From Candidatus Saccharimonadota bacterium (GTDB lineage: Bacteria > Patescibacteriota > Saccharimonadia > CAILAD01 > GCA-016700035), in assembly GCA_046350755.1 (NCBI GenBank), contig JAXLZV010000001.1:340790-404789 (forward strand): DNA of 64,000 nucleotides, written 5' to 3'. The translations under genes and the position numbers were made by a program. This document shows, piece after piece, positions 1 through 64,000 of the stretch (positions are counted from its first letter, which is position 1; each line of letters starts with the position of its first letter). The notes beneath the pieces were generated by a model, which was not told the origin of the DNA, did not search any database, and saw nothing but the letters and a program-made list of their open reading frames with translations.

Positions 1-539
1 TACAGCGGATATATCTTGGCCGCAGTCTCTTGGGCGCGACCTTGAGCCAAGCGAGCATAAGCACTCGGCCCCAACAGTTCATTTTTTGCACCCGAAATCA
101 GACTGCGCATCGACTGTGGTGAAAAGACTTTCTCCTCGATACCGAGCTCCTTGCAAGTCAGCTTCACGACCGCCTGAGCATCGGCCTCATCATAGATCAC
201 AAAGCTCTGCGGGTACCCAAGCGTCATCGCCTCGCGCCGGAGAATTCGCACGGCGATGGAGTGGAACGTACCTAGAAACGGCAGATAATTACGATCATCG
301 GCCTCTCGACCTAGGAGACCATTCAGCCGAGCCCGCATTTCGGCCGCGGCTTTGTTTGTGAATGTTACTGCCAAAATATTCGTCGGGTGAACCTTCCGCT
401 CCATCACCAAATACGCGATACGGTGCGTTAAGGTCTTCGTCTTGCCCGAACCAGCGCCAGCCAGCATCAATACCGGGCCATCGGTCGTCAACACCCCTTC
501 GCGCTGGGCTTCATTGAGATCAGTGAGTAGTGCATGCAT
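1..539 (-). CDS. UvrD/PcrA-family ATP-dependent DNA helicase, N-terminal part (runs off window edge)
   Basis: Minus-strand translation from ATG at 537-539 gives MHALLTDLNEAQREGVLTTDGPVLMLAGAGSGKTKTLTHRIAYL...FTNKAAAEMRARL, i.e. Walker A plus motif Ia of SF1 helicases. Not in the ORF track because it is truncated at the edge. Confidence 0.8.
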   Translation of the reverse strand, partial: MHALLTDLNEAQREGVLTTDGPVLMLAGAGSGKTKTLTHRIAYLVMERKVHPTNILAVTFTNKAAAEMRARLNGLLGREADDRNYLPFLGTFHSIAVRILRREAMTLGYPQSFVIYDEADAQAVVKLTCKELGIEEKVFSPQSMRSLISGAKNELLGPSAYARLAQGRAQETAAKIYPL

Positions 540-626
540 CCTTTCTATTCTACCTGAGTAAAGCATAAGCCGAAAGTCCTACGAAAACTCTTATGCTCAG
601 GCTAAATCCGGTATACTAATGTTTAT

Positions 627-1619
627 ATGCCACCAATTCCTAACCCATTCGAGAAGAAAAAAGATCAGCCGATATCGGGCGCTCCACCAGTTGGTCTGGA
701 GGCGGCAGAGCCCGATCCAGCTGGCTCACAGCGCAAAAAGCTCCTAATTGGCAGTATTATTGCTGTCGTTATTCTCGTGCTGTTTGCAGTTGTCCCGGTG
801 GTCTATCTGCAGATCAATAAGTCAAAAAAAGCCGCTAACCCCACGAGCTCGCTGAGCATTACGCCTCGCCCACCGGTTGATCCAAAGGCCACCTCCACTC
901 TTGGTCCACAACGCCTGTTTCTCGAGCGAACTGCCACCCAGAAAATCCCCTATGACCTAACCTACACTGTACCGACGGCCTGGAATGCTAAGTTTTCGAC
1001 CACGCCATCAAACGACCTGCGTTGGAATGATAGCGTCTTGGCAGTTGCCATGATCTCGGGCTACTCGCCGCTCTCAAGCGCCAATATTAATATCCCGGTA
1101 AATAACTACGTTGCCCTGATAGATATCACGAACTGGCTGACATCGAAGAATAACCCCGTCCCGATGACACCTGCCCAAAAACAACAATGGTTTGCTACGC
1201 TCAATTCGGTCACCCCTGAAAATGCCGCTCGCGTATCGGCTGCCACTATCAATCCAAGAATCGCCAAGGAAGATGGCGGTCGCCAACACCTCCAGGCGGT
1301 GGCGGTGGCCGACAACACTCTTAAGGGGATTAGCTATATTACCAACCAGAGTAATACTGATTACACGCCAACCATCGTCATCATGCTCGTCGGCAGTTAC
1401 CAGGGTCGTAGCTACGTGCTCTACGGCCAGCACGCCATTCGCGACCAGTCCTGGGCTTCGATCTCAGCGCTCAAAGCTCGCAACGATAGTGGTTCGAGCG
1501 CCCAAATCGCTGCCACAACCGCCAATTTCGCAGCCGGCACGATTGGCACCGACACGGTTGAAATTCATACTGAATTTCTGACCGCTATCCAGACGATGCA
1601 ACTCAAACAAGTTGAATAG
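627..1619 (+). CDS. membrane-anchored extracellular protein, function unknown
   Basis: 330-aa ORF with one N-terminal TM helix (LLIGSIIAVVILVLFAVVPVVYL) followed by a Pro/Thr/Ser-rich ectodomain. TATACT-like -10 upstream. Ends in TAG. Confidence 0.5.
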   Translation: MPPIPNPFEKKKDQPISGAPPVGLEAAEPDPAGSQRKKLLIGSIIAVVILVLFAVVPVVYLQINKSKKAANPTSSLSITPRPPVDPKATSTLGPQRLFLERTATQKIPYDLTYTVPTAWNAKFSTTPSNDLRWNDSVLAVAMISGYSPLSSANINIPVNNYVALIDITNWLTSKNNPVPMTPAQKQQWFATLNSVTPENAARVSAATINPRIAKEDGGRQHLQAVAVADNTLKGISYITNQSNTDYTPTIVIMLVGSYQGRSYVLYGQHAIRDQSWASISALKARNDSGSSAQIAATTANFAAGTIGTDTVEIHTEFLTAIQTMQLKQVE

Positions 1620-1646
1620 GGTCATCGACCGGTAGTCAGAAGAAAG

Positions 1647-2171
1647 CTATTTTTCTGCGCGCGTCTTGGCGATGTGCTCGCGGGCACCAGCCGCGTCTGT
1701 CCAGCCGTCGAAGCTAATCTCCACGCCCTGCCAGTCATTTTTCCAGTCCTTGTAATGCGTGTAGAAGTGCTCAATGTATTTTTTAAAATCATCACCGAGC
1801 TGATCAACTTCTGTGAGGTAGTCTTTGGTAGAGTCCTTGGCCGGCACACAGATGAGCTTCTCGTCGCCTTCACCGTCATCAATCATCCGCACCATGCCAA
1901 TCGCGCGACATGGCACGACCACCCCTGGGTAGAGCGGCTCATCGATCAGCACCAGCGCGTCGAGTGGGTCGCCGTCATCACACAGCGTGTCCGGCACATA
2001 GCCATAATCGTATGGGTAGCCAAAAGCAACGTTATTCACACGATCGAGGAAAACTGCGCCAGTTTCCTTATCGACTTCGTACTTATTCTTCAGCTGTCCG
2101 CGTGGGATTTCGATGACCACGTTTACAACTTCTGGGGCTTTCGAACCAATTCCAACATTCTTGAGTGACAT
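1647..2171 (-). CDS. ppa: inorganic pyrophosphatase
   Basis: MSLKNVGIGSKAPEVVNVVIEIPRGQ...YPYDYGYVPDTLCDDGDPLDALVL is the family I PPase signature. Start moved to the internal ATG at 2169-2171. Ends in TAG. Confidence 0.9.
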   Translation of the reverse strand: MSLKNVGIGSKAPEVVNVVIEIPRGQLKNKYEVDKETGAVFLDRVNNVAFGYPYDYGYVPDTLCDDGDPLDALVLIDEPLYPGVVVPCRAIGMVRMIDDGEGDEKLICVPAKDSTKDYLTEVDQLGDDFKKYIEHFYTHYKDWKNDWQGVEISFDGWTDAAGAREHIAKTRAEK

Positions 2172-2223
2172 GATTTTCTCCGGATAATTACTGTATCCAG
2201 GGTACTGAATTACTGATATGAAT

Positions 2224-2484
2224 TCAAGGCAATAGGCTCCAGCTATAATTGTATGCAAGCACTGCTGCCAACATCATGAGCCAACGCCAGCCCAAATACT
2301 TCTTCCACAGCATAACCGTAAAGACGATATAGAGCCCAGTCACTAAGACCAGCAGACTAGCGGCTGTACTGCCCGCCCGGAAGAAAAAGGCCGGTAAAGT
2401 TGAAAGTGAGAACATGATCGCAAGCAAGACATTCACGATTGAAGTCACGATACGAAATAACTTATGCCTAGTTACTGGCTGCAT
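2224..2484 (-). CDS. small membrane protein (paralog of 2519-2794)
   Basis: Two predicted TM helices. Starts MQPVTRHK. Shares the motif GGCTGCATCCGCC around its start codon with the neighbouring ORF. Confidence 0.45.
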   Translation of the reverse strand: MQPVTRHKLFRIVTSIVNVLLAIMFSLSTLPAFFFRAGSTAASLLVLVTGLYIVFTVMLWKKYLGWRWLMMLAAVLAYNYSWSLLP

Positions 2485-2518
2485 CCGCCATCTCAAAAAA
2501 GATATTCATACTCCAGCT

Positions 2519-2794
2519 TCACCCCCTAAACAATAGAGATATGCAAATTATTAATATTCCTAACAAAAATGGCGAGAGTATCCAGAGCTTAATTTTCGGC
2601 CACATAAAACCACACGTAATAATTACTGCCCCTACCAAAACTGATATGTAGCCCCAGAAACCGATAATTGGAGTGATTAGGTCTATAAGTTCAGGACGTT
2701 GCTGGGTCGCCCCATACCAGATACCACACAGTCCACTAATAATGAGTAGCCAGCCGGCAATGAGTGCCGGCTTATATGAAACTTTAGGCTGCAT
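2519..2794 (-). CDS. small membrane protein (paralog of 2224-2484)
   Basis: 91 aa with 3 hydrophobic segments. Starts MQPKVSYKP. Same start-region motif as the neighbour, so likely a tandem duplicate. Confidence 0.45.
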   Translation of the reverse strand: MQPKVSYKPALIAGWLLIISGLCGIWYGATQQRPELIDLITPIIGFWGYISVLVGAVIITCGFMWPKIKLWILSPFLLGILIICISLLFRG

Positions 2795-3551
2795 CCGCCT
2801 TCTCGATGATGGTCGCGAAGCTCTTGTAATTCACGCTTGCGCCGCCCACCAATAAGCCAGCGCAGTCATTTAGCTTGAGGTAGCTCGCCGCGTTCGTGCC
2901 ATCCACACTGCCACCATAGAGTAGTGGCACCGAAGCAGCTAAGACTCCAGAATACTCCGTGCCAAGCCAAGAGCGAATATATTCCAGCATTTCGCGGGCG
3001 TCTTCTGGCTTCGCGTTCTCGCCCGTCCCGATGGCCCATACCGGCTCATAAGCAATGACGATATCAGCGACTTCCTCTTCGGTCAGCAGCGATAGGCCGG
3101 TATCGAGCTGATCGGCCACAACTTGCTTAGCATGTCCCGACACGCGATCATGCTTCGTTTCGCCAACGCAAAAAATTGGCTTCAGCCCATGCCGACGAGC
3201 GGCGCTCATCTTCTGGGCTATCAAACCATCGCGTTCGCCAAAGACGTGACGACGTTCAGAGTGACCGACGATAATATAGCTCACTAGATCAGCAACCATG
3301 CGCACGCTCATCTCGCCGGTAAAAGCCCCTTCATCAACCGGATAAGCGTTCTGGGCGCCGAGCGCAAAGCGATCATTGTGGACTAATTCCTGGCGAACAG
3401 TCGTCAAATCAAGTGCTGGTGGGCACAGTACCACTTCAACGTCATCAGGAATGCGCTTCACCTCTTTCTTCAGTCGGTTCACCAGCAAACTCGCCTCTGA
3501 GGGAGAGCAATGCATTTTCCAATTACCAATAATGTAGGTCTTCGTTGCCAT
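2784..3551 (-). CDS. tpiA: triosephosphate isomerase
   Basis: IIGNWKMH...GHSERR...CVGE...AYEPVWAIGTG...YGGSV are canonical TIM motifs. Start taken at MATKTYIIGNWKM. Confidence 0.9.
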   Translation of the reverse strand: MATKTYIIGNWKMHCSPSEASLLVNRLKKEVKRIPDDVEVVLCPPALDLTTVRQELVHNDRFALGAQNAYPVDEGAFTGEMSVRMVADLVSYIIVGHSERRHVFGERDGLIAQKMSAARRHGLKPIFCVGETKHDRVSGHAKQVVADQLDTGLSLLTEEEVADIVIAYEPVWAIGTGENAKPEDAREMLEYIRSWLGTEYSGVLAASVPLLYGGSVDGTNAASYLKLNDCAGLLVGGASVNYKSFATIIEKADAA

Positions 3552-3601
3552 ACTGCTTATGATTATTTTAGCACGCACTGGTCACTTATGCGCTAGCCAG
3601 G

Positions 3602-4069
3602 CTAGAAGAAGATCCGCGCGAGTAGCCGCGCCAACATGTACTGCGCGACCAATAACGTCACTGTATAGATAACGAGAAAACGCCAACGAATCCCCTGCCG
3701 ATAGGCTAGCCGGGCAGCGAAACCACCCAAAAACATGAGCGCAATCGCCTGCATCAGCAGTAACGCAATATATACTTTCCCATTCGGAGCACACCAAATT
3801 GGCGCCGTGGACGAAGCTAAGTACTCACAATTGGCAAGGATCTGCAGCGCAAACGCCCACACAAACCAAAACTCTATCATTAGCAGCGGTACAAAAAACA
3901 AGGTTTGAAAAACCCGTGTTGTCTTGGGCAACTTACGAGGGGGTGGTGGCACATTCATTACCAGCTGGCCACTCGTTGAGCGAGCATACACCGTCCGGGA
4001 CCGACGGGCAGCTTTGGGGCGCGCTGGAGACTTAGTTTTAGCAATTGGCTTTTTTTGACGGCTCGTCAC
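3602..4069 (-). CDS. membrane protein with basic N-terminal tail
   Basis: 155 aa: Lys/Arg-rich N-terminus then 3-4 TM helices. Overlaps pyk stop by 4 nt (ATGA), suggesting translational coupling. Confidence 0.5.
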   Translation of the reverse strand: MTSRQKKPIAKTKSPARPKAARRSRTVYARSTSGQLVMNVPPPPRKLPKTTRVFQTLFFVPLLMIEFWFVWAFALQILANCEYLASSTAPIWCAPNGKVYIALLLMQAIALMFLGGFAARLAYRQGIRWRFLVIYTVTLLVAQYMLARLLARIFF

Positions 4070-5490
4070 GATCCCACCTCGATCAAGCGTACCGTATCGG
4101 TCTTACCTGACTTACCGGCGTGTGTTCCAAATGCCGAGACGACGAGATCGCCAGCTTGCAAAGCACCCTTCTTCTGAAAATGCTTGACCACCGCCGGGCT
4201 AATCAAGCGCTCTCGCGGCACCAGAAATGATTTTCCACCCCAAAAGATTGAGCACTGATTGCAGGTCCGCTCATCCGGACTAGCCATCACGATCGCCGCA
4301 TTCGGCCGCATCGACGAAATCGAACGGGCAGTTGAGCCAGTCAGGGTTTCAGCCAATATCAGCTTAGCTCCAACGTGATTGGCGAGCGTAATAGCCGCCA
4401 GACTCACAGCGTCTTGAGCTGAGTGGGCGGCGGTCAAGCCAGTTGCTGTGCCGATCTGATTTGATTCAAGTAAGTACTGTTCGGTCGAGAGGATGACTCG
4501 CTTCATGAGCTGCACAGTTTCAACCGGATAAGCGCCGGTTGCCGTCTCACCCGACAGCATCACTGAATCCACACCGAGTGAAACGGCAGTAGCTACGTCA
4601 TTGACTTCAGCCCGTGTCGGCTGTGGTGAGGTCATCATGCTTTCAAGCATCTGCGTCGCCATAATCACCGGCCGCTTCTTTTCACGGCAGATACGAATAA
4701 TTTTCCGTCCAACGATCGGAACTTCTTCGGGACTGGTTTCGATTGCCAGATCGCCCCGGGCAATCATCACGGCGTCCGAGGCCTCAATAATTTCGTGCAA
4801 GTTATCGACAGCCGGCGCCGTCTCGATCTTAGCGATAATGCCAATCTTCTTATGCGCCTTACTGAGCAAGGCTCGAAGATGTTCGACATCAGCCGCGGTA
4901 TGAACAAACGACAGAGCAATGTAATCAATATCTTGCTTCAGCCCAAAAGCAATATCGGCCAAATCTTTTTCAGTCAGCTTGGACGACTTAATGACCGTAT
5001 CGGGTAAATTTATGCCATGCTGTGAGCCAAATTTACCTCCACTCAACACACGCATCTTCACCACGCCATCCCGCACGGCGGTGATTTCGCCCGTCACCTG
5101 CCCATCACGCAAAAACATCCGTTCACCCTTCGATACCAACTTCGTAAAATCATACTGTATCGGAATCACACCCTGCGCTGACTGCTTTGGCTCATAGGCA
5201 AACTGCAACTCATCACCAGCCCGCACCTCGAGCATCTGGGGCACGGTGCCGACGCGTATCTTTGGCCCCTGCAAGTCTTGAATAATTGCGACTGAGCGAC
5301 TAGCAGCTGACGCCGCGGCGCGCACCTTCTTGATAGCCGCCGCGTGCCAACTATGACGATTATGCGAGAAGTTTAAGCGAATCCCGTTGACCCCGGATTT
5401 TAACAGGTCATCAATCCTCTCCTCGCTGGTTGGGCCGAGGGTGGCAATAATTTTCGTCTTCTTATAACGGGTAGCGTCTATTCCGCTCAT
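4066..5490 (-). CDS. pyk: pyruvate kinase
   Basis: KTKIIATLGPTS...NFSHN...MIARGDLAIE...MLESM PK barrel motifs plus C-terminal domain. Start chosen at MSGIDATRYKK (5488-5490). Confidence 0.9.
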   Translation of the reverse strand: MSGIDATRYKKTKIIATLGPTSEERIDDLLKSGVNGIRLNFSHNRHSWHAAAIKKVRAAASAASRSVAIIQDLQGPKIRVGTVPQMLEVRAGDELQFAYEPKQSAQGVIPIQYDFTKLVSKGERMFLRDGQVTGEITAVRDGVVKMRVLSGGKFGSQHGINLPDTVIKSSKLTEKDLADIAFGLKQDIDYIALSFVHTAADVEHLRALLSKAHKKIGIIAKIETAPAVDNLHEIIEASDAVMIARGDLAIETSPEEVPIVGRKIIRICREKKRPVIMATQMLESMMTSPQPTRAEVNDVATAVSLGVDSVMLSGETATGAYPVETVQLMKRVILSTEQYLLESNQIGTATGLTAAHSAQDAVSLAAITLANHVGAKLILAETLTGSTARSISSMRPNAAIVMASPDERTCNQCSIFWGGKSFLVPRERLISPAVVKHFQKKGALQAGDLVVSAFGTHAGKSGKTDTVRLIEVGS

Positions 5491-5708
5491 GCTACCAATT
5501 GTACCTCGTTTGACTCCTGATTTACACCGGTCTCTCACCTTGACAAGCATGAGCTTTTCAGGTATAATTGTGCAGTTCAATTCCGAACCCCGTACCTTCC
5601 CCAGGAGGAAAATTGCCCCGAGCATCCAAGCCCATTCCGCGCGGTCCGCGCGACTTGTCACAAGAACAGCGTGATTACCAGCGGCGCACCAAGCGCAACG
5701 ATGTGATC

Positions 5709-5987
5709 ATGTACGCCAGCATGGCGGCAGTCATCATCCTCACGGTGATCATCGCCTTCTTCAGGGACAACGCCCTGCCGCCGGTTTGCACCGGCTCTCA
5801 GTCGGTCGTCGTCGAGCAGGGTGACACGCTCGAATCGATCATCCGCGAGAACGTCGATGGTATCAATTCCGTCGACATCCGCGATGTCGTCGAGGACGTC
5901 ATGTCCCACAACCGCCTGACCGAAACCGATGTTGCCACTCTGCAGATCGGCTCAACCATCGGTGGCATCCCCACCGGCTGCAGCTGA
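5709..5987 (+). CDS. small membrane-anchored LysM-like protein
   Basis: GC-rich ORF. N-terminal TM (MAAVIILTVIIAFF) then VVVEQGDTLESII...LQIGSTIGGIP, resembling a LysM fold. The upstream part of the track ORF overlaps the pyk promoter and is discounted. Confidence 0.4.
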   Translation: MYASMAAVIILTVIIAFFRDNALPPVCTGSQSVVVEQGDTLESIIRENVDGINSVDIRDVVEDVMSHNRLTETDVATLQIGSTIGGIPTGCS

Positions 5988-6004
5988 ATCCGAAAGGAAC
6001 CGAC

Positions 6005-6160
6005 ATGACAGAACCCACCGATGCCTCCCTCGAGGAGCGTAAGGTCAAGGCACTCGAGCAGCTCGCTAGAGTGTCAGGGGTCATCCCCTTCACCCTGGGT
6101 GCGATGATCGGATGTATGATTCTCATCTCCGGCGTAGCACTGAGCTACTTCATCTGAGCC
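6005..6160 (+). CDS. small hydrophobic-C-terminus protein (51 aa)
   Basis: ATG at 6005 gives MTEPTDASLEERKVKALEQLARVSGVIPFTLGAMIGCMILISGVALSYFI. GC-rich like its neighbour. Below the ORF-track size cutoff. Confidence 0.25.
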
Positions 6161-6273
6161 CTCACCGGCTCACACCCGTCCTCTATCGTTTTGAGGGCGG
6201 GATTTCTTTTTTACTCACATAACTCCGAGGTGTATACTAATGCGAGATAATTAACATTACACAAGGAATCATT

Positions 6274-6708
6274 ATGGCCGCTCGTCAACTCACCGAAGCT
6301 GAATTAGTTGAAAAACTCGAAAGTAAAAAAACCAAACTCAATATCTATCGGGTCGTAACTTATATTACGTACGCCTTTATCTTTATCGCCATCGTCACAT
6401 TGAGCTTCCGTATCCTCTTTCTACTTTTCTCAGCAAATCCAAGTACTCCATTCGTGAATTGGATTTATAACATCTCGTCCGACTTCATGAAGCCGTTCCG
6501 CGGCATCTTCCCCACCAAACCAGTCGGCGAAACTGGCTACCTGGATGCTTCAGCCCTGTTTGCCCTGATGATGTACAGCATCCTCGGAGCAGTTGTTAAA
6601 GGCATCATGGATCGCCTGGAGACCTCACAGTCGATCGTCAAAGAAGAGCTTTACCGACGCGAAGGCAAAGAAGTGTTGTTGGCTGATAAACCCCGCAATC
6701 AGCGCTAG
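6274..6708 (+). CDS. membrane protein, function unknown
   Basis: 144 aa with two hydrophobic helices. RBS-like AAGGAATCATT before the ATG. Followed by a strong terminator. Confidence 0.5.
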   Translation: MAARQLTEAELVEKLESKKTKLNIYRVVTYITYAFIFIAIVTLSFRILFLLFSANPSTPFVNWIYNISSDFMKPFRGIFPTKPVGETGYLDASALFALMMYSILGAVVKGIMDRLETSQSIVKEELYRREGKEVLLADKPRNQR

Positions 6709-6722
6709 CACGCCAGCTATAT

Positions 6723-6757
6723 AAAAACACCCTTGCGTGAGGCAGGGGTGTTTTTAG
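6723..6757. terminator. bidirectional rho-independent terminator
   Basis: AAAAACACCCTTGCGTGAGGCAGGGGTGTTTTT: GC-rich hairpin flanked by an A-tract and a T-tract, lying between convergent genes. Confidence 0.7.
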
Positions 6758-6769
6758 ATTGAGACTCAA

Positions 6770-7549
6770 CTACGGTCGTAATGAACCAGCAAAGATCTGC
6801 CAAGCCAAGGCCGATTTGGCCACCAGCGACAGAATAACATAGACTTTTTCACCGTAGAGATAATCCTTCCACGGTCCAACCTTTTTATATTGGAGGACCA
6901 TATTGATCGCAAAGCAGTTGAAGAAAGTGAAGATCGAGACATAAATCCAGTAAACAAAGGTTGGAATTTGCGCCCCCTCAGGACCATAGGTTGATGATGC
7001 CCAAAAATAGATGCCGATCACTACCCAAGGAATAATCCCGGCTAAACAGCCTAGCCAATACGCGACCCAATTGATTTTCGGTGACGTCTGATTCCATAAC
7101 TCCATCACCAGACCGCAAAGATTCATAATCGCCACGAGCGAGAACATCATCACCAGCGAGGCGAGGTCATAAATGCCAGTTAAGAGCGAGATAGCCACGA
7201 TCATCGTGCTAGCCGAGAGTGAATACTCGAGCCACCGATAGCGGTTGATACCGCGCTTGAGATCAGCATTATACTGACGATTCCCGACAGTGGCGATGAT
7301 GAGATGGAAGGTCGCGGACAGCAGCAGGAATATAATTACTGGCGCCACCAAAGGAATTTTCCAGAGTTGCTCAACAGCTGGATCAAGCGCTTTAGTCACA
7401 AAGTTAAACTTCAGAAAACTAACATTAATCGGGTAGGTTACGTCCCACTTGGCGATCGATGCCATTAAAATAGCCTGCACGGCGTGCAGTCCAGCCATCG
7501 CCAGATTCCAACGCTTCAGTGATTGGGTTGTAGTTTTTTTCGCTGCCAT
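6770..7549 (-). CDS. heliorhodopsin (HeR)
   Basis: 259 aa, 7 TM. Motifs RWLEYSLSASTMIVAISLL...FSLVAIMN...GCLAGIIPWVVIGIYF...YGEKVYVILSLVAKSALAWQIFAGSL closely parallel characterised heliorhodopsin 48C12 (RWVEYSLSSSVMIV... / ERAYIVLSLVAKSALAWQIFSGVL). The putative Schiff-base Lys sits in SLVAKSALAWQ. Confidence 0.85.
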   Translation of the reverse strand: MAAKKTTTQSLKRWNLAMAGLHAVQAILMASIAKWDVTYPINVSFLKFNFVTKALDPAVEQLWKIPLVAPVIIFLLLSATFHLIIATVGNRQYNADLKRGINRYRWLEYSLSASTMIVAISLLTGIYDLASLVMMFSLVAIMNLCGLVMELWNQTSPKINWVAYWLGCLAGIIPWVVIGIYFWASSTYGPEGAQIPTFVYWIYVSIFTFFNCFAINMVLQYKKVGPWKDYLYGEKVYVILSLVAKSALAWQIFAGSLRP

Positions 7550-7603
7550 CTCATCCTCGTATTATGGCTTTAGCATAGCCGCTTTGGAGAATGAAACGCA
7601 AGT

Positions 7604-8611
7604 CTAAACTGAGCGCGGTTGTTTCACGGGCAAATGCACCCGAAAAGTTGACCCCTTACCCAGAGTGCTGCTGACAGAAATCACGCCATGGTGGCTATCG
7701 GCGATGTGCTTAGCTATCGACAAGCCCAGGCCATTGCCCTCCGTATTGGCCGACGAGCGGCTTGGATCACCGCGATAGAAACGTTCAAAAACATGGGGCA
7801 AATCGACCGCAGCAATACCCGCACCAGTATCTTCTACAATAATTTCTGCCTGCCGATTCCGCTGCTGGGTTGCGACCCGAATGGTCGCTTTGGCGGGACT
7901 ATATTTGATCGCATTATCAACCAGTATAGAAATCAATTCACTCAAAGCCTTAGCATCACCCTCGCAATGAGCCGGCTTCAAATCAGTCGTCAGCTTGATC
8001 TTTTTAGCTTGAGCAAGCTTGGCTAATCGCCCGACCACTTCGTCAGCTAATCGAGCGATATCCACCTTCACCCGTACCTGGGGAGCCTCACCGTTGCGAG
8101 CCAACTGCAGCAGCCCATTCACGAGCTCTCGCATTTTTACGACTTCTTCGAGATTGCTACTCAATTGGTGGCGGGCATCCTGCAGGCTGAGCTGCTTATC
8201 GCGCAGAGCCACTTCCGTCTCTGATTGCATAGCCGTCAACGGTGTCCGTAGTTCGTGTGAAGCATCGGCCGTAAAACGACGTTGCGCCTCCAATGCCTCC
8301 TCAATCGGTCGAATATTACGCTTGGCCAGCATATAGCTCAGTCCGCCACCAACAAATACCACCAGTATATTAAAGAGAATTAAATTAGCCTTGACGCCCT
8401 GTTCAGCCTCACGAATGCGACCCAAGCGGTCATTTTCGTAGGTATCAAAGTAGGCATAGCCGCGTAAGTCCAGCACTGATGGCGGACGACGCAGGCCACG
8501 ATTGATTTGATCGACTGACACGCGATAGACAAATATCGAAAAGCCCAGCGATAACAGCATTACAAACGCCAAGTACCAAATAGTCAGCTTCAGAGCTGGT
8601 GTCAATTTCAC
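7604..8611 (-). CDS. sensor histidine kinase
   Basis: Two N-terminal TM segments, an H-box (ASHELRTPLT), and N/G1/G2 boxes (DNAIKYS, DTGAGI, GLGLSIAK). Confidence 0.85.
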   Translation of the reverse strand: MKLTPALKLTIWYLAFVMLLSLGFSIFVYRVSVDQINRGLRRPPSVLDLRGYAYFDTYENDRLGRIREAEQGVKANLILFNILVVFVGGGLSYMLAKRNIRPIEEALEAQRRFTADASHELRTPLTAMQSETEVALRDKQLSLQDARHQLSSNLEEVVKMRELVNGLLQLARNGEAPQVRVKVDIARLADEVVGRLAKLAQAKKIKLTTDLKPAHCEGDAKALSELISILVDNAIKYSPAKATIRVATQQRNRQAEIIVEDTGAGIAAVDLPHVFERFYRGDPSRSSANTEGNGLGLSIAKHIADSHHGVISVSSTLGKGSTFRVHLPVKQPRSV

Positions 8612-9288
8612 GACTGTGGTTCACCAATCGAATAACCAAAGCCGCGCGAGGTACGAATCAGCGGTTCAGCTTTAAACGGTTGATCAATTTTTTTACGGAG
8701 ATAGCCGATAAACACTTCGACGTTATTTGGCAACACATCAGTATCATATTCCCAAACGTGATCAATCAACTTTTCCTTTGAGAAGACCTGGCCTGGGTGG
8801 CGCATCAAATACTCCAGCAGCGCAAATTCTTTCTGCGAGAGATGTATCGACTGGCCAGCTCGCGAGACGCGAAAAGCCACCGGATCAAGTTCCAGGTCGG
8901 CGACCTTCAGGACGGCATCATGCGTGGTCGCTGGCCGACGCATCAGCGCCCGCATCCGAGCTAAGAGCTCCTCAAACGCAAACGGCTTGACGAGATAATC
9001 ATCGGCGCCGGCATTAAGGCCCTCAACGCGATCACCCACCTGATCCTTAGCGGTCAACATCAATATCGGTACATTCTTACCCTGCTCTCGCAACTGGCGG
9101 CAGATCTCCATACCATCCACGCCCGGCAACATCCGATCGAGCAGAATCAGATCATAGTCATCGGCTTCTGCAGCCGCCAGACCATCGTCACCGTCGAGCG
9201 CTAATTCCACCGCAAAGCGCTCCTGCTCGAGACCTTTTTTCAATGCCCCGGCGATCTTCGGCTCATCTTCAATTACGAGAACTTTCAT
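8608..9288 (-). CDS. OmpR-family response regulator
   Basis: MKVLVIEDEPKI...DLILLDRMLPGVDG receiver domain plus a winged-helix C-terminus. Stop overlaps the kinase start by 4 nt. Confidence 0.9.
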   Translation of the reverse strand: MKVLVIEDEPKIAGALKKGLEQERFAVELALDGDDGLAAAEADDYDLILLDRMLPGVDGMEICRQLREQGKNVPILMLTAKDQVGDRVEGLNAGADDYLVKPFAFEELLARMRALMRRPATTHDAVLKVADLELDPVAFRVSRAGQSIHLSQKEFALLEYLMRHPGQVFSKEKLIDHVWEYDTDVLPNNVEVFIGYLRKKIDQPFKAEPLIRTSRGFGYSIGEPQS

Positions 9289-9334
9289 ACTAATAGTATT
9301 GTACGCCCTTCTGAAATTTTCCTGAAGAACAGCA

Positions 9335-9366
9335 AATCGGTTCGCGTGAGGGAACGCGAACCGATT
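9335..9366 (-). terminator. rho-independent terminator hairpin
   Basis: AATCGGTTCGCG-tgagggaa-CGCGAACCGATT, a 12-bp perfect stem between the LTXXQ gene and the response-regulator gene. Confidence 0.6.
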
Positions 9367-9399
9367 GATACGGTAAGACTTCTCTAGTGTTATTTACTC

Positions 9400-9918
9400 T
9401 TACTGGGTAGCTGGAGCATCATCAGAGTCCATCATGTGATGACCCATGCCCATACCCATGCCTGGTCCATGACCACCACGGCCACCTGGGCCCGGCATCA
9501 CATACTCTACTGGGATATTGTTATCCTTAGCCCACTGTTCAAGTTCAGTGCGCCGAGACTCCATGGCTGCCTGGCGTTCAGCTTCAGTCATATTCTGAAA
9601 CTTTTCACGATCAGTTTTACGATTAGCCTCCATCTCGTCATGTTTAGCTATGAGCTTATCTTTTTGCTCATTCGTCAGCTTGCCAGCCGATACGGCTGCC
9701 TGGAGCTTGGCTTCGTAGCGCTTCTCCATCTGCGCGTGACGATCCTGGTGATCTTGATCGATCACCTGCTGCACTTCAGAAGGGTTGAGATTAAACTTGG
9801 TCGCAATCTTGTTAGCTAGTCCGGTTTCGCCAGTGGCGGCCGAGACTGAGCCAACGCCCACAACGGTTGCGATGCCCAGTGCTGCTACAGCAGCAGCAAT
9901 CATCTTCTTCTTATTCAT
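9400..9918 (-). CDS. secreted LTXXQ-motif (CpxP/Spy/ZraP-like) protein with Gly/Met/His-rich tail
   Basis: Signal peptide (MNKKKMIAAAVAALGIATVVGVGSVSA). LTNEQKDKL motif and helical repeats. C-terminus GPGMGMGMGHHMMD suggests metal binding. Confidence 0.6.
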   Translation of the reverse strand: MNKKKMIAAAVAALGIATVVGVGSVSAATGETGLANKIATKFNLNPSEVQQVIDQDHQDRHAQMEKRYEAKLQAAVSAGKLTNEQKDKLIAKHDEMEANRKTDREKFQNMTEAERQAAMESRRTELEQWAKDNNIPVEYVMPGPGGRGGHGPGMGMGMGHHMMDSDDAPATQ

Positions 9919-9969
9919 ATATTACTCCCTTAACACTGAGTATGTTACGCCCCAAATCTGAAAGGTCGC

Positions 9970-10548
9970 TTAGAATGCCAGACTTTTTGGCAGTTGGGCA
10001 CTCCAAGCCGATCGTACAGCTGATACACCATGTTCGCCTTCGGCTAATTTCACAAACTCGACCAGCGCCAGAGCGTCATCATACGCTCGATGCCGCTTAT
10101 GCACAGTGATATTATGTCGATCAATCACAGCAGCCAAACGATGCGACTGATATTGTGGATACAACCGACGAGACAACTTCACCGTGCACAGTCGCGGCGT
10201 CGTCAAAGCCCGGTCAAGCCGCTGATACTCGGCAGCGATAAAACTATAATCAAAGGCCACATTATGAGCTACAAAGTAACCGCCGGCCAGTAGGTCAGCC
10301 AGCTTATCTGCGATCGACTGAAAACTCGGCGCACCCCATTGATCGCCCTCGCGAATGCCGGTCAAGCTGGTGATAAATGGCGGTACCGGCTCGCCAGCGT
10401 CAATCAGGGTGTTGATCGTACTGACGATCTTGCCGCCCTCTACGCGGATAGCTGCTAACTCAAGCACCCGACTGCCGGTGGGGCTCCCACCAGTCGTTTC
10501 GATATCCACAAAGACGAGCGGTCGCTCGGTCAACTCACCCTGCTGCAT
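9970..10548 (-). CDS. DEDD-family 3'-5' exonuclease (DnaQ/epsilon-like)
   Basis: LVFVDIETTG (Exo I), YFVAHNVAFDYSF (Exo II) and HRAYDDA (Exo III) motifs. Start chosen at MQQGEL. Confidence 0.8.
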   Translation of the reverse strand: MQQGELTERPLVFVDIETTGGSPTGSRVLELAAIRVEGGKIVSTINTLIDAGEPVPPFITSLTGIREGDQWGAPSFQSIADKLADLLAGGYFVAHNVAFDYSFIAAEYQRLDRALTTPRLCTVKLSRRLYPQYQSHRLAAVIDRHNITVHKRHRAYDDALALVEFVKLAEGEHGVSAVRSAWSAQLPKSLAF

Positions 10549-10662
10549 ATCTCCAGTATATCCCGAACACAATACGAATAAAAGCTCTCATCAGTAGACC
10601 GGTCATGGCTCGCCCGTGCACCCCAGCTTGCAACTGCTCAAAAACTCCCTACACTTAATCAT

Positions 10663-11625
10663 ATGCCCAGAAGAACCATCCGTCCCGGCATCATGATCGC
10701 CGGCGTCCCCCGTAGCGGGTCGACAATCCTATCAAAAGTCATGGCCCTATCACCGACCGTTGGCTATGTCGAGGAGCCATTCAACTCGCAGACCGGGATG
10801 ATCGGTACGCACGACAGGTTCTTTCCCTATATTGACTCGGGTTCAGCCTGGCAGGCGCAATATAGCGCCATTCTTCATGACATCCTCGCCGGCACGGCCC
10901 ACTACAAAGAGAATGCACTCCAACCAGACACCAAGAACCCACTCCGACTCATCTACCGACATCTATTCACGAACCGTTATCAAATTCGCTATTGGCTCGA
11001 CACCCACGACCCGCGGGTAAAAAAACTCATACTCAAGGATCCGACAGCCACCCTCTCAACTGAGCACTTTCTCCAGAATCCACACCTCTCGGTTATTTAC
11101 ACACTGCGTCACCCCTGTGGCGTCATCGCCTCACATCAACGTCTCGGCTGGGTTGGCACACCAGTGCATGACTTCCTGCGACAGGAGCCGTTTTTTCAGC
11201 GTATGTCACCAGAAGTGCAGGCAGTTAAAGACCGTAATTTACCTGAGATCGAAGGTCTTGCTTGGTACTGGCGAGCGGTTAATGAATACATTCTTCAGGT
11301 GTGTAAACAATATAGTAATGTTATAGTCGTCGAACACGAGACTTTTTCCCAACATCCCGAAGCCGTGGTACGCAAACTGTATGAGTAGTATGATATCGCT
11401 TTTACGCCGAAGATCAGCCTAGAGCTCGAACGGCTAACCGGCTCGCAAAACCCCACCGACCCGACGAATAATGAGATCCATGTGCTGCAGCGTAACAGCC
11501 GCGATAATATTGACCGTTGGAAAAAAATGATCTCCCAGCGTGATGAACGTACGATTATGAAAATTTGCGGAGAGACCTACCAGACGCTCCAAGCACTGCC
11601 GAACACAATCAAGATCAAGGCCTAA
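10663..11625 (+). pseudogene. sulfotransferase-family gene interrupted by in-frame TAG (11386-11388)
   Basis: GVPRSGSTIL PAPS-binding P-loop-like motif. The frame continues unbroken after the TAG (…VVRKLYE*YDIAFTPKISLELERLTG…IKIKA, stop at 11623-11625), giving a full-length ~320-aa sulfotransferase. Confidence 0.5.
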
Positions 11626-11791
11626 TACCAGCGGCCGATAAGGGTCGGACTCAAATCTTGTCCTGTTAATAAAAAAGACCCAATCTTGGCAGATGAGTCT
11701 CTTATGGTGAACCTAAAGGGTACTCATTCCGAAATCTTTTATTGTGAACTGGAGGAGCTAGCGAATCAACTCACTGCTCAGGAGAATCACA

Positions 11792-12271
11792 ATGTTTAGG
11801 TTGCTCCGTAAGACGCCAAAGGCCGTGTTAACAAACACCTCGCTATACAACGAGCAATCCTTCTATAACGCATTTGTGCGAGATGTGAAAAGAGCACAAT
11901 CAGCGGTAGTTATTGAAAGCCCGTTCTTGACCGAAAAAAGAGCGCTGTACTTTTCAGGGCTATTCAATAAACTGACCAGAAAAGGTGTGAAAATTCGAGT
12001 AAACACCCGAAATCCACGTCACCATGATAAGCTGCTGGAGATACAAGCCTGGAAATCCATCAGAATCCTTAGAGATAACGGTGTCAAAGTCTATTTCTTT
12101 AATGATATGCGTCACCGCAAGCTTGCAATTATTGATGGTCGAATATTATGGGAAGGTTCACTGAACATTTTGTCACAAGTACTCAGTCGAGAAATTATGC
12201 GTCGTACTAATTCGATTGAGCTAGCTCATCAGATGATTCAGTTTACAAAGATTAACAACAGGTTCTGGTGA
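11792..12271 (+). CDS. phospholipase D-family (single HKD) Nuc-like protein
   Basis: Perfect HxK(x)4D(x)6GSxN motif: HRKLAIIDGRILWEGSLN. A 159-aa single-domain protein like Nuc-type endonucleases. AT-rich codon usage. Confidence 0.75.
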   Translation: MFRLLRKTPKAVLTNTSLYNEQSFYNAFVRDVKRAQSAVVIESPFLTEKRALYFSGLFNKLTRKGVKIRVNTRNPRHHDKLLEIQAWKSIRILRDNGVKVYFFNDMRHRKLAIIDGRILWEGSLNILSQVLSREIMRRTNSIELAHQMIQFTKINNRFW

Positions 12272-12289
12272 TATACTAGAGGTTCAAGT

Positions 12290-12487
12290 ATGCACAATGA
12301 ATACCACATCAATGAAGAAGACATAGCAAAGATTATTAAGTATCTTAAGTTTGAAGATCCTGATAATGCTAACCGTGAATATGCAATTCAGCTTATTGAG
12401 TCAATGCAGATAAGTGGCAACGAAATAGCACGATCAGATGAAGCTTTAGCTGAAGCTATCAGGAAGTACACCCAGAAGAAAAATTAG
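12290..12487 (+). CDS. small acidic hypothetical protein
   Basis: 65-aa ORF 19 nt downstream of the PLD gene. AT-rich. Confidence 0.35.
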   Translation: MHNEYHINEEDIAKIIKYLKFEDPDNANREYAIQLIESMQISGNEIARSDEALAEAIRKYTQKKN

Positions 12488-12489
12488 AA

Positions 12490-12705
12490 CTAATTCGGAA
12501 AGATATCCGACGCCTTAACGCCTAAAACAGCAAATATTTCATACAATGTTTCGACTGATGCAATAGCAGCCCCTTGTTCCAGGGTTGCGTAGTAATTAGT
12601 AGAGAGTCCTACTTTCTCGGCAATTTCTCTCTGGGTGTAACGCCTTGCCTTGCGAGCTTTTTGCAGATTAGTCCCAATTGCTTTTCTCAGTTTAACTTCG
12701 TTCAT
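12490..12705 (-). CDS. XRE-family helix-turn-helix transcriptional regulator
   Basis: LQKARKARRYTQREIAEKVGLSTNYYATLEQG is a classic HTH_3 motif. Confidence 0.8.
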   Translation of the reverse strand: MNEVKLRKAIGTNLQKARKARRYTQREIAEKVGLSTNYYATLEQGAAIASVETLYEIFAVLGVKASDIFPN

Positions 12706-12799
12706 GTTCCTGTAGACTTATTAGAAATATCGTATACGAACTGTATCATATATTGTGTAGTATATCTACTGGTTTCTCAGTTGACGTCGGATGGTAGTA

Positions 12800-13378
12800 C
12801 TAGGTGGAAATAACTACCTTTTGGTAGACGTTGAGTAGAGGATCCATGCCGCCCTCAAAAGCACGTTTATCTGCATCAATAAGCTCACCAGCAGATACTT
12901 GGCTATAATCAAGCAGGTAGCCAGCATGATCCGCAAGTAGAATTAAGAACAAACGAATTGTCCGACCATTGCCTTCTCGAAAGGGATGTAGAGCATTAAG
13001 TTCAGCCGCTAATCTGGTAATCTCTTTAATGAAGGTCTGCTTACCTAGATCAGCAAGATACTGCTTGCCACGTAAATCCTCAAAGATTCGTTCGCCCTCA
13101 ACAATAATGAACGGAGCGTGAGCAAACGGCACGCTACTATCTGCCTTGGCTATATCGACTGTACGGATTTTGCCAGCAAAGTCGTATATATCTTCAAACA
13201 GAATCTTATGGAGATATTTCAAGTAATTAAAATCAAACTGGGTAGGCGGTTTCTCGGTAAGTAGCCTGGCTGTCTTCTTTGTGACGATATCCTGTTCGGC
13301 ATCCTGCAGGGCTTTCGGATCAGAAATACCAAGCTTGTTTTCCAGTACGCTGTCATCATCAGTAAAGTAGTCCGTCAC
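12800..13378 (-). CDS. Fic/Doc-family protein (putative AMPylating toxin)
   Basis: Fic active-site motif HPFREGNGRTIR. Starts with GTG at 13376-13378. Confidence 0.85.
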   Translation of the reverse strand: MTDYFTDDDSVLENKLGISDPKALQDAEQDIVTKKTARLLTEKPPTQFDFNYLKYLHKILFEDIYDFAGKIRTVDIAKADSSVPFAHAPFIIVEGERIFEDLRGKQYLADLGKQTFIKEITRLAAELNALHPFREGNGRTIRLFLILLADHAGYLLDYSQVSAGELIDADKRAFEGGMDPLLNVYQKVVIST

Positions 13379-13382
13379 GGAA

Positions 13383-13511
13383 CTACTTCTTTGTTGCGCT
13401 AGTCATCTGTTTTTCAAGCGTTTTTTTGACAGTCTGAAAATCAAATCCCTCGGCTTCCATACTACGAGCGATACTGGCTATCAAGCGTTGCTTTTTTTCG
13501 GTCTGACTCAT
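13383..13511 (-). CDS. small Fic-inhibitory antitoxin (42 aa)
   Basis: ATG at 13509-13511 gives MSQTEKKQRLIASIARSMEAEGFDFQTVKKTLEKQMTSATKK. It contains the [S/T]xxxE[G/N] inhibitory motif (SMEAEG) of class I Fic antitoxins. Ends 5 nt before the Fic start. Confidence 0.55.
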   Translation of the reverse strand: MSQTEKKQRLIASIARSMEAEGFDFQTVKKTLEKQMTSATKK

Positions 13512-13714
13512 AGCTATATTATATCATAAATGGAAAACCTCTATTGCTATTTACGAGGAGCCATACAGAGCCCCACAACAGAGGAATTACTACCACTGTT
13601 ATTCTACCATAAGCATAGTGCTTATGTCGCAGCTGACTGTTTTTGCGTTTTTGTCATTTTGTTGCCTAGCTATTGCCTCCTTAGACCACCTCTGTTACTC
13701 TTTATGCAATCAGA

Positions 13715-16306
13715 TTGGAAACTACAGGAGCTGCCATGACTGATGATACTGGTGGGCAGATAGTTGAAAGACTACAAACCATTTTACCGTGGTTAGGACT
13801 CCTTGTTGCGTCAATCACTATTCTGGTTTTCGTTATTGGCCTTATCCTCAGACTCTATAACTACTACCGAAAGTACAACCAAGAAGCAGTTTTACTTGAG
13901 TTAACACCACTCGGCTTTACTAACAAAGCTCCACTTGCCACCACTCAGTTATTCTCAGTACTGCATGGTCTGCTGAAATCACGGAGTTTTAAGGATGCAA
14001 TTTTACGCTATGTGCCGTCATTCTCGCTGGAGATAGTATCAACCAAAGACAAAGGTATTCGCTACCTAATACGGTCAAGCAAAGCCAATGAAGAGCTTAT
14101 CCGGCAGGCAGTTGCTGCCTACAGCCCCGATGTTAAGGTTCGAGTCGTGAAAGATAGTCATGAAGCCAAAGGCTTTATGGCTCTCCAAGCCTACAAACAA
14201 ACTGAACACTACGCCATGCCCCTGGATACCTCAAAGTCCCTGCATGAGCACGACCCTGTAGCTTACTTAACCAGCTCTATGACCAAGCTTGAAGATAATG
14301 AACAGGTTAGCCTGCAACTGGTTGTCACACCAGCTGTTATATCTGAAGCCTTTGCGATTGACCGTAAGATACGTCAGGGTTACTGGTCTGGATCAAGTCT
14401 TGAGAAAAAGTTTGGTCATAAAAGTATCTTTCGCATCCTCTTTGCCATTGTAAAACTACCATTCGTAATTGCCTGGAGTATGTTATACGGTTTTCTCTAT
14501 CACGATATACCGGCTAGCTCAAAAGCTACTAACAATGTACCAACAAATACCCATATACCTCCGGCCGAACAAGAACTGCTGGACCGAATGCATGATAAGC
14601 TCACTCAAGATCTCTTCTATGTTGATGTACGGACTCAGATTGTAGCGACAGATAAAACCCGAGCCAAGTCCAGAGCCCAATCACTAGCTAACTCAATGGC
14701 TACCTATGCCACGCCAACCTGGCAAAGACTACGAACCACCAGAGCTTGGATACCGTGGCTTGGTGTGCTACATCGGATATGGGTACTCGATCATCGCTTG
14801 CCGTCACTAGTGCATAGAAATAGTAATGTTTTAAGCTCGACTGAACTGAGTGCCTTATACCATTTCCCTCATAGTACGTCAGCTCGCACTGAAAATGTCG
14901 CTAGGTCACTCAGCAAAACCTTGCCAGCACCAACCTCTCTCAAGAGTGCAAAGTATCTTGATGTGACCTTAGGCAAGAACAGTCACCTTGGCAGCGAAAC
15001 CTTAATAGGCCTCACTGAGGCTGAACGTGAACGGCATGTCTATATTATTGGCGGAACCGGAAACGGTAAAACCACTATGCTTCAGTACGGTATCGTTCAA
15101 GATATTAAAGATGGTAAGGGATTAGCCGTCATTGACCCACACGGAGATATGGCGTTAACACTACTCAAATACATACCGAAAGATCGCATCAAAGACGTTA
15201 TTTACTTTAATCCTGACGATATTGACCACCCACTGGCAATGAACCTGTTGGAAATACCAGACGGTCTGATTGGCAGTGCGCTGGAGCGAGAAAAAGACCG
15301 GGTAACCGAATCAGTCATCTCAGTACTGCGTAAAATATTCTCCGACGATGATTCAGGAGGACATCGGATTGAGTATGTACTTCGAAATGCCATCCAAACA
15401 GCCCTAACAACTGATAATCCCACTATCTTCACGATCTTTGAACTACTCACTAACGACAACTACCGTAAGAAAATAACCAATGCCCTGCCAGCCGGAACCT
15501 TAAAGAACTTCTGGCAGAACGAACTCGGTAAAGCCGGTGCCATGCAACGAGTTAAGATGAGTCACGGTGTCACATCCAAGATTGGCCGCTTTGAATTCTC
15601 ACCAAGTACTAAACGAGTAATGGGTCGACCAAGATCGACCATCGACTTCGATGATATCTTGTCTTCGGGTAAAATCCTGATCTGTAACTTCAGTAAAGGT
15701 AACCTGGGGGAGGATACGTCAGAGCTATTTGGTACAGCTGTGCTGGCTAAACTACAGCTAGCAGCTCTCAGACGATCTCGATTAGCTCAAGATGAACGAG
15801 AACCGTTCTACCTCTATGTTGATGAGTTTCAGAACTTCGCGACTATGCCGTTTGTGCAGATGCTGAGTGAGGCTCGCAAATACAAACTATTCCTGACCAT
15901 GGCTGAACAGTCTACAGCCCAGCAGAATGAGCAACGGTTAGTACAGATAATCTTAGCTAATGTCGGTACAGTTATAAGTTTTAGGACTGGTAGTCCGGTA
16001 GATGAGCAATTAGTATTGCCGTTATTTAGGCCATTTATTGATGAAGGCGAGATAGCTAATTTACCAAGCTACAATTTCTATGCCAGGCTGAGTGCTATAC
16101 GGTCCCAGGAACCGATGTCTGGGGAGACTATGTTACTGGAAGATAAGGGAGATAAGGCTATGGCTCGGAAAGTCATAGAGTCTTCGAGGAAGTTGTATGC
16201 GTATGAGTATGAAGATGCAGCGGAGAAAAAAGTGAATAAAACCGAGTCTCATGAAACACAAGACGCTAAAGATAATGACTCGGAAGATGAGCCGATTAAG
16301 GTGTAG
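13715..16306 (+). CDS. VirD4/TraD-like coupling-protein-type P-loop ATPase with N-terminal membrane domain
   Basis: 863 aa with an N-terminal TM helix. Walker A YIIGGTGNGKTT, AVIDPHGD, and Walker B LYVDEFQNF, as in T4SS coupling proteins. Acidic C-terminal tail. Confidence 0.6.
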   Translation: METTGAAMTDDTGGQIVERLQTILPWLGLLVASITILVFVIGLILRLYNYYRKYNQEAVLLELTPLGFTNKAPLATTQLFSVLHGLLKSRSFKDAILRYVPSFSLEIVSTKDKGIRYLIRSSKANEELIRQAVAAYSPDVKVRVVKDSHEAKGFMALQAYKQTEHYAMPLDTSKSLHEHDPVAYLTSSMTKLEDNEQVSLQLVVTPAVISEAFAIDRKIRQGYWSGSSLEKKFGHKSIFRILFAIVKLPFVIAWSMLYGFLYHDIPASSKATNNVPTNTHIPPAEQELLDRMHDKLTQDLFYVDVRTQIVATDKTRAKSRAQSLANSMATYATPTWQRLRTTRAWIPWLGVLHRIWVLDHRLPSLVHRNSNVLSSTELSALYHFPHSTSARTENVARSLSKTLPAPTSLKSAKYLDVTLGKNSHLGSETLIGLTEAERERHVYIIGGTGNGKTTMLQYGIVQDIKDGKGLAVIDPHGDMALTLLKYIPKDRIKDVIYFNPDDIDHPLAMNLLEIPDGLIGSALEREKDRVTESVISVLRKIFSDDDSGGHRIEYVLRNAIQTALTTDNPTIFTIFELLTNDNYRKKITNALPAGTLKNFWQNELGKAGAMQRVKMSHGVTSKIGRFEFSPSTKRVMGRPRSTIDFDDILSSGKILICNFSKGNLGEDTSELFGTAVLAKLQLAALRRSRLAQDEREPFYLYVDEFQNFATMPFVQMLSEARKYKLFLTMAEQSTAQQNEQRLVQIILANVGTVISFRTGSPVDEQLVLPLFRPFIDEGEIANLPSYNFYARLSAIRSQEPMSGETMLLEDKGDKAMARKVIESSRKLYAYEYEDAAEKKVNKTESHETQDAKDNDSEDEPIKV

Positions 16307-16336
16307 CAAGCCATAGAGCCACCACAAAATATACCG

Positions 16337-16514
16337 TAAGAGTCAGCGAACAGCTAGCCCGTTGCCCCGAGGAGCGTTGTTGCCTGGATTGACTTCTCCA
16401 GCATTGAAGTTCGCGTTGTCTGCGTTGTCGACATTGTCTGGGAAGGCTGAACGAGACCACAAGTTAGCGTTGTCACCCTGGTTGTCGAAGCCCTCGTCCC
16501 AGTTGCCAGCAAAA
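16337..16514 (-). repeat. DGR template repeat (TR)
   Basis: Non-coding copy, ~95% similar to 18626-18803. Holds the unmutated adenines (T on + strand) at most differing positions. Lies 3' of the RT gene. Confidence 0.75.
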
Positions 16515-16741
16515 CCCGGAACACACCACCGGACTACCTTACAATACTACTCATTATCCTGCACTCAGCGTACCGAATGCAGGCAGGTCTTGGTGGCACT
16601 TCCTCTCTAGAACTAGCCTTCGTCAAGTCAAGGCTAGTGAGTACTGTCTCTTACATATGCTTATCTGCCTGACTGCTCGCCGTGTAACAAGCAATAGTTG
16701 CCACCAAGCATTACCCGGTTGCCGCCAAGCAAAGCATACTG

Positions 16742-17848
16742 TTATTGTACCCCCCCCCGAAGTTTTAAACCACCAAGAAGCTTTTTGTGTTTATAATGCT
16801 TCACCAGCCCTCGATACGATGCTTCGGTTTCTTTTGAGCAATCCGGGTTCGAAAGTGCCGCTAGTAAGTTGCGTTTCAAGCGTTTGCCTGGGTGCAAGCG
16901 AAATGGGTAGACAACCGCCCCAAGAAAGGCCACACCACGGCTACATTCCTGCAAGTGTCGCTTGTGGGGGTGTAGTTTTAGTGACAACTGACCCTCTACA
17001 TAGCGCTCTATTGTCCTGGCAGCTTCAACCAGTTCATTTTTATCACTAGAGACGATATAGAAATCATCAACGTAGCGTCCATAGTGTTTGAAGCCTAATT
17101 CTAGCGTTACAAACCAATCTAGTTGGTCAAGATAGATATTACTCAGTAGCTGTGAGGTTAGGTTGCCGATGGCAATACCACGGCCTTTGGGCTGGTGAAA
17201 CAAACTCTTGCTGGGCGGCAGACCTTTCCAAGCACTACGCGGACAGTTGAACACTGCCTCTTTCAGTGGGTCGTTAAAGATAATGACTTTCCACAAAAAC
17301 TTACACAATTGGTAGGCGTAGCCCTGATTAGGAAACTGCCGATTCAGTCCCCACATGGCCCGGCTGTAGAGCTTTTTGCGCTCCAGACTCATGAAGTATC
17401 CCTGAAAATCAAGCTTTAGTATGTAGGCTGGACGAGTGTAGTTACGACTGACTGAACGAATGTGGTGGTCAAGCCGACGAATACCATACAGTGTGCCCTT
17501 GCCGAGACGGCAGCTGTAGTTATCTTCAATAAACCGGGCATCCCACCAACTACTTACTTGGTTGAACAAAAAGTGATGCACGACTCGGTCACGAAAGGCA
17601 GCTGCAAATATCTCTCGTTTGATGGGTTTGTTGACAATAAAGGCTGTTGAGGGCCGTGGCGTGTAGGTACGCGTATGAATTTCGTGTGCCAGTGCCACCA
17701 GTTCTGATTTGGCAATTTTGTCGAACTTTTCCACTTCTGGCTTCTTTGTTTTACCACGTCGGGCGTCTACATAAGCTTTCCCGAGTTCTTTTGAGAGCCA
17801 CGCAGTACGGTTGTGTTGGGTGTTTGTTTTCATTGTGTTTGCTGACAA
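16742..17848 (-). CDS. DGR-type reverse transcriptase
   Basis: RT motifs: RDRVVHHFL, ILKLDFQGYF, the DGR hallmark IGNLTSQLLSNIYL, and YGRYVDDFYIV. 368 aa. Confidence 0.85.
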   Translation of the reverse strand: MSANTMKTNTQHNRTAWLSKELGKAYVDARRGKTKKPEVEKFDKIAKSELVALAHEIHTRTYTPRPSTAFIVNKPIKREIFAAAFRDRVVHHFLFNQVSSWWDARFIEDNYSCRLGKGTLYGIRRLDHHIRSVSRNYTRPAYILKLDFQGYFMSLERKKLYSRAMWGLNRQFPNQGYAYQLCKFLWKVIIFNDPLKEAVFNCPRSAWKGLPPSKSLFHQPKGRGIAIGNLTSQLLSNIYLDQLDWFVTLELGFKHYGRYVDDFYIVSSDKNELVEAARTIERYVEGQLSLKLHPHKRHLQECSRGVAFLGAVVYPFRLHPGKRLKRNLLAALSNPDCSKETEASYRGLVKHYKHKKLLGGLKLRGGVQ

Positions 17849-17916
17849 ATTTTATTTTGAATCTAGACAACTCGGTTAAAAGATTAGTTTTAGATCTGCT
17901 GCCCCCTCGGCTTACG

Positions 17917-18177
17917 TTAGCCGTATAACTGACTATGCGTACCAACCATTTGGTACAAAAATACCTCGTTATCTACAATTTCATACAGTGCTCGTAAGTC
18001 ACCTGTTATATCGATGCTGTAGAAACGGCTCATCTTGCCACTAAGTTTATGTAACCGAAGTGACTCGTCATTGGGCTTTTGCGACCAGAGCCTTATGGCG
18101 TCTGTGGTTTTTTGTTGCATCTTTGGAGTGAGTTTTTTGTACTGTTTTCTGAATTTTTTACTATACCTTATAGTCAT
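17917..18177 (-). CDS. RelE/YafQ-family toxin
   Basis: 86 aa. The C-terminus ...LYQMVGTHSQLYG parallels YafQ ...RTGTHAALFG. Overlaps the upstream antitoxin by 4 nt. Confidence 0.7.
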   Translation of the reverse strand: MTIRYSKKFRKQYKKLTPKMQQKTTDAIRLWSQKPNDESLRLHKLSGKMSRFYSIDITGDLRALYEIVDNEVFLYQMVGTHSQLYG

Positions 18178-18485
18178 TTTTCATTAAGCCACGCAAAGCT
18201 TTCTTCAACATTATTAAAAGCAGGCGAATAATCATCTAGCTCACCAGCACGTACTTTTTTTGACATAGCCAGTAATTCGGCCTCCACTTCTGGCCTAAGC
18301 CGTGGCGAATCCGATATAGTTATGCTCCGGGTATTAACGAACTCTCGCAAACTGGCAGCTACCACTATACTCATAGGCAAGCCGAGCTCTTTGGCAACAC
18401 TCTGAGCCCTCTTTTTTAGAGCGGGATCAATTTTTACATTCAATACAGTACTCATACTAACCATTGTATACACTTTAGTTAGCAT
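18174..18485 (-). CDS. DinJ/RelB-family antitoxin
   Basis: LNVKIDPALKKRAQSVAKELGLPMSIVVAASLREFV resembles the DinJ N-terminal ribbon-helix-helix (VRARIDEDLKNQAADVLAGMGLTISDLVRITL). Confidence 0.7.
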   Translation of the reverse strand: MLTKVYTMVSMSTVLNVKIDPALKKRAQSVAKELGLPMSIVVAASLREFVNTRSITISDSPRLRPEVEAELLAMSKKVRAGELDDYSPAFNNVEESFAWLNEK

Positions 18486-18541
18486 GTCAATACATAGATT
18501 TTGTTATTTTCGTTTGCTGGGCAGCCCAGTCGACTCGGCGG

Positions 18542-18565
18542 GGTTAGGGGTGGTCACCCCTAACC
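18542..18565 (-). promoter_or_regulatory. GC-rich hairpin downstream of VR (candidate DGR homing hairpin)
   Basis: GGTTAGGGG-tggtca-CCCCTAACC lies ~60 nt 3' of the VR end, as DGR target genes often show. Confidence 0.4.
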
Positions 18566-18619
18566 GCCCGGGCCTCGCTTTGTGGACAACCCAGAAATTA
18601 GCCCCAGATAAATCTGAGC

Positions 18620-20047
18620 CTAATTTAAGAGACAGCGAACAGCCAGCCCGCCGCCCCGAGGAGCGCCGCTGCCCGGATTGACTTCTCCAGCATCGAAGCC
18701 CGCGTAGTCTGCGCCGTCGACACCGTCCGAGCTGGCCGAACGAGACCACAAGAAAGCGCCGAGACCCTGGCCGTCGAAGCCCTCGAACCAGTAGCCAGCA
18801 AAAGTACCTTTAAACGGTCCATCGTGTTGCCACTTGGCAATGTTTGCACCACTGTCTGCGTACTGGCCAGTACCACCAAAGGCTATGTCCAGGTTGGAGT
18901 AATCACCAGAAGCGGTGCCTGTCTCTGTTTCTTCGTCATAGCTGAAGCCAACCGTTGGCAAGCGCCATCCGCTCGGGCAGATGGAGTATGGTGCATCACC
19001 ATCAGTTTCAGTATGAGAGGTTCTGGATTCACCAGCGGTCACTGCAGGCCAGTTGTAGAGATAGCCGTAGTTGGTTTCGCCCTCTCCAGTGTCACCGGTG
19101 ACCGGGCCGTAGGCTCCGGGATTGTCAAAGTCAGTAGTGCCGGTGGTGGTGAGTTGTGGCAAGGTAAAGTTACTAGCTACGTCTGAGTCGCTTGGTGTCA
19201 GGGTGAGGGTGCCGGTAGTTGATCCTAGTTTTAGGTTCTCGAGCATCCAGCAGTTGTTGTCGGCTAATTTGGCTACTTGGTAGGTTTGGTTGTCGCCTCT
19301 TGTGTCGGTCAGGGTGATGACAGCTTCTTCATTGGTGCCGTTGTAGATAGGTAGAGCACTACATTGACTGGAGGTGAAGCTTTGGAGAGTAGCTCCTGCT
19401 TCACCCTCTGCTTCATTGTCAGTGACAGCGTAGTTGAGCTTTAGTTCTTTTTGCCCGGGCGTAACACTACCATCTATAGCAAAGGTGAGGGTTACGTCGG
19501 TTGTATCATTGCTTGATGCAGCGTCGGTAGCTTTGAGAGTCAGTGGAGCGTCTCCAGGGTTGAGACTAGTGTCAGTCGTGACATCACCACCCTTGAGTTT
19601 GATGCCAATGCCTGGTTCTGGTTCAGTCAGAGTAGCAGTCAGAGTGTAGCCATCAGTGTTCGCAGTACCGCTTATGAGCGTTGTGGTAGCTGTAGCTGTA
19701 CCACCACCTTGAGGAACGGTTATGTGAATAGTGTTCTGGTCGGTACCGAGGGAGAGAGTGGGAGCGGCAGAGGCAATGGGGAGGTTGGTGGTAGAAAGCA
19801 CAGTAGCAAGGGTAAGCAGGACGAGGATACTGAAGCCCCGAGAGCTCGATTTACGTATGTTGGCTAATTTAAAGTGAGATGAACGACGAGTAGTTTTGTA
19901 CCACAGGAAGAGGCCGGCTGTCAGGAGGATTAGGGCAATCAGGGTTGGCAGGAATAATGATGTACCAGTGTCGGCCAGGTTGCCACCAGCACCAGAGTCG
20001 CCACCAACGATAACGTTAATAGTCTGGGTCACGGTTTGGCTGTCCAT
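18620..20047 (-). CDS. DGR variable target protein (membrane-anchored, C-type-lectin/Fib_succ_major-like C-terminal domain)
   Basis: C-terminal region DNNCWMLENL...YGYLYNW...ICPSGWRLPT...GYWFEGFDG...GGGLAVRCLLN. The last ~60 codons coincide with the VR. N-terminal hydrophobic segments are present. True start uncertain. Confidence 0.8.
   Translation of the reverse strand: MDSQTVTQTINVIVGGDSGAGGNLADTGTSLFLPTLIALILLTAGLFLWYKTTRRSSHFKLANIRKSSSRGFSILVLLTLATVLSTTNLPIASAAPTLSLGTDQNTIHITVPQGGGTATATTTLISGTANTDGYTLTATLTEPEPGIGIKLKGGDVTTDTSLNPGDAPLTLKATDAASSNDTTDVTLTFAIDGSVTPGQKELKLNYAVTDNEAEGEAGATLQSFTSSQCSALPIYNGTNEEAVITLTDTRGDNQTYQVAKLADNNCWMLENLKLGSTTGTLTLTPSDSDVASNFTLPQLTTTGTTDFDNPGAYGPVTGDTGEGETNYGYLYNWPAVTAGESRTSHTETDGDAPYSICPSGWRLPTVGFSYDEETETGTASGDYSNLDIAFGGTGQYADSGANIAKWQHDGPFKGTFAGYWFEGFDGQGLGAFLWSRSASSDGVDGADYAGFDAGEVNPGSGAPRGGGLAVRCLLN
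18626..18803 (-). repeat. DGR variable repeat (VR)
   Basis: Counterpart of the TR. 27 of 32 mismatches are at TR-adenine positions (TR A to G or T in VR, minus-strand sense). Confidence 0.75.
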
Positions 20048-20136
20048 GGTCGGCTCCTTTCTTGTTTAGTTATATTTGTAGCTTTATCTATTGAAATAAA
20101 CTGCTTACGTATATAGTACAGGAGATGGTTTGGAAT

Positions 20137-20868
20137 TCAAATAATATACACCCCTTTCTCTGTCACTCGTATGTTTACACTAGCATAGCTACGATCCAAT
20201 GCTTTCTCAACCAGCCTTCCCACTGTCTTTTCAAGTTTGGCTGACTCACATATGAGCAATACTTCTGGATGCAGCTTCCTAGGCTTGTATTTATGCCATA
20301 CCTCCAGCTCTGCAAAAGTAATGTACTTCCGTACTGTTTTCCGCAGTGTCCAGTAGGTCATATTATCTTCCAAACACTCAAGAAAGTAAGATTTATCTGT
20401 CTCTTTGTCTACTATGTATGCGTCTGGTCTAGTTTTAGGTACGTAGGCTTTGTCCATAAGCTCCGTCTTGCTATAGAACTTAAATCTATTAGGATAGGTA
20501 TGTTTGAGCTGTATATATGCCTTGAAGACATTCAGTCGGTGATTAATTCTGTGATCTTCAGCTCGTTTATCGTGGTAGATGCTTCTAAGTGCCGATTCAT
20601 TGCTGTATGGTTGTGTTCGTAAGAATCGTACGCCTTTGGTTGCTAAGTAATATGTAGCCGGTTTGCCTTTAAGCATGTAGCTACTATTATAGTTCATACC
20701 AATATAGCCTTGATCTACTAATATCTTTAACCTATTGGATATTACTCTAGGGTTAGCCTGTTGGTTCTTGGCAAATAAAGCTATGGTTGTAAATCTAAAC
20801 TTATAGAGTGTGTTAAGGATAGTAATTTGCTGAGGGTTTAATGGTCGTCGGTATTTTGGTTCTCTCAC
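20137..20868 (-). CDS. replication-relaxation-like protein (mobile-element associated), tentative
   Basis: N-terminal QQITILNTLYKFRFTTIALF resembles the replication-relaxation family signature (L..L..FRFLT..QI). AT-rich. Confidence 0.4.
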   Translation of the reverse strand: MREPKYRRPLNPQQITILNTLYKFRFTTIALFAKNQQANPRVISNRLKILVDQGYIGMNYNSSYMLKGKPATYYLATKGVRFLRTQPYSNESALRSIYHDKRAEDHRINHRLNVFKAYIQLKHTYPNRFKFYSKTELMDKAYVPKTRPDAYIVDKETDKSYFLECLEDNMTYWTLRKTVRKYITFAELEVWHKYKPRKLHPEVLLICESAKLEKTVGRLVEKALDRSYASVNIRVTEKGVYII

Positions 20869-21063
20869 TACTTCATCTGCTCCTATACGTAGTATAGGTA
20901 ATTATATAACAATAACGCACAGATATAACAGATTAGAAATGATGATATAGGTATCCTAATGGTAAGATATCCACAATTGTAAATATTACTCGGTATATAC
21001 TCTTGAACTAACGCTATATTCTATAGTAAACTATAGCTATAATCAATAGTTTACGAGGGTATC

Positions 21064-21177
21064 ATGACTAATGAAATATCGACTAGTGCAGTAGAAAGGG
21101 ACGAACAGATCGAGCTACTAGCGGATATTTTACTTGAGCTGGTACTTGAGGAGAATCAGGATGATATCAGCTCGTAA
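21064..21177 (+). CDS. small acidic ORF (37 aa) upstream of recombinase, tentative
   Basis: GAGGG RBS 4 nt before ATG; MTNEISTSAVERDEQIELLADILLELVLEENQDDISS. Overlaps the recombinase start. Confidence 0.25.
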   Translation: MTNEISTSAVERDEQIELLADILLELVLEENQDDISS

Positions 21178-22870
21178 CCAGAACGCCATTGCCGCTATCC
21201 GGGTCTCTACCACTAAGCAGGGTCGTGACGGTGACTCACCCGAAGCTCAGAAAGAGCAAATCGAACGCTTTGCACACAACAAAGGTATTACGATTAAAAA
21301 GTTCTTTGTCTTTATGGAATCGGCCAGCAAAGAACAACAGCCTATGCAAGAGGCAGTTGATTACTGCAAGGATAAGAAAAATGATATCGGCCTATTCATC
21401 GTTAAGTCAATCGATCGTTTTACCCGCGGTGGCTCAATGTCCTATGATTCGCTTAAAACCCAGCTCGATAGCCACCGTGTGACCCTCATTGATACCTACG
21501 GCGTTATTAGCCAGGAGAAGGTTAACACCCTAGAGCATCTCGGACATAGCTACAGGTGGAGCACCTACTCACCCAGTCGCAAGTCAGAGATGCTGGAAGC
21601 CGAACGATCGAAAGACGAAGTTAGAGATATCTTAAGTCGCGTCATTGGGGCTGAGATACGCTATACCCAAATGGGCTATTGGATGCGTAAACCACCCTAC
21701 GGCTTTATAGGAGAAAAAGTCGAAACTCAGCACGGCAAACGTACCACATTGAAGCCGCATCCTGAAGAAGCGAAGTTTATTGTTAAACTATTTGAATTTA
21801 GAGCCAGTGGACAATTCTCAGATAAAGAAATTGCCAGCAAGCTCAATGACTTGGGTTATCGTGGCCGACCCCAGTACCGACGCTCTAAAGAAAACCGAAA
21901 TCGTGTGATTGGTAAAACCGAAGGCAGTCAGCTTGACCATAAAAAGCTCTGGAAAATGGTACGCAATCCAATCTATGCAGGCGTGAATGTCGAAAAGTGG
22001 ACCAAATACCAGCCAGTGAAATGTATGTTCGATGGTCTGGTGTCAGTTGAGCTGTTCAACCGAGCTAACAAAGGCAAACGAACTATTATTGAAATGCCTG
22101 GAAACAAAATAGCCATCCATGATAGCATCGCTCCACGCAATGCCACAGTACGAGGCACACGCAACAATGACTTTGCCTACAAGCACTATGTCATGTGCCC
22201 TGAATGTAATAAACCTCTGTCAGGTAGCACTTCACGGGGCAAAACCGGCAAATACTACTCATACTACCACTGTGATAAAAGAGGTCACAAATTCAGAGTC
22301 ACAAAAGAAGATCTTGAGACCAAGGTCTATGATTTCATTAATGATTTAGTCTTTTCTAAAGAACGAGTAGATGAAGTCTTTGCGATTGTACGCGAAAAGT
22401 ATGAGCAACATCTAGCCCTCTATGAAGCAAATACATCGGCCATCGAATCACAGATTACTCAGCTTGAAGCTCAAGCCAGAGAGCTCACCAAAAGTTTTAC
22501 CACTATTGCTTCCTCAGCCCAGAAATACGTTAACGAAGAGCTAGAGGGTATCGATCAGCAAATTAAGCACTTAGCACTAGAAAGGACGAACATGGAAACT
22601 AAAAAACCTATGGATATAGACAAGGTTATAGCGAGAGTCAGGAAGTTTTCCGAAAACATCGGACAGGTTATTAATCAACAGAGTAGCGACAGCAAAAAAG
22701 CTCAACTTTTCGGGATCATATTCAAAAAATTACCAACCTACAATGATTTAGCTTTCCGAAACCAAAAATCACCCCATATTAAAGGGGTGAATCCAGTCTT
22801 CCAAGCCCTGCTTGGCGATAATTTTCCTATGGTGACCCCACGGAGAATCGAACTCCGATTACCAGATTGA
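21161..22870 (+). CDS. large serine recombinase (integrase)
   Basis: NAIAAIRVSTTKQ catalytic Ser motif, followed by a recombinase domain, a zinc ribbon (CPECNKP...YYHC) and a coiled-coil. GAGGAG RBS before the ATG at 21161. Confidence 0.85.
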   Translation: MISARNQNAIAAIRVSTTKQGRDGDSPEAQKEQIERFAHNKGITIKKFFVFMESASKEQQPMQEAVDYCKDKKNDIGLFIVKSIDRFTRGGSMSYDSLKTQLDSHRVTLIDTYGVISQEKVNTLEHLGHSYRWSTYSPSRKSEMLEAERSKDEVRDILSRVIGAEIRYTQMGYWMRKPPYGFIGEKVETQHGKRTTLKPHPEEAKFIVKLFEFRASGQFSDKEIASKLNDLGYRGRPQYRRSKENRNRVIGKTEGSQLDHKKLWKMVRNPIYAGVNVEKWTKYQPVKCMFDGLVSVELFNRANKGKRTIIEMPGNKIAIHDSIAPRNATVRGTRNNDFAYKHYVMCPECNKPLSGSTSRGKTGKYYSYYHCDKRGHKFRVTKEDLETKVYDFINDLVFSKERVDEVFAIVREKYEQHLALYEANTSAIESQITQLEAQARELTKSFTTIASSAQKYVNEELEGIDQQIKHLALERTNMETKKPMDIDKVIARVRKFSENIGQVINQQSSDSKKAQLFGIIFKKLPTYNDLAFRNQKSPHIKGVNPVFQALLGDNFPMVTPRRIELRLPD

Positions 22871-22904
22871 AAATCTGGTGTCCTAACCGTTAGACGATGG
22901 GGCC
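22830..22904 (-). tRNA. tRNA-Glu (anticodon TTC)
   Basis: GGCCCCATCGTCTAACGGTTAGGACACCAGATTTTCAATCTGG...TTCGATTCTCCGTGGGGTCACCA. Cloverleaf with a 7-bp acceptor stem; CCA encoded. Confidence 0.8.
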
Positions 22905-23066
22905 GTCAGACGAAAAAGCCAGCATATCTTACCAGATTATCTGGTCTTCTTCAAGAGAATCGAGAGAATATATTGACTTTATTATGTAATTATGCTATTA
23001 TAATACTTATCTCCAACAGGAGTGCACCCTATTTGACCCCATACCCCAAGCCTCCAGGAGGCCTTC

Positions 23067-23636
23067 ATGTCAAGCAAGCAGCCCAAGAGCGGCCTCCTCA
23101 TCCTGGCAATCTGCCTGGTGATCATCGCCATCATCGTCGCCCTCGTGGCGCTCAATGGTGGCTTCGAGCGAACCGAAGGGTTCACCACCCAGACCGAGGC
23201 ATCGGATGCCGTCAACCAACCGGCTGACACATCCGTCTCGGACAGCATCAACTTCGGCGACTTCACGGCCGCCGAACTGAGTGGTGGTGTCGATCTCGAT
23301 GAGACGTCCTGCGCGGTGAGAGTGGTCATCACCAATCCCACCGACAGCGATGCCCTCATCGCCATCGCCCTCGACTTCGATTCCACGGCTACCACCGAGG
23401 AGACGGTCGTTCCGGCTCAGACCCGCTGGGAAGTCACCTTCATCCGTGAAGCTCCCATCGTGGCGCTGAACCTCACCGAAACCACCGGCCTGTCGGACGT
23501 GAACCTCAACTTCGCGCCTGACTACAGCCGCTGCAACGGCGAGCCTGCCACCAACGCTGGTGGCGGTTTCGGCGACGAGCAAAACGTCGAACGTCTCGAC
23601 AAGACCACCCCGTCCACCACGGCCGCCGTGGTCTAA
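23067..23636 (+). CDS. GC-rich membrane-anchored secreted protein, function unknown
   Basis: GGAGG RBS 6 nt upstream. N-terminal TM (LLILAICLVIIAIIVALVAL). The antisense ORFs at 23070-23672 are judged spurious. Confidence 0.5.
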   Translation: MSSKQPKSGLLILAICLVIIAIIVALVALNGGFERTEGFTTQTEASDAVNQPADTSVSDSINFGDFTAAELSGGVDLDETSCAVRVVITNPTDSDALIAIALDFDSTATTEETVVPAQTRWEVTFIREAPIVALNLTETTGLSDVNLNFAPDYSRCNGEPATNAGGGFGDEQNVERLDKTTPSTTAAVV

Positions 23637-23741
23637 GCTCTGGCTTTGGGTTACTGGGGAACCCAGAGTCAACCCCCGTAGGGCAGCGAAAAGCGCACCT
23701 CGCGCAATTCCTGCCCTGCGGGGTCTTCTTTTTATAAAAGC

Positions 23742-25013
23742 CTAATCGAGTCCACCAGCCTGAATAATCTTGGCATATTCACGAGCACTTGGCCGAACGG
23801 TGCGTTTCATCGTCGTGCGATCGACCTCAACCAGCCCGAACTTTGGCCAATAACCCTTATCCCACTCAAAATTATCAAGCAGCGACCAGTAAACAAATCC
23901 CCGGACTTCAACTCCCTCAGTCATCGCCCGATGCACATTCCGCAGAACCTCTTTGATATACCAGGCACGACTTTCATCCTGCGCATCAGCTAAACCACAC
24001 TCCGTAATGATCAATGGCTGAGTGTAGCGATGCCCCATGGCTTTGAGCAAGGCATACATTCCTTCCGGGTGCAGTCCCCAGCCCATATCCGATGGATTCT
24101 GCTGATCAATATCCCACTTCAGACCCCGTAAATTGTATTTGAAGTAATAATTCAGCCCGATGTAATCTTGGTGTTTTTTTATTTGATCTAAGAAGTAATA
24201 GTTCCCAAACCAGTTCCACAAACGGGCAATGGCTGGCGTCACAAACTTGCCTTGCGATGTGTACCAAATCATGTTCTTCGAAATGCCGACTTTGGCCTGC
24301 GGATACAGCTCCTTGATGATCTTATAGGCCTTGATGTGCGCCCGAGGCAGAATCGACGCGTAGGCACCAATCGCCGTAAACATATTGCGCTGTTGCGGTG
24401 GCCATAAACCAATCCAATACGACATCGTTGCAAAGACTTCAGGCTCGTTGATCGTGCACCACCAATCAACATCTTCACCGAGGTATTCAACCACCCGACG
24501 CACATATTTTCCAAAATCTGAGATAGTTTTTGGATTCTGAAAGCCCATCTGCTCCTCTACCCAAAGCGGCAATGCAAAATGCCAAAGGGTTACCATCGGC
24601 TCGATACCGCGTCGTCGTAAGCTCTGGATCATCTTCCGGTAGTGCTCGAGAGCGACCATATCAAACTCACCGCGCTTGGGCTCGATACGGCTCCATTCGA
24701 TGGAAAAACGATAGGTATTCAGCCGCAGATCTTGGGCGATATCAAAGTCCTTCTCATAGCGATGATAATGATCGATCCCTCGCCCCGAGATGTAGTTCTC
24801 CGGCGAAACCGCTTCGTGCTTGATGCGATACCAGTGGACTGATGGCGTATCAAAGGCTTTTGCCGCGCCACGGGCCAAGCGACTGGCGTGCACCCGCTCC
24901 CACTCGGTCCAATTGTTCCGCAAACCACCCTCAACTTGATGCGCACTGGTGGCCGCGCCCCAGAGAAAACTTTTTGGGAAACGTAAGAGCGGTGAATCTG
25001 CCATAAGCTTCAT
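23742..25013 (-). CDS. GH1-family beta-glucosidase
   Basis: FLWGAATSAHQVEGG, WCTINEP (acid/base) and IITECG (nucleophile region). Start uncertain: 25013 or 25055. Confidence 0.85.
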   Translation of the reverse strand: MKLMADSPLLRFPKSFLWGAATSAHQVEGGLRNNWTEWERVHASRLARGAAKAFDTPSVHWYRIKHEAVSPENYISGRGIDHYHRYEKDFDIAQDLRLNTYRFSIEWSRIEPKRGEFDMVALEHYRKMIQSLRRRGIEPMVTLWHFALPLWVEEQMGFQNPKTISDFGKYVRRVVEYLGEDVDWWCTINEPEVFATMSYWIGLWPPQQRNMFTAIGAYASILPRAHIKAYKIIKELYPQAKVGISKNMIWYTSQGKFVTPAIARLWNWFGNYYFLDQIKKHQDYIGLNYYFKYNLRGLKWDIDQQNPSDMGWGLHPEGMYALLKAMGHRYTQPLIITECGLADAQDESRAWYIKEVLRNVHRAMTEGVEVRGFVYWSLLDNFEWDKGYWPKFGLVEVDRTTMKRTVRPSAREYAKIIQAGGLD

Positions 25014-25086
25014 TATAGCGGAGGCTTGCTCATGGTGAGTCGAATTCGCTACCATAGAATCAGAACCTTAACCCAGGGCCCCGAAT

Positions 25087-25491
25087 TTGGAGGTGAGAGT
25101 ATTGTCGCTCAGCCAAACAATGCCAGGCACGAAGTATCACTCAGCACGGAGAGTCAAGTACGTCTTGATGCAGCTCCTCGGGCTCGATCTGAATATCCAC
25201 CACACCCAATACCCCAAGCGCCACTTCCGCAGCAGTCGAACAGCGCTTGATTACCGCAATCTGCACTGTCTGCAAATTCTCACTCCGATCAATGACCACA
25301 GAGAGCTACATTCCTCTACACCACCACCGGAATTCCCATCGCGCGATGTAATGCTCGACCAAATCGATCGCTGCAGAAATAATGGCTGCAGCAAGGAAGG
25401 CTGCACTCAGCCCATCAAGCTTGCTCTGCGCGAAGTTCCTGTCGGCATCCAGCTCCCCAATGAAGTCGTCGTCATCGGTAGCCTGACTTAA
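25087..25491 (+). CDS. doubtful ORF upstream of an orphan terminator
   Basis: TTG-initiated frame with atypical composition; first ATG at 25120, no SD. Its stop lies 12 nt before the strong + strand terminator at 25503. An antisense protein-like frame with no start codon also exists. Confidence 0.2.
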   Translation: MEVRVLSLSQTMPGTKYHSARRVKYVLMQLLGLDLNIHHTQYPKRHFRSSRTALDYRNLHCLQILTPINDHRELHSSTPPPEFPSRDVMLDQIDRCRNNGCSKEGCTQPIKLALREVPVGIQLPNEVVVIGSLT

Positions 25492-25502
25492 TTCGTCACA
25501 CT

Positions 25503-25527
25503 CCCCGACAGTGTTGTCGGGGTTTTT
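25503..25527 (+). terminator. rho-independent terminator
   Basis: CCCCGACA-gtgt-TGTCGGGG then TTTTT. Confidence 0.65.
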
Positions 25528-25589
25528 CTTGGCGATTCGACGAGCTATCGAGACCGAACCATACCGCCTATGCTATAATTTTCATTAAG

Positions 25590-27134
25590 ATGCAGATTGC
25601 CTCGATCAAAGCCTACCAGGTGCTCGACTCGAGGGGGGAGCCGACAATCCGTGTCCGTATGGAGTCTGCCACCGGCAACCATGCGCGCTTTGATGCGCCC
25701 AGTTCTCTGTCAGTGGGAGCGCATGAAGCCAAGGAGCGTCGTGATAATACGGCGAGCTACGGCGGTAATGGCGTCTCGGGTAATATCAGCACAATCACCA
25801 ATATTATCGCGCCAAAGTTTATCGGCTACCCACTCGGACATCAAGCCGACTTTGATGCCCTGATCACCGCCCTGGATGGCACGCCTGACAAATCTAATCT
25901 TGGTAGCAACACTCTCACTGCCGTCAGTGGCGCCTATTTCTTGCTCTCCTGCTATGAGCGCCAGCGTGAAGTCTGGCAGGTTACGGCCGATCTCTTAGGC
26001 ACCAAGCCTGATATGCCACGCGTCTATGCCAATCTGGTTTCTGGTGGCTCACACGCTCCCGGTCTCGACGTCCAGGAATTCATGATCGTACCTCGCACGA
26101 ATGATATCAGCGCTTCGCTTGAGCTGATATACGGCATTCACCATACCGCGCGCCAGATTTTCCGAACGCTCTATGGACCGAGTGTCGATCTCGTTTCCGA
26201 AGAAGGAGCAATGGCGCCCGTTGGTATCAGCACGGAGACCGTGCTTGAGGCTTTTGAGCAGCTGGCGCGCCGCACGAATCAAGCCTACCAGATTGCTCTC
26301 GACATGGCGGCCTACAATCTTTTCAAGAATGGAGCCTACACGCTCGCCGGCCAACAGCTGTCGATGCAGCAGCTCGGTGCGACCTATATGCAGTGGGATC
26401 AACGCTTCCCGCTACTTTCGATCGAAGATCCCTTTGCCGAGAGTGATATCGACGGCCTGAAATATCTTCTCACTCAGCCGAGTCGTAAGTTTATGGCGGT
26501 TGGTGATGCGGTAACCGCCACCTCAGCTACCCGTATTCAAGAGCTTGGTAGCCAACGTCTGCTGGGTGCAGCTGTTATTAAGCCCGATCAGGCAGGGACG
26601 ATTACCGAGATGTTCGATGCCATGCGTTCTGCTCTCCAGTCGGGCATCAAGCTGATCGTTGCCCATCGATCTGGTGAAACGAATGACACTTATCTAGCTG
26701 ACATTGCCTATGGGTGTGGTGCTTTCGGTATTAAGGCGGGCGCGCCAGTCCGTGGCGAACGAGTCGCGAAGTATAACCGCTTAATCGAGATCGCGTCAGA
26801 TAACGCCATTGCCAGCAATATCCAGGCAGCAAGCATCGGCGCGCCAGCCGGTCTGCCCATTCCGCCGCGACCGATTATCGCTCCACCAGCCGGTATTGGC
26901 GTCGTCAATGCTCCAGGGCCACAAAACTACTCACCCTCCCCCACTCAGACCTACCCAGCCCAGCCAGTTCCCCCCAGTGCTCAATCCTACCACGCTCCCA
27001 TAGCTGCTAGTGCCCCCATCCCCGTGCCTCCATCACGAGTGATCCGTAGCCAGCCATACATTCAACAAATGAACGAGCCTGAAGAGCAAGGCTCAGCCAT
27101 GGGCCTAGCTCCAAGCCAAGATATCCCAATCTAG
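25590..27134 (+). CDS. eno: enolase with ~100-aa Pro-rich C-terminal extension
   Basis: Enolase core up to ...IVAHRSGETNDTYLADIAYG...GERVAKYNRLIEIA. Then a low-complexity tail, PAGLPIPPRPIIAPPAGIG...PSPTQTYPAQPVPP... TATAAT -10 upstream. Confidence 0.9.
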   Translation: MQIASIKAYQVLDSRGEPTIRVRMESATGNHARFDAPSSLSVGAHEAKERRDNTASYGGNGVSGNISTITNIIAPKFIGYPLGHQADFDALITALDGTPDKSNLGSNTLTAVSGAYFLLSCYERQREVWQVTADLLGTKPDMPRVYANLVSGGSHAPGLDVQEFMIVPRTNDISASLELIYGIHHTARQIFRTLYGPSVDLVSEEGAMAPVGISTETVLEAFEQLARRTNQAYQIALDMAAYNLFKNGAYTLAGQQLSMQQLGATYMQWDQRFPLLSIEDPFAESDIDGLKYLLTQPSRKFMAVGDAVTATSATRIQELGSQRLLGAAVIKPDQAGTITEMFDAMRSALQSGIKLIVAHRSGETNDTYLADIAYGCGAFGIKAGAPVRGERVAKYNRLIEIASDNAIASNIQAASIGAPAGLPIPPRPIIAPPAGIGVVNAPGPQNYSPSPTQTYPAQPVPPSAQSYHAPIAASAPIPVPPSRVIRSQPYIQQMNEPEEQGSAMGLAPSQDIPI

Positions 27135-27146
27135 CTTATAAGTACT

Positions 27147-27175
27147 AAAAAACGCCTCAAATGAGGCGTTTTTTA
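27147..27175. terminator. bidirectional terminator between eno and pgk
   Basis: AAAAAACGCCTCAAATGAGGCGTTTTTTA. Confidence 0.75.
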
Positions 27176-27185
27176 ACGTGTGGGC

Positions 27186-28367
27186 TTATCGCCGAGACAA
27201 AGCTTCTACCGCCGGAAGTTTTTTGCCAGCCAGCAGCTCCAGAGCTGCTCCACCGCCGGTCGAGATAAAGCCAAACTTTTCGTGCATACCAGAGCCATCG
27301 ATAAAGCCAGCTGTATCCCCACCACCAATCACCGACAGAGCGTCAGACTGAGCGATCGCCTTCGCCACCGCCATGCTAGCCCGAGCAAAGACCGGATTTT
27401 CGGTATAGCCTAGAGTACCATTCCAAAAAATTGTTCGCGCACCCTGCAACGCAATATTAATATTCGTTACACTCGCCTGCCCAATATCAAGCGCCATATC
27501 GTCCTCCATCAGCTGACCAACCGTCACATCACGTCCCCGCTTTGCCTCGGGTGAGTCGGCCACCACCACGTCGACCGGTAGAATAATCTCGACGCCATGC
27601 CGCTTTGCCTGGGCGAGTATTTCTAAGGCTGTGGTGAAGCCTTTCTTATCAAGGATGCTGGCCTGCATATTATGCCCCTGCGCGGCGAGGAAGGTATTAG
27701 CCATAGCACCCGAGATGACGATCGTATCGGCTTTTTTCATGAGATTGTGTAAGAAATCAATCTTATCAGCGATTTTTGCGCCGCCGATGATGGCCACAAA
27801 CGGATGCTTTGGCTTATCTAGTAAGCCAGATAGCGTTGTCACTTCGGCTTGTAAAAGTTTACCTGCGGCGTGAGGTAGATACTGCGGGATACCGACCACC
27901 GAGGCATGGGCCCGATGGGCCACAGCAAAGGCGTCATCAACGTAGACTTCCGCTAGGTCAGCAAGCTGTCGAGCAAAGGCCGCATCATTTGCCTCCTCCT
28001 CAGCATGAAACCGTAAGTTTTCCAAGAGTGCCACCTGACCAGGTCGCAGCTGCATAACTTTCTCCGCCACCGTTTCACCAACACAATCATGCATAAAATA
28101 TACTTCACGATTCAGCAGTTTCGACAACAGAACTGCCACCGGCTCCAGGCTATACTTTTCCACTGGCTTACCATCTGGGCGCCCGAGGTGACTGGCCAGA
28201 ATAATCTTTGCTTTCTGCTCGATCAAATATTTAATCGTTGGTACGGCGGCCTCAATCCGCAATTCGTCCATCACCTTACCATTATGGAGCGGTACATTAA
28301 AATCGACGCGCACAAACACGCGCTTGTCACGCACCACCAGGTCTTCGAGTTTTTTGAGTGCCGTCAT
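27186..28367 (-). CDS. pgk: phosphoglycerate kinase
   Basis: VRVDFNVPL, ILASHLGRP, GGGDT and GGGA motifs. 393 aa. Confidence 0.9.
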   Translation of the reverse strand: MTALKKLEDLVVRDKRVFVRVDFNVPLHNGKVMDELRIEAAVPTIKYLIEQKAKIILASHLGRPDGKPVEKYSLEPVAVLLSKLLNREVYFMHDCVGETVAEKVMQLRPGQVALLENLRFHAEEEANDAAFARQLADLAEVYVDDAFAVAHRAHASVVGIPQYLPHAAGKLLQAEVTTLSGLLDKPKHPFVAIIGGAKIADKIDFLHNLMKKADTIVISGAMANTFLAAQGHNMQASILDKKGFTTALEILAQAKRHGVEIILPVDVVVADSPEAKRGRDVTVGQLMEDDMALDIGQASVTNINIALQGARTIFWNGTLGYTENPVFARASMAVAKAIAQSDALSVIGGGDTAGFIDGSGMHEKFGFISTGGGAALELLAGKKLPAVEALSRR

Positions 28368-28610
28368 TTAATTCTCCTTTTGCTCAGTGGTTTGAAAAAG
28401 TTGGCTCGGATCAGCATAGGTATTCCCCCAACGCCCGAGGTTATTAAAAGTGATCGTGGCGGCCACGAGCAGTGCAAAAATGATGACCCCAACCCGATAA
28501 TTCTTGCTTCTGTCTTTCGTAATCAGATGGATGAGCTTCACAAAAATTGCCCCAACCAAGTAGGTAATGAGAAAAATCAGGGTAAACATCCCCAGGTCAA
28601 TCAGCTGCAT
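28368..28610 (-). CDS. small membrane protein
   Basis: 80 aa with two TM helices, directly abutting the pgk start. Confidence 0.4.
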   Translation of the reverse strand: MQLIDLGMFTLIFLITYLVGAIFVKLIHLITKDRSKNYRVGVIIFALLVAATITFNNLGRWGNTYADPSQLFQTTEQKEN

Positions 28611-28663
28611 AGTTCTAGTCTAGCGGCTTGCCAGCTACCAGGCAACCTGCTTATGCTTATGGC

Positions 28664-29086
28664 TTAGGTAGAGCCTTCGCCGAGTTTCTGGCGAATCATC
28701 TCCAGTACGCCACGTGGGGTTTGGTCGGCCTTAATCAAATAGTCAGCGCCAAGCGACTTGGCCTTCTCGATATCATTCGGATTATTGGAGTTCGTCAAAA
28801 AGACGACTGATGTCCGCGAGAAATCATAGCCGCCATCTTTGAGTTGAGTGATCGCCTCAATGCCACCAAGCTCGGGCATATTGATATCCACCAAGGCTAG
28901 CTTGGGTTGATATTGCTTGATAAGCTTGATGGCCTCATGACCATTGGAGCCCATGGCAATATTGTAGCCAGCCTTCACAAGCTTCACCTGGTACATACGC
29001 GAGATAAAGGGGTCATCTTCGACCACGACAACGTCGGGGTGCTGTCCAGCGGTTGGGTCAGCGACTTTGGGAGTAGTATCATCCAT
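28664..29086 (-). CDS. single-domain response regulator (CheY-like receiver)
   Basis: VVVVEDDPFI...ALVDINMPELGG...LGADYLIK. Start chosen at MDDTTPK. Confidence 0.75.
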   Translation of the reverse strand: MDDTTPKVADPTAGQHPDVVVVEDDPFISRMYQVKLVKAGYNIAMGSNGHEAIKLIKQYQPKLALVDINMPELGGIEAITQLKDGGYDFSRTSVVFLTNSNNPNDIEKAKSLGADYLIKADQTPRGVLEMIRQKLGEGST

Positions 29087-29105
29087 ATGTACTTCAGTAT
29101 ACCTG

Positions 29106-31322
29106 TTAGGCTTGAGGAGAGCTAGTTTTTGGCGTGGCAGCCGGAGACTTGGTCTCAGCTTCAACCCCTTCACCGGTCGGCTTCACTGGCAGCTTGAAGC
29201 CAAAGGTTGAGCCCTTGCCCTCAGTACTCTCAAAGATGATCTCACCACCTTGATCATGCACTACGCGACCAACCAGGAAGAGACCAAGCCCCGTACCGTC
29301 TGGGCGAGCCTGTTGAGCATTTGGCGCCCGATAGAATTTCTTAAAGAGTTTGGCTTGCTCTGACTTCGGCACGCCGATACCATTGTCAACCACCTTAAAG
29401 GTAACCGTCTGACCATCTGTCTCGAGATAGATATCAACCTTGCCAGGCTCTTTGCCGGTCGACGAGTAATAGATAGCATTATCCATCATGTTCATCAGGC
29501 ACTGACGCGTCTTACCCTCATCAATCGACAGGGTTGGGATATCACCTTTGGGCTCATGGTACTGCAAAGTCACATTTTTTGTGCTAGCCGTCGTTTCGAG
29601 TAATGCCAATTCTTCGGGTAATACTTTTTTCAGATCGACCGGCGCTCGCTCGATGCGGAATTTACCAGACTGGATGCGTGAGACATTCAGCAAATCATCA
29701 ACCAAGCGCGTCATACGGGTCGCGGCGTCAAATGATTGCTTGAGAGTTTCCTTTTGTTCTTTTGAGATGCGACCAAAATCACCGTCCATCACCATCGAAG
29801 TATAGCCCCGCACGGCCGTCAGCGGCGTCCGCAGCTGGTGAGAGGCCATCGAGATGAATTCATCCTTGGCTTTATCGAGTGCCTTGAGCTCATGGTTTGC
29901 GTGTGTCAGATCAGCCGTAGCCTGACGGATCTTTTCGCGCAAGGTTTCATTAAAGCGCTGGATCTCGGTGTATGAGCGAGCGTTCTGAATAGCTACGGCG
30001 AGCTCATTGGCAATAATTTGCAGCGTCTGGATATCTTGCTCGGAAAAGATGTCACCGCTCTTCTTCTCGCCAAGCAAGAGGTAACCTACGAAAGACTCAG
30101 TAGTTTTGAGCGGGAAGATCGCCCGTACGTTATGTCGATCGAGAATGTCGCGCTTCTCACCAGATGCGATTTCATCGGTGATAGTTGGTTTCACCTTAAA
30201 CTTCTTCAAATCATCTGGATGGTACAGCTGCTGGATCTTCGAGCTATGTGTCTGGTAGAAAATACCGTCTTTGTTGGTAACGACGATATTTGTAGTATCT
30301 AGGCGCATCTGAGACTGCAGGATCTCAAGCACCTTTATGGAGAGTTTATCGAGCTCGATCTCGGAAGCTAGCACCCGTCCGATGTCAGAAACAAGAACCT
30401 GCGGATCATATCGATCGCGGTAGAAAATGCGATCGGTAATCTTCTCGAAAAAACGGCGAATTGTCGGGAAAGTAAATGCCAAAAGCACCGCGAGTACAAC
30501 ATTAAAGACCTGCTGGGAGAGCTCGGTAGTAAGAATGTTCTTGAGAATTACCCCTTGAGCCAAACCAAAAGCCAGGAAGGCATACAGAAAAGCAAACGCC
30601 GCAACCGAAAATATATAGGCTACCGACCGCGCGACAACGGCCCGGATATCAAACAAACGATGGCGAACTATCGCGTATACAGTCGGCACAACGAATAACA
30701 GAACGCTCGGTGGACCCAAGAATCCTAAGCTTGAAATCCCAACAAGCACAAGCACTAGATTAGTTAAAACTATGACCAGCGCCATCGCCCCTAGCCCATA
30801 GGAAAAGAAGCGTAATTGTTGGCGCTCTAAGCTGCCCGCTGTGCGCCAGTTGAGCCAAAGATTACGACCAGTAAAAGCTAAGCTGAATAAGCCCGTAAGC
30901 AAGAGAAGTATATAAAATGGACCTCCGGTCACTTCAGCCCCATAATCAGCCAATTGCACACTCTCAACCGCTAATTTCGTCGGACTAATTATCACGAGAA
31001 AGATTACCAGGACGGAGAGAATCATCCCGGGGATACGCCCTTTTTTCATGAGTTCTTTCGGGAAATATCGAGAAAACTGATACAAACACAGCATCGTGAT
31101 TGCCGCTACCCCAAAAGCAATATGACTACTGAGAGTAGCTAAGTTCAAGTTGTTATAATTATCGGCGAAGTTTAACGTTAAAATCCAAGCGACAACTGAC
31201 AAAATAAAGGCAAATAGCCAGCGATTTACCCGTGCTTTTGCGTTATTTAAGAGTACAAAGAAGCCCAGCCCAAGCAGGGCGGCTGCCGAAAAAAGATAGA
31301 CAAAAATGCGAAGCTGAAACAT
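29106..31322 (-). CDS. multi-TM sensor histidine kinase
   Basis: ~10 N-terminal TM helices, then HisKA (SHQLRTPLT) and HATPase_c (GTGLGL, GKGSTF). Confidence 0.85.
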   Translation of the reverse strand: MFQLRIFVYLFSAAALLGLGFFVLLNNAKARVNRWLFAFILSVVAWILTLNFADNYNNLNLATLSSHIAFGVAAITMLCLYQFSRYFPKELMKKGRIPGMILSVLVIFLVIISPTKLAVESVQLADYGAEVTGGPFYILLLLTGLFSLAFTGRNLWLNWRTAGSLERQQLRFFSYGLGAMALVIVLTNLVLVLVGISSLGFLGPPSVLLFVVPTVYAIVRHRLFDIRAVVARSVAYIFSVAAFAFLYAFLAFGLAQGVILKNILTTELSQQVFNVVLAVLLAFTFPTIRRFFEKITDRIFYRDRYDPQVLVSDIGRVLASEIELDKLSIKVLEILQSQMRLDTTNIVVTNKDGIFYQTHSSKIQQLYHPDDLKKFKVKPTITDEIASGEKRDILDRHNVRAIFPLKTTESFVGYLLLGEKKSGDIFSEQDIQTLQIIANELAVAIQNARSYTEIQRFNETLREKIRQATADLTHANHELKALDKAKDEFISMASHQLRTPLTAVRGYTSMVMDGDFGRISKEQKETLKQSFDAATRMTRLVDDLLNVSRIQSGKFRIERAPVDLKKVLPEELALLETTASTKNVTLQYHEPKGDIPTLSIDEGKTRQCLMNMMDNAIYYSSTGKEPGKVDIYLETDGQTVTFKVVDNGIGVPKSEQAKLFKKFYRAPNAQQARPDGTGLGLFLVGRVVHDQGGEIIFESTEGKGSTFGFKLPVKPTGEGVEAETKSPAATPKTSSPQA

Positions 31323-31888
31323 TAGCTTCTTGCATTATAGAAGATAAAGTCGACGTTGTACGCCTTGCCATCATATTTACTGTTGGCAATGAGCTCTAAA
31401 GTCTTAGCCTCGACTGCCCGAAAACGCTCTGGGAGGATGTTAATAAGAAATTTTGCCGGCACAAATTCTTTACCAGAAATATTTTGAATCTGTGAGTCAG
31501 ATGGATCAAACTCACCAAGACGGATTAAGTACCATATGGCCGTCATAAATGAGCAGGGCAACTTCTGTCTTTCGTCGATGTAGCGAGCATAGCTTCTCTG
31601 AATGCGTCCATTCGTAATGCTATTCAGCATAAGGTCTTTATATGGCTCCATATTTGCCTCAAAGCCAAGGAAATCTGGCGTTGCGTTCTTAGCCGCCAGT
31701 TTTTCCATAAAGTCACTAAGATCTAACAAATGCTCACTAGGATTATAGTTGTCGATTAAAACTACCGAGCTACAGGTCCCATCGATATTCTGCGAGTAGG
31801 TATGATACTTATCAATACTTTCCTCGTGCTCCTGGCTAAACGTTTCATTAATATATATGTGACTAATTTCTACGCTGTAATCATCCAT
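31322..31888 (-). CDS. hypothetical protein co-transcribed with histidine kinase
   Basis: 188-aa ORF. Its stop overlaps the kinase start. Confidence 0.45.
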   Translation of the reverse strand: MDDYSVEISHIYINETFSQEHEESIDKYHTYSQNIDGTCSSVVLIDNYNPSEHLLDLSDFMEKLAAKNATPDFLGFEANMEPYKDLMLNSITNGRIQRSYARYIDERQKLPCSFMTAIWYLIRLGEFDPSDSQIQNISGKEFVPAKFLINILPERFRAVEAKTLELIANSKYDGKAYNVDFIFYNARS

Positions 31889-31940
31889 GCTTGTGTTTCC
31901 TATTCACCCATAATACTTGCTTTTGAATAAATATGAATAG

Positions 31941-31960
31941 AGGGCCGGTTTCCCGGCCCT
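31941..31960. terminator. GC hairpin terminator
   Basis: AGGGCCGG-tttc-CCGGCCCT. Confidence 0.55.
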
Positions 31961-31985
31961 CATGACTCGTGCTTGTGCCGCCGGG

Positions 31986-32606
31986 CTACAGGTCATCCAC
32001 GTTCGGACGAATCCAGTACTCGCGATCGGCTTCCTCGGAACACAGCTCGTGAAATCGGTAGCCAAAGTATGTCATGGCTTCCTTCACGTAATCAGCCTTG
32101 GTGTGGGTTCGAGTCACGAAGAACTCGGCTCCACCACGCTTGGCTGCCCGGTGCGCTTCCCAGAAGATATCGAAGGCATCACTGCCCTCGTAAGTGGGGT
32201 CGACGCCGATATGATCGACATAAACTCCACTTCCCGGTAGGTTCTTCAGCTGGCGCACTTCCGTGTGGTCGTAACCCCACACCCAGACACGAACCTGATT
32301 CGCTTCATCGCGACCCAGGTTGAGCTGGGCGCCAGGCCGACTCATGGCATCCATGAAGTAGTCGGCCACTCGGCTATCGGTCCAGTACGGCGCCAAGACG
32401 GCGCCACACTTCGGGCAAGTGCCGAGATCTGTCTGGTAACGCCCCTTCGAACCGAAGTCGTCCGAGGCGTTACAGACAGGGCAGCGGAATCGCTCACACC
32501 ATGGTTCACGTTCGAACCAATCTCTGAACGATTCCGACAGACGATCAAGCGGCATTTCTACCGCTCGCGCAATCTCAAAGCGCAACATCTCACTCCTTTC
32601 CAGCAA
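31986..32606 (-). CDS. GC-rich zinc-ribbon protein with GNAT-like C-terminal region, tentative
   Basis: CPVCN...CPKCG zinc ribbon. The C-terminal part (GVYVDHIGVDPTYEG...AAKRGGAEFFVTRTH...YFGYRF) is reminiscent of an acetyltransferase core. Confidence 0.4.
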   Translation of the reverse strand: MLERSEMLRFEIARAVEMPLDRLSESFRDWFEREPWCERFRCPVCNASDDFGSKGRYQTDLGTCPKCGAVLAPYWTDSRVADYFMDAMSRPGAQLNLGRDEANQVRVWVWGYDHTEVRQLKNLPGSGVYVDHIGVDPTYEGSDAFDIFWEAHRAAKRGGAEFFVTRTHTKADYVKEAMTYFGYRFHELCSEEADREYWIRPNVDDL

Positions 32607-33243
32607 CGACCAGTCGGTCGATACCAGCGTATGTTGGTTCGACAGACTTGATGGTGAAGCCGGCTGCCGTCACTGCTGCCTTGAGCTCGTCTTCTGTGAG
32701 GAAGACAAACTGCGAAGACTCGTAGCGACTACGGCGAGCTAGGTTGATGCCCCACGCGATGAAGCGTGGGATATTCAAGACTGAGCGAGCCATCTCGCGA
32801 GGACTCGCAGTCTTGAAGTGCTCGGCGATGAGCGGGGTGAGCTGATCGTTGACCGGGTTGGCCAAGAAAAGCTGTCCACCAGGTCGCAACACGCGATGCA
32901 ATTCGCTCAAGGCTGAGGCGTAACCACTGCCAAGAGCGTAGATCACATTGATGCAGGCGATCTGATCGAAAGAGTCGTTCGTGAACGGCAAGCCGTCCAC
33001 CAAACTCCCCTGTACGATATCATCTTCGCGCGCAGCTGCGGTGCGGAGCATGGTGCTCGAGAAATCGACGCCGACGACATGCGCCGCCGTATCGAGTCCG
33101 AGCCGTCCGCTTCCACAGCCAGCGTCGAGCACTTGAGCGCCCGAATCAAGCCGGCTGGCGACGTCAGTCACCAGCGCGGCATGTGGCTTCAGCAAGAACA
33201 GGCTGTCATACAGCCAGCCCTGAACTTCCCACAGACTTGTCAT
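32590..33243 (-). CDS. class I SAM-dependent methyltransferase
   Basis: Motif I VLDAGCGSGRLG and motif post-I VVGVDFS. Start chosen at MTSLWEV (33241-33243). Confidence 0.7.
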   Translation of the reverse strand: MTSLWEVQGWLYDSLFLLKPHAALVTDVASRLDSGAQVLDAGCGSGRLGLDTAAHVVGVDFSSTMLRTAAAREDDIVQGSLVDGLPFTNDSFDQIACINVIYALGSGYASALSELHRVLRPGGQLFLANPVNDQLTPLIAEHFKTASPREMARSVLNIPRFIAWGINLARRSRYESSQFVFLTEDELKAAVTAAGFTIKSVEPTYAGIDRLVVAGKE

Positions 33244-33679
33244 CTGAAGTGTCCTTTCTTTTGGACCGGCTAGTACGAATTGCCTTGACGACGAGGAGAA
33301 TGACAGCCAACCCACTCCAAAGGAGAATGGCGGGACGAACCCACCATGGGTAGTTATCACCAGCCACATACACATAGACCCATGGAGGGGCCCAAATGAG
33401 GCGATTGATGATGACTGCTTCTGAGAAACCAAACCATTCGCGTCGTGTTGCCTTGCGCAAGATCAAGTACCATGACCAGTAATAGGGCACGAACGTAATC
33501 AAGAGTAGGCCGACGAAAATGGCCGGATTGACGTTGTAGCTCAGAGCTTTGTCCCAATAGCGCACGATCAAATCCGCAGCGAAGAAATAAATCAACGGAG
33601 CGGCAATCGCGACTACGAGGAGGCCGAGAACAACCTGGAGCTTTCTGGAATTCCTGAGGTATATCAAAGAACGATTCAC
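33206..33679 (-). CDS. membrane protein, function unknown
   Basis: 4 TM helices and a basic C-tail. GC-rich. Confidence 0.4.
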   Translation of the reverse strand: MNRSLIYLRNSRKLQVVLGLLVVAIAAPLIYFFAADLIVRYWDKALSYNVNPAIFVGLLLITFVPYYWSWYLILRKATRREWFGFSEAVIINRLIWAPPWVYVYVAGDNYPWWVRPAILLWSGLAVILLVVKAIRTSRSKRKDTSDDKSVGSSGLAV

Positions 33680-33766
33680 GGGGCAAATTATAGCATAAAT
33701 ACTATGAATTGTAAAGGATTTTATCAGTCACCGTTCGCCTCTTTCGACTTCGAATCTCTAGAGAAG

Positions 33767-35437
33767 TTAAGCCTCTTCCGGCTCTTCGCCTAGCTTGTGC
33801 CCACGCACGTACTCCCCGGTCGCCTTCTCATCGAGCACGCGACCGTTCTCGACGACAACGTACTTCTTGATGCCGGCATCATGTAAAAATTCGCGGTCGT
33901 GACTGACGACGACTAACGCTCCCGGATAGGTCGCCAGCGCTTTACCCAGTGCCTCGCTGGCACCGACATCCAGATGGTTCGTCGGCTCGTCCATAATCAG
34001 TAAATTCGTCGCTCGCAGTGCGTGCACCGCCAAAAAAGCCTTGCCACGCTGACCAGGGCTAATCCGCGTCGTTGGTAGCGTCTGACTCTCGCGAGCGATG
34101 CCAAAGCGCGCCAGTTCGGTCGCGGCCTTCGTCTCATCCACGCTCGCCATGCGCGATACGTTATCGACCAGACTTTCATCCGGGCGTTCAAACTCTGGCT
34201 GCTGAGCGATGAAACCTATCTGCGTCGCCTCGGCTACTTCGCGTGAGCCTTTGGCGGGCTCCAAGAGTCCTGCCAGGAGCTTTACCAGTGTCGACTTCCC
34301 TTCGCCATTCGGCCCAATAATTGCCACGCGCTCGCCACCGCGCACGATGAGATTGTAGGGACCGAGCTCGCGAGCTTCATACTTGGCTACCGCCCCCTCC
34401 AGCTTCACCATATCGCCACCCGGTTTATTCGCGGTAATCGGGAATAAGACCGACAGATCGACATCTTCATCTGGACGATCAACGTCTTCGAGCCGATCGA
34501 GACGGGTTTCCAACGCCTTTGAGGCTTTGGCCAGCGTCTTCCCGGCGTTTTCATTCTTGCGATCAGTCGCCATCTTGTCATTATCGCGGCTGCCTTTTTC
34601 GGCCCGATCAGTCCGCACGCTCTGCGCCATCTTCTTCTGCATGGCTTCCTCGAGCTTGCGTCGTTCGAGATCAGTCTCGCGGTGCGCCTTGGCCTGCGCT
34701 GCCCGATCACGCTCCAGCTGCAAACGCCAATCAGCAAAGCCGCCACCAAAGAAATTCATGCCCCCCGCGCCTTCGCGCAGCTCAACGATCTTATTCATCG
34801 TCTCTTTGAGAAAACGACGATCGTGCGAGATGATGAGAAATCCGGCTTTCGACCGGCGAATAAAAGCTTCGAGAATCTCGATACCGGCGATGTCGAGATT
34901 GTTAGTTGGCTCGTCGAGCAAGAAGACATCATACTCGGCAACCAGGATCGAGGCTAATGCCAGCTTAGTCTGCATGCCGCCCGAGAGATCACTGACCTTT
35001 TTCTCCAGCACATCCGTAGTCAGCCCAACTTCTTGCAATGCACGTGGTAAACGCTCATCAAGCGTGTAAGCACCAACGGCATCAACTTGCTCAAGGGCAG
35101 CATTATAGCTCGCCTCATCATCCATCATATTCTCAGCCGCCGCTTCGAGATCAGCGTAGGCTTTGGTGATACCAGTCAACTCTTCAATCGTCGCCCGACA
35201 GGTCAGATCCTGCCATTGCGCCAGCTCCTGCGGCATGAAGCCTACGATATCACGGGTGCGATCGATCTTACCATCAGTCGGCTGGAGATTACCGGCGATC
35301 AGATTGAGCAACGTCGACTTCCCGGCGCCATTCGGCCCGACCAGGCCAATGCGGTCGCCCGGCCCGATCGTAAAGGTGATCCGGTCGAGGATTGGAGTGT
35401 GAGCGTATTCGAAACGCAATTTGTCGATCTTTATCAT
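33767..35437 (-). CDS. ABC-F family ATPase (translation-associated, Uup/EttA-like)
   Basis: Two ABC cassettes (GPNGAGKST / LSGGM...LLDEPTN, twice) joined by a charged linker. No TM domain. Confidence 0.85.
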
Positions 35438-35476
35438 AGCCGTACTATTGTACTGTATCTGTTAGCTAATAGGTAG

Positions 35477-36784
35477 TCAGCGCACCCGGTCGAGAACGAG
35501 CGCAAGATCAACTTCAGTCTGGTCGCCGGAACGCAGGTCTTTGAGCGCAACCGTACCAGCGGCAAGCTCTTTCTCGCCAATCACCGCCACATAAGGAACG
35601 GCTAGTTTATCAGCCCGCGCGAAGACCTTCGGCAGCTTAGTCTCAGCCATGACGAGCTCACAAGCAATGCCGGCGTCACGTAGGCTCGTCGCCAGTTGTC
35701 CGGCCAGCTCCCAAGCCTCGTCCATCATCGGTACGATAATTACTCGGCTAGGTGTCTGAGTCGCTAGATCAAGCTTGCCAGCGTCACGCAAGCCGTCGAA
35801 GAGCCGCGTCAAGCCGATCGATATTCCTACACCTGGCAGCGCCCGGTCGGTATAATATTGCGCCAGATCATCAAACCGACCACCCGAGCAGACACTACCA
35901 AGCTCCGGTAAGTCTGTCAGCAACGTCTCAAACACCGTTGAGGTGTAATAATCGAGACCGCGGGCAATCGAGCAGTCAATTTCTAGTTCTGATTCCTTAA
36001 CTCCACTGGCCATGGCTGCCGCAATCGCCCGCTCGAGTTCCTCGAGACCGGTCACGAGCTGCGAATTCCCGCTAGCTAGCTTTTGCAGCTCTGCAGTGAC
36101 CGCCGAGACAGACCCCCGCAACTCAGCCGTCTTCAAAAGCGTCGCGATTTGGGCCTTGTCCAAGCCCTCTTTACTCAGTAACTCTTTCACGCTCGCCTCG
36201 CCGATCTTCTCGAGCTTGTCGATAATGCGTAGCAGTCCAGTTGCCTTCTCAGCCACGCCCAGCGATTCATAGAGGCCGGTCAGAATCTTGCGATTATTCA
36301 CACGGATAACAAAATCCCCGACTGCCAAAGCCCGCATCGTGCTGGCTGCCAGGGCAATCATCTCGCCATCAACCGCGACATCGGCCTCGCCGACCACGTC
36401 CGCATCGCACTGGTAGAATTCACGCGCCCGACCTTTTTGTGCCCGTTCAGCCCGCCAAACTTTCTGTATCTGAGAGCGACGGAATGGAAAGGCCAGATCA
36501 TTCTGGTGCTCCGCCACGAAACGCGCTAATGGCACCGTCAGATCATAGTGCAATACGTAATCCTTCGACCCTTTACCGAAACGAAATACTTCCTGCTCAG
36601 TCTCGCCACCGCCCTTAGCGAGCAAGACTTCCGCTAGCTCTAATGCCGGTGTCTCAATCGGACCAAAACCCGCTGCCTCGTAGCTAGTACGAATCGTCGT
36701 CAGCAGCTTCTGAAAAGCCAGCTGTTCGGCCGGTAAATATTCGGGGAAGCCACTCGGACGACGCGGCGAAACACGGTTACTCAT
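35477..36784 (-). CDS. hisS: histidyl-tRNA synthetase
   Basis: Class II aaRS motifs: FRFGKGSKDY...RREQ-like, GGRFD, and a C-terminal anticodon-binding domain. Confidence 0.9.
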   Translation of the reverse strand: MSNRVSPRRPSGFPEYLPAEQLAFQKLLTTIRTSYEAAGFGPIETPALELAEVLLAKGGGETEQEVFRFGKGSKDYVLHYDLTVPLARFVAEHQNDLAFPFRRSQIQKVWRAERAQKGRAREFYQCDADVVGEADVAVDGEMIALAASTMRALAVGDFVIRVNNRKILTGLYESLGVAEKATGLLRIIDKLEKIGEASVKELLSKEGLDKAQIATLLKTAELRGSVSAVTAELQKLASGNSQLVTGLEELERAIAAAMASGVKESELEIDCSIARGLDYYTSTVFETLLTDLPELGSVCSGGRFDDLAQYYTDRALPGVGISIGLTRLFDGLRDAGKLDLATQTPSRVIIVPMMDEAWELAGQLATSLRDAGIACELVMAETKLPKVFARADKLAVPYVAVIGEKELAAGTVALKDLRSGDQTEVDLALVLDRVR

Positions 36785-36921
36785 ATCAATATTATCGGGC
36801 TTTTGGCTATAAAGCGCAAAGCGACGAATAAATGTTGAGCCCCGATCATCGAATGACGATCGGGGCTAGTGGACGGATGCAACGAAGTTGGGGTATCGGT
36901 TTGGGGCAGGCATGAGTCATC

Positions 36922-37065
36922 TCACGGATTCTTCATGCCGCCACGGGCAGTGCGGCTGACCCGCTTGAGCTTGCGCTGATGACCCTTCTTGCCGCTACCG
37001 CGACGAGTGCGGATCTTGCGCTTGCGGCGTGAGCCACTGATGTTACCATCACGTCTGGGCACCAT
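36922..37065 (-). CDS. small highly basic protein (47 aa), possibly ribosomal or nucleic-acid binding
   Basis: Strong SD (AAAGGAGAG) directly upstream of ATG. MVPRRDGNISGSRRKRKIRTRRGSGKKGHQRKLKRVSRTARGGMKNP. Not in the ORF track (<60 aa). Confidence 0.4.
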   Translation of the reverse strand: MVPRRDGNISGSRRKRKIRTRRGSGKKGHQRKLKRVSRTARGGMKNP

Positions 37066-37334
37066 CTCTCCTTTCGGGTCGTCGATGAAATGCACCGTTG
37101 CCTATCTGGCAAGCCTATTGTCCAATAAGATATACGCAGCACACAAGGTTAAGTATTATCAAAACGCTAGCGCTCCTCTCGAGAAAGGTATATACTGACT
37201 GACAGCAGCAAGCACTTGAGTAAAACACAAGTTTTTGGCAGCACCAAAAACCAAGTTGTGGCAGCAGCACACCTTGGTTTTTTTGTATCTCTCGATAGAT
37301 TAGTCGCTTTCAGGTATAATAACCGAGCAAATCT

Positions 37335-37411
37335 GCGCCTGTAGCTCAGCTGGATAGAGCGTGTGGCTTCGAACCACAAGGCCGGGGGTTCGAGTCCCTC
37401 CGGGCGCACCA
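37335..37411 (+). tRNA. tRNA-Arg (anticodon TCG)
   Basis: GCGCCTGTAGCTCAGCTGGATAGAGCGTGTGGCTTCGAACCACA...GGTTCGAGTCCCTCCGGGCGCACCA. Confidence 0.85.
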
Positions 37412-37469
37412 TTGATTAACCACCCATTTCTCGGTATAATATTTCGGTTTCACCACATTTTTTTGATGT

Positions 37470-37546
37470 GGGCCAGTAGCTCAGTTGGTTAGAGCACCTG
37501 CCTCTTAAGCAGGGTGTCGAGGGTTCGAGCCCCTCCTGGCCCTCCA
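37470..37546 (+). tRNA. tRNA-Lys (anticodon CTT)
   Basis: GGGCCAGTAGCTCAGTTGGTTAGAGCACCTGCCTCTTAAGCAGG...GGTTCGAGCCCCTCCTGGCCCTCCA. Confidence 0.85.
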
Positions 37547-37547
37547 G

Positions 37548-37582
37548 CCCTTATTCGACTCCTTCGGGAGTCTTTTTGTTAT
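37548..37582 (+). repeat. 35-nt terminator-containing repeat, copy 1
   Basis: CCCTTATTCGACTCCTTCGGGAGTCTTTTTGTTAT. A near-identical copy lies at 38125-38160. Confidence 0.6.
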
Positions 37583-37591
37583 CATGAACAA

Positions 37592-38098
37592 ATGCACCCT
37601 TTCGTAATTGCGCAAATCACCGGAACTATTGCGGTAATGCTTTCGATAGCAATGTATCAGTTTAATGATCGACGAACCATGTTGATCATCGATCTATTTA
37701 GCAGTGTGTTCTGGGCACTCACTTTTCTTGAGCTCGGTGCCTTAACGGGTTTATTTATCATCATCGTTGCAGGTGTATCAAATTTACTTTTCATATTTAT
37801 ACCACCAAGCAAAAAGAACCGATGGCTATTAGTGCTAATTATCCTATGGATGGTTGCGGCCACTGCTTTCACATGGGCAGGGCCAGCTAGCCTTTTAGCT
37901 ATGAGTGGTGCTGTACTGGGAGTTATAAGATTCTGGACCACTAACACGACAACAATCCGTCGTCTTGCGCTCGCCGCACCGCCATTTTGGCTTATGTATG
38001 ACCTGCTAACTGGAAACTATCCAGGGATTTTCATCGAAGTTATTGCCCTCGCGTCAAATCTCGTCGCTCAATATCGTTTTGATATGAAGAAGAGGTAA
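37592..38098 (+). CDS. YgjV-like inner membrane protein
   Basis: 169 aa with 5-6 TM helices. Start moved to ATG at 37592 to clear the tRNA. Confidence 0.5.
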   Translation: MHPFVIAQITGTIAVMLSIAMYQFNDRRTMLIIDLFSSVFWALTFLELGALTGLFIIIVAGVSNLLFIFIPPSKKNRWLLVLIILWMVAATAFTWAGPASLLAMSGAVLGVIRFWTTNTTTIRRLALAAPPFWLMYDLLTGNYPGIFIEVIALASNLVAQYRFDMKKR

Positions 38099-38124
38099 TA
38101 GCGACAGATCCATGATGACCCCAT

Positions 38125-38160
38125 CCTTATTCGACTCTTTTGGGAGTCTTTTTTTGTTAT
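38125..38160 (+). repeat. 35-nt terminator-containing repeat, copy 2
   Basis: CCTTATTCGACTCTTTTGGGAGTCTTTTTTTGTTAT. Confidence 0.6.
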
Positions 38161-38169
38161 AGTTATCCT

Positions 38170-38718
38170 ATGACGCGCTACCTCGCTCTACTCCGTGGCG
38201 TCAACGTCGGCGGTAAAGGCATGCTCAAGATGTCGGATCTCAAAGTAGCCATCGAACAGGCTGGCTTCAAGAACGTACAGACCTACATTAATAGTGGAAA
38301 TGTGCTTTTCTCCGCGGCTCCTACAGACACCCGCAAGCTCGCCCAAGACATTCATCAAATTATCCATACAACCTCTCAGCTAGATGTCGAGGTAATCGTA
38401 TTCACACATGACGAGTGGCGGCTCATCATCGAAGCTGCACCGCAGTGGTGGGGAGAGAATAAGGAATGGAAGCATAACTTACTCATTCTGATCCCGCCAT
38501 ATGACATGAGAGCAGTCATAGCCGCAGTTGGCGAGCTCAAGCCAGACATCGAAGCCATGCAGTCGGGTGATGGGGTTCTCTACCAATCAATGTCGAAAGC
38601 CCTCTTCGGCCGCACCACCACCGGCAAGCTAGCCAGCAACCCGATCTATAAAAAGATGACGATCCGTAACTTCAACACCGCCACCAAACTCCTCACGTTA
38701 CTTGAAGGTACCGGCTGA
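38170..38718 (+). CDS. DUF1697-family protein
   Basis: MTRYLALLRGVNVGGKGMLKMSDLK is the typical DUF1697 N-terminus. Confidence 0.6.
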   Translation: MTRYLALLRGVNVGGKGMLKMSDLKVAIEQAGFKNVQTYINSGNVLFSAAPTDTRKLAQDIHQIIHTTSQLDVEVIVFTHDEWRLIIEAAPQWWGENKEWKHNLLILIPPYDMRAVIAAVGELKPDIEAMQSGDGVLYQSMSKALFGRTTTGKLASNPIYKKMTIRNFNTATKLLTLLEGTG

Positions 38719-38754
38719 GTTGCACTCTCAATCATCGGGTGAAATACTAGGCTT

Positions 38755-39114
38755 ATGACAGTCATCGACGAATATCTCAAGCACGTAGCACCGCCCGAAA
38801 AAGCTGAGCTGGAACGGATTCGCAAGCTCGTGCACTCCATTGTGCCCAGCGCCACTGAGCTCATCAGCTATGGCGTCCCTTGTTTCGATTACTTAGATCG
38901 TCATCTCATCTTCTTTGCAGCTGCGAAACATCATCTCAGTATCTTCCCGGGATCAGAGCCAGTAGCAACTTTCCAGGAAGAGCTCAAAGATTTTCACACC
39001 TCAAAAGGCACCATTCGCTTCACGGTTGATCAGCCAATTCCCGCAGGATTACTCCGCAAGATCATCAAGCAATGCATGCATACTATTGAAATCAAACGAA
39101 CCAAGTTAGCATGA
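38755..39114 (+). CDS. DUF1801 (YdhG-like) protein
   Basis: 119 aa; ...ELISYGVPCFDY...FAAAKHHLSIFPG pattern. Confidence 0.55.
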   Translation: MTVIDEYLKHVAPPEKAELERIRKLVHSIVPSATELISYGVPCFDYLDRHLIFFAAAKHHLSIFPGSEPVATFQEELKDFHTSKGTIRFTVDQPIPAGLLRKIIKQCMHTIEIKRTKLA

Positions 39115-39470
39115 CCACTGCCACACAGAAAATCGATACCTATCTAGCTGATCTGCCCGACTGGCAAAATCAGAATCTAGCACTCTTTCGCCGCCTCGTA
39201 CATGAGGCTGAACCAAAAATAGTCGAAGACTGGAAGTGGAACGTGCCGTTCTTCATGCTCGACGGCAAGATGGTATTTGCCATGTCAGCCTTCAAGGCTC
39301 ACACGAAGTACAATTTTATCGCCAACGGCGCCCTACTCAACGATCCGCATAAGCTCTTTAATAATGGCCTGGAATCAAAGAAGTCGCGCGGCATTGATCT
39401 GCATGAAGACGAAGCAATCAACCAAGCTCAACTCAAAGCACTAATCCAGGAATCGATACAACTGCTCTAA
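39111..39470 (+). CDS. DUF1801 (YdhG/YdeI-like) protein, tandem paralog
   Basis: 119 aa; 4-nt overlap with the upstream paralog. Confidence 0.55.
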   Translation: MTTATQKIDTYLADLPDWQNQNLALFRRLVHEAEPKIVEDWKWNVPFFMLDGKMVFAMSAFKAHTKYNFIANGALLNDPHKLFNNGLESKKSRGIDLHEDEAINQAQLKALIQESIQLL

Positions 39471-40162
39471 GTTTTGCGCAACAACTTCTGCTGCACAGCC
39501 TCGAGACTACGGCTGACTCCCGTGCCCGGCTGCAAATAGCGATAAACAATCAGTGCCCAAGCCAAACTGACACACCATGCAGCTAAGATGTCGGTTGGAA
39601 AATGTACGCCGAGATACAAACGGCTCAAGCCAACCAAACCGGCATATACGCCGCCAGCGATGATAGCCGGCCAGCGCCATTTCGTCCGCCACAAGATCAC
39701 GATCACAGCAAATACCAGCGCACTGCTGGCCATCGCATGACCACTCGGAAACGAATAGCTTTTCTCCACTACCAGTGCCTGCCAAAATGATGGCCGGCTA
39801 CGCTGAAAGATTTGCTTGAGGATGGCATTCATCCCCGTGGCGCCGATAGCAATCAAGCCAAACATAACAAGCTGCCGCCAGCGCCCGCGCCAAGCTAAAA
39901 AGCCCATAATAGCCAGAGTAATCGCAATGATCACCAGGGTACTACCAAAAGTAGTGATCACGATCATGAGCCGATCGAGCGTCGGATTCGCATAGGCATG
40001 TATCGTCTCAAGCACCCAGACATCAAGGCGAATCGGCTCGCGCTCTAGTACTTCGCCTGCCAGGGCGACAAACATGGCTACAAGCGACCAAAAGAGTAGG
40101 GTCACGAGCGTGAACTTCTGGATAGACAGCCTCACGAGATGATTGAGCTTACGCGTTGCCAT
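39467..40162 (-). CDS. PAP2-family phosphatase (phosphatidate / undecaprenyl-diphosphate phosphatase-like)
   Basis: KxxxxxxRP (KQIFQRSRP), PSGH and SRLYLGVHFPTD motifs. 6 TM. Confidence 0.75.
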   Translation of the reverse strand: MATRKLNHLVRLSIQKFTLVTLLFWSLVAMFVALAGEVLEREPIRLDVWVLETIHAYANPTLDRLMIVITTFGSTLVIIAITLAIMGFLAWRGRWRQLVMFGLIAIGATGMNAILKQIFQRSRPSFWQALVVEKSYSFPSGHAMASSALVFAVIVILWRTKWRWPAIIAGGVYAGLVGLSRLYLGVHFPTDILAAWCVSLAWALIVYRYLQPGTGVSRSLEAVQQKLLRKT

Positions 40163-40243
40163 AACTGTCTTTCATTATACGCCCTGACTTTACATGCCCA
40201 AGGCAAAGCCGCCATACTCAGTGTGAAGCAACGAGGATCCACT

Positions 40244-40822
40244 ATGTATAAGCCCCAATCACTTGAGCAGGTTGTATTGGTCGACGAAAACGATCGGCCA
40301 GTCGGCACTACCGACAAGTCAACCGTACACACACAAGACACGCCTTTGCACCGAGCCTTTTCGCTCTTCTTGTTTGATGACCACAATCGCCTACTTTTGC
40401 AACGTCGTGCCGAGCACAAAGTCACGTGGCCCGGCATCTGGAGTAACTCAGTCTGTGGACACCCATTGCCAGACGAAGGCTACACGGCCGCGGCGCAACG
40501 CCGCCTCAGCTACGAGCTAGGTATTCATGTCCCGACCGAGGCAATTCATATGGTGATACCTGATTATCGCTACCGGTATGAGTTTCAGGGCGTCGTGGAG
40601 AATGAATTCTGCCCCGTCTTGGTCGTCCGCCAGGCAGTGACACCAAAGCCAAACCCCGATGAAGTGAGCGATATACGCTGGGTGCAATGGGATGATTTTC
40701 TCAACGAGATCCAGCAACCAAATACCTACTCCGAATGGTGCGTCGAGGAAGCTCAACTGCTCGCAAAATCAGAAAAGCTGCAACACATACTACGCAATAC
40801 AACCGGCGGTGACTCATTATGA
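40244..40822 (+). CDS. idi: isopentenyl-diphosphate delta-isomerase (type 1, Nudix fold)
   Basis: HRAFSLFLFDDHNRLLLQRRAEHKVTWPGIWSNSVCGHP. Start chosen at MYKPQSLEQ. Confidence 0.8.
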   Translation: MYKPQSLEQVVLVDENDRPVGTTDKSTVHTQDTPLHRAFSLFLFDDHNRLLLQRRAEHKVTWPGIWSNSVCGHPLPDEGYTAAAQRRLSYELGIHVPTEAIHMVIPDYRYRYEFQGVVENEFCPVLVVRQAVTPKPNPDEVSDIRWVQWDDFLNEIQQPNTYSEWCVEEAQLLAKSEKLQHILRNTTGGDSL

Positions 40823-41082
40823 AGCGCTCTAGTCGACTTATTATCATCATTATCAGCCTGATAGCACCTATGCTCGTAGGCTGGTTGCGTGGCATGAACG
40901 ATCCTAGCGGCTGGAGCACCCTAGTTGGCTTTTTCATCGGCAGCATTGGTGCGGTTATTATTGGGATAGCTGGTGCGCTAGTAGCATTTTTGCTACGCAA
41001 TCGACCTAACGAACATATTTCTTTGTACGTTTACTGCCTCGCGTCGATCTCGCTCTGTGTTTTCCTACTAGCGACGGCTTAG
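40819..41082 (+). CDS. small membrane protein
   Basis: 87 aa with 3 hydrophobic helices. ATGA overlap with idi. Confidence 0.4.
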   Translation: MKRSSRLIIIIISLIAPMLVGWLRGMNDPSGWSTLVGFFIGSIGAVIIGIAGALVAFLLRNRPNEHISLYVYCLASISLCVFLLATA

Positions 41083-41153
41083 TTTTTATATCGGCCTAGC
41101 TCTATGCGATGATTGAAATAACTGTCCATATCTGTTAGGATAAGTCAGTTTTA

Positions 41154-41230
41154 CGGGGTGTGGCGCAGTTGGCTAGCGCGCCTGCTTTGGGAGCAGGAGG
41201 CCGGAGGTTCGAGTCCTCTCACCCCGACCA
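41154..41230 (+). tRNA. tRNA-Pro (anticodon TGG)
   Basis: CGGGGTGTGGCGCAGTTGGCTAGCGCGCCTGCTTTGGGAGCAGG...GGTTCGAGTCCTCTCACCCCGACCA. Confidence 0.85.
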
Positions 41231-41355
41231 TGACAAGGCCCGACTCATCCGAGTCGGGTTTTGTCATAGCTGACAGAGGGCTCGAAACCCGAGGTTCGCT
41301 ATTCGAGGACGCGCGCAAGAGCTCGCTCCGAGCACGCCGCAAGAATATACAGAGT

Positions 41356-41374
41356 AGTCCTCTCACCCCGACCA
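41356..41374 (+). repeat. 19-nt direct repeat of tRNA-Pro 3' end
   Basis: AGTCCTCTCACCCCGACCA is identical to 41212-41230. It lies 126 nt downstream of the tRNA. Confidence 0.7.
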
Positions 41375-41469
41375 ACTAAAATGTCCGAGCGTTGTCTCGG
41401 GCTTTTTAGTTGGCCTGCGACGCGAACTAAGTTCTCCGGGCGAATTCTGAAAACCTACTCACCCGCGCG

Positions 41470-42072
41470 CTAGACTAGCGGCACGAACGCAAAACCAGAA
41501 AATATCTCCTGATTAATGCGGCCAGCCTTATGCTTTTTCACTTGCACGATATCTTCCCCAATCGGCAACACCATGATGCCAGGGCTCGCTAGCTGTTCAC
41601 ACAGCTCCAGCGGCAAAGTTTCTGCTGCTGCCGATACTAAAATGCGATCAAACGGAGCCTGCTCAGGCATGCCTAGCGTCTCGCCCGGCGCCTCAACAAT
41701 GACATTCGGAAACGCATAGTGCGCGAGATTGCGCTGAGCAAACTTCACCAGCTCGGAAATTTTTTCGATGCCATACACGTTACCAGTCGGCCCAACCATC
41801 TGAGCTAGTAAAGCTGTTGTCCACCCCGAGCCACAGCCGATATCGAGAACTTTTTGGCCTGGACGTACGTCCAAGAGATTCAACATAAAGGCCACCGTGT
41901 AAGGTTGGGAAATTGTCTGACCATGCCCGATCGATAGAGGATGATCCTCGTAGGCGCGCAACCGATCGACCGGCCGCACAAACCGACGACGATCGGTGGC
42001 AGTAAAGGCCGCCCGGACAGCCGGGTTCCGTAGAACGCCAGCTTGCTCTAATTGATTAACTAGATCTTCCAT
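41470..42072 (-). CDS. pcm: protein-L-isoaspartate O-methyltransferase
   Basis: VLDIGCGSGW motif I; characteristic PIMT layout. Confidence 0.85.
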   Translation of the reverse strand: MEDLVNQLEQAGVLRNPAVRAAFTATDRRRFVRPVDRLRAYEDHPLSIGHGQTISQPYTVAFMLNLLDVRPGQKVLDIGCGSGWTTALLAQMVGPTGNVYGIEKISELVKFAQRNLAHYAFPNVIVEAPGETLGMPEQAPFDRILVSAAAETLPLELCEQLASPGIMVLPIGEDIVQVKKHKAGRINQEIFSGFAFVPLV

Positions 42073-42156
42073 ACTTCTAGTCTACGCCCTTTCCTGAATA
42101 CCGCCACCTGGAGACCATGCTTTGCCAGGTGTATAATGCGGGTAGGAGAAATTCAT

Positions 42157-42411
42157 ATGAGTAACGATGTTTTTAGTCAAACGGTCGGCACGTTTATCCA
42201 ACAAAACATTTGGTGGATAATCGCCATCTATGCGTGGTCATTATTTTGGAAGGGTGTGGCACTCTGGAAATCAGCCCGCGAGGGCCAGTCAGTCTGGTTT
42301 GTAGTCTTCCTATTTGTAAATACCATTGGCATCCTTGAGATCCTCTACATCTTCTACTTCTCAAAGCATACTGGCTTGCCCAAGGGTCCCACTAAAGATC
42401 TCGAGACCTAG
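42157..42411 (+). CDS. small membrane protein
   Basis: TATAAT -10 and AGGAG RBS upstream. Two TM helices. Confidence 0.45.
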   Translation: MSNDVFSQTVGTFIQQNIWWIIAIYAWSLFWKGVALWKSAREGQSVWFVVFLFVNTIGILEILYIFYFSKHTGLPKGPTKDLET

Positions 42412-42440
42412 CCGGGAGACTCAAAAACTGGCTCCCATAT

Positions 42441-42516
42441 CGGGGTGTGGCGCAGTTGGTAGCGCGCGTCGTTCGGGACGACGAGGTCGCTGGTTCAAGT
42501 CCGGTCACCCCGACCA
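42441..42516 (+). tRNA. tRNA-Pro (anticodon CGG)
   Basis: CGGGGTGTGGCGCAGTTGGTAGCGCGCGTCGTTCGGGACGACG...GGTTCAAGTCCGGTCACCCCGACCA. Confidence 0.85.
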
Positions 42517-42608
42517 ATACTTACAAGCGTTCAGGAAAAACCTGAGCTTTTTTGCATAAAAAAAACCGCGCGCTCAGTGCTGAGACACGCGGGGGTTGAA
42601 GATCGGGA

Positions 42609-43154
42609 TCAGGGAGCTGAGACCAGCGCCGGCTGGATGGCACCGCCGCCGGACTCAGAGCCACCGCTCAGAGCAGGCGTACCACCGGTACCACCATCGC
42701 CACCGCCGCCGGGCAACATCGCTTCGGAGCCACCATCGGCCGGCTGCAGCACCTCCTCGTCATCGCCGTCGAAGCCGTCGATGAGTGAGGTGTACTCACG
42801 GCTGTCGAAGGCGGCGATGAAGTCGATCAGCGTCTGCGGCAGACCAACTTCGTAGCAGTGGGTGCCATCGGCATCAGTCGCCTCGCTGTAGTTGATGCAT
42901 CCGTTCCACTCGCGCGAGATCGCGGCGGCATCAGTCCGGAAGAAAACGCTCAGCTTGTTGGCACCGACCGTCACGGCTCGACCCGTGGCCTGCTCGAATG
43001 CCCGAGCGATGACGCACTCGTACGCATCGCTGGGTACGCCCTTCGGCAAGCCGCCGATGTCATCTCCGCCGAGGATGCGGAAGACAGGGTTCAGATAACT
43101 GAGGATCTGAGTGGTAGGAACCGCATTGGCTGTCATGCCATCTCCCTTGCTCAA
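42609..43154 (-). CDS. GC-rich hypothetical protein
   Basis: 181 aa with a Gly-rich C-terminus. Markedly higher GC than the flanks. Adjacent to tRNA-Pro. Confidence 0.4.
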   Translation of the reverse strand: MSKGDGMTANAVPTTQILSYLNPVFRILGGDDIGGLPKGVPSDAYECVIARAFEQATGRAVTVGANKLSVFFRTDAAAISREWNGCINYSEATDADGTHCYEVGLPQTLIDFIAAFDSREYTSLIDGFDGDDEEVLQPADGGSEAMLPGGGGDGGTGGTPALSGGSESGGGAIQPALVSAP

Positions 43155-43312
43155 GGTACATTAAGGTGACTATATTCCTGCGTTGACCAGGAGTCAAGCA
43201 TATTGCGCTACTGCTTCCGCCTGCCACTTGCCTATATATCGCGAGCTCAAGCAGCCGTTTTTTACAAATGACACTTGCAATGTGTGCGCGAGTAAGAAAA
43301 GATGATGAAGAC

Positions 43313-44692
43313 ATGAAATCCAAGCCGCAATCCACACGCCGCAAATTCTTCCATCAATGGCTTGCCTGGACCAAGCAACATCAAGTCATGGTGGCGATCA
43401 TCGGCCTGCTGACACTTGGCTTTATTACGCGCTTTTTTCTCTTTGGCTACCCGAGCTCAGCAGTGTTTGACGAGGTCTACTTTGGCAAATTTGTCGGTAA
43501 CTATTTCTCTGGTAGCTATTTCTTTGATATCCACCCACCATTTGGGAAACTCTTAATCGCCGGCTTCGCCTGGGTAATGCGCTATAACCCAACCTCTTCA
43601 TTCGCAGCTATCGGCACGGCTTTTAGCGATAATGGCTACTTACTCTTGCGCTTCTTGCCCTCGCTGGCTGGCGCGCTGTTGCCTCTAGTTTTTTACGGCA
43701 TTGCCCGCGAATTCGGCCTGAAAAACCGGACAGCTTTTCTGATTGGACTGGCGGTCATACTTGATAATGCTCTGCTGGCTCAAAGCCGCTTTGTACTGAT
43801 TGATAGCTTACTGCTACTGTTTGGCTTTGCGTCGCTCTGGGCGTACCTCGTCTGGCGGCGGCGGCGCAAATGGCAGTGGATTGTCGGCGCTGCAGCTTTA
43901 GCCGGGATGGCAGTCAGCGTGAAATGGACCGCGGCGATTTTTCTAGCCCTGCCAATTATCATCGAGGTGTTGCGGTGGGTGCGCTGGCAACGTTTCGTGA
44001 AGGTTTTAGCCGTCTACTTTGCGATCCCCGTATTGCTATATCTCAGCTTTTTTGTCATCCACGTCAGTTTGCTCACGAAAACCGGCGACGGCGACGTCTT
44101 CATGACACCGGCCTTCCAGTCTGGTCTGCGCGGCAACCAGTACGCCAGTACAAATGAATATCGGCCTCTGAATTTACCAGCCAAAATCGTGGAGCTCAAC
44201 TACCAAATGTACGCCGCCAACCAACGCTTGACCGCTGGTCACCCTTACGGCAGTAAATGGTATACCTGGCCTATTATGTTGCGGCCGATTTCATATTGGG
44301 TGGAAGGAACTGGCGCGATCTGGCTCATCGGTAACCCGCTAGTCTGGTGGGGTTCACTCGCAGGACTATTAACACTTATTGGGATGTTGATCGCCAAGAA
44401 ACTCACTGTCAAAAGTTTTGATGCCGCCTGGATTGTCCTGATTGGTTTCGCGATTAGCTGGCTACCGTTTGCAGCAATTAGTCGTGTGATGTTCTTATAT
44501 CACTATTTTATCCCGCTTGGGTTTGCCATCCTGGCAGCGGGCATAGTGGTGGATCGCATGAGTCTCAAGGAACAAACCTTCATTGCACTCCTGCTCAGTG
44601 CCACCTTCCTGCTATTCGCTCCGGCTAGCTACGGCATAGCTATTAATCAGCAGTTGCTCAATCTTCGGAGCTGGCTACCAACTTGGCGCTAG
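43313..44692 (+). CDS. GT39-family protein O-mannosyltransferase (PMT-like)
   Basis: FDEVYFGKFVGNYFSGSYFFDIHPPFGKLL signature. Multi-TM. Confidence 0.8.
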   Translation: MKSKPQSTRRKFFHQWLAWTKQHQVMVAIIGLLTLGFITRFFLFGYPSSAVFDEVYFGKFVGNYFSGSYFFDIHPPFGKLLIAGFAWVMRYNPTSSFAAIGTAFSDNGYLLLRFLPSLAGALLPLVFYGIAREFGLKNRTAFLIGLAVILDNALLAQSRFVLIDSLLLLFGFASLWAYLVWRRRRKWQWIVGAAALAGMAVSVKWTAAIFLALPIIIEVLRWVRWQRFVKVLAVYFAIPVLLYLSFFVIHVSLLTKTGDGDVFMTPAFQSGLRGNQYASTNEYRPLNLPAKIVELNYQMYAANQRLTAGHPYGSKWYTWPIMLRPISYWVEGTGAIWLIGNPLVWWGSLAGLLTLIGMLIAKKLTVKSFDAAWIVLIGFAISWLPFAAISRVMFLYHYFIPLGFAILAAGIVVDRMSLKEQTFIALLLSATFLLFAPASYGIAINQQLLNLRSWLPTWR

Positions 44693-44733
44693 CTTTCAGG
44701 AATTTCTCATAATATACTTGCTACACTAAAAGC

Positions 44734-45144
44734 ATGAAAAAAGTTCTCATTACTCTGGCCGTCATACTCGGACTTACCGCCTTGGGCTATGGCGTCTACG
44801 CCCTCACGCGCTCCCAAACTGCCGCAACCTCACCAGCCCCTCTCAGTTCCTCCGTCTCAACAAACTCAAGTGCAGCGAGTAATTCACCTCAACCGAGTAG
44901 CGCCTCAAAAACCATCACTACGTCAGAGCTCGCGAAAAATAATGGGAAAAATGGTGTTCCCTGCTGGGTCGCTGTTAATGGTACAGTCTATAACGTGACC
45001 GGCAGTAAAGAATGGGTCAACGGCGAGCATGTTCCGTCAAATGGCCAAGCCAAATGCGGCCGAGACGAATCGAGCTCAATCGGTCAATCACCACATGGCA
45101 CCAGCGTGCTGGCCAAGTTGCCGGTGATCGGCACACTACAGTAA
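44734..45144 (+). CDS. secreted cytochrome b5-like heme/steroid-binding domain protein
   Basis: Signal peptide, Ser-rich linker, ELAKNNGKNGVPCWVAVNGTVYNVTG... Confidence 0.6.
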   Translation: MKKVLITLAVILGLTALGYGVYALTRSQTAATSPAPLSSSVSTNSSAASNSPQPSSASKTITTSELAKNNGKNGVPCWVAVNGTVYNVTGSKEWVNGEHVPSNGQAKCGRDESSSIGQSPHGTSVLAKLPVIGTLQ

Positions 45145-45222
45145 ATTACCTCCGCGAGGTCTAGCCATTTACCAGATAGAGTGGTAAAATATGGCGGTCG
45201 TTTGACAGTCCGAACATGCCAT

Positions 45223-45297
45223 GCGGGTATGGTATAAAGATTATTATTCCTGCCTTCCAAGCAGGCGATGCGGGTTTGATTCCCGCTACCCGCTCCA
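45223..45297 (+). tRNA. tRNA-Gly (anticodon TCC)
   Basis: GCGGGTATGGTATAAAGATTATTATTCCTGCCTTCCAAGCAGG...GGTTTGATTCCCGCTACCCGCTCCA. Confidence 0.85.
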
Positions 45298-45395
45298 GTC
45301 ATTATTTGCCCATGTCGTCCACGAGCGTGGGCGATTTTTTTTACAAATGGGAAAGGCCCCCTTGCGGGGGCCGTGGATAGGACCGAGAATGAGCA

Positions 45396-45830
45396 CTAAC
45401 TGCTCTTCTTTTTCTTGGGAGCGAGAGGCACGATGAGTGCCTTCCACATCAGCCACAGTGCGGCGACTGCGATTGCCAAGGAGAAGAGCTGTACCCGGAA
45501 TGCCGGGCTGACCACCGCCAAGAAGACGAGGTAGCCGACGATGAGCACCGTCACGAGTTGGACGATGTTTCGAGGGTGGGACAGCCAACGGCCGACGAAG
45601 CGCGTGATCTCACGGAGATAGACTCCGGTAGCCACGGTGCAGGCGACGATGGCGAGTGCGCCCCAGGCTGGCGCCGTGGTTGCCACGAGTAGCCAGACGA
45701 AGCTGACCACTGAAGCTGAACCCACGATGATCCAACTGATCCACCAGCGATTGGGCTGGGGGTCGCGCTCACTGATGAGGCGAGCGACGAGTCCGGCCAA
45801 GCCGGTGAGAACGAGCAGGAACGCGATCAT
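45396..45830 (-). CDS. GC-rich membrane protein
   Basis: 144 aa with 4 TM helices. Higher GC than surroundings. Confidence 0.4.
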   Translation of the reverse strand: MIAFLLVLTGLAGLVARLISERDPQPNRWWISWIIVGSASVVSFVWLLVATTAPAWGALAIVACTVATGVYLREITRFVGRWLSHPRNIVQLVTVLIVGYLVFLAVVSPAFRVQLFSLAIAVAALWLMWKALIVPLAPKKKKSS

Positions 45831-45995
45831 GTATCCCTCCCGGGGAGTGTAGTGAAGGTCCTAACTGTTTTATAGCATATTTTTACTATTTTGTCAATGT
45901 ATTTTATTGATTTATCAGGTTAACGATGCTATTATATGTCAGCTTAGCGTTAGGAATCGTTGCGACGCAACGGCATGAATCTGTGAACTTTTTGA

Positions 45996-46072
45996 GCCCC
46001 GGTAGCTCAGTTGGATAGAGCAGTGGACTTCTAAGCCAATGGTCGTAGGTTCAAATCCTACCCGGGGCACCA
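45996..46072 (+). tRNA. tRNA-Arg (anticodon TCT)
   Basis: GCCCCGGTAGCTCAGTTGGATAGAGCAGTGGACTTCTAAGCCAATGG...GGTTCAAATCCTACCCGGGGCACCA. The anticodon stem has two terminal mismatches. Confidence 0.7.
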
Positions 46073-46082
46073 AAAGCATTAT

Positions 46083-46160
46083 GGTGGGTGTAGCTCAGTT
46101 GGTTAGAGCGCCGGGTTGTGGTCCCGGAGGTCGTGGGTTCGAGCCCCATCACTCACCCCA
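46083..46160 (+). tRNA. tRNA-His (anticodon GTG) with encoded G-1
   Basis: G-GTGGGTGTAGCTCAGTTGGTTAGAGCGCCGGGTTGTGGTCCCGG...CCCCATCACTCAC-C-CCA. G-1:C73 is the His identity element. Confidence 0.85.
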
Positions 46161-46166
46161 TACGAG

Positions 46167-46193
46167 AAATCTCAGCTCAAAGCTGAGATTTTT
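46167..46193 (+). terminator. terminator after tRNA-Arg/His pair
   Basis: ATCTCAGC-tcaaa-GCTGAGAT then TTTTT. Confidence 0.7.
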
Positions 46194-46328
46194 GTTTATA
46201 CTAAAGCTCATGACACGAAAACGTAAAACCGCTTCGTCGCAGGTCGGCTGGCCCCTGCTAATTATAGCTATGCTCGTCTACGCCGCAATGAGCGCGCTGA
46301 TGTGGTGGCTCTTACTGAGCGACTGAGA

Positions 46329-47096
46329 TTAATCCGCCCGGCGCACTAGCGGTGCGAGCCAACGCCGCGGCACGAACCGACTGAGAAAAATACTCAACTT
46401 ATTCCGCCAGCCGGGGATAATGATGAGCTTACCACGGCTTACGCCGCGATACGCTGCTTCGGCGACATCACGAGCATCGCCCGCTCGCCCAAAAAACCGG
46501 CTGCGCCCAGCGTGGGCATGCGACTGAAACATCGTCTTCGTCGGCCCTGGGCACAACACCGATACCTGTACCCCTTTCGGCCGCAGCTCTTCCGCCGCCG
46601 CTAGCGTCAAACTCAAGACATAGGCCTTCGTTGCATAATACACGTCCATATGTACACCCGGGAAAAAGGCAGCGATCGAGGCGACATTCAGTATCTTGCC
46701 ACTACCCCGCTTCGCCATCTCTGCACCATAGACCTTTGTCATCTCAGTCAGAACTGTGCAATTTAACTGAATCATCTCGGCTTCACGCGCCATATCGGTC
46801 GCGATCAGTTCGCCATATTCACCAAAGCCAGCATTATTAATCACGACATCTATCGTTAAGCCAGCCGCGCGAACTGCCTTGCGGATTTTTTCAACAGAGC
46901 CAGGGCTAGTCAGATCTAGGTGAAGTGGCCAAGCCTTTACGCCGTATTGATGCTCAATATTAGTCGCCACCCGACGCAACCGCTCTTCTTCACGCGCCAC
47001 GAGAAAGACATTATTCCCCTCCCGAGCAAAAACATGTGCCATTTCCATGCCGATGCCCGATGAGGCTCCGGTGATAAGTATAGTCTGCGGTTTCAT
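46329..47096 (-). CDS. short-chain dehydrogenase/reductase (SDR) family oxidoreductase
   Basis: TGASSGIG Rossmann motif and NNAG. Start chosen at MKPQTILITG. Confidence 0.8.
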   Translation of the reverse strand: MKPQTILITGASSGIGMEMAHVFAREGNNVFLVAREEERLRRVATNIEHQYGVKAWPLHLDLTSPGSVEKIRKAVRAAGLTIDVVINNAGFGEYGELIATDMAREAEMIQLNCTVLTEMTKVYGAEMAKRGSGKILNVASIAAFFPGVHMDVYYATKAYVLSLTLAAAEELRPKGVQVSVLCPGPTKTMFQSHAHAGRSRFFGRAGDARDVAEAAYRGVSRGKLIIIPGWRNKLSIFLSRFVPRRWLAPLVRRAD

Positions 47097-47163
47097 AATT
47101 TCATTATACCTGTCGGATATTGTTTTCACATCTGTTCACGTATAGTATTAAAGCAAAAGCATT

Positions 47164-48462
47164 ATGGAACAAATTGAACATCGCTGGAAAAAGACTAAGC
47201 GCTTCCTGAAACGACTCGGTCCGGGTATCGTTACCGGTGCAGCTGACGATGATCCGTCAGGGATAGCTACATACTCTCAAGCCGGAGCCGCTTTTGGCTT
47301 CCACATGATCTGGATGACCTTGTACATGCTACCGATGATGGTATCAGTGCAGGAGATCTCGGGGCGCATCGGGCTCGTGACAGGTAAAGGACTCGCAGCC
47401 GTCATAAAGAAAAACTACAACCGCTGGATCCTCTACTTTGCGGTCTTCTTCCTAGTATTCGCAAATGTAATTAACATCGGCGCTGATATTGGTGCCATGG
47501 CATCATCGGCCCAACTACTTTTTCCATCTGTCCCCTTTGTCTGGCTAACTATCTTCTTTAGCGTTGGTGTTGCACTCCTAGAAATCATCATTCCATATCG
47601 ACGCTACAGCAAAATACTGAAGTGGCTCGCCATCTCACTCTTCGCCTACGTCATCACCGCCTTTGTCGTCACGCAACCGTGGATGGACATTTTCAAGCAC
47701 CTGCTTATTCCGACCATTGAATTTACGCCAGCGTTCATTGTGACGATGGTTGCCGTACTAGGTACCACTATCTCACCTTACTTGTTTTTCTGGGAGCCGA
47801 GCCAGGAAGTCGAAGAAGAAATCCGCCACGGCTGGCTACGCATCACGAAGAATAAAAAGCCCGATATGACCGAGCGTCGAGTCACTGGTTTCCGGAAAGA
47901 CAATCTTACTGGCATGTTGTTTTCAGAGATGACGGCTTTTTTCATTATGGTGACGGCAGCATCGACTCTGCATGTTCAGGGCATCACTGACATTCCGAAT
48001 GCTGCCGCGGCGGCAAAAGCCATCGAACCGCTTGTACAAACTTTTCCTTACGCTGGCCAGATAGCAAAAACGATCTTCGCCCTCGGTATCATCGGCACAG
48101 GACTGCTGGCAATACCGGTCCTCGCCGGCTCGACAGCCTACGCCGTGAGTGAAGCCGTGGGCATAAAAGAGGGATTGTTCCGTAAGGCTGCCCGCGCAAA
48201 GGGCTTTTACATCATTATCGCCGGCGCAACTATCGGTGGCCTACTTATTAACTTCATCCAAATCGATCCTATCAAAGCCCTCTTCTGGTCGGCCGTCGTC
48301 AACGGCGTTCTCGCGGTGCCACTCATCGCCATCATCATCAAGATCGGTAGCAATCGCAAAATTATGGGTAAGTATACGACGCGCCCGCTCGTCAATCTCT
48401 TCGCCCGCATCACCTTCGTCGTGATGGCCTGCGCTGCCCTAGCAATGATTTTTGTTCACTAA
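47164..48462 (+). CDS. mntH: NRAMP-family divalent metal transporter
   Basis: GPGIVTGAADDDPSGIATYSQAG and a multi-TM layout typical of MntH. Confidence 0.85.
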   Translation: MEQIEHRWKKTKRFLKRLGPGIVTGAADDDPSGIATYSQAGAAFGFHMIWMTLYMLPMMVSVQEISGRIGLVTGKGLAAVIKKNYNRWILYFAVFFLVFANVINIGADIGAMASSAQLLFPSVPFVWLTIFFSVGVALLEIIIPYRRYSKILKWLAISLFAYVITAFVVTQPWMDIFKHLLIPTIEFTPAFIVTMVAVLGTTISPYLFFWEPSQEVEEEIRHGWLRITKNKKPDMTERRVTGFRKDNLTGMLFSEMTAFFIMVTAASTLHVQGITDIPNAAAAAKAIEPLVQTFPYAGQIAKTIFALGIIGTGLLAIPVLAGSTAYAVSEAVGIKEGLFRKAARAKGFYIIIAGATIGGLLINFIQIDPIKALFWSAVVNGVLAVPLIAIIIKIGSNRKIMGKYTTRPLVNLFARITFVVMACAALAMIFVH

Positions 48463-48752
48463 CGAGAACTATTAACGCGGCGCTTAAACTCCGTGCCAGC
48501 CTTAAAATGTGGCGTTTTCGTGGCTTTGACATTAAGCTTCTCACCGGTATTTGGGTTGATACCGCGACGAGCTTTGCGGCTATGCAGTTCAAAGCTGCCG
48601 AAGCCGGACAGCATCACTTCACCGCCTGAGGCGACAGTCGCCTGAATAAGCTCAAGCTGCGCCTCTACTAAGGCTGCTACTTCGCGCTGAGTCAGCCCAG
48701 TCTGCTCGGCGAGCTGGCGAATGAGCATAGGTTTGGTAAGCTTCGACGCCAC
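48459..48752 (-). CDS. hup: HU-family DNA-binding protein
   Basis: GFGSFELHSRKARRGINPNTGEKL beta-arm motif. Confidence 0.85.
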   Translation of the reverse strand: MASKLTKPMLIRQLAEQTGLTQREVAALVEAQLELIQATVASGGEVMLSGFGSFELHSRKARRGINPNTGEKLNVKATKTPHFKAGTEFKRRVNSSR

Positions 48753-49552
48753 TAGACTTCCACCTCGCGAATGATCTGCTTGATCATGCGAGCTTTTTGG
48801 GTGGTGGTATCGATATCAATCAGTACGCTCGCGAATGTCACCGTACCAGTCATTGGTGTCTCATGTCGTCTAGGCTCATCGGTGAGCCAGCGGTGTAGAA
48901 TAATGTCCTTCTTCACGCCGAGTACCGTACCAGCCGGCCCAGTCATTCCAACGTCTGAAATAGCTGCCGTGCCACCGGGTAGAATACGGGCGTCGGCCGT
49001 TGGCACATGAGTGTGGGTCCCGACAACAACGCTGACTCGCCCATCGAAGTGATAGGCACTCGCAACTTTCTCGCTCGTTAAATCTCCGTGCAGATCGATC
49101 AGGCTCCCGGCTGTTGCTTCGTGGCCGTGGGCTTCAAGGATTTTGTCGGCAACGTGAAGTGGATGCTCGAGCTCCGACTGATCAGCCCCGTAGCGTGTGC
49201 CTTCGATCGAGATGAGCAGGAACTTACCATACGGGGTATCGATCAGTAACCAACCACGGCCTGGTCGATCGGTCGGATAATTCGCTGGTCGCAAAACTGG
49301 CACTGATGGGTCATCAAAATAGCTATTGAAAACAGCTTTCTTAAAACTATGATTACCACCGGTAAAAGCATCGACCCCACTCTCCAGCAGTTCGCGTACA
49401 GCTTTGATCGTCAGGCCATTACCAGTCGTCATGTTTTCCGACTGGGCGATCACGAGATCGATGCCGAGCTCCTCGCGCAAGTCAGGCAAGAGCTTCTGCG
49501 TCGCTCGACGTCCAATGCGCGCTACAATATCGCCGATGAAGAGGACTTTCAT
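48752..49552 (-). CDS. YmdB-like metallophosphoesterase (TIGR00282 family)
   Basis: MKVLFIGDIVARIGR...GNHSF...GTHTHVPTAD. Confidence 0.8.
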   Translation of the reverse strand: MKVLFIGDIVARIGRRATQKLLPDLREELGIDLVIAQSENMTTGNGLTIKAVRELLESGVDAFTGGNHSFKKAVFNSYFDDPSVPVLRPANYPTDRPGRGWLLIDTPYGKFLLISIEGTRYGADQSELEHPLHVADKILEAHGHEATAGSLIDLHGDLTSEKVASAYHFDGRVSVVVGTHTHVPTADARILPGGTAAISDVGMTGPAGTVLGVKKDIILHRWLTDEPRRHETPMTGTVTFASVLIDIDTTTQKARMIKQIIREVEV

Positions 49553-49905
49553 CGCAGATACTTCCTGAGTTGCTCCCGATACTTTTGCGTATCACTGCAT
49601 GATTCATAATCATTGGCGCGCGCGTTTTGTGGTGGGTCATCGCAACTCATAGAGAGCCTAATACGCTCAATGGTCGGCAATTCACCGCGCGCCAACTCAG
49701 GATAGCTACAGTAGATATCTGTTTCGCGCACATCCGCTGTAATTCTATCGCAATCGAACTGCTTGCGAATCTGCTCGTCAGTTTTTCTACCAAAATTTAT
49801 ATTTGTACCAGTCTTAGTGCCAAAAGCAAGAAAAATGAGCAAAGCAGCTATCGCTAGAAAAGCAAGAATAACTAACAACGTGACAACTTGTTTTGACCCC
49901 TTCAT
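49549..49905 (-). CDS. membrane-anchored Cys-containing hypothetical protein
   Basis: N-terminal TM; 6 Cys in the ectodomain. Confidence 0.4.
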   Translation of the reverse strand: MKGSKQVVTLLVILAFLAIAALLIFLAFGTKTGTNINFGRKTDEQIRKQFDCDRITADVRETDIYCSYPELARGELPTIERIRLSMSCDDPPQNARANDYESCSDTQKYREQLRKYLR

Positions 49906-51420
49906 CTATTTGGCATACTCCTCGGCCCGTGTCTCGCGGATGACATTCACCTTAATCGTACCCGGATATTTCAGTGTGGCTTCGATTTTGGTGGCGATAT
50001 CACGGGCGAGTTTGATAGCCGAAAGATCATCGATCTCTGCTGGACGAACAAAGACGCGAATCTCGCGACCGGCTGACATGGCATAGGTTTTCTCAAGACC
50101 CGGGAAAGTCTTGGCGATGTTCTCGAGGTCAGTCATGCGCTTGGCAAAATTCTCGACCGAATCACCACGCGCACCTGGCCGTCCGGCGCTCAAGGCATCA
50201 ACCGCGCGGACGATCACCGCCTCAGGTGTGGTGGCTTCGATGTCGTCGTGATGAGCTTCAGCCGCGTGAATCGTCGGCTCATCCAAGCCATACTTTTCGA
50301 GTAGTACGCGCGTCAGGTGGTGGTGCTTACCTTCCATCTCATGCGTAACGGCTTTACCGAGATCATGCAGATAGGCCGCTCGACGAGTGACGCGCACGTC
50401 GGCGCCAACTTCTTCGGCGATCATGGCAGCAAGATGTGCCATCTCAACTGAGTGCTGCAAAACATTCTGCGAGTAGCTCGTACGAAACTTCATCGAACCC
50501 ATCAATCGAACAATCTCTGGCGGTAAACCGACGACGCCAGCTTCCCGCCCGGCCTCTTCACCGGCTTTTTTGATCTCATCCTCAATATCATTCTGAGCTT
50601 TTTTGACGACCTCTTCGATGCGGGCTGGATGAATGCGCCCATCCTTAATCAACCGCTCCATAGCTACCCGAGCAACCTGGCGCCGAATCGGATCAAAGCC
50701 GGAAAGCACCACCACGCCAGGCGTTTCATCGACCAGAATATCCACGCCGGTCGCCCGTTCGAGCGCCTGAATGTTGCGACCCTCCTTACCGATGATCCGG
50801 CCTTTCACGTCATCACTCGGTAGCGCCACCGTCGTAACCACCCGTTCTGTCGCCACTTCGGTCGCCATCCGCTCCATCGCCTCAACCATGATTTCCGAGG
50901 CATTATGATCGGCTGTTTCCTTGGCTTCACGCTTGCGCTTTTCAATGTATTCGGCCAAATCATGTTTGATCTCTTTCTCGGTCATCTCCATGATTTTCTT
51001 GGTCGCGTCAGCTTTTTTGAGTTTGGCGATTTTCTCAAGATTTTCTTCTTGCTTCGCCCGGATGGCTCGCAGCTCATCCTTGATAGCTTCGATCTCTTTT
51101 TCTGAACTTTTCAGCGCGTCGCTCTTGCGTTCCAGCTCGGAAAACTTCGCGTCCAATGACGCCTCGCGATTAGCCACCCGCTTTTCGGTTTCAGCCAGAC
51201 GATCCCGCACGCGCTTCTCTTCGGCCTTGGCTTCTTCATTTATCTTGACGGCTTCTTCTTTAGCCGCCAGCGTCACTTCTTTGGCTTTGGCTTTCGCGTC
51301 ATCGATGACTTTTTTGGCTTCTCCTTCGGCAGCCTTCGATGTGTTTTTATCGTATATCGTTTTAGCCCCCACGCCGGCGGCCAGTGCTACGACCGCAGCA
51401 ACTAGAGTAATTGGCTCCAT
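49906..51420 (-). CDS. rny: ribonuclease Y
   Basis: N-terminal TM, coiled-coil, KH domain (GRIIGKEGRNIQ), HD domain (HSVEMAHLAA...YLHDLGK). Confidence 0.85.
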   Translation of the reverse strand: MEPITLVAAVVALAAGVGAKTIYDKNTSKAAEGEAKKVIDDAKAKAKEVTLAAKEEAVKINEEAKAEEKRVRDRLAETEKRVANREASLDAKFSELERKSDALKSSEKEIEAIKDELRAIRAKQEENLEKIAKLKKADATKKIMEMTEKEIKHDLAEYIEKRKREAKETADHNASEIMVEAMERMATEVATERVVTTVALPSDDVKGRIIGKEGRNIQALERATGVDILVDETPGVVVLSGFDPIRRQVARVAMERLIKDGRIHPARIEEVVKKAQNDIEDEIKKAGEEAGREAGVVGLPPEIVRLMGSMKFRTSYSQNVLQHSVEMAHLAAMIAEEVGADVRVTRRAAYLHDLGKAVTHEMEGKHHHLTRVLLEKYGLDEPTIHAAEAHHDDIEATTPEAVIVRAVDALSAGRPGARGDSVENFAKRMTDLENIAKTFPGLEKTYAMSAGREIRVFVRPAEIDDLSAIKLARDIATKIEATLKYPGTIKVNVIRETRAEEYAK

Positions 51421-51580
51421 AGATCACCTCTTTCTTCCAGCTCTTGGCCGTCGGTGAGTCGCCAAGAGGTCAAAACTTAATGTGTTGTGTTTCGTAAATA
51501 AGCAAAAATTCCAGAATGTTCGGAATGTCTTTATTCTTCGCCTTTTTTGAGGTGAGTGCAAGTCAGGCTATACTAAGCCA

Positions 51581-52018
51581 ATGCAGGTTGGACCAGAAAT
51601 TCCAAATTCATACTATCGGGTCAGCGTGAAAGCCCTCATCACCGATCCGGAAGCCAGGGTCCTTGCCGTCAATGAACGAGGCACCGGCTGGGGTTTGCCA
51701 GGTGGCGGGCTTGATTGGGGAGAAAATGCCCATCAGGCTTTAGCACGAGAACTACAGGAAGAGCTTGGCTGTAATGCCGAGATAGAAAAGCAACCCGTAC
51801 TGATTGCGCCCGCTCATGCCCACTCACATAATCAGCACGTACTGTGGATCGTTTATAGGGCCCATATTGATCCAAAGCATATATCGGAGGTTACACAGGC
51901 CGATGATGTACGCTTCATGACCGTTCAAGAGCTCAAGGCTAAGGAAGAATATTACGAAGTTACGTGGGAAAGCCCGATCGACTTCTGGGCCGAACTCCAA
52001 GCTCTTATCGCAAGTTAA
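51581..52018 (+). CDS. Nudix hydrolase
   Basis: Nudix box GGGLDWGENAHQALARELQEELG. Confidence 0.8.
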   Translation: MQVGPEIPNSYYRVSVKALITDPEARVLAVNERGTGWGLPGGGLDWGENAHQALARELQEELGCNAEIEKQPVLIAPAHAHSHNQHVLWIVYRAHIDPKHISEVTQADDVRFMTVQELKAKEEYYEVTWESPIDFWAELQALIAS

Positions 52019-52890
52019 GAGCTATTTTTTGGCAAATACGGATATTTTTTATCCAGCTGCCTCGCGAGCCAGGGGCCGATATCATCACGCATAGCCGCGA
52101 AATCGGCTTCATCCTCAGCCGAAAAGAGGGCTTGAGTGAGTGCGCGACGCATCGCCGGCTCCTTTTCTGGATAGTGTTTTGAAAAAAGTTCGTAACAGGG
52201 ATAGAGGTCGCGCGTGTAGGCTTGCTCATCCTCCATGACGAGTTCCATTCCGGCACGTAAGATCTGCTTACCGAGCCATTTGGTTTTATGTTTGAGGGTT
52301 ATGTTTGGCTCGGTAAAATAATCGGGCTGGATTATTTTCTCGAAGTTCCAGCGCGCGATAAGAGCGCCCCGGCCTGGCTTCACTCTTTGCAGCTGGTCGG
52401 AGATGTCTTCGCCGGCAGCGCAAGCCGAGAGCGTTTTTATGAGAAAAGCCCGCACTTTCTGCTCACCATGCAACACTGAATCAACTGAAGCTTGTCCAAA
52501 ATCTACACCCATCACAAACGGATACTTGTCACGTAGATCAGTTGCAAATTGACGACGCCAGGACCAGTCAATGTCTTTTGGATCACCATTAACGAGTACC
52601 AAGCCGTCAATGTCAGATACACCTTCAACAGCGGTCCCGCGGACGAGCGAACCACGAATGTAGAGGCTGTGAAAGTTATCTCCCAGTTCAGATTGGAATT
52701 TCTCAATTAGCTCCTGGGCTGGCTCATCCCAGGGTGCACCGATATTCTCCATTAATGACTCACTCACGAGATAGCCTTCAGTGTCCGTACGCAGCACTTT
52801 GCCAATCTGCAAGATTCTCTGCTCACCTAAATCTTGCTGGACTTCATTCATACCACTAGGCACTTCTCCACCGCGCTCTGATTTATCCAT
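52015..52890 (-). CDS. nucleotidyltransferase-domain protein (ANT/AadA-like fold), function uncertain
   Basis: LYIRGSLVRGTAVEGVSDIDGLVLV matches the GS...DxD motif of the Pol-beta-type nucleotidyltransferase family. Confidence 0.5.
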   Translation of the reverse strand: MDKSERGGEVPSGMNEVQQDLGEQRILQIGKVLRTDTEGYLVSESLMENIGAPWDEPAQELIEKFQSELGDNFHSLYIRGSLVRGTAVEGVSDIDGLVLVNGDPKDIDWSWRRQFATDLRDKYPFVMGVDFGQASVDSVLHGEQKVRAFLIKTLSACAAGEDISDQLQRVKPGRGALIARWNFEKIIQPDYFTEPNITLKHKTKWLGKQILRAGMELVMEDEQAYTRDLYPCYELFSKHYPEKEPAMRRALTQALFSAEDEADFAAMRDDIGPWLARQLDKKYPYLPKNSS

Positions 52891-52893
52891 GAG

Positions 52894-53286
52894 TTACTCC
52901 TTGGGCCTCGTGATATTCGGCTCACGGTCGTAGGTTGGTACGACATAATCGCCCGGCTTGGCAGTTTTCAGCTTAGACAGTCCGTCAGTAATCCAATCCT
53001 GACCTTCGCCCGCAGCTATCGGAATGTTATTGGCATACGCCAGGGCATTCACCACCGTCGCACCGATGCGCAGGCCGGTGAACGAGCCAGCACCAGAAAA
53101 AACGATCAAGCCAGTTAGCTCCCGTGTGCTACTGTCCTGTTCGCTCAGGAACGTCTGTATGGTCGACACTAGCGTAGCGGCCAACTCACGATGGGCCACC
53201 CAGGTATGCTCGGCTATTGCTTTGCCGTCAGCAGCAAGTAAGTGTAACTCTGCTTCTGGCTTATCAGTGCGCAGTGTAAGAATCAT
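52894..53286 (-). CDS. tsaB: tRNA t6A biosynthesis protein TsaB (short form)
   Basis: N-terminal YeaZ-like fold (…GLIVFSGAGSFTGLRIGATVVNALAY…). 130 aa. Confidence 0.65.
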   Translation of the reverse strand: MILTLRTDKPEAELHLLAADGKAIAEHTWVAHRELAATLVSTIQTFLSEQDSSTRELTGLIVFSGAGSFTGLRIGATVVNALAYANNIPIAAGEGQDWITDGLSKLKTAKPGDYVVPTYDREPNITRPKE

Positions 53287-53765
53287 ACAGGTAGCTCCAA
53301 CTTAGCCAATCGTTGACGGGTTGATGGCCCAGTTCCCCGCAGCTCAATCCGGCGATTGTCGCCGTTCAAATAATGCACCTCAACGACAAACCGATCTGCC
53401 TGCAGGCTTTCGCGAAAGTGATCGGCCCACTCGACACAGATGATCGCATCACCAGCCTCGATAATCTCGCGCATTTCTTGCAGCAAAATCTCATCATCGC
53501 CCAGACGATATAGATCATAGTGCTCGAGCGTACCACCATTTGGAAGCTTATACGAACGCTGAATGTTATATGTTGGGCTAGTCACTGTCTGCTCGATACC
53601 CAGTCCCTGTGCGATGCCCTTGATAAGCGTCGTCTTACCACCACCGAGATCACCGACAAACTCCACGACGTCACCCAGCTGCAAGATGTGGCCAAGCCTA
53701 CTTCCCAGCGCCAAGCTTTGCTCGGAGCTTTGTGAAGAAACTGAGAATTTCTGGTCTGTACTCAT
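53283..53765 (-). CDS. tsaE: tRNA t6A biosynthesis ATPase TsaE
   Basis: GDLGGGKTTLIKGIAQGLG P-loop and ...YHYDLYRL. Confidence 0.8.
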   Translation of the reverse strand: MSTDQKFSVSSQSSEQSLALGSRLGHILQLGDVVEFVGDLGGGKTTLIKGIAQGLGIEQTVTSPTYNIQRSYKLPNGGTLEHYDLYRLGDDEILLQEMREIIEAGDAIICVEWADHFRESLQADRFVVEVHYLNGDNRRIELRGTGPSTRQRLAKLELPV

Positions 53766-55008
53766 ATGCTCCATATCCTACCCCGAGAACCCCTAATCCG
53801 GCTAGTAACCAAGGCCACGGCACGGTCGAAGACCGATCATCAGCCACCCCATCGGTCGAACCCGAGCTATTACTAGCAGCGGCAGTTTTCGCCAGCTTTG
53901 GCGTTTTAGCGGCACTCGAACGCTTCGACGAGGCGGATTTCGCGTTGGCCTTCTTTGCCTTACTGGCTGCAGACGTGGAACCCCCCTGATCTGTAGCCAA
54001 GCCCGCATTCACCGAGCCTGGGGTTGGAGTCGTCAACCAACCCCAACCCGACGGCGTGACACCAAAGCTCTTACCGGACTGAGATTTACCATAATTTGGC
54101 GTCGTCATAACCACCGCCCCAGAAGGCGCAATCAGCGAAACAGTATCGCCATCGTTATTGAGTGACAACTTAGTCTGCGGAGCAAACAGGGCTAAATATC
54201 CACCAGCCGGAATCTGCTGACCATCAAGCTTGGTAACATGGCCGCCAGCATCGGTTAGTTGCCAGCCATTCAGTATCACAGCTTGAGTCTCTGCATTATA
54301 AAGCTCAACAAATTCATCCTGAGCATCAGTCTGAGGTTTGGCTGGGTCTGGAAAAAGCTCAGTAATCTCAAGGGCGGCCTCTTGATCTACCGCCTGACTT
54401 GCACCGCTAGACGTCGGCGTGGTGGCGGCGGTGGCTGAGGGAACTATCGGCTGATCAACGTTCAAGACGGTAAAATCCACTTGATTATCATTGCTGTCCT
54501 GGCATACCCGTGCGTCGTCATCGCAAATACGGCTCAAAGCCTCGCCAAATCTCGGGGCCGGAGCAGGACGACCCTCGGCCGCATCAGCACTCCCCCAGCC
54601 CACCCGATCGAGTACCGTTCCGTCGCCAGCAACCAAACGAAGATTTCCACCGGCCTGCGCCAGCCCATCTACTAACGCGTAATCATGGGCTCGCACCGAC
54701 GCAAACGTAAGATTTGCATAACCATCGAGTTGACGACTATCAGCTACGTCGGCCTTATGATACCAGCTCTTTCCCGTCGCCGATTTATACTCGAGACTCA
54801 GGCCCTATATATCGACTGCTCCACCTCCGGCGTTGGTCACAACCACATACTCATCGCTAGCATTGGTTGGCGAACCCGCATATATCTCACTAATGATGAG
54901 GCTAGACGAACGCAGGGATGGATTCACGGCTTCAGCGAAAGCTCGCAGTGGTAAAAGTGACAAAGTCAGGGTGAGGAGAATGGGTAACTTTTTCATGTTC
55001 GCCATCAT
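53698..55008 (-). pseudogene. lamin-tail-domain (LTD) secreted protein gene interrupted by in-frame TAG (54805-54807)
   Basis: Signal peptide plus ISEIYAGSPTNASDEYVVVTNAGGGAVDI, then TAG, then in the same frame ...GKSWYHKADVADSRQLDGYANLTF...LVDGLAQAGGNLRLVAGDGTVLDRVGWG, a second LTD (DEFVELYNAETQAVILNGWQLTD), and a C-terminal TM anchor. Confidence 0.5.
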
Positions 55009-55124
55009 ACCCAGGACAAAAACCGAAAGTAAAGCGTATGCATATTCATCAACCTAAATTTAGATTTTCGAAGCTCACAAACTACCCCTCTTGAATACTC
55101 CTTATGCTAAAATAGACTACGAAT

Positions 55125-57266
55125 ATGCGCATCTCTGTTGATACCCTCAAAAACATTCTGCTGGCCAGCAAAAAGGTGACGCCGGAAGTCTTAAGGCAGG
55201 CCGAGCAAACCGCAGCCCAGACCGGGCAATCGCTTGAGCAGATTGTCATCCATCGCCATCTGATTGGTGAGCGTGACCTGGTCGCATTGTATGCCAAGTC
55301 GATTAATCTCCCCTACGTTGACTTGACGAATGTTAAGATCCCCCGCGAAGTCCTGTCACATATCCCGGAACGGATCGCCAAGAAGTACCAGGCTGTCATC
55401 TTTGGCGTCGACAAAACTAAGAATATTTGGCAGCTGGCTATGTCTGACCCCGAAGATGTTCAGACCGTCGACGTCATCGAGAAGCAGCTTGGCGGCAGCA
55501 TCCAGGTGTATGTCGCCACTGCCGGTGATATCGCCAGCGTGCTTGATCAGTACCGCACCGGCCTTGATTCGGAAATCAGTCAAGCAATCCAAGCCAGTTC
55601 GACCGACTCATCAAAGAGTGATGCTAGCGATACGGTCAGCGCTGAAGATATTTCCGAAGACGCGCCAATCGCTAAAACTGTGAACATTATTCTCGAATAC
55701 GCCGTCAAAAGTCGGGCTTCTGACGTCCATATCGAACCGCGCGAGGGTATCGTCCAGATTCGCTATCGCATCGATGGCATCCTGCGCGAATCGATGACGT
55801 TGCCACGTCAGATTCTGCCGGCTGTCGTGAGTCGCATTAAAATTCTCGCCAACCTCAAGATCGACGAACACCGTGTTCCCCAGGACGGTCGCTTTAAGGC
55901 GACGATTGGCTCGAAGACGGCCGCTATACGTGTTGCCACCCTGCCGGTTATGGATGGCGAGAAGGTCGTCATGCGTATCCTCGACGAATCTACCAAGGCT
56001 GCAACCCTTGAAGAACTCGGCTTCTCAGGGCAAGCTCTAGAATCAATCAAAGCCGGCATGAAGCAACCAAATGGCATGATCCTGGTGACTGGACCAACTG
56101 GAGCCGGTAAATCAACCACCCTGTACAGCGTACTTACCCTCATGAACACCCCAAGCGTGAATATTAGTACGATTGAAGATCCGGTCGAATACCGCATCCA
56201 AGGCGTCAATCAAACGCAAGTGAATGCTCAAGCCGGTATGACTTTTGCGAATGGTTTGCGCGCCCTCTTGCGTCAAGATCCGAATATCATCATGGTCGGG
56301 GAAATCCGCGACTCAGAGACAGCAAATCTCGCCGTCCAAGCCGCCCTGACTGGCCATACCGTACTCTCAACTCTCCATACGAGCAATGCTGCCACCACGC
56401 TACCCCGTTTGCTCGAAATGAATATTGAACCCTTCCTGATTGCTACCACCGTCAACACCGTCATTGCTCAACGCCTAGTTCGTCGGCTCTGCCCGCAGTG
56501 CAAGCAAGCCTACACCCCAAGCGGAACATTGCTTGAGGAGATTAAAAAGACCTTTAATATCGAGCGCACCCTAAGCCATCTCAATGGCCAAACCGCCGAG
56601 CCTACAAAACACCTGCCAACTCCCACCGCTTCATCGGATAAGCCCGCTCAACCGATTATCGCGACGGGTAATTCACGGCTCGCCCAACCAGTTGCGCAGC
56701 TGGCCCCAACGGCCGATCTAAAAACTAAACAGGGGGAATCGCGCAAAGTGATTCAGCCTCCAGCCGATCTAGATCTCGAGCGCAAGAGCATACTTGATCG
56801 CATCGCCCAGGACCCCAATATTATCGATCGACCATCTGGTACAGCCGATAACACCAGCATCGGTTTACCGCCCGACCCACAACTGCCAAAACCTGTTACC
56901 AAAGATGGTAGTGATGGAAAAATTCAGGAGATCCCAGCGACTGAGCCAGCCGCACTCCACCCAACCCCGATTGATGAAAAACCACCGGCTGAAGCTGCGA
57001 ATAGTAATGCTGAAAATCTCGTCCTCTATCACGCTATCGGCTGCAAGGCCTGCGACAAATCTGGTTTTAGTGGCCGTATGGGCATCTACGAAGTACTAGA
57101 TATCTCGTCGGCGATTGCCAAACTTATCACCGCCAAAGCCACTGCCGATGATATCCAAAAAGCCGGCATGGATAACGGCATGATAACTATGCAGGAAGAC
57201 GGTTTTCTAAAAACCCTCAAAGGCGAAACGACCATCGAGGAAGTCCTTCGGGTAACTCGCGAGTAA
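55125..57266 (+). CDS. pilB: type IV pilus assembly ATPase PilB with ~170-aa low-complexity insertion
   Basis: N-terminal GspE-N domain; GPTGAGKSTT Walker A. Tetracysteine motif CPQC...CKAC split by a Pro/Ala/Thr-rich insert. Confidence 0.9.
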   Translation: MRISVDTLKNILLASKKVTPEVLRQAEQTAAQTGQSLEQIVIHRHLIGERDLVALYAKSINLPYVDLTNVKIPREVLSHIPERIAKKYQAVIFGVDKTKNIWQLAMSDPEDVQTVDVIEKQLGGSIQVYVATAGDIASVLDQYRTGLDSEISQAIQASSTDSSKSDASDTVSAEDISEDAPIAKTVNIILEYAVKSRASDVHIEPREGIVQIRYRIDGILRESMTLPRQILPAVVSRIKILANLKIDEHRVPQDGRFKATIGSKTAAIRVATLPVMDGEKVVMRILDESTKAATLEELGFSGQALESIKAGMKQPNGMILVTGPTGAGKSTTLYSVLTLMNTPSVNISTIEDPVEYRIQGVNQTQVNAQAGMTFANGLRALLRQDPNIIMVGEIRDSETANLAVQAALTGHTVLSTLHTSNAATTLPRLLEMNIEPFLIATTVNTVIAQRLVRRLCPQCKQAYTPSGTLLEEIKKTFNIERTLSHLNGQTAEPTKHLPTPTASSDKPAQPIIATGNSRLAQPVAQLAPTADLKTKQGESRKVIQPPADLDLERKSILDRIAQDPNIIDRPSGTADNTSIGLPPDPQLPKPVTKDGSDGKIQEIPATEPAALHPTPIDEKPPAEAANSNAENLVLYHAIGCKACDKSGFSGRMGIYEVLDISSAIAKLITAKATADDIQKAGMDNGMITMQEDGFLKTLKGETTIEEVLRVTRE

Positions 57267-57293
57267 ACTGAATTTTAGGCAAACCAAACAAAC

Positions 57294-58511
57294 ATGGAAA
57301 CTTACCACTACCAAGCCCGAGACCATACCGGCCGCATCGTCTCCGGAGACCAACCGGCCCTCAATAAAAAAGACGTTGTCGACGCCTTATTTTCTCGTGA
57401 TCTAACGCCGGTTACAATTGAGTCAAATACGGCTGGTAAGCCAATCAAGAAAATTCTTGGCTTTCTGCCGGCCGGACGAGTCCCGCTCAAAGAACGAGTT
57501 ATCTTCTCGCGCCAATTCTCGACCATGATTAGCGCCGGTATACCAATCGTCCGCTCACTTAATGTCCTCAAAGATCAGACCGAGAATAAAACCCTAGGCG
57601 CTGCCCTCCAGCAGGTTGCCAAAGATGTCGAGTCAGGCTCAACACTGTCGGACTCTTTAGTAAAATACCCAAAAATCTTTAGCCCAGTGTATGTTTCCAT
57701 GGTGCATGCCGGAGAGATTGGCGGCATTCTTGACGAAGTCCTCAATCGACTGGCTGATCAACTAGAAAAAGACTCTGAGCTGGTCAGTAAAGTCCGCGGT
57801 GCGATGGTCTATCCCTCAATGATCTTTGTAGTAATGATAGCGGCACTAATTTTTATTATGACGGTTGTGGTGCCACAGCTAAAAGTAGTATTTGACTCAA
57901 TTGATACAAAACTCCCCTGGAACACCCAGCTTCTCTTGGATCTATCCGATATTATGCAGAGTAAAGGCCTACTGATCGCTGGCGTGACCGTTGTCGTCGT
58001 AGTGTTTGGTATGCGCTTTGCCAAGCGCAACGATAAGGCTCGTCACGTCATTCACCGCATGCTCCTGCGGATCCCAGTTTTCGGTAGCGTCACCAAGAAG
58101 ATTAACATCGCTCGCTTTTCGCGTACGCTCGGGGCTCTACTGGGTTCAGGTATTCCCGTCCTCGAAGCACTCAAGGTCGTCGCCAATTCACTCACCAACG
58201 TCATTATGCAGGACGAGATAAAAGCATCGATCACAGATGTGAGAAACGGCGCTAGTCTCGCCAAGACCTTCCGAACGAGTAAGGTCTTTCCGCCGATTGT
58301 CCCTGAGATGATCGCGATCGGCGAGGAAACTGGTGAACTCGATAAGATTCTTTTGAAGTTGGCTGATTTCTATGATAAAGAAGTGCAGAGTTTAGTAGAA
58401 AATCTGTCGTCAATTATTGAACCTCTCATGCTGATCTTCATGGGTACAATCGTTGGCTTCATCATCGTAAGCGTGATTGGCCCGCTGTATGCACTATCCA
58501 GCGGATTCTAA
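57294..58511 (+). CDS. pilC: type IV pilus platform protein PilC (GspF family)
   Basis: Two T2SSF repeats and 3 TM regions. 405 aa. Confidence 0.9.
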   Translation: METYHYQARDHTGRIVSGDQPALNKKDVVDALFSRDLTPVTIESNTAGKPIKKILGFLPAGRVPLKERVIFSRQFSTMISAGIPIVRSLNVLKDQTENKTLGAALQQVAKDVESGSTLSDSLVKYPKIFSPVYVSMVHAGEIGGILDEVLNRLADQLEKDSELVSKVRGAMVYPSMIFVVMIAALIFIMTVVVPQLKVVFDSIDTKLPWNTQLLLDLSDIMQSKGLLIAGVTVVVVVFGMRFAKRNDKARHVIHRMLLRIPVFGSVTKKINIARFSRTLGALLGSGIPVLEALKVVANSLTNVIMQDEIKASITDVRNGASLAKTFRTSKVFPPIVPEMIAIGEETGELDKILLKLADFYDKEVQSLVENLSSIIEPLMLIFMGTIVGFIIVSVIGPLYALSSGF

Positions 58512-58598
58512 TAAATTCGTTGACGTTAGAAAGCATAAGCGTCTATAATCGACCATGTATTAATAACACATAGTAAATTGGAGGATAATCCTTAAGTT

Positions 58599-59009
58599 AT
58601 GATTCAAGCACTTCGCAAGCAGAAGGGTTTTACCCTACTAGAACTGCTCATCGTCATCGTGATCATTGGTATTTTGATCGCGCTGGTGCTGCCAAACCTT
58701 ATCAATGGCCCTATCCGGGCGCGTGATGTACGTCGCAAAGAAGACCTTAACTCGATCTCGAGTGGTCTTGAGCAGTACTACAACGACAACCAGTCATACC
58801 CATCAGCGCTCACCGCTCTGACCGCGGGCGACTATCTCAAGACGATCCCACAAGATCCAAAGACCAAATCTGACTACACTTACAACCCGCTACCAGCCGG
58901 TGGCCCAGTGTATACCAGCTTTGAGCTCCAAGCTACGCTTGAGAATAAGAACGATAAAGAAATCAAGAGCGGTACAACCGACACCTACGAAGTTAAGAAC
59001 AAGCAGTAA
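58599..59009 (+). CDS. type IV pilin (prepilin N-terminal methylation motif)
   Basis: KGFTLLELLIVIVIIGILIAL class III signal. GGAGG RBS upstream. Confidence 0.8.
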   Translation: MIQALRKQKGFTLLELLIVIVIIGILIALVLPNLINGPIRARDVRRKEDLNSISSGLEQYYNDNQSYPSALTALTAGDYLKTIPQDPKTKSDYTYNPLPAGGPVYTSFELQATLENKNDKEIKSGTTDTYEVKNKQ

Positions 59010-59120
59010 ACCAAACTACGTTTCGCAAAGAGCCATCATTTCAGATGGCTCTTTGCTTTTGTAGAGTGCTTAAGCTTGATACAATAAGAAGGCAATCGTA
59101 AGCATGTTTATCACCACTTT

Positions 59121-60197
59121 ATGAACTTTCCTGTCATCTATAAAAAGCAGGCCTTATTTGGTCTTGATATCGGTCAACATACTGCCAAGTTCTTGCAGCT
59201 CAAACAAGCTGGGAAGAAATATGGCCTGGTTGGGCTTGGCTCGGTAACACTTGAAGATTCGATGGTTATTGAAGGAGTCATTGCTGAGCCAGAGCAACTT
59301 GCCAAAAAAATCACCGAAGCCCTTAAGCAGCCCGAACTAGGAAAGATTAACGCCCACAGTGTGGCAGCTGGCTTGCCTCAAGCCTATCTGTTCTCACGTA
59401 TCATCAACCTCCCCGCTATGCCGACAGACAAACTCGCCGAGGCAGTGCAATGGGAGGCCCAGCAGTACATACCGATGCCGATGACGGACATCTATCTAGA
59501 CTTTGAAATAGTTACTACCTTAAAAAATGACCGGGGGGAGATTCGCGAGTACGAAATACTGCTCGTCGCCGCCCCTCGGGCGATCATTGATAGCTATATG
59601 AAATTATTCGAGTTTATGCAATTAACGCCCCACAGTCTCGAAACCACACTCGCCGCCAATATCCGAGCCCTACATCCAAATGGTAGCGAAGATGCGGCTG
59701 TTGTCGTTATCGACTCTGGCTCGACCGCTACCGACATGGCAATTGTTACAAACGTCGTTCGCGTCACGACTACCATAGCTTTCGGGGGTGACGCCCTGAC
59801 CTATGATCTTACTCAACATCTCAAGATCGCTGAAGCCCACGCTATTGAAATCAAAAGTAAGTTTGGTATCGCGCCGTCCGGCTTACAAACAAAGATCATG
59901 GCGGCCGTACACCCACGTCTCAACACCCTCATCTCAGAAGTCCAAAAGCTCATCAAGTACTACCATGAGCGCGGTCAAACCGAAAAGACACAAAATATTC
60001 AGCGCATCCTACTCACCGGTGGAGTTTCACGCATGCCGGGCTTTGCAGAATACCTGTCAGCGCAAACAAAGCTACCGGTTGATATCTCGAGCCCCTGGGA
60101 TCATCAACCAGTGGCCAAATCTCAGCCGCTACCCCACACCACCGCCACTACCTACACAACGGCCTTTGGGCTAGCCCTGCGGGAGTTCGTCGAATGA
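59121..60197 (+). CDS. pilM: type IV pilus assembly protein PilM
   Basis: Actin-like ATPase fold: LFGLDIGQHTAKF...VIDSGSTATD. Confidence 0.85.
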   Translation: MNFPVIYKKQALFGLDIGQHTAKFLQLKQAGKKYGLVGLGSVTLEDSMVIEGVIAEPEQLAKKITEALKQPELGKINAHSVAAGLPQAYLFSRIINLPAMPTDKLAEAVQWEAQQYIPMPMTDIYLDFEIVTTLKNDRGEIREYEILLVAAPRAIIDSYMKLFEFMQLTPHSLETTLAANIRALHPNGSEDAAVVVIDSGSTATDMAIVTNVVRVTTTIAFGGDALTYDLTQHLKIAEAHAIEIKSKFGIAPSGLQTKIMAAVHPRLNTLISEVQKLIKYYHERGQTEKTQNIQRILLTGGVSRMPGFAEYLSAQTKLPVDISSPWDHQPVAKSQPLPHTTATTYTTAFGLALREFVE

Positions 60198-60748
60198 TTA
60201 ATCTACTGCCCCCATCTATCAAAGAGCAGCGTCGGTACGCCCAAATTAACCGTAAGCTCGTTAAGATTATCTGGCTCGTTGTTATCCTGATTGCAGCGAT
60301 CGGGGCGGTATTCGCATATAGCTGGTACGCGTTGGGTCAAAATATTGAGCGATTGGATGACAAGCTCGCCCAAGATACCAGCAGAAGTAAGAAATATGGA
60401 GCGATTGAGATCAATGCAAAAGCTTTAGCTGAGCGACTCAACACGATTGAGAAAATTCAAGCTGAGCGCAGCAATTATATCGCTCTCTTGCAAGAGCTAG
60501 CCGCCGTCACCCCAACTGATGTCTATGTAAATACTTTCGCCCTGGATACCACTGCCGGCACGATGAATCTCACGGCTTTTGCTCAGTCCGAGCAAGCCGC
60601 GGCCAACTTTAAAAATGCCATCGAAAGTTCGGCTCGTTTTCGATCGGCTGCCATCCAAGCTCTGACACCGGATAAAGATCCCTATAGCGGCCAATCTACC
60701 TATCGTCTAACCCTGACCGTCGGCCTGAAAGATGGAGCGCTCAAATGA
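60194..60748 (+). CDS. pilN: PilN-like protein
   Basis: MINLLPP N-terminus, single TM, coiled-coil. 4-nt overlap with pilM. Confidence 0.7.
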   Translation: MINLLPPSIKEQRRYAQINRKLVKIIWLVVILIAAIGAVFAYSWYALGQNIERLDDKLAQDTSRSKKYGAIEINAKALAERLNTIEKIQAERSNYIALLQELAAVTPTDVYVNTFALDTTAGTMNLTAFAQSEQAAANFKNAIESSARFRSAAIQALTPDKDPYSGQSTYRLTLTVGLKDGALK

Positions 60749-61302
60749 AAGCCAAAACTTTTTTCCTATTCCTGTGCGCCTTGCTGGTTATCTTGATTGT
60801 TGGTGGCGGTGCTGCATATTATTGGGGACATCAACAGCTGACTGCCCAGAAGGAAAAGGTCAACAAAAAACAACTTGACTTAAGCGATAGTCAGAAACGC
60901 ACCAGCCAGCTAATTGAGCTGTCCCGCAAATATGAAGAGGCCAATGCCCGGATTGACGATATCGATCGGGCTTTGCCGCGCGACTCTAAGCAGGCCGAGA
61001 TGCTATTGGAGATCCGTGATGCCGCAGCGGCTAGCGGTGTGCGCGTCGCCAGTCTGCAATTTACTGGCGCTGCCACCCCAAAAAATCCGAATACCAATCA
61101 AGCCCTCATCCAGAAAGACCTGTACGTCTTGCCAATCAGTTTGCGCCTCGGCGGTAGCTATCCACAGCTCATCACCTTCCTCGAGAAACTGAACAAACTG
61201 GGCCGCCTGAATTCGGTTACCAACCTCACCACCAGCAAGACTATCACGAGCCCCGATCAGCTCGACATCACCATGAATCTCGTAGCATACTTAAAGCCAT
61301 AA
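60745..61302 (+). CDS. pilO: PilO-like protein
   Basis: Single TM plus coiled-coil and a C-terminal alpha/beta domain. Operon position after pilN. Confidence 0.65.
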   Translation: MKAKTFFLFLCALLVILIVGGGAAYYWGHQQLTAQKEKVNKKQLDLSDSQKRTSQLIELSRKYEEANARIDDIDRALPRDSKQAEMLLEIRDAAAASGVRVASLQFTGAATPKNPNTNQALIQKDLYVLPISLRLGGSYPQLITFLEKLNKLGRLNSVTNLTTSKTITSPDQLDITMNLVAYLKP

Positions 61303-61312
61303 GCAATCTACC

Positions 61313-61630
61313 ATGAAAAAGCTCAACCTCAACATGAAACTCTCTGGCGACATCGGCTCAATGCTCAAGCCTATACTCAAGTATGCTGGAGTGATTGCGG
61401 TACTCGTGGTCGGCGGCCTGATCGCCTACACGGCCTTTTTTGTCACCAATCTCTTTTACTCTAATGGCGACTTGTCAAAGCTGGAAGAGAAACAGTCCGA
61501 GAGTAGTCAACAAAAGCAAATCCGATTTAATCAAAAAACTTTAGATTCACTGAAGACACTCACTCCAGCCGACTCACAGCCAAATACTGCCGACGTCGGC
61601 AAACAAAATCCGTTCTCACCAAATAACTAA
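61313..61630 (+). CDS. small membrane protein in pilMNO operon
   Basis: 105 aa, single TM, Ser/Gln-rich tail. Confidence 0.4.
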   Translation: MKKLNLNMKLSGDIGSMLKPILKYAGVIAVLVVGGLIAYTAFFVTNLFYSNGDLSKLEEKQSESSQQKQIRFNQKTLDSLKTLTPADSQPNTADVGKQNPFSPNN

Positions 61631-62289
61631 CGAGCAAATGGCGGTCGGCCAGGACCACGCCGACGAGTATTATCACGATCAATATCGGGCTCGGCTACCG
61701 GCGTCGTGATTAAGCCATCACCTTCGATTGGCTTGGTTTCAGCAAATTTTTCATAAATACCAACCAAATAGGCCTTTACTTCATAGGGGTCAGGCACATA
61801 ATCAAAGTGAAAAAGTTCTTTCTCGCCGGCTGTCTGTACGGTCACGGTCCCATAATGGAATATCGTCTGCATTGGCCCTTTCACCTTAACCGATATATCC
61901 TGCACGCGACTCAACCGCAACGTTGCGATTGTCCGCTGAAATAAGCCTATCTGATCCATGTCGACGATATTCTCGTCAGTAATAAACAGCTTGTTATTGC
62001 GCCATACCGATAATGAAGCTAGGCCAATGAAGGCAGCGATAAACACTAAGAGGAAACCGATTGGTGCCAGCGGCACGTAGAGTGCCTTGGTTTCAAGCCC
62101 GGCGATCGGCTGCGAGGGCAATGTCCAAGCACCGGCCGCACCAGCATAAACGCAAATCAAACCAACCAGAAACACTACCACCGCCACCGCGAGGTATGGT
62201 AACACCGCTAAGAAGTGTTTATGAATAACCCGCTGCACAACTTCATCTTCATCCTGCCCGGGGTAGCGCTCAATTACTGTATCGCTCAT
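61627..62289 (-). CDS. bacterial PH-domain (YdbT-like) membrane protein
   Basis: Two TM helices, then a bPH_2-like domain (…FITDENIVDMDQIGLFQRTIATLRLSRVQDI…). Confidence 0.6.
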   Translation of the reverse strand: MSDTVIERYPGQDEDEVVQRVIHKHFLAVLPYLAVAVVVFLVGLICVYAGAAGAWTLPSQPIAGLETKALYVPLAPIGFLLVFIAAFIGLASLSVWRNNKLFITDENIVDMDQIGLFQRTIATLRLSRVQDISVKVKGPMQTIFHYGTVTVQTAGEKELFHFDYVPDPYEVKAYLVGIYEKFAETKPIEGDGLITTPVAEPDIDRDNTRRRGPGRPPFAR

Positions 62290-62303
62290 AGCTGTATTCT
62301 ACG

Positions 62304-63368
62304 TTATTTCTCGAGGTCAAGCGAGGTCTGCGAGCTGTCACTGGTGGCAGGTGGCTCAACTCCGAGGTGTAAGTAAGCCTTGCGACTGACCGCTCGACCG
62401 CGTGGGGTACGTCGCAAGAGTCCGATTTGAATGAGATACGGCTCGATGACATCCTCGATGGTTTGACGCTCCTCTGAGAGGGCAGCCGCTAAGGCTTCTA
62501 CACCTGCCGGACCACCGCCATAGTGCTCGATCAACGTCATGAGTACTCGTCGATCACCGCTATCAAGTCCTAGCTCATCGACTTCTAGTAGCGCAAAGGC
62601 GGCGGTTAAGACATCAGCATCGACCTTAGCTTCATTATGAACTTCTGCGTAGTCACGAATACGCTTAATTAATCGATTGGCGATGCGCGGCGTGAGACGT
62701 GAGCGAGCCGCTAGCTGCGTCAATGCATCGTCACCGATTTGAATCTGCATAATTCGCGCCGTTCGCCCGAGAATCTGAGCAATTTCCGCTGGCGTATAAA
62801 ACTCCAGCCGCTGCACGAGACCAAAGCGGTCCCGCAGCGGGCCGGAAAGCGCGCCGTAACGGGTAGTCGCGCCAATGATCGTGATCGGTGCCAGCTCTAA
62901 GCGCAGCGACTGAGCGGCCGGCCCCTTACCAAGCATGATATCAATCGCATAATCTTCCATGGCTGGGTACAGAATCTCCTCGACCGTCCGACTCAAACGA
63001 TGAATCTCGTCTATAAACAGCACATCACCAGCGTTGAGATTCGTCAGCAAGCTGGCCAAATCGCCGGCTCGCTCAATGGCTGGGCCAGACGTGATCTTGA
63101 GTTGACTCCCCAACTCACTGGCAACGATGTGCGCTAACGTGGTTTTACCGAGTCCAGGCGGACCATACAGCAAGACATGATCAAGCGCATCACCACGCTT
63201 TGTAGCAGCCGCGATAGCTAACCGCAAACTATCAATCGTCTGCCGCTGACCAACATACTCGTCAAAATTCTGTGGTCGCAACTTTTCTTCATAGGCGGTT
63301 TCGTCAGGCTGCACGATGGGGTCTGTAACGTCTTCGGCGGGGATAAAATCGTCCTGTCGTTCAATCAT
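62304..63368 (-). CDS. ruvB: Holliday junction helicase RuvB
   Basis: LLYGPPGLGKTTLA Walker A, DEIHRL, sensor motifs. Confidence 0.9.
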   Translation of the reverse strand: MIERQDDFIPAEDVTDPIVQPDETAYEEKLRPQNFDEYVGQRQTIDSLRLAIAAATKRGDALDHVLLYGPPGLGKTTLAHIVASELGSQLKITSGPAIERAGDLASLLTNLNAGDVLFIDEIHRLSRTVEEILYPAMEDYAIDIMLGKGPAAQSLRLELAPITIIGATTRYGALSGPLRDRFGLVQRLEFYTPAEIAQILGRTARIMQIQIGDDALTQLAARSRLTPRIANRLIKRIRDYAEVHNEAKVDADVLTAAFALLEVDELGLDSGDRRVLMTLIEHYGGGPAGVEALAAALSEERQTIEDVIEPYLIQIGLLRRTPRGRAVSRKAYLHLGVEPPATSDSSQTSLDLEK

Positions 63369-63922
63369 CGCCCGAGCTCCTTCAGAGCCGCTCGCACCCG
63401 TTCACCGGTGTCCGCTGAGCCGTCACCGGCTTCCAGCGCCCTCACTGCTTGCTCATGACGATAACCAAGCTGCACCAAGGCTTGAATAGCTGGATCCTCA
63501 CGAGCTACCGAACTGCCACTGGTTGCCACGAGTTTACCCTTCAGCTCAAGAATAATCCGCTGAGCCGTTTTCTTACCGACTCCACTGACCTGCGTGAGTC
63601 GCGTCACATCCTCGTCATCAATGAGGCTAGACAGGGTCGCAACATCATAGACTGACAGAATCCCGTGGGCCATCTTCGCCCCCACACCGTTCACGGTCAC
63701 AAGCTTGAGGTACAATCCCCGCTCAGCCACCGTTAAAAAACCATATAGCTCGTAGGCATCATCACGAATATTTTCGGCCACATACACCAGTAATTCCTGA
63801 CCCTCAATTAGACTCGCTGCATCACGAGCTGGTACTGCTAATTCGTAACCCACCCCGTGCACATCAAGAATCACCCGATCGAGCTCGCGCGTCGAAACTA
63901 TCCCCTTGAGCAGCGCTATCAT
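63365..63922 (-). CDS. ruvA: Holliday junction DNA-binding protein RuvA
   Basis: MIALLKGIV...VGYEL...helix-hairpin-helix GVGKKTAQRI. Confidence 0.9.
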   Translation of the reverse strand: MIALLKGIVSTRELDRVILDVHGVGYELAVPARDAASLIEGQELLVYVAENIRDDAYELYGFLTVAERGLYLKLVTVNGVGAKMAHGILSVYDVATLSSLIDDEDVTRLTQVSGVGKKTAQRIILELKGKLVATSGSSVAREDPAIQALVQLGYRHEQAVRALEAGDGSADTGERVRAALKELGR

Positions 63923-64000
63923 GTTTTCATTATATCAGCCAAAGGGTATACTTGAGGCCAATTCAGCAATTTGCCTGAAGCCGCACCTACACACTCTGGA

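What the first reader, a model, noticed from the sequence alone, without database searches (positions are those of the whole stretch)
6770..9918. Heliorhodopsin co-oriented with a two-component system and a metal-binding-like LTXXQ periplasmic protein
ORF 6770-7549 shows the heliorhodopsin signature. It matches characterised HeR nearly motif for motif, including RWLEYSLSASTMIV and LSLVAKSALAWQIF with the putative retinal-binding Lys.
- 54 nt upstream on the same strand lies a histidine kinase, then a response regulator (4-nt overlap between them).
- Beyond a hairpin is an LTXXQ (CpxP/Spy/ZraP-like) secreted protein with a GMGMGMGHHMM tail.
- No retinal biosynthesis genes (blh, crtEBIY) are present in the window.

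HeR function is still unresolved, so a HeR physically linked to a signalling pair is a useful lead. This holds only if the genes are co-transcribed. A possible own promoter (TTGCGT-18-TATGCT) exists in the 54-nt gap.
Basis: partly seen in the sequence, partly recalled or inferred. Interest (0 to 1): 0.7.

Follow-up and report, generated by a model that had tools for sequence, protein, structure and literature searches.

The report
Heliorhodopsin beside a conserved envelope two-component system
A genuine light-sensing heliorhodopsin gene in a Saccharibacteria genome lies directly after a signalling gene pair, but comparison with relatives suggests they are inherited neighbours with separate promoters, and this kind of neighbourhood is already published.

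Summary
All four genes are on the minus strand:
- a secreted 172-aa protein (9918..9400), followed by a terminator hairpin
- an OmpR-type regulator (9288..8608)
- a histidine kinase (8611..7604, 4-nt overlap with the regulator)
- after a 54-nt gap, a heliorhodopsin, HeR (7549..6770, Pfam E=5e-94, all key residues kept)

The organism is a Candidatus Saccharibacteria.
- HeR directly after the kinase occurs only in the nearest relatives.
- In other relatives an opposite-strand gene, an ABC transporter or about 3.7 kb separates them.
- The same secreted-protein/regulator/kinase/pyruvate-kinase block also exists with no HeR.
- Every HeR in the clade has its own sigma70-like promoter box, TTGCGT-18-TATGCT here.
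- A conserved direct repeat (YTMAG-N6-TYCAG), the likely regulator site, precedes the secreted-protein gene and the regulator gene. It never precedes HeR.
- The secreted protein is not a CpxP/Spy/ZraP member by Pfam, NCBIfam, PDB profile or fold search. It belongs to a Patescibacteria-only family with one LTxxQ motif.
- Missing retinal genes are normal for Saccharibacteria.
- HeR-kinase proximity, including in Patescibacteria, was published in 2021.

Interest is low to moderate. In passing I found a clear diversity-generating retroelement at 16.3-20 kb.

The parts
9958..9973 (-). Candidate regulator-binding direct repeat (CTAAG-N6-TTCAG) in front of the secreted-protein gene. It overlaps the stop codon of the upstream RNase T gene, and a -10-like TAACAT lies at 9947..9942.
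   Evidence: The same box is conserved upstream of orthologous genes in L002, L105, L107 and L108, with a 10-nt spaced variant in L101. Its PWM score is 15.2 bits, but it was part of the training set. Coordinates checked.
9400..9918 (-). Secreted 172-aa helical protein from a Patescibacteria-specific family. It has one (L/I)TxxQ motif and a Gly/His/Met-rich tail.
   Evidence: No Pfam or NCBIfam family matched; the best was DUF2680 at E=0.016, below cutoff. About 110 homologues exist, all named hypothetical. Alignment A2 shows K80, T82 and Q85 as nearly invariant. The AF2 model has helices at 34-41, 46-77, 83-107 and 112-132, with pLDDT above 90 in the core. There was no specific fold match.
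9335..9366 (-). Intrinsic-terminator-like hairpin after the secreted-protein gene.
   Evidence: 13-bp stem. Fold energy -24.5 kcal/mol, z=-2.8. Orthologous loci have different hairpin sequences at the same place.
9311..9326 (-). Candidate regulator box TTCAG-N6-TTCAG, 7 nt upstream of the -10 TACAAT (9303..9298). The ATG lies 9 nt after the -10, so the mRNA is probably leaderless.
   Evidence: Conserved in 9 orthologous loci with the same spacing to the -10 and to the ATG. It is the only intergenic exact match in the window. PWM score 16.5 bits.
8608..9288 (-). OmpR/PhoB-type response regulator, 226 aa, with phospho-acceptor D51.
   Evidence: Response_reg at E=1.4e-31 and Trans_reg_C at E=7.7e-27. 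No NCBIfam equivalog reached its cutoff; the best was the heavy-metal regulator subfamily at 243 bits against 279. D51 confirmed.
7604..8611 (-). Membrane histidine kinase, 335 aa. TM segments at about 9-30 and 75-96, an outside loop of about 44 aa, no HAMP domain, His box at H119.
   Evidence: HisKA and HATPase_c domains. Hydropathy and His box. Thousands of full-length homologues of about 330 aa at 46-64% identity, annotated CiaH-like in Saccharibacteria.
7572..7601 (-). HeR's own sigma70-like promoter: TTGCGT (7601..7596), 18-nt spacer, TATGCT (7577..7572). It sits 22 nt before the ATG and starts 2 nt after the kinase stop codon.
   Evidence: The hexamers are conserved while the spacer diverges in the window, L001, L004 and L108. 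Related boxes occur in L002, L003, L107 and L101. In L004, L101 and L103 the upstream gene is on the opposite strand, so a promoter must lie there.
6770..7549 (-). Heliorhodopsin, 259 aa, with H22, H82, E108, S241 and K245.
6722..6756 (.). Terminator hairpin between the convergent HeR and YggT genes, flanked by A and T runs, so probably bidirectional.
   Evidence: Fold energy -25.1 kcal/mol, z=-3.0. Sequence.

Best explanation
Three transcription units lie side by side in a Candidatus Saccharibacteria genome.

1. A monocistronic gene for a small secreted helical protein, closed by a terminator.
2. A regulator-kinase operon. Units 1 and 2 each carry a conserved direct repeat (YTMAG-N6-TYCAG) just upstream of their -10 box. 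This is most likely the site of the OmpR-type regulator. Together they form an autoregulated cell-envelope signalling module that is widespread in Saccharibacteria. In relatives the module also drives or adjoins MacB-type ABC transporter and cell-wall genes.
3. A heliorhodopsin gene with its own conserved promoter and terminator.

The heliorhodopsin is a functional-looking retinal photoreceptor. It must use retinal scavenged from other organisms. By analogy with tested HeRs it most likely acts by light-dependent contact with a partner protein. Its position after the kinase is best explained as inherited synteny inside a conserved kinase-to-pyruvate-kinase block, not as a dedicated light-signalling operon. 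Some read-through from the kinase gene is possible here because the 54-nt gap has no terminator.

Shown: gene identities, key residues, synteny patterns, conserved promoter and box motifs.
Inferred: promoter activity, regulator binding, the HeR mode of action and its partner.
For: - HeR identity and residues.
- Synteny: the block RNase T / secreted protein / regulator / kinase / variable region / pyruvate kinase / TIM / pyrophosphatase recurs. HeR is directly after the kinase in the window, L002, L003, L107 and L111-114. It lies behind an opposite-strand gene of about 200 aa in L101-L104. It lies behind ABC transporter genes in L001 and 3.5-3.7 kb away in L004 and L108. It is absent from the block in L105/L106.
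- Own promoter: TTGNNN-17/18-TATNNT lies 22-38 nt before the HeR start in 8 of 9 loci, whatever the upstream gene.
- Regulator box: conserved before the regulator gene in 9 loci and before the secreted-protein gene in 5-6 loci. It also precedes the hypothetical-protein/ABC operon of L001.
- No box upstream of HeR: the best same-strand PWM scores are -2 to 7 bits, against 14-22 for the sites and a background maximum per 150 nt of 1.4 +/- 3.3.
- Terminators after the secreted-protein gene and after HeR; none in the 54-nt gap.
- Published work: Saccharibacteria lack blh and are proposed to take up retinal (PMC9296517). One study counted 80 HeRs in Saccharimonadia with the SLVAK motif (PMC9166423). 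HeRs regulate partner proteins by direct binding (PMC11109279).
Against: - The 54-nt same-strand gap with no terminator would usually be scored as operonic.
- HeR stays within 4 kb or less of this two-component system in every clade member examined that has HeR. That could reflect selection rather than descent.
- The kinase has only a short outside loop and no HAMP domain. Such kinases often depend on an accessory membrane protein for input.
- The promoter and box calls are consensus and footprint inferences from related, non-independent genomes. No transcript data were available.
- The box sites were chosen by eye and used to build the PWM.
Confidence: 0.55

Rival explanations
1. HeR is the light-input subunit of the adjacent kinase. 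Photoactivated HeR contacts the two-helix membrane domain of the HAMP-less kinase, as sensory rhodopsin II contacts HtrII. This changes phosphorylation of the regulator, which puts the secreted protein and other envelope genes under light control.
For: - Same strand, 54-nt gap, no terminator.
- Direct adjacency kept in L002, L003, L107 and conspecifics, with HeR down to 75% and kinase down to 55% identity.
- HeR is near this two-component system in all HeR-bearing clade members examined.
- The kinase has a short loop and no HAMP domain.
- Published statistical association of HeR with HisKA and regulator genes across phyla (PMC8612252).
Against: - An opposite-strand gene or an ABC transporter separates the two genes in sister lineages, and the same module works without HeR in L105/L106.
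- HeR's own promoter is conserved.
- No regulator box precedes HeR.
- Most Saccharibacteria HeR loci have no kinase within 6 kb.
- Kinase density at 0-3 kb (8 hits in 410 kb) is not clearly above that at 3-10 kb (6 hits in 694 kb), and L001-L003 count as one lineage.
- My paper searches found no experiment showing a HeR-kinase interaction.
Confidence: 0.17
2. HeR regulates another neighbour-encoded or membrane partner, not the kinase. One candidate is a MacB-type ABC transporter, which lies directly upstream of HeR in the closest relative. Another is an enzyme of the adjacent glycolytic block.
For: - L001, the closest HeR at 83% identity, has ABC ATPase and FtsX/MacB permease genes immediately upstream of HeR with a 60-nt gap.
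- L105 has the same transporter type beside the two-component system.
- HeR-ABC transporter regulation was shown experimentally for OcHeR-OmrDE, where the partner genes also lie upstream of HeR (PMC11109279).
- Pyruvate kinase is a constant downstream neighbour.
Against: - I did not look for a MacB-type transporter in the window, and none lies between the kinase and HeR.
- OmrDE is a different ABC class (heterodimeric exporter).
- The HeR promoter box is present in L001 too, so co-transcription is not required there either.
- Nothing links HeR specifically to pyruvate kinase.
Confidence: 0.15
3. The secreted protein is a true CpxP/Spy/ZraP-family periplasmic chaperone or metal sensor that feeds back on the kinase.
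For: - It is secreted and helical, with one conserved (L/I)TxxQ motif.
- It has HxxM motifs and a Gly/His/Met tail.
- It is encoded beside, and apparently co-regulated with, the two-component system.
- The regulator's best NCBIfam score is to the heavy-metal regulator subfamily.
Against: - No Pfam LTXXQ or Metal_resist hit even at E<=5 in five orthologues.
- No NCBIfam Spy/CpxP hit.
- A profile search of PDB sequences finds no CpxP, Spy or ZraP at E<=10.
- There is one motif, not two.
- The His and Met positions and the tail are not conserved across the family.
- The regulator and kinase scores are below the heavy-metal family cutoffs.
Confidence: 0.08

Closest known systems
TaHeR, heliorhodopsin of a Thermoplasmatales archaeon (PDB 6IS6/7U55), and 48C12 HeR (PDB 6SU3)
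   Same: Full-length alignment (E=8e-73 and 3e-49). It has the same Schiff-base Lys in SxxxK, the same Glu counterion and the same two His residues. Like TaHeR it has Met rather than Gln at the 48C12 Q213 position. Like the TaHeR host, the organism lacks retinal synthesis.
   Different: The host is a bacterial CPR organism. There is a 7-residue insertion in the loop before the sixth helix relative to TaHeR. No spectroscopy has been done.
HeR-HisKA/response-regulator neighbourhoods described by Bulzu et al. 2021 (mSphere, PMC8612252)
   Same: HeR lies within a few kb of a HisKA/HATPase_c kinase and a Response_reg/Trans_reg_C regulator in a monoderm-type organism. Patescibacteria are explicitly listed there.
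   Different: Locus-by-locus comparison here shows separate promoters, intervening opposite-strand genes in sister lineages, and the same two-component block without HeR. In this clade the association therefore looks like synteny.
HeR as a partner-binding regulator: OcHeR-OmrDE ABC transporter (Nat Commun 2024, PMC11109279), plus HeR-glutamine synthetase and HeR-photolyase
   Same: The general mode of action I assume for this HeR is light-dependent protein-protein regulation of a protein that is often encoded upstream. The closest relative, L001, has ABC transporter genes directly upstream.
   Different: Two-component systems are not among the ten neighbour groups of that study. The transporter in L001 is MacB/FtsX-type, not a heterodimeric exporter.
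Sensory rhodopsin II-HtrII (type-1 sensory rhodopsin with a membrane transducer)
   Same: This is the conceptual model for the rival reading: a non-pumping rhodopsin signalling through contacts with a two-helix membrane partner that controls a histidine kinase pathway.
   Different: HeR has inverted topology and belongs to a different family. SRII and HtrII are co-transcribed and always paired. Here pairing is not conserved and the partner would be the kinase itself.
CpxP-CpxAR, ZraP-ZraSR and Spy (LTXXQ periplasmic proteins regulated by envelope two-component systems)
   Same: The genetic logic matches: a small secreted helical protein encoded next to, and apparently controlled by, an OmpR-type two-component system. 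It has one LTxxQ-like motif.
   Different: No sequence, profile or fold relationship was detectable. There is a single motif. The organism is monoderm-like. The family is restricted to Patescibacteria.
PhoB/OmpR-type autoregulated promoters with a direct-repeat box in place of the -35
   Same: Two 5-bp half sites 11 bp apart lie immediately upstream of the -10, in front of the regulator's own operon and a neighbouring target gene.
   Different: The half-site sequence (TTCAG/TTAAG) is different. The regulator transcript is apparently leaderless, with the -10 only 8-9 nt before the ATG. Binding is untested.

Membership tests
Heliorhodopsin (Pfam PF18761 / NCBIfam NF038020) | Full-length profile match above the curated cutoff | tested here: met
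   PF18761 at 314.6 bits against a cutoff of 26.7, covering profile positions 1-242 of 242. NF038020 equivalog at 318.4 bits against a cutoff of 100.
Heliorhodopsin (Pfam PF18761 / NCBIfam NF038020) | Retinal Schiff-base lysine in helix 7 within an SxxxK motif | tested here: met
   S241-L-V-A-K245 aligns with S237/K241 of 48C12. SLVAK is the commonest CPR HeR motif (PMC9166423).
Heliorhodopsin (Pfam PF18761 / NCBIfam NF038020) | Single Glu counterion in helix 3 and the His pair near it | tested here: met
   E108 aligns with E107 of 48C12; H22 and H82 align with H23 and H80.
Heliorhodopsin (Pfam PF18761 / NCBIfam NF038020) | Seven helices with inverted topology (N-terminus inside) | tested here: inconclusive
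   Hydropathy finds the later helices, and the alignment to solved HeRs is gapless through all seven. Orientation was not computed.
Heliorhodopsin (Pfam PF18761 / NCBIfam NF038020) | Binds all-trans retinal, long photocycle, no ion pumping | not testable with these tools
   Needs expression with retinal plus spectroscopy.
Rhodopsin-transducer signalling operon (HeR wired to the adjacent two-component system) | Co-transcription of rhodopsin and signalling partner | tested here: inconclusive
   There is no terminator in the 54-nt gap, but a conserved promoter lies inside it. No transcript data.
Rhodopsin-transducer signalling operon (HeR wired to the adjacent two-component system) | Adjacency conserved across lineages that carry the rhodopsin | tested here: not met
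   Direct adjacency occurs only in the window, L002, L003, L107 and conspecifics. It is broken in L001, L004, L101-L104 and L108. There is no kinase within 6 kb in almost all of about 45 other Saccharibacteria HeR loci.
Rhodopsin-transducer signalling operon (HeR wired to the adjacent two-component system) | Partner not found without the rhodopsin, or rhodopsin under control of the regulator | tested here: not met
   The orthologous module exists without HeR (L105/L106, L109, L110). No regulator box lies upstream of any HeR.
Rhodopsin-transducer signalling operon (HeR wired to the adjacent two-component system) | Physical interaction and light-dependent kinase output | not testable with these tools
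   Needs biochemistry.
CpxP/Spy/ZraP (LTXXQ, Pfam PF07813/PF13801) | Profile match to the family | tested here: not met
   No such hit at E<=5 for the window protein or four orthologues; the best was DUF2680 at E=0.016, below cutoff. None in NCBIfam. None in PDB with the family profile at E<=10.
CpxP/Spy/ZraP (LTXXQ, Pfam PF07813/PF13801) | Two LTXXQ motifs in a bent helical hairpin fold | tested here: not met
CpxP/Spy/ZraP (LTXXQ, Pfam PF07813/PF13801) | Exported, and genetically coupled to an envelope two-component system | tested here: met
   Hydrophobic N-terminal segment at 4-29. The gene is adjacent to the regulator and kinase in all orthologous loci and shares the box.
OmpR/PhoB-class two-component system | HisKA with a conserved His plus HATPase_c; receiver with a conserved Asp plus a winged-helix output domain | tested here: met
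   for the domains; H119; D51, E7/D8 and K101.
Heavy-metal (CusRS/CopRS/SilRS) two-component subfamily | Score above the NCBIfam subfamily cutoffs | tested here: not met
   Regulator at 243 bits against a cutoff of 279. Kinase at 174 bits against 292. PhoR/RppB-type models score as well or better.

The most novel reading that the evidence does not exclude
In this Saccharibacteria clade the heliorhodopsin may serve as the missing sensory input of a short-loop, HAMP-less histidine kinase. Light, together with retinal borrowed from the host, would then control an envelope regulon made up of the secreted helical protein, ABC transporter genes and cell-wall genes. The internal promoter would merely add HeR expression. 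This would be the first defined HeR-to-two-component signalling path.
Probability: 0.15. Interest if true: 0.7.

Novelty: already known. Interest (0 to 1): 0.25.

Why it matters
Heliorhodopsin function is still only partly understood, so a demonstrated HeR-to-kinase pathway would matter. This locus does not add a new kind of evidence, for three reasons.
- HeRs are already catalogued in Saccharimonadia.
- HeR-kinase proximity, including in Patescibacteria, is already published.
- The comparative data here point to neighbouring but separate transcription units.

The useful outcomes are narrower.
- A caution: HeR/two-component proximity can be plain synteny.
- A defined candidate regulator box and a Patescibacteria-specific secreted protein family, which outline a conserved envelope-signalling module in Saccharibacteria.
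- A compact set of natural variants (HeR adjacent, separated or absent) that could be used to test the signalling hypothesis.

Tried and rejected
- Metagenome scan with the kinase: one near-identical 4-kb contig and otherwise only 26-35% identical kinases, so it said nothing about orthologue context. I used protein search plus contig look-ups instead.
- Strict pattern TYMAGNNNNNNTYCAG in the window: 3 matches against 1.1 expected, and 11 of 100 shuffles did as well. The pattern count alone is not significant. The case for the box rests on positional conservation across loci.
- Kinase enrichment near HeR in 80 loci: 2.7 per 100 kb at 0-1 kb against 1.1 at 6-10 kb. The counts are 4 and 4, and two of the near hits are one lineage, so this is not significant.
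- RNA fold of the 54-nt gap: a structure pairing the HeR ribosome-binding site and ATG with upstream sequence at -18.9 kcal/mol. With z=-1.6 and 14 of 200 shuffles folding as well, I do not claim it.
- Heavy-metal sensing by this system: the best NCBIfam regulator hit is below cutoff and not discriminating, and the His/Met motifs are not conserved in the family. I did not adopt this reading.
- I considered modelling a HeR-kinase complex. The structure tool takes single chains only and the paired alignment would be too shallow, so I did not attempt it.

Full report
**What is there**

The finding's genes are all on the minus strand. In the direction of transcription the order is:
- an RNase T-like exonuclease (10572..9970)
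- a 172-aa secreted protein (9918..9400)
- a 13-bp-stem hairpin (9366..9335)
- an OmpR-type response regulator (9288..8608)
- a histidine kinase (8611..7604, GTGA overlap with the regulator)
- a 54-nt gap
- the heliorhodopsin, HeR (7549..6770)
- a strong hairpin (6756..6722)

A convergent YggT-family gene follows (6274-6708, plus strand), and then pyruvate kinase, triosephosphate isomerase and pyrophosphatase. Database relatives place the organism in Candidatus Saccharibacteria. The same species, with the same gene order, occurs in many public metagenomes.

**The heliorhodopsin is real**

It matches Pfam PF18761 over the whole model (E=5e-94) and the NCBIfam HeR equivalog (318 bits against a cutoff of 100). 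It also matches the solved TaHeR and 48C12 structures (E=8e-73 and 3e-49).

The residues that define the family are in place:
- the Schiff-base lysine K245, in the motif S241-LVA-K245
- the counterion E108
- H22 and H82

It is not a type-1 rhodopsin.

Pfam scans of every window ORF of 110 aa or more found no carotenoid or retinal synthesis family. This is expected. Rhodopsin-bearing Saccharibacteria lack blh and are proposed to take up retinal from hosts, and HeR binds external retinal quickly (PMC9296517). HeRs are common in Saccharimonadia; one survey counted 80, with SLVAK the usual motif (PMC9166423).

**The two-component system**

The kinase has HisKA and HATPase_c domains and a His box at H119. 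It has two membrane helices (about 9-30 and 75-96), a loop of about 44 residues between them, and no HAMP domain. The regulator has receiver and winged-helix domains and the phospho-acceptor D51.

No NCBIfam equivalog reaches its cutoff. Heavy-metal, PhoR and RppB-type models score similarly.

Full-length homologues of the kinase number in the thousands and are typical of Saccharibacteria. The 4-nt overlap depends on the GTG start. Public gene calls use a later ATG. The orthologue in L002 aligns from residue 1, so the long form is more likely.

**The 'LTXXQ' protein**

It has a signal-peptide-like N-terminus, one LTNEQ motif and the GMGMGMGHHMM tail. It matches no Pfam or NCBIfam family; the best hit is DUF2680 at E=0.016, below cutoff.

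About 110 homologues exist. All are unnamed, and every one that carries a source label is labelled Saccharibacteria, Patescibacteria, Parcubacteria or simply 'bacterium', apart from one labelled Limnocylindrales. Their alignment shows three features:
- a conserved N-terminal helix (KFNLN..DVQ.VFD)
- one nearly invariant K-(L/I)-T-x-x-Q
- a conserved ELEQWAKDNNIP segment, followed by a variable Gly/His/Met-rich tail

It works in a CpxP-like genetic setting but is not a member of that family.

**Is the adjacency conserved?**

I fetched 80 species-representative HeR loci and searched them for the window's neighbours.
- Only L002 and L003 (HeR 75-76% identical) have secreted protein, regulator, kinase and HeR in the same order.
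- L001, the closest at 83%, has a hypothetical gene and MacB-type ABC ATPase and permease genes between kinase and HeR.
- L004 has a divergent sortase-like gene upstream of HeR.
- Almost all of the roughly 45 other Saccharibacteria loci have no kinase or regulator within 6 kb.

I then started from kinase orthologues.
- L107 repeats the window's order.
- L101-L104 have a gene of about 200 aa on the opposite strand between kinase and HeR.
- L108 has HeR 3.7 kb downstream.
- L105/L106 (a complete 916-kb genome) have ABC transporter, secreted protein, regulator and kinase, then a small opposite-strand gene and pyruvate kinase, with no HeR.
- L109 and L110 have the regulator-kinase pair with other neighbours.

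So a block running from the two-component system to pyruvate kinase is conserved. HeR sits inside it at varying positions, or not at all.

Kinase density near HeR across the 80 loci is not clearly raised: 8 hits in 410 kb at 0-3 kb against 6 hits in 694 kb at 3-10 kb, with L001-L003 being one lineage.

**Promoters, terminators and the regulator box**

The same architecture, TTG(C/T)NN-18-TATGCT, lies 22-30 nt before the HeR start in L001, L004 and L108, although the upstream genes differ and the spacer has diverged. Related boxes are present in L002, L003, L107 and L101. In L004, L101 and L103 a promoter must exist there, because the upstream gene is on the other strand.

In front of the regulator gene, nine orthologous loci share a direct repeat, T-T-(C/A)-A-G-N6-T-(C/T)-C-A-G. 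It sits 7 nt upstream of a good -10 box, which in turn lies only 8-9 nt from the ATG. That arrangement fits a leaderless, autoregulated promoter of the PhoB/OmpR kind.

The same repeat precedes the secreted-protein gene in five or six loci. It also precedes the hypothetical-protein/ABC transporter operon in L001.

A position weight matrix built from these sites scores 14-22 bits on them. On the coding strand upstream of every HeR it scores only -2 to 7 bits, within background (1.4 +/- 3.3 per 150 nt).

The hairpins after the secreted-protein gene and after HeR fold significantly better than shuffles. The 54-nt gap does not.

**Most likely mechanism**

The secreted protein gene and the regulator-kinase operon form an autoregulated envelope module. 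This is inferred from the shared box and from the ABC transporter, LytR and PAP2 neighbours seen in relatives.

HeR is a separate unit with its own promoter, although read-through from the kinase gene is possible in this genome.

HeR itself most likely acts as a light-dependent regulator of a partner protein. Three tested HeRs do this, with glutamine synthetase, photolyase and an ABC transporter (PMC11109279).

The kinase remains a candidate partner. Its short loop and lack of a HAMP domain make an accessory sensor plausible. The comparative evidence does not favour it, however, and my paper searches turned up no experiment demonstrating a HeR-kinase interaction.

**Comparison with what is known, and novelty**

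Bulzu et al. (2021) reported histidine kinases and response regulators within 10 kb of HeRs in several phyla, including Patescibacteria. They proposed HeR as a sensory rhodopsin (PMC8612252).

What this analysis adds is that, in this clade, the association behaves like inherited synteny. I rate the interest as low to moderate.

**Seen in passing**

A low-GC island (about 11.8-22.9 kb) lies next to tRNA-Glu. It carries mobile-element genes and a clear diversity-generating retroelement.

Noticed in passing
window 16337-20047 (minus strand): A diversity-generating retroelement. A 178-nt template repeat at 16337-16514, just 3' of a reverse transcriptase gene (16742-17848), matches the 3' end (18626-18803) of a FISUMP/Fib_succ_major-domain gene (18620-20047). 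There are 32 mismatches, and 27 of them fall on adenines of the template copy. A RelB-like small ORF lies between them (18174-18485)..
   Followed up: partly
window about 11790-22904: A low-GC (41-47%) island beside tRNA-Glu (22830-22904), probably an integrated mobile element. It carries a PLD-like gene, a Fic gene, a TraG/VirD4-like coupling protein, a Replic_Relax gene and a large serine recombinase whose ORF end overlaps the tRNA. Part of it is also present in conspecific contigs..
   Followed up: partly
window 9286-9326; L002, L101, L103, L105, L107, L109, L110 upstream of the regulator gene: The regulator promoter has its -10 box only 8-9 nt before the ATG and no Shine-Dalgarno sequence, in all orthologous loci. 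This suggests a conserved leaderless mRNA..
   Followed up: partly
window 44695-44710 (plus strand), upstream of ORF 44734-45144: The next-best intergenic match to the candidate regulator box (TTCAGGAATTTCTCAT, 14.1 bits). It lies about 24 nt before a membrane-anchored protein with a weak cytochrome b5-like domain, so this gene may belong to the regulon..
   Followed up: partly
L001 626-641 and 693-3185: In the closest relative the candidate regulator box sits between the kinase stop codon and an operon encoding a 166-aa hypothetical protein, an ABC ATPase and a FtsX/MacB permease. That operon ends 60 nt before HeR. The arrangement resembles a Bce-like kinase-transporter layout..
   Followed up: partly
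L001 about 3210-3226; window about 7562-7578: A near-perfect palindrome overlaps the HeR -10 box in L001 (TTATGCTT-A-AAGCATAA). An imperfect version occurs in the window (TATGCTAAAGCCATA). It could be an operator for an unknown repressor, or it could be chance..
   Followed up: no
window 28664-31322 (minus strand): A second signalling pair: a 738-aa HisKA/HATPase_c kinase with a long N-terminal region that has no Pfam hit, and a receiver-only response regulator..
   Followed up: no
window 8560-8611; L111-L114: Public gene calls start the kinase at an internal ATG (318 aa). That removes part of the first membrane helix and creates a 48-nt gap after the regulator gene. Conservation in L002 from residue 1 favours the 335-aa GTG start..
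   Followed up: partly
window 55125-61302 (plus strand): A type IV pilus gene cluster: PilB-like ATPase, PilC, a prepilin with an N-methylation motif, and PilM, PilN and PilO. This is typical of Saccharibacteria..
   Followed up: no

What the first reader, a model, noticed from the sequence alone, without database searches (positions are those of the whole stretch)
16337..20047. Complete DGR with adenine-specific TR/VR pair, lectin-fold target and atypical architecture
Segments 16337-16514 and 18626-18803 align base for base over ~178 nt.
- Of 32 mismatches, 27 are at positions where the 16.3-kb copy has T on the + strand (A on the transcribed minus strand) and the 18.6-kb copy has C or A. This is the adenine-mutagenesis signature of a DGR.
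- The variable copy encodes the C-terminal ~60 residues of ORF 18620-20047 (...GYWFEGFDG...GGGLAVRCLLN). This follows a CWMxENL / YGxLYNW / CPSGWRLP region typical of the C-type-lectin/Fib_succ_major-fold DGR targets.
- The invariant copy is non-coding. It sits next to an RT with the DGR hallmark IGNLTSQ and YVDDF box.

Atypical points:
- The TR lies 3' of the RT rather than between target and RT.
- No Avd-like four-helix-bundle gene is present.
- A 9-bp GC hairpin sits ~60 nt past the VR.
Basis: seen in the sequence. Interest (0 to 1): 0.75.

Follow-up and report, generated by a model that had tools for sequence, protein, structure and literature searches.

The report
Active Avd-less DGR in Saccharibacteria
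This is a real, recently active diversity-generating retroelement on a mobile island of a Saccharibacteria genome. It is an ordinary member of a known group, but its conserved RNA suggests how such elements copy their template without the usual helper protein.

Summary
TR 16337-16514 and VR 18626-18803 (minus strand) align over 178 nt without gaps. Of 32 mismatches, 27 fall at TR adenines (P about 1e-15).

The RT is closest to the Bordetella DGR RT in both sequence and predicted fold. The target's C-terminal domain has the FGE-type C-lectin fold, like TvpA.

The element is active or was so recently. The same 10.2-kb island in another metagenome differs at exactly 30 positions, all inside the VR.

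The "atypical" layout (target-VR, RT, TR, no Avd) is the norm in all 16 close relatives. It is already catalogued as architecture A2.

Comparative analysis added two points:
- The 225-nt RT-TR spacer is a covarying structured RNA with a pseudoknot. An 8-nt strand in it (NNYAAGAG) pairs with the TR's last 6 nt plus the 2 nt beyond it. This pairing holds in 25 distinct sequences with compensatory changes. It resembles the Bordetella template:primer duplex, but the primer side lies 5' of the TR, and nothing is conserved 3' of the TR.

Verdict: a known kind of system, with a probably new RNA-architecture variant. The priming role is inferred, not shown.

The parts
18620..20047 (-). DGR target gene (475 aa). 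It has an N-terminal LAxTG motif plus a TM hairpin, an Ig/pilin-like beta-sandwich (about residues 97-210), and a C-terminal FGE-type C-lectin (FISUMP) domain.
18626..18803 (-). Variable repeat (VR), encoding the last 59 residues of the target.
   Evidence: It has 32 mismatches to the TR, 27 at TR adenines. All 30 differences between the window and L081 over 10,216 bp lie here.
18595..18625 (-). Small hairpin starting 1 nt after the VR (AAAUUAG...CUAAUUU). In relatives it is a tight hairpin with covarying stems, and some relatives lack it.
18518..18593 (-). Conserved structured element that follows the VR.
   Evidence: RNAalifold finds compensatory change in 18 of 25 pairs and an invariant G.U. 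Single-sequence folding gives z = -5.2. The CM R1 hits once per locus, always 3' of the VR, in 28 + 10 loci.
18174..18485 (-). RelB-like antitoxin, part of an insertion inside the cassette and not a DGR component.
   Evidence: Pfam RelB is a weak hit. A TTGACA-16-TACAAT promoter lies at 18490-18463. The gene is absent from relatives L001-L019.
17917..18177 (-). YafQ/RelE-family toxin, part of the same insertion.
   Evidence: Pfam YafQ_toxin, 41 bits.
16742..17833 (-). DGR reverse transcriptase, 363 aa from the ATG. The ORF extends to a TTG at 17848.
   Evidence: phmmer against PDB gives best hit 8ub7_A (Bordetella bRT) at E 3e-27, with IGSLTSQ aligned to IGNLTSQ. The AF2 model has pLDDT 92 and its best Foldseek hit is 8ub7_A, TM 0.76/0.85. 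Only RVT_1 is found in Pfam.
16515..16741 (-). Structured non-coding RNA scaffold between the RT and the TR. Helices: P0 16733-16737/16657-16661; pseudoknot P1 16700-16708/16589-16597; Pd 16640-16646/16542-16548; Pa 16632-16638/16612-16618; Pc 16573-16582/16559-16568 (loop GGUACGCU).
   Evidence: Alignment A5. Of 46 pairs, 28 show compensatory change, 97.9% of cells are paired, 0 of 500 shuffles reach this, and slid controls reach at most 46%. CM R2 scores 134 bits here and hits every close-clade locus.
16647..16655 (-). Primer-like strand AUGUAAGAG (pairing 8 nt = 16648-16655) followed by an invariant A at 16647.
   Evidence: RNAalifold predicts its pairing with the TR 3' end unprompted. The tally over 25 sequences is, and it appears in the single-sequence MFE.
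16337..16514 (-). Template repeat (TR). It is non-coding, with an in-frame TGA at 16343-16345.
   Evidence: It is identical in L081.
16335..16342 (-). Template strand of the long-range duplex: the last 6 nt of the TR (CUCUUA) plus the 2 nt beyond it.

Best explanation
This is a complete and recently active diversity-generating retroelement of the Saccharibacteria (Patescibacteria) lineage, carried on an integrative mobile island.

Proposed order of events:
1. The TR is transcribed on the minus strand, most simply as the tail of the target/RT transcript or from a start near the RT stop codon.
2. The RT copies the TR into cDNA and misincorporates at adenines.
3. The cDNA replaces the VR. This rewrites up to about 28 codons of the ligand-binding face of a surface-exposed C-lectin-fold protein.

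Shown here: the A-specific TR/VR relation, the DGR-class RT, the CLec-type target, VR-restricted polymorphism between samples, the absence of Avd, and two covarying structured elements.

Inferred, at about 50% confidence: the 225-nt RT-TR spacer folds into a pseudoknotted scaffold. Its strand 5'-NNYAAGAG-3' pairs with the TR's 3' end (5'-CUCUURNN-3'). The result is a template:primer-type RNA homoduplex like Bordetella TR117-129:Sp47-56, but with the primer strand 5' of the TR instead of 3'. cDNA synthesis would then be cis-primed from the last paired G (16648) or the adjacent invariant A (16647). This would explain two things: nothing is conserved 3' of the TR, and the TR TGA / VR TGT difference next to the duplex is fixed in every relative.

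Also inferred: the structured element 3' of the VR marks the target site for cDNA integration, a role analogous to the BPP-1 IMH-plus-hairpin.
For: - A-bias: 27 of 32 mismatches at TR adenines, P 1e-15.
- Three VR alleles from three samples have 27/32, 27/28 and 22/22 mismatches at A. Of 44 TR adenines, 36 are changed in at least one allele.
- The window and L081 differ at 30 of 10,216 positions, all inside the VR. The TR is identical.
- The RT matches bRT: E 3e-27 in sequence and TM 0.76/0.85 in fold.
- The target's C-terminal domain matches TvpA and FGE-like folds and FISUMP.
- The same gene order occurs in 16 of 16 close relatives.
- Scaffold covariation: 28 of 46 pairs compensatory, 97.9% paired, controls far lower.
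- RNAalifold finds the spacer:TR-3'-end helix unprompted.
- In 25 distinct sequences the 8 bp are paired 21-25 of 25 times. Pair types include UA/CG/UG, CG/GC/UA/AU/GU, and an internal GC>AU switch in L206. The next position outward pairs only 5 of 25 times.
- TGA(TR)/TGT(VR) is fixed in all relatives.
- The Bordetella duplex and cis-priming are described in Handa et al., bioRxiv 10.1101/2023.10.23.563531.
- VR element: 18 of 25 pairs compensatory. It stays with the VR after a TA insertion (window) and after an inversion (L210).
Against: - No transcript, cDNA or read-level data exist. RNA ends are unknown, and no convincing promoter was found for a separate TR RNA.
- The 8-bp helix could be a purely architectural closing helix.
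- Five of its eight pairs are nearly invariant, so covariation rests on three to four positions.
- Sequences are phylogenetically related, so counts overstate independent events.
- The window VR has 5 non-A differences from the TR, which is more than the textbook picture allows.
- In almost all relatives the VR element lies immediately 5' of the RT start. A role in RT expression is therefore not excluded.
Confidence: 0.9

Rival explanations
1. It is an active DGR, but the spacer:TR-3'-end helix is only a structural closing or termination helix. It might define the RNA 3' end or hold the TR in a loop. cDNA synthesis would be primed another way, such as by nicked target DNA at the VR element, a processed RNA 3'-OH, or de novo.
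For: The helix closes a loop containing the whole TR. Bordetella also has an upstream-downstream duplex with a non-priming role, the cPRT Stop. The conserved VR-adjacent element could be a nicking or recognition site. Naorem et al. 2017 proposed priming by nicked template RNA (title and abstract seen).
Against: The helix involves the exact 3' end of the TR, where cDNA synthesis must begin, not the 5' end where a stop would act. It ends sharply at 8 bp and is followed by an invariant A facing the TR A, whose VR counterpart is never overwritten. Nothing else conserved lies 3' of the TR to supply a primer.
Confidence: 0.35
2. It is a decayed or domesticated DGR remnant. The TR/VR pair records past mutagenesis, but the element no longer works.
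For: The cassette is interrupted by a toxin-antitoxin insertion. The window VR has 5 non-A differences that could be post-DGR drift.
Against: Two copies of the island from different samples are identical over 10,186 non-VR positions, yet differ at 30 of 178 VR positions. The TR is unchanged. The RT ORF is intact, its catalytic motifs are conserved and its model has pLDDT 92. All cis elements are intact.
Confidence: 0.04
3. It is not a DGR. The RT belongs to another class (group II intron, retron, or a defence RT such as DRT or Abi), and the 178-nt repeat is a diverged duplication of the target's 3' end.
For: Pfam sees only generic RVT_1. NCBIfam and PADLOC give sub-threshold hits to group II, retron and DRT models.
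Against: The best sequence and structure matches are to the Bordetella DGR RT, by many orders of magnitude. The motif-4 IGNLTSQ is present. Mismatches are A-specific at P 1e-15. No Rfam intron or retron RNA is found in 15800-20300.
Confidence: 0.01

Closest known systems
Bordetella phage BPP-1 DGR (mtd-avd-TR-Sp-brt)
   Same: Both perform adenine-specific TR-to-VR information transfer. The RT is the closest solved homolog (8ub7_A), with the same motif 4 (IGxLTSQ). The VR sits at the C-terminus of a C-lectin-fold protein. The 3' ends of VR and TR differ (IMH/IMH*-like), and a structured element lies just 3' of the VR. A short RNA duplex involves the 3' end of the TR and is followed by a purine.
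   Different: There is no Avd. The TR lies 3' of the RT, and no conserved spacer lies 3' of the TR. The strand that pairs with the TR 3' end sits about 300 nt upstream, inside a pseudoknotted scaffold 5' of the TR. The RT has about 37 extra residues between motifs 3 and 4. The VR-side element is a 75-nt multi-helix structure, not an 8-bp hairpin. The host is a chromosome-borne integrative island rather than a phage.
DGR architecture A2 (RT-TR, no accessory gene) of Wu et al. 2018, NAR 46:11 (PMC5758913)
   Same: The gene order target, RT, TR with no accessory gene matches.
   Different: That survey classified gene order only. It reported B3 (TR-(avd)-RT) for 90% of its CPR set, so this Saccharibacteria clade is not the typical CPR type described there. 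No RNA elements were described.
Patescibacteria/CPR DGRs (clade 2 of Roux et al. 2021, PMC8144416; Paul et al. 2017)
   Same: The host phylum matches, the element is cellular rather than phage-borne, and the target carries a C-terminal CLec-type VR domain.
   Different: Roux et al. note that clade-2 targets usually lack recognisable transmembrane or conserved domains. Here the target has a TM hairpin, an LAxTG motif and a FISUMP domain. Placement in clade 2 was not tested phylogenetically.
Treponema denticola TvpA DGR
   Different: The Treponema element has HRDC and Avd accessory genes (architecture C). Sequence identity is only 13%.

Membership tests
Diversity-generating retroelement (DGR) | RT of the DGR clade, with motif 4 [ILV]GxxxSQ instead of the group II QGxxxSP | tested here: met
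   IGNLTSQ aligns to bRT IGSLTSQ. The best PDB sequence hit is 8ub7_A at E 3e-27, against 1e-5 for group II RTs. The best fold match is bRT at TM 0.76/0.85.
Diversity-generating retroelement (DGR) | A TR/VR near-repeat whose mismatches fall at TR adenines | tested here: met
   27 of 32 mismatches at A, P 1.2e-15. The two further alleles give 27/28 and 22/22.
Diversity-generating retroelement (DGR) | VR inside a protein-coding target, usually the C-terminal C-lectin or Ig fold. TR adenines sit mostly in AAY codons at positions 1-2. | tested here: met
Diversity-generating retroelement (DGR) | Ongoing or recent diversification confined to the VR | tested here: met
   30 of 30 differences over 10,216 bp between two samples lie in the VR, and the TR is invariant. 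Read-level heterogeneity was not testable.
Diversity-generating retroelement (DGR) | IMH/IMH*: a conserved 3' end of VR and TR with fixed differences that set directionality | tested here: inconclusive
   GUUCGCUG[U/A]CUCUUA has a fixed T (VR) versus A (TR) in all 17 relatives. There is only one difference and no long G/C tract, and function is untested.
Bordetella-type DGR (avd-TR-Sp-RT) | An Avd accessory protein encoded in the cassette | tested here: not met
   All coding space between 11.8 and 22.9 kb is assigned. There is no Avd-size ORF and no Avd Pfam hit. None lies between the target, RT and TR in relatives such as L004.
Bordetella-type DGR (avd-TR-Sp-RT) | A conserved spacer RNA 3' of the TR that carries the priming nucleotide and protein-binding stem-loops | tested here: not met
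   Conservation stops 2 nt after CUCUUA in 14-18 relatives. The conserved structured RNA lies 5' of the TR.
DGR architecture A2 (Wu et al. 2018) | Core order RT then TR, with no accessory gene | tested here: met
   The definition was read.
Patescibacteria DGR clade 2 (Roux et al. 2021) | The RT falls inside the clade in an RT phylogeny | not tested
   The supporting evidence is circumstantial only. All close RT and target homologs with names come from Saccharibacteria/Patescibacteria MAGs.

The most novel reading that the evidence does not exclude
Avd-less DGRs of this Saccharibacteria clade may use a circularly permuted DGR RNA. In it, the primer-bearing, RT-binding scaffold lies 5' of the template and reaches over about 300 nt to pair with the TR's 3' end. 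A single protein (an RT with an extra two-helix insertion between motifs 3 and 4) then cis-primes adenine-mutagenic cDNA synthesis without Avd. A separate 75-nt structured element marks the VR as the homing site.
Probability: 0.4. Interest if true: 0.7.

Novelty: new variant of a known kind. Interest (0 to 1): 0.5.

Why it matters
DGRs are the most powerful natural protein diversifiers known. They are especially common in ultra-small episymbiotic bacteria such as Saccharibacteria, where surface-protein variation probably governs attachment to hosts.

The only mechanistic model, from Bordetella phage, needs Avd and a spacer RNA 3' of the template. How Avd-less DGRs start reverse transcription is open.

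This locus and its relatives offer a compact one-protein, one-RNA system with a specific prediction supported by covariation: an 8-bp duplex whose primer strand lies upstream of the TR. That prediction can be tested in vitro, and it could simplify engineered DGR mutagenesis tools.

The locus also shows a DGR travelling as cargo of an integrative island and diversifying between two sampled populations with no other change in 10 kb.

Tried and rejected
- Rfam scan of 15800-20300 at E up to 5: no hit, so neither RNA element is a described family.
- phmmer of the target against PDB sequences: no meaningful hit.
- Search for att-type direct repeats flanking the island: none of 14 nt or more. This is as expected for a serine recombinase.
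- Metagenome pattern scan AAGAGACNNTAYYCACTNG: 120 stretches returned, of which only 6 were true scaffolds.
- Scaffold CM R2 and VR-element CM R1 against the ~50%-identity Saccharibacteria/Nanosyncoccus DGR loci: no hits. Both RNAs are clade-specific or diverged beyond detection.
- Sigma-70-type promoter for an independent TR RNA near the conserved GGGGGGUACAAUA at the RT stop: not called by the scan. That conservation may simply be the RT C-terminus.
- A possible kissing interaction between scaffold GCUUUG and VR-element CAAAGC: rejected. L016 changes the scaffold side without compensation (read).
- Additional VRs or targets in the window: none.
- A-to-I-type deamination as the cause of the A>G excess in the window allele: rejected. 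The other alleles are A>T-rich.
Full report
**Observation.** The two segments align without gaps at an offset of 2289 nt, giving TR 16337-16514 and VR 18626-18803, read on the minus strand.
- Of 32 mismatches, 27 lie where the TR has A. The TR has 44 A in 178 nt, so the hypergeometric P is 1.2e-15.
- The changes are A>G 20 and A>T 7.
- In the VR frame the TR reads FAGNWDEGFDNQGDNANLW...GNGLAVR*LL, with 10 AAC and 3 AAT codons and an in-frame TGA. It is therefore non-coding.
- The VR encodes the last 59 residues of ORF 18620-20047.
- No other VR-like copy exists in the 64 kb, even when TR adenines are treated as wildcards.

**The proteins.**
- ORF 16742-17848 carries IGNLTSQ and YVDDF. A relative's gene call suggests the true start is the ATG at 17833.
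- Its best match among all PDB sequences is the Bordetella DGR RT at E 3e-27 (8ub7_A), with IGSLTSQ aligned to IGNLTSQ. Group II intron and retron RTs score about 1e-5.
- An AlphaFold model built from 56 homologs has pLDDT 92. Its best superposition is on 8ub7_A, with TM 0.76/0.85.
- The spacing from the motif-3 Asp to motif 4 is 80 residues, against 43 in bRT. The extra part forms two helices, at 157-171 and 177-190. A role replacing Avd is speculation.
- The target hits FISUMP/Fib_succ_major only at threshold.
- Its model has pLDDT 78. It shows an N-terminal membrane hairpin, an Ig/pilin-like sandwich and a C-terminal domain.

**Activity.** The target's closest homolog led to a 202-kb contig from another metagenome (L081).
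- Over 10,216 aligned bases (window 12620-22835) the two sequences differ at exactly 30 positions. All 30 lie inside the 178-nt VR, and the TR is identical.
- A third sample (L082) has 28 of its 48 differences in the VR.
- The three VR alleles differ from the TR at 32, 28 and 22 positions, of which 27, 27 and 22 are TR adenines. Of the 44 adenines, 36 are substituted in at least one allele.
- The theoretical repertoire is about 6e20 peptides.
- This is what a working DGR produces. It is hard to reconcile with a relic.

**Is the architecture unusual?** RT homologs number in the thousands, and those with names come from Saccharibacteria/Patescibacteria.
- Self-comparison of 80 genome loci showed one pattern in all 16 close relatives (71-95% RT identity) with usable flanks. 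The VR ends about 115 nt upstream of the RT, and the TR starts 230-250 nt downstream of it on the same strand.
- No Avd-sized gene lies in between.
- In the window every gap between genes is accounted for, and no small ORF matches Avd.
- Wu et al. 2018 already define architecture A2 as RT-TR without accessory genes. Roux et al. 2021 describe a Patescibacteria-restricted DGR clade.
- The layout is therefore atypical only against the Bordetella prototype.
- What is specific to this lineage (window, L081, L082) is a RelB/YafQ toxin-antitoxin pair with its own strong promoter. It is inserted between the VR-side element and the RT.

**The RT-TR spacer is a structured RNA that reaches the TR's 3' end.** Alignment of relatives shows the 225-nt spacer is strongly conserved, whereas conservation stops 2 nt after the TR's terminal CUCUUA.
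- On 18 distinct sequences, RNAalifold itself predicted a long-range helix between spacer NNUAAGAG and the TR 3' end CUCUUANN.
- I then tested a six-helix model with a pseudoknot. Cells paired were 97.9%, and 28 of 46 pairs showed compensatory change.
- None of 500 shuffles reached this. Slid controls gave at most 46% paired and at most 9 covarying pairs.
- A covariance model of the core found the scaffold in every close-clade locus, including eight newly fetched ones, but not in the ~50%-identity clade.
- Over 25 distinct sequences, the 8 bp of the spacer:TR helix are paired in 21, 23, 25, 25, 25, 24, 25 and 25 cases. The next position outward pairs in only 5 of 25.
- Pair types are UA17/CG7/UG1, CG15/GC3/UA2/AU2/GU1 and UG7/UA7/CG4/AU3. 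L206 also has an internal switch, UAAAAG:CUUUUA.
- The helix also appears in the single-sequence MFE fold.

**Mechanistic reading (inferred).** In the Bordetella RNP, a TR117-129:Sp47-56 RNA homoduplex sits in the RT active site. Sp A56 primes synthesis and TR G117 is the first template base. Sp lies 3' of the TR, and Avd braces the duplex.
- That study surveyed RNA elements only in Avd-containing DGRs. I found no paper in the library dealing with RNA elements of Avd-less DGRs.
- Here the equivalent duplex exists, but the primer-side strand (16648-16655) lies 5' of the TR inside a pseudoknotted scaffold. It is followed by an invariant A (16647) that faces TR A16343.
- That TR adenine is part of TGA, and its VR counterpart is always T (TGT, Cys) in all 17 relatives.
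- This fits a cDNA that starts at or just beyond this position, or a transfer boundary just upstream of it.
- I rate the helix itself as real (about 0.9) and its priming role as about 0.5.
- The main rival is a purely architectural closing helix, with priming by another route.

**The VR-side element.**
- Of its 25 pairs, 18 show compensatory change. It has an invariant G.U, an invariant U-GACC-A loop and conserved internal loops.
- The window copy folds with z = -5.2.
- Its covariance model hits once per locus, always just 3' of the VR.
- In most relatives it also abuts the RT start. It stays with the VR in two independent rearrangements: the TA insertion here, and L210, where the RT is on the other strand.
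- Wobble pairs argue for a sense-strand RNA or ssDNA structure rather than a symmetric cruciform.
- By analogy with the BPP-1 IMH-plus-hairpin (Guo et al. 2011, listed), I infer a target-marking role. A role in RT expression is not excluded.

**Context.** The DGR lies in a low-GC island. Its genes are:
- a PLD-like nuclease
- an HTH protein
- a Fic/DOC protein
- a TraD/VirD4-like ATPase
- a Replic_Relax protein
- a large serine recombinase that overlaps tRNA-Glu

Homology to L081 ends exactly at the tRNA's CCA end (22835), and L081 continues differently beyond it. The island is therefore mobile.

**Verdict.** The observation and interpretation are correct. The element is a genuine, recently active DGR of a known Patescibacteria type and a catalogued architecture, so the bare finding is a new member of a known kind. 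The comparative RNA results point to a variant mechanism: an Avd-less DGR with the primer strand upstream of the template. That mechanism is worth testing, so I rate overall interest at 0.5.

Noticed in passing
window ~11700-22835; L081:110-10325: The DGR is cargo of a low-GC integrative island. Its genes are a PLD-like nuclease, an HTH protein, Fic/DOC, a TraD/VirD4-like ATPase, Replic_Relax and a large serine recombinase. The island abuts the 3' CCA end of tRNA-Glu (22830-22904, minus strand), and the recombinase ORF overlaps the tRNA. An identical island sits in a different flank in another metagenome.
   Followed up: partly
window 17917-18490 (-): A RelB/YafQ toxin-antitoxin pair with a near-consensus promoter (TTGACA-16-TACAAT, 18490-18463) is inserted inside the DGR cassette, between the VR-side element and the RT. 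It is present in the window, L081 and L082, and absent in relatives L001-L019.
   Followed up: partly
window 19765-20047 (-), target residues 1-95: The target begins with a short beta-strand, a conserved LAxTG motif, a TM helix and an Arg/Lys-rich loop. A second, signal-peptide-like TM follows, ending ASA|AP. This is an LPXTG-type sorting signal placed at the N-terminus. It is conserved across the family, and some sources annotate homologs as LPXTG cell-wall anchored. Its topology and processing are unexplained.
   Followed up: no
window 18730-18733, 18763, 18787 (VR) vs 16441-16444, 16474, 16498 (TR): The window VR has five non-adenine differences from the TR. Two are the G immediately 5' of a substituted A (GAC>TTC, GAC>CTC). 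Three form a cluster (TTCCCA>AGCTCG). L081 shares only one of them and L082 shares none.
   Followed up: partly
L022-L080 (e.g. L037:3564-7372): A sister clade of Saccharibacteria/Nanosyncoccus DGRs (about 50% RT identity, many from ruminant guts) also has the TR just 3' of the RT, but in inverted orientation relative to the RT and target. L037 has an extra ORF of about 267 aa between the target and the RT. Neither RNA model from the window's clade hits these loci.
   Followed up: partly
L210:2501-4496: One clade member has target-VR, VR element, scaffold and TR on one strand, with the RT convergent on the other strand. The TR end appears to overlap the RT 3' end.
   Followed up: no
L209:1369-1710: One clade member has a TR reduced to about 50 nt by an internal deletion. 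It keeps the scaffold and the CAAGAG:CUCUUG complementarity. A tRNA-Ser follows immediately.
   Followed up: no
L001, L006, L009 (MAG AWTP1-31); L005, L008; L014, L019: Single Saccharibacteria MAGs carry two or three paralogous DGRs of this clade. Many DGR loci sit at contig ends, consistent with assembly breaks at hypervariable or repeated sequence.
   Followed up: no
L204:1078-2340: In one relative the DGR target (420 aa) carries a faint prepilin N-methylation (N_methyl) signal instead of the LAxTG/TM hairpin. This hints that the clade diversifies pilus-like surface proteins.
   Followed up: no
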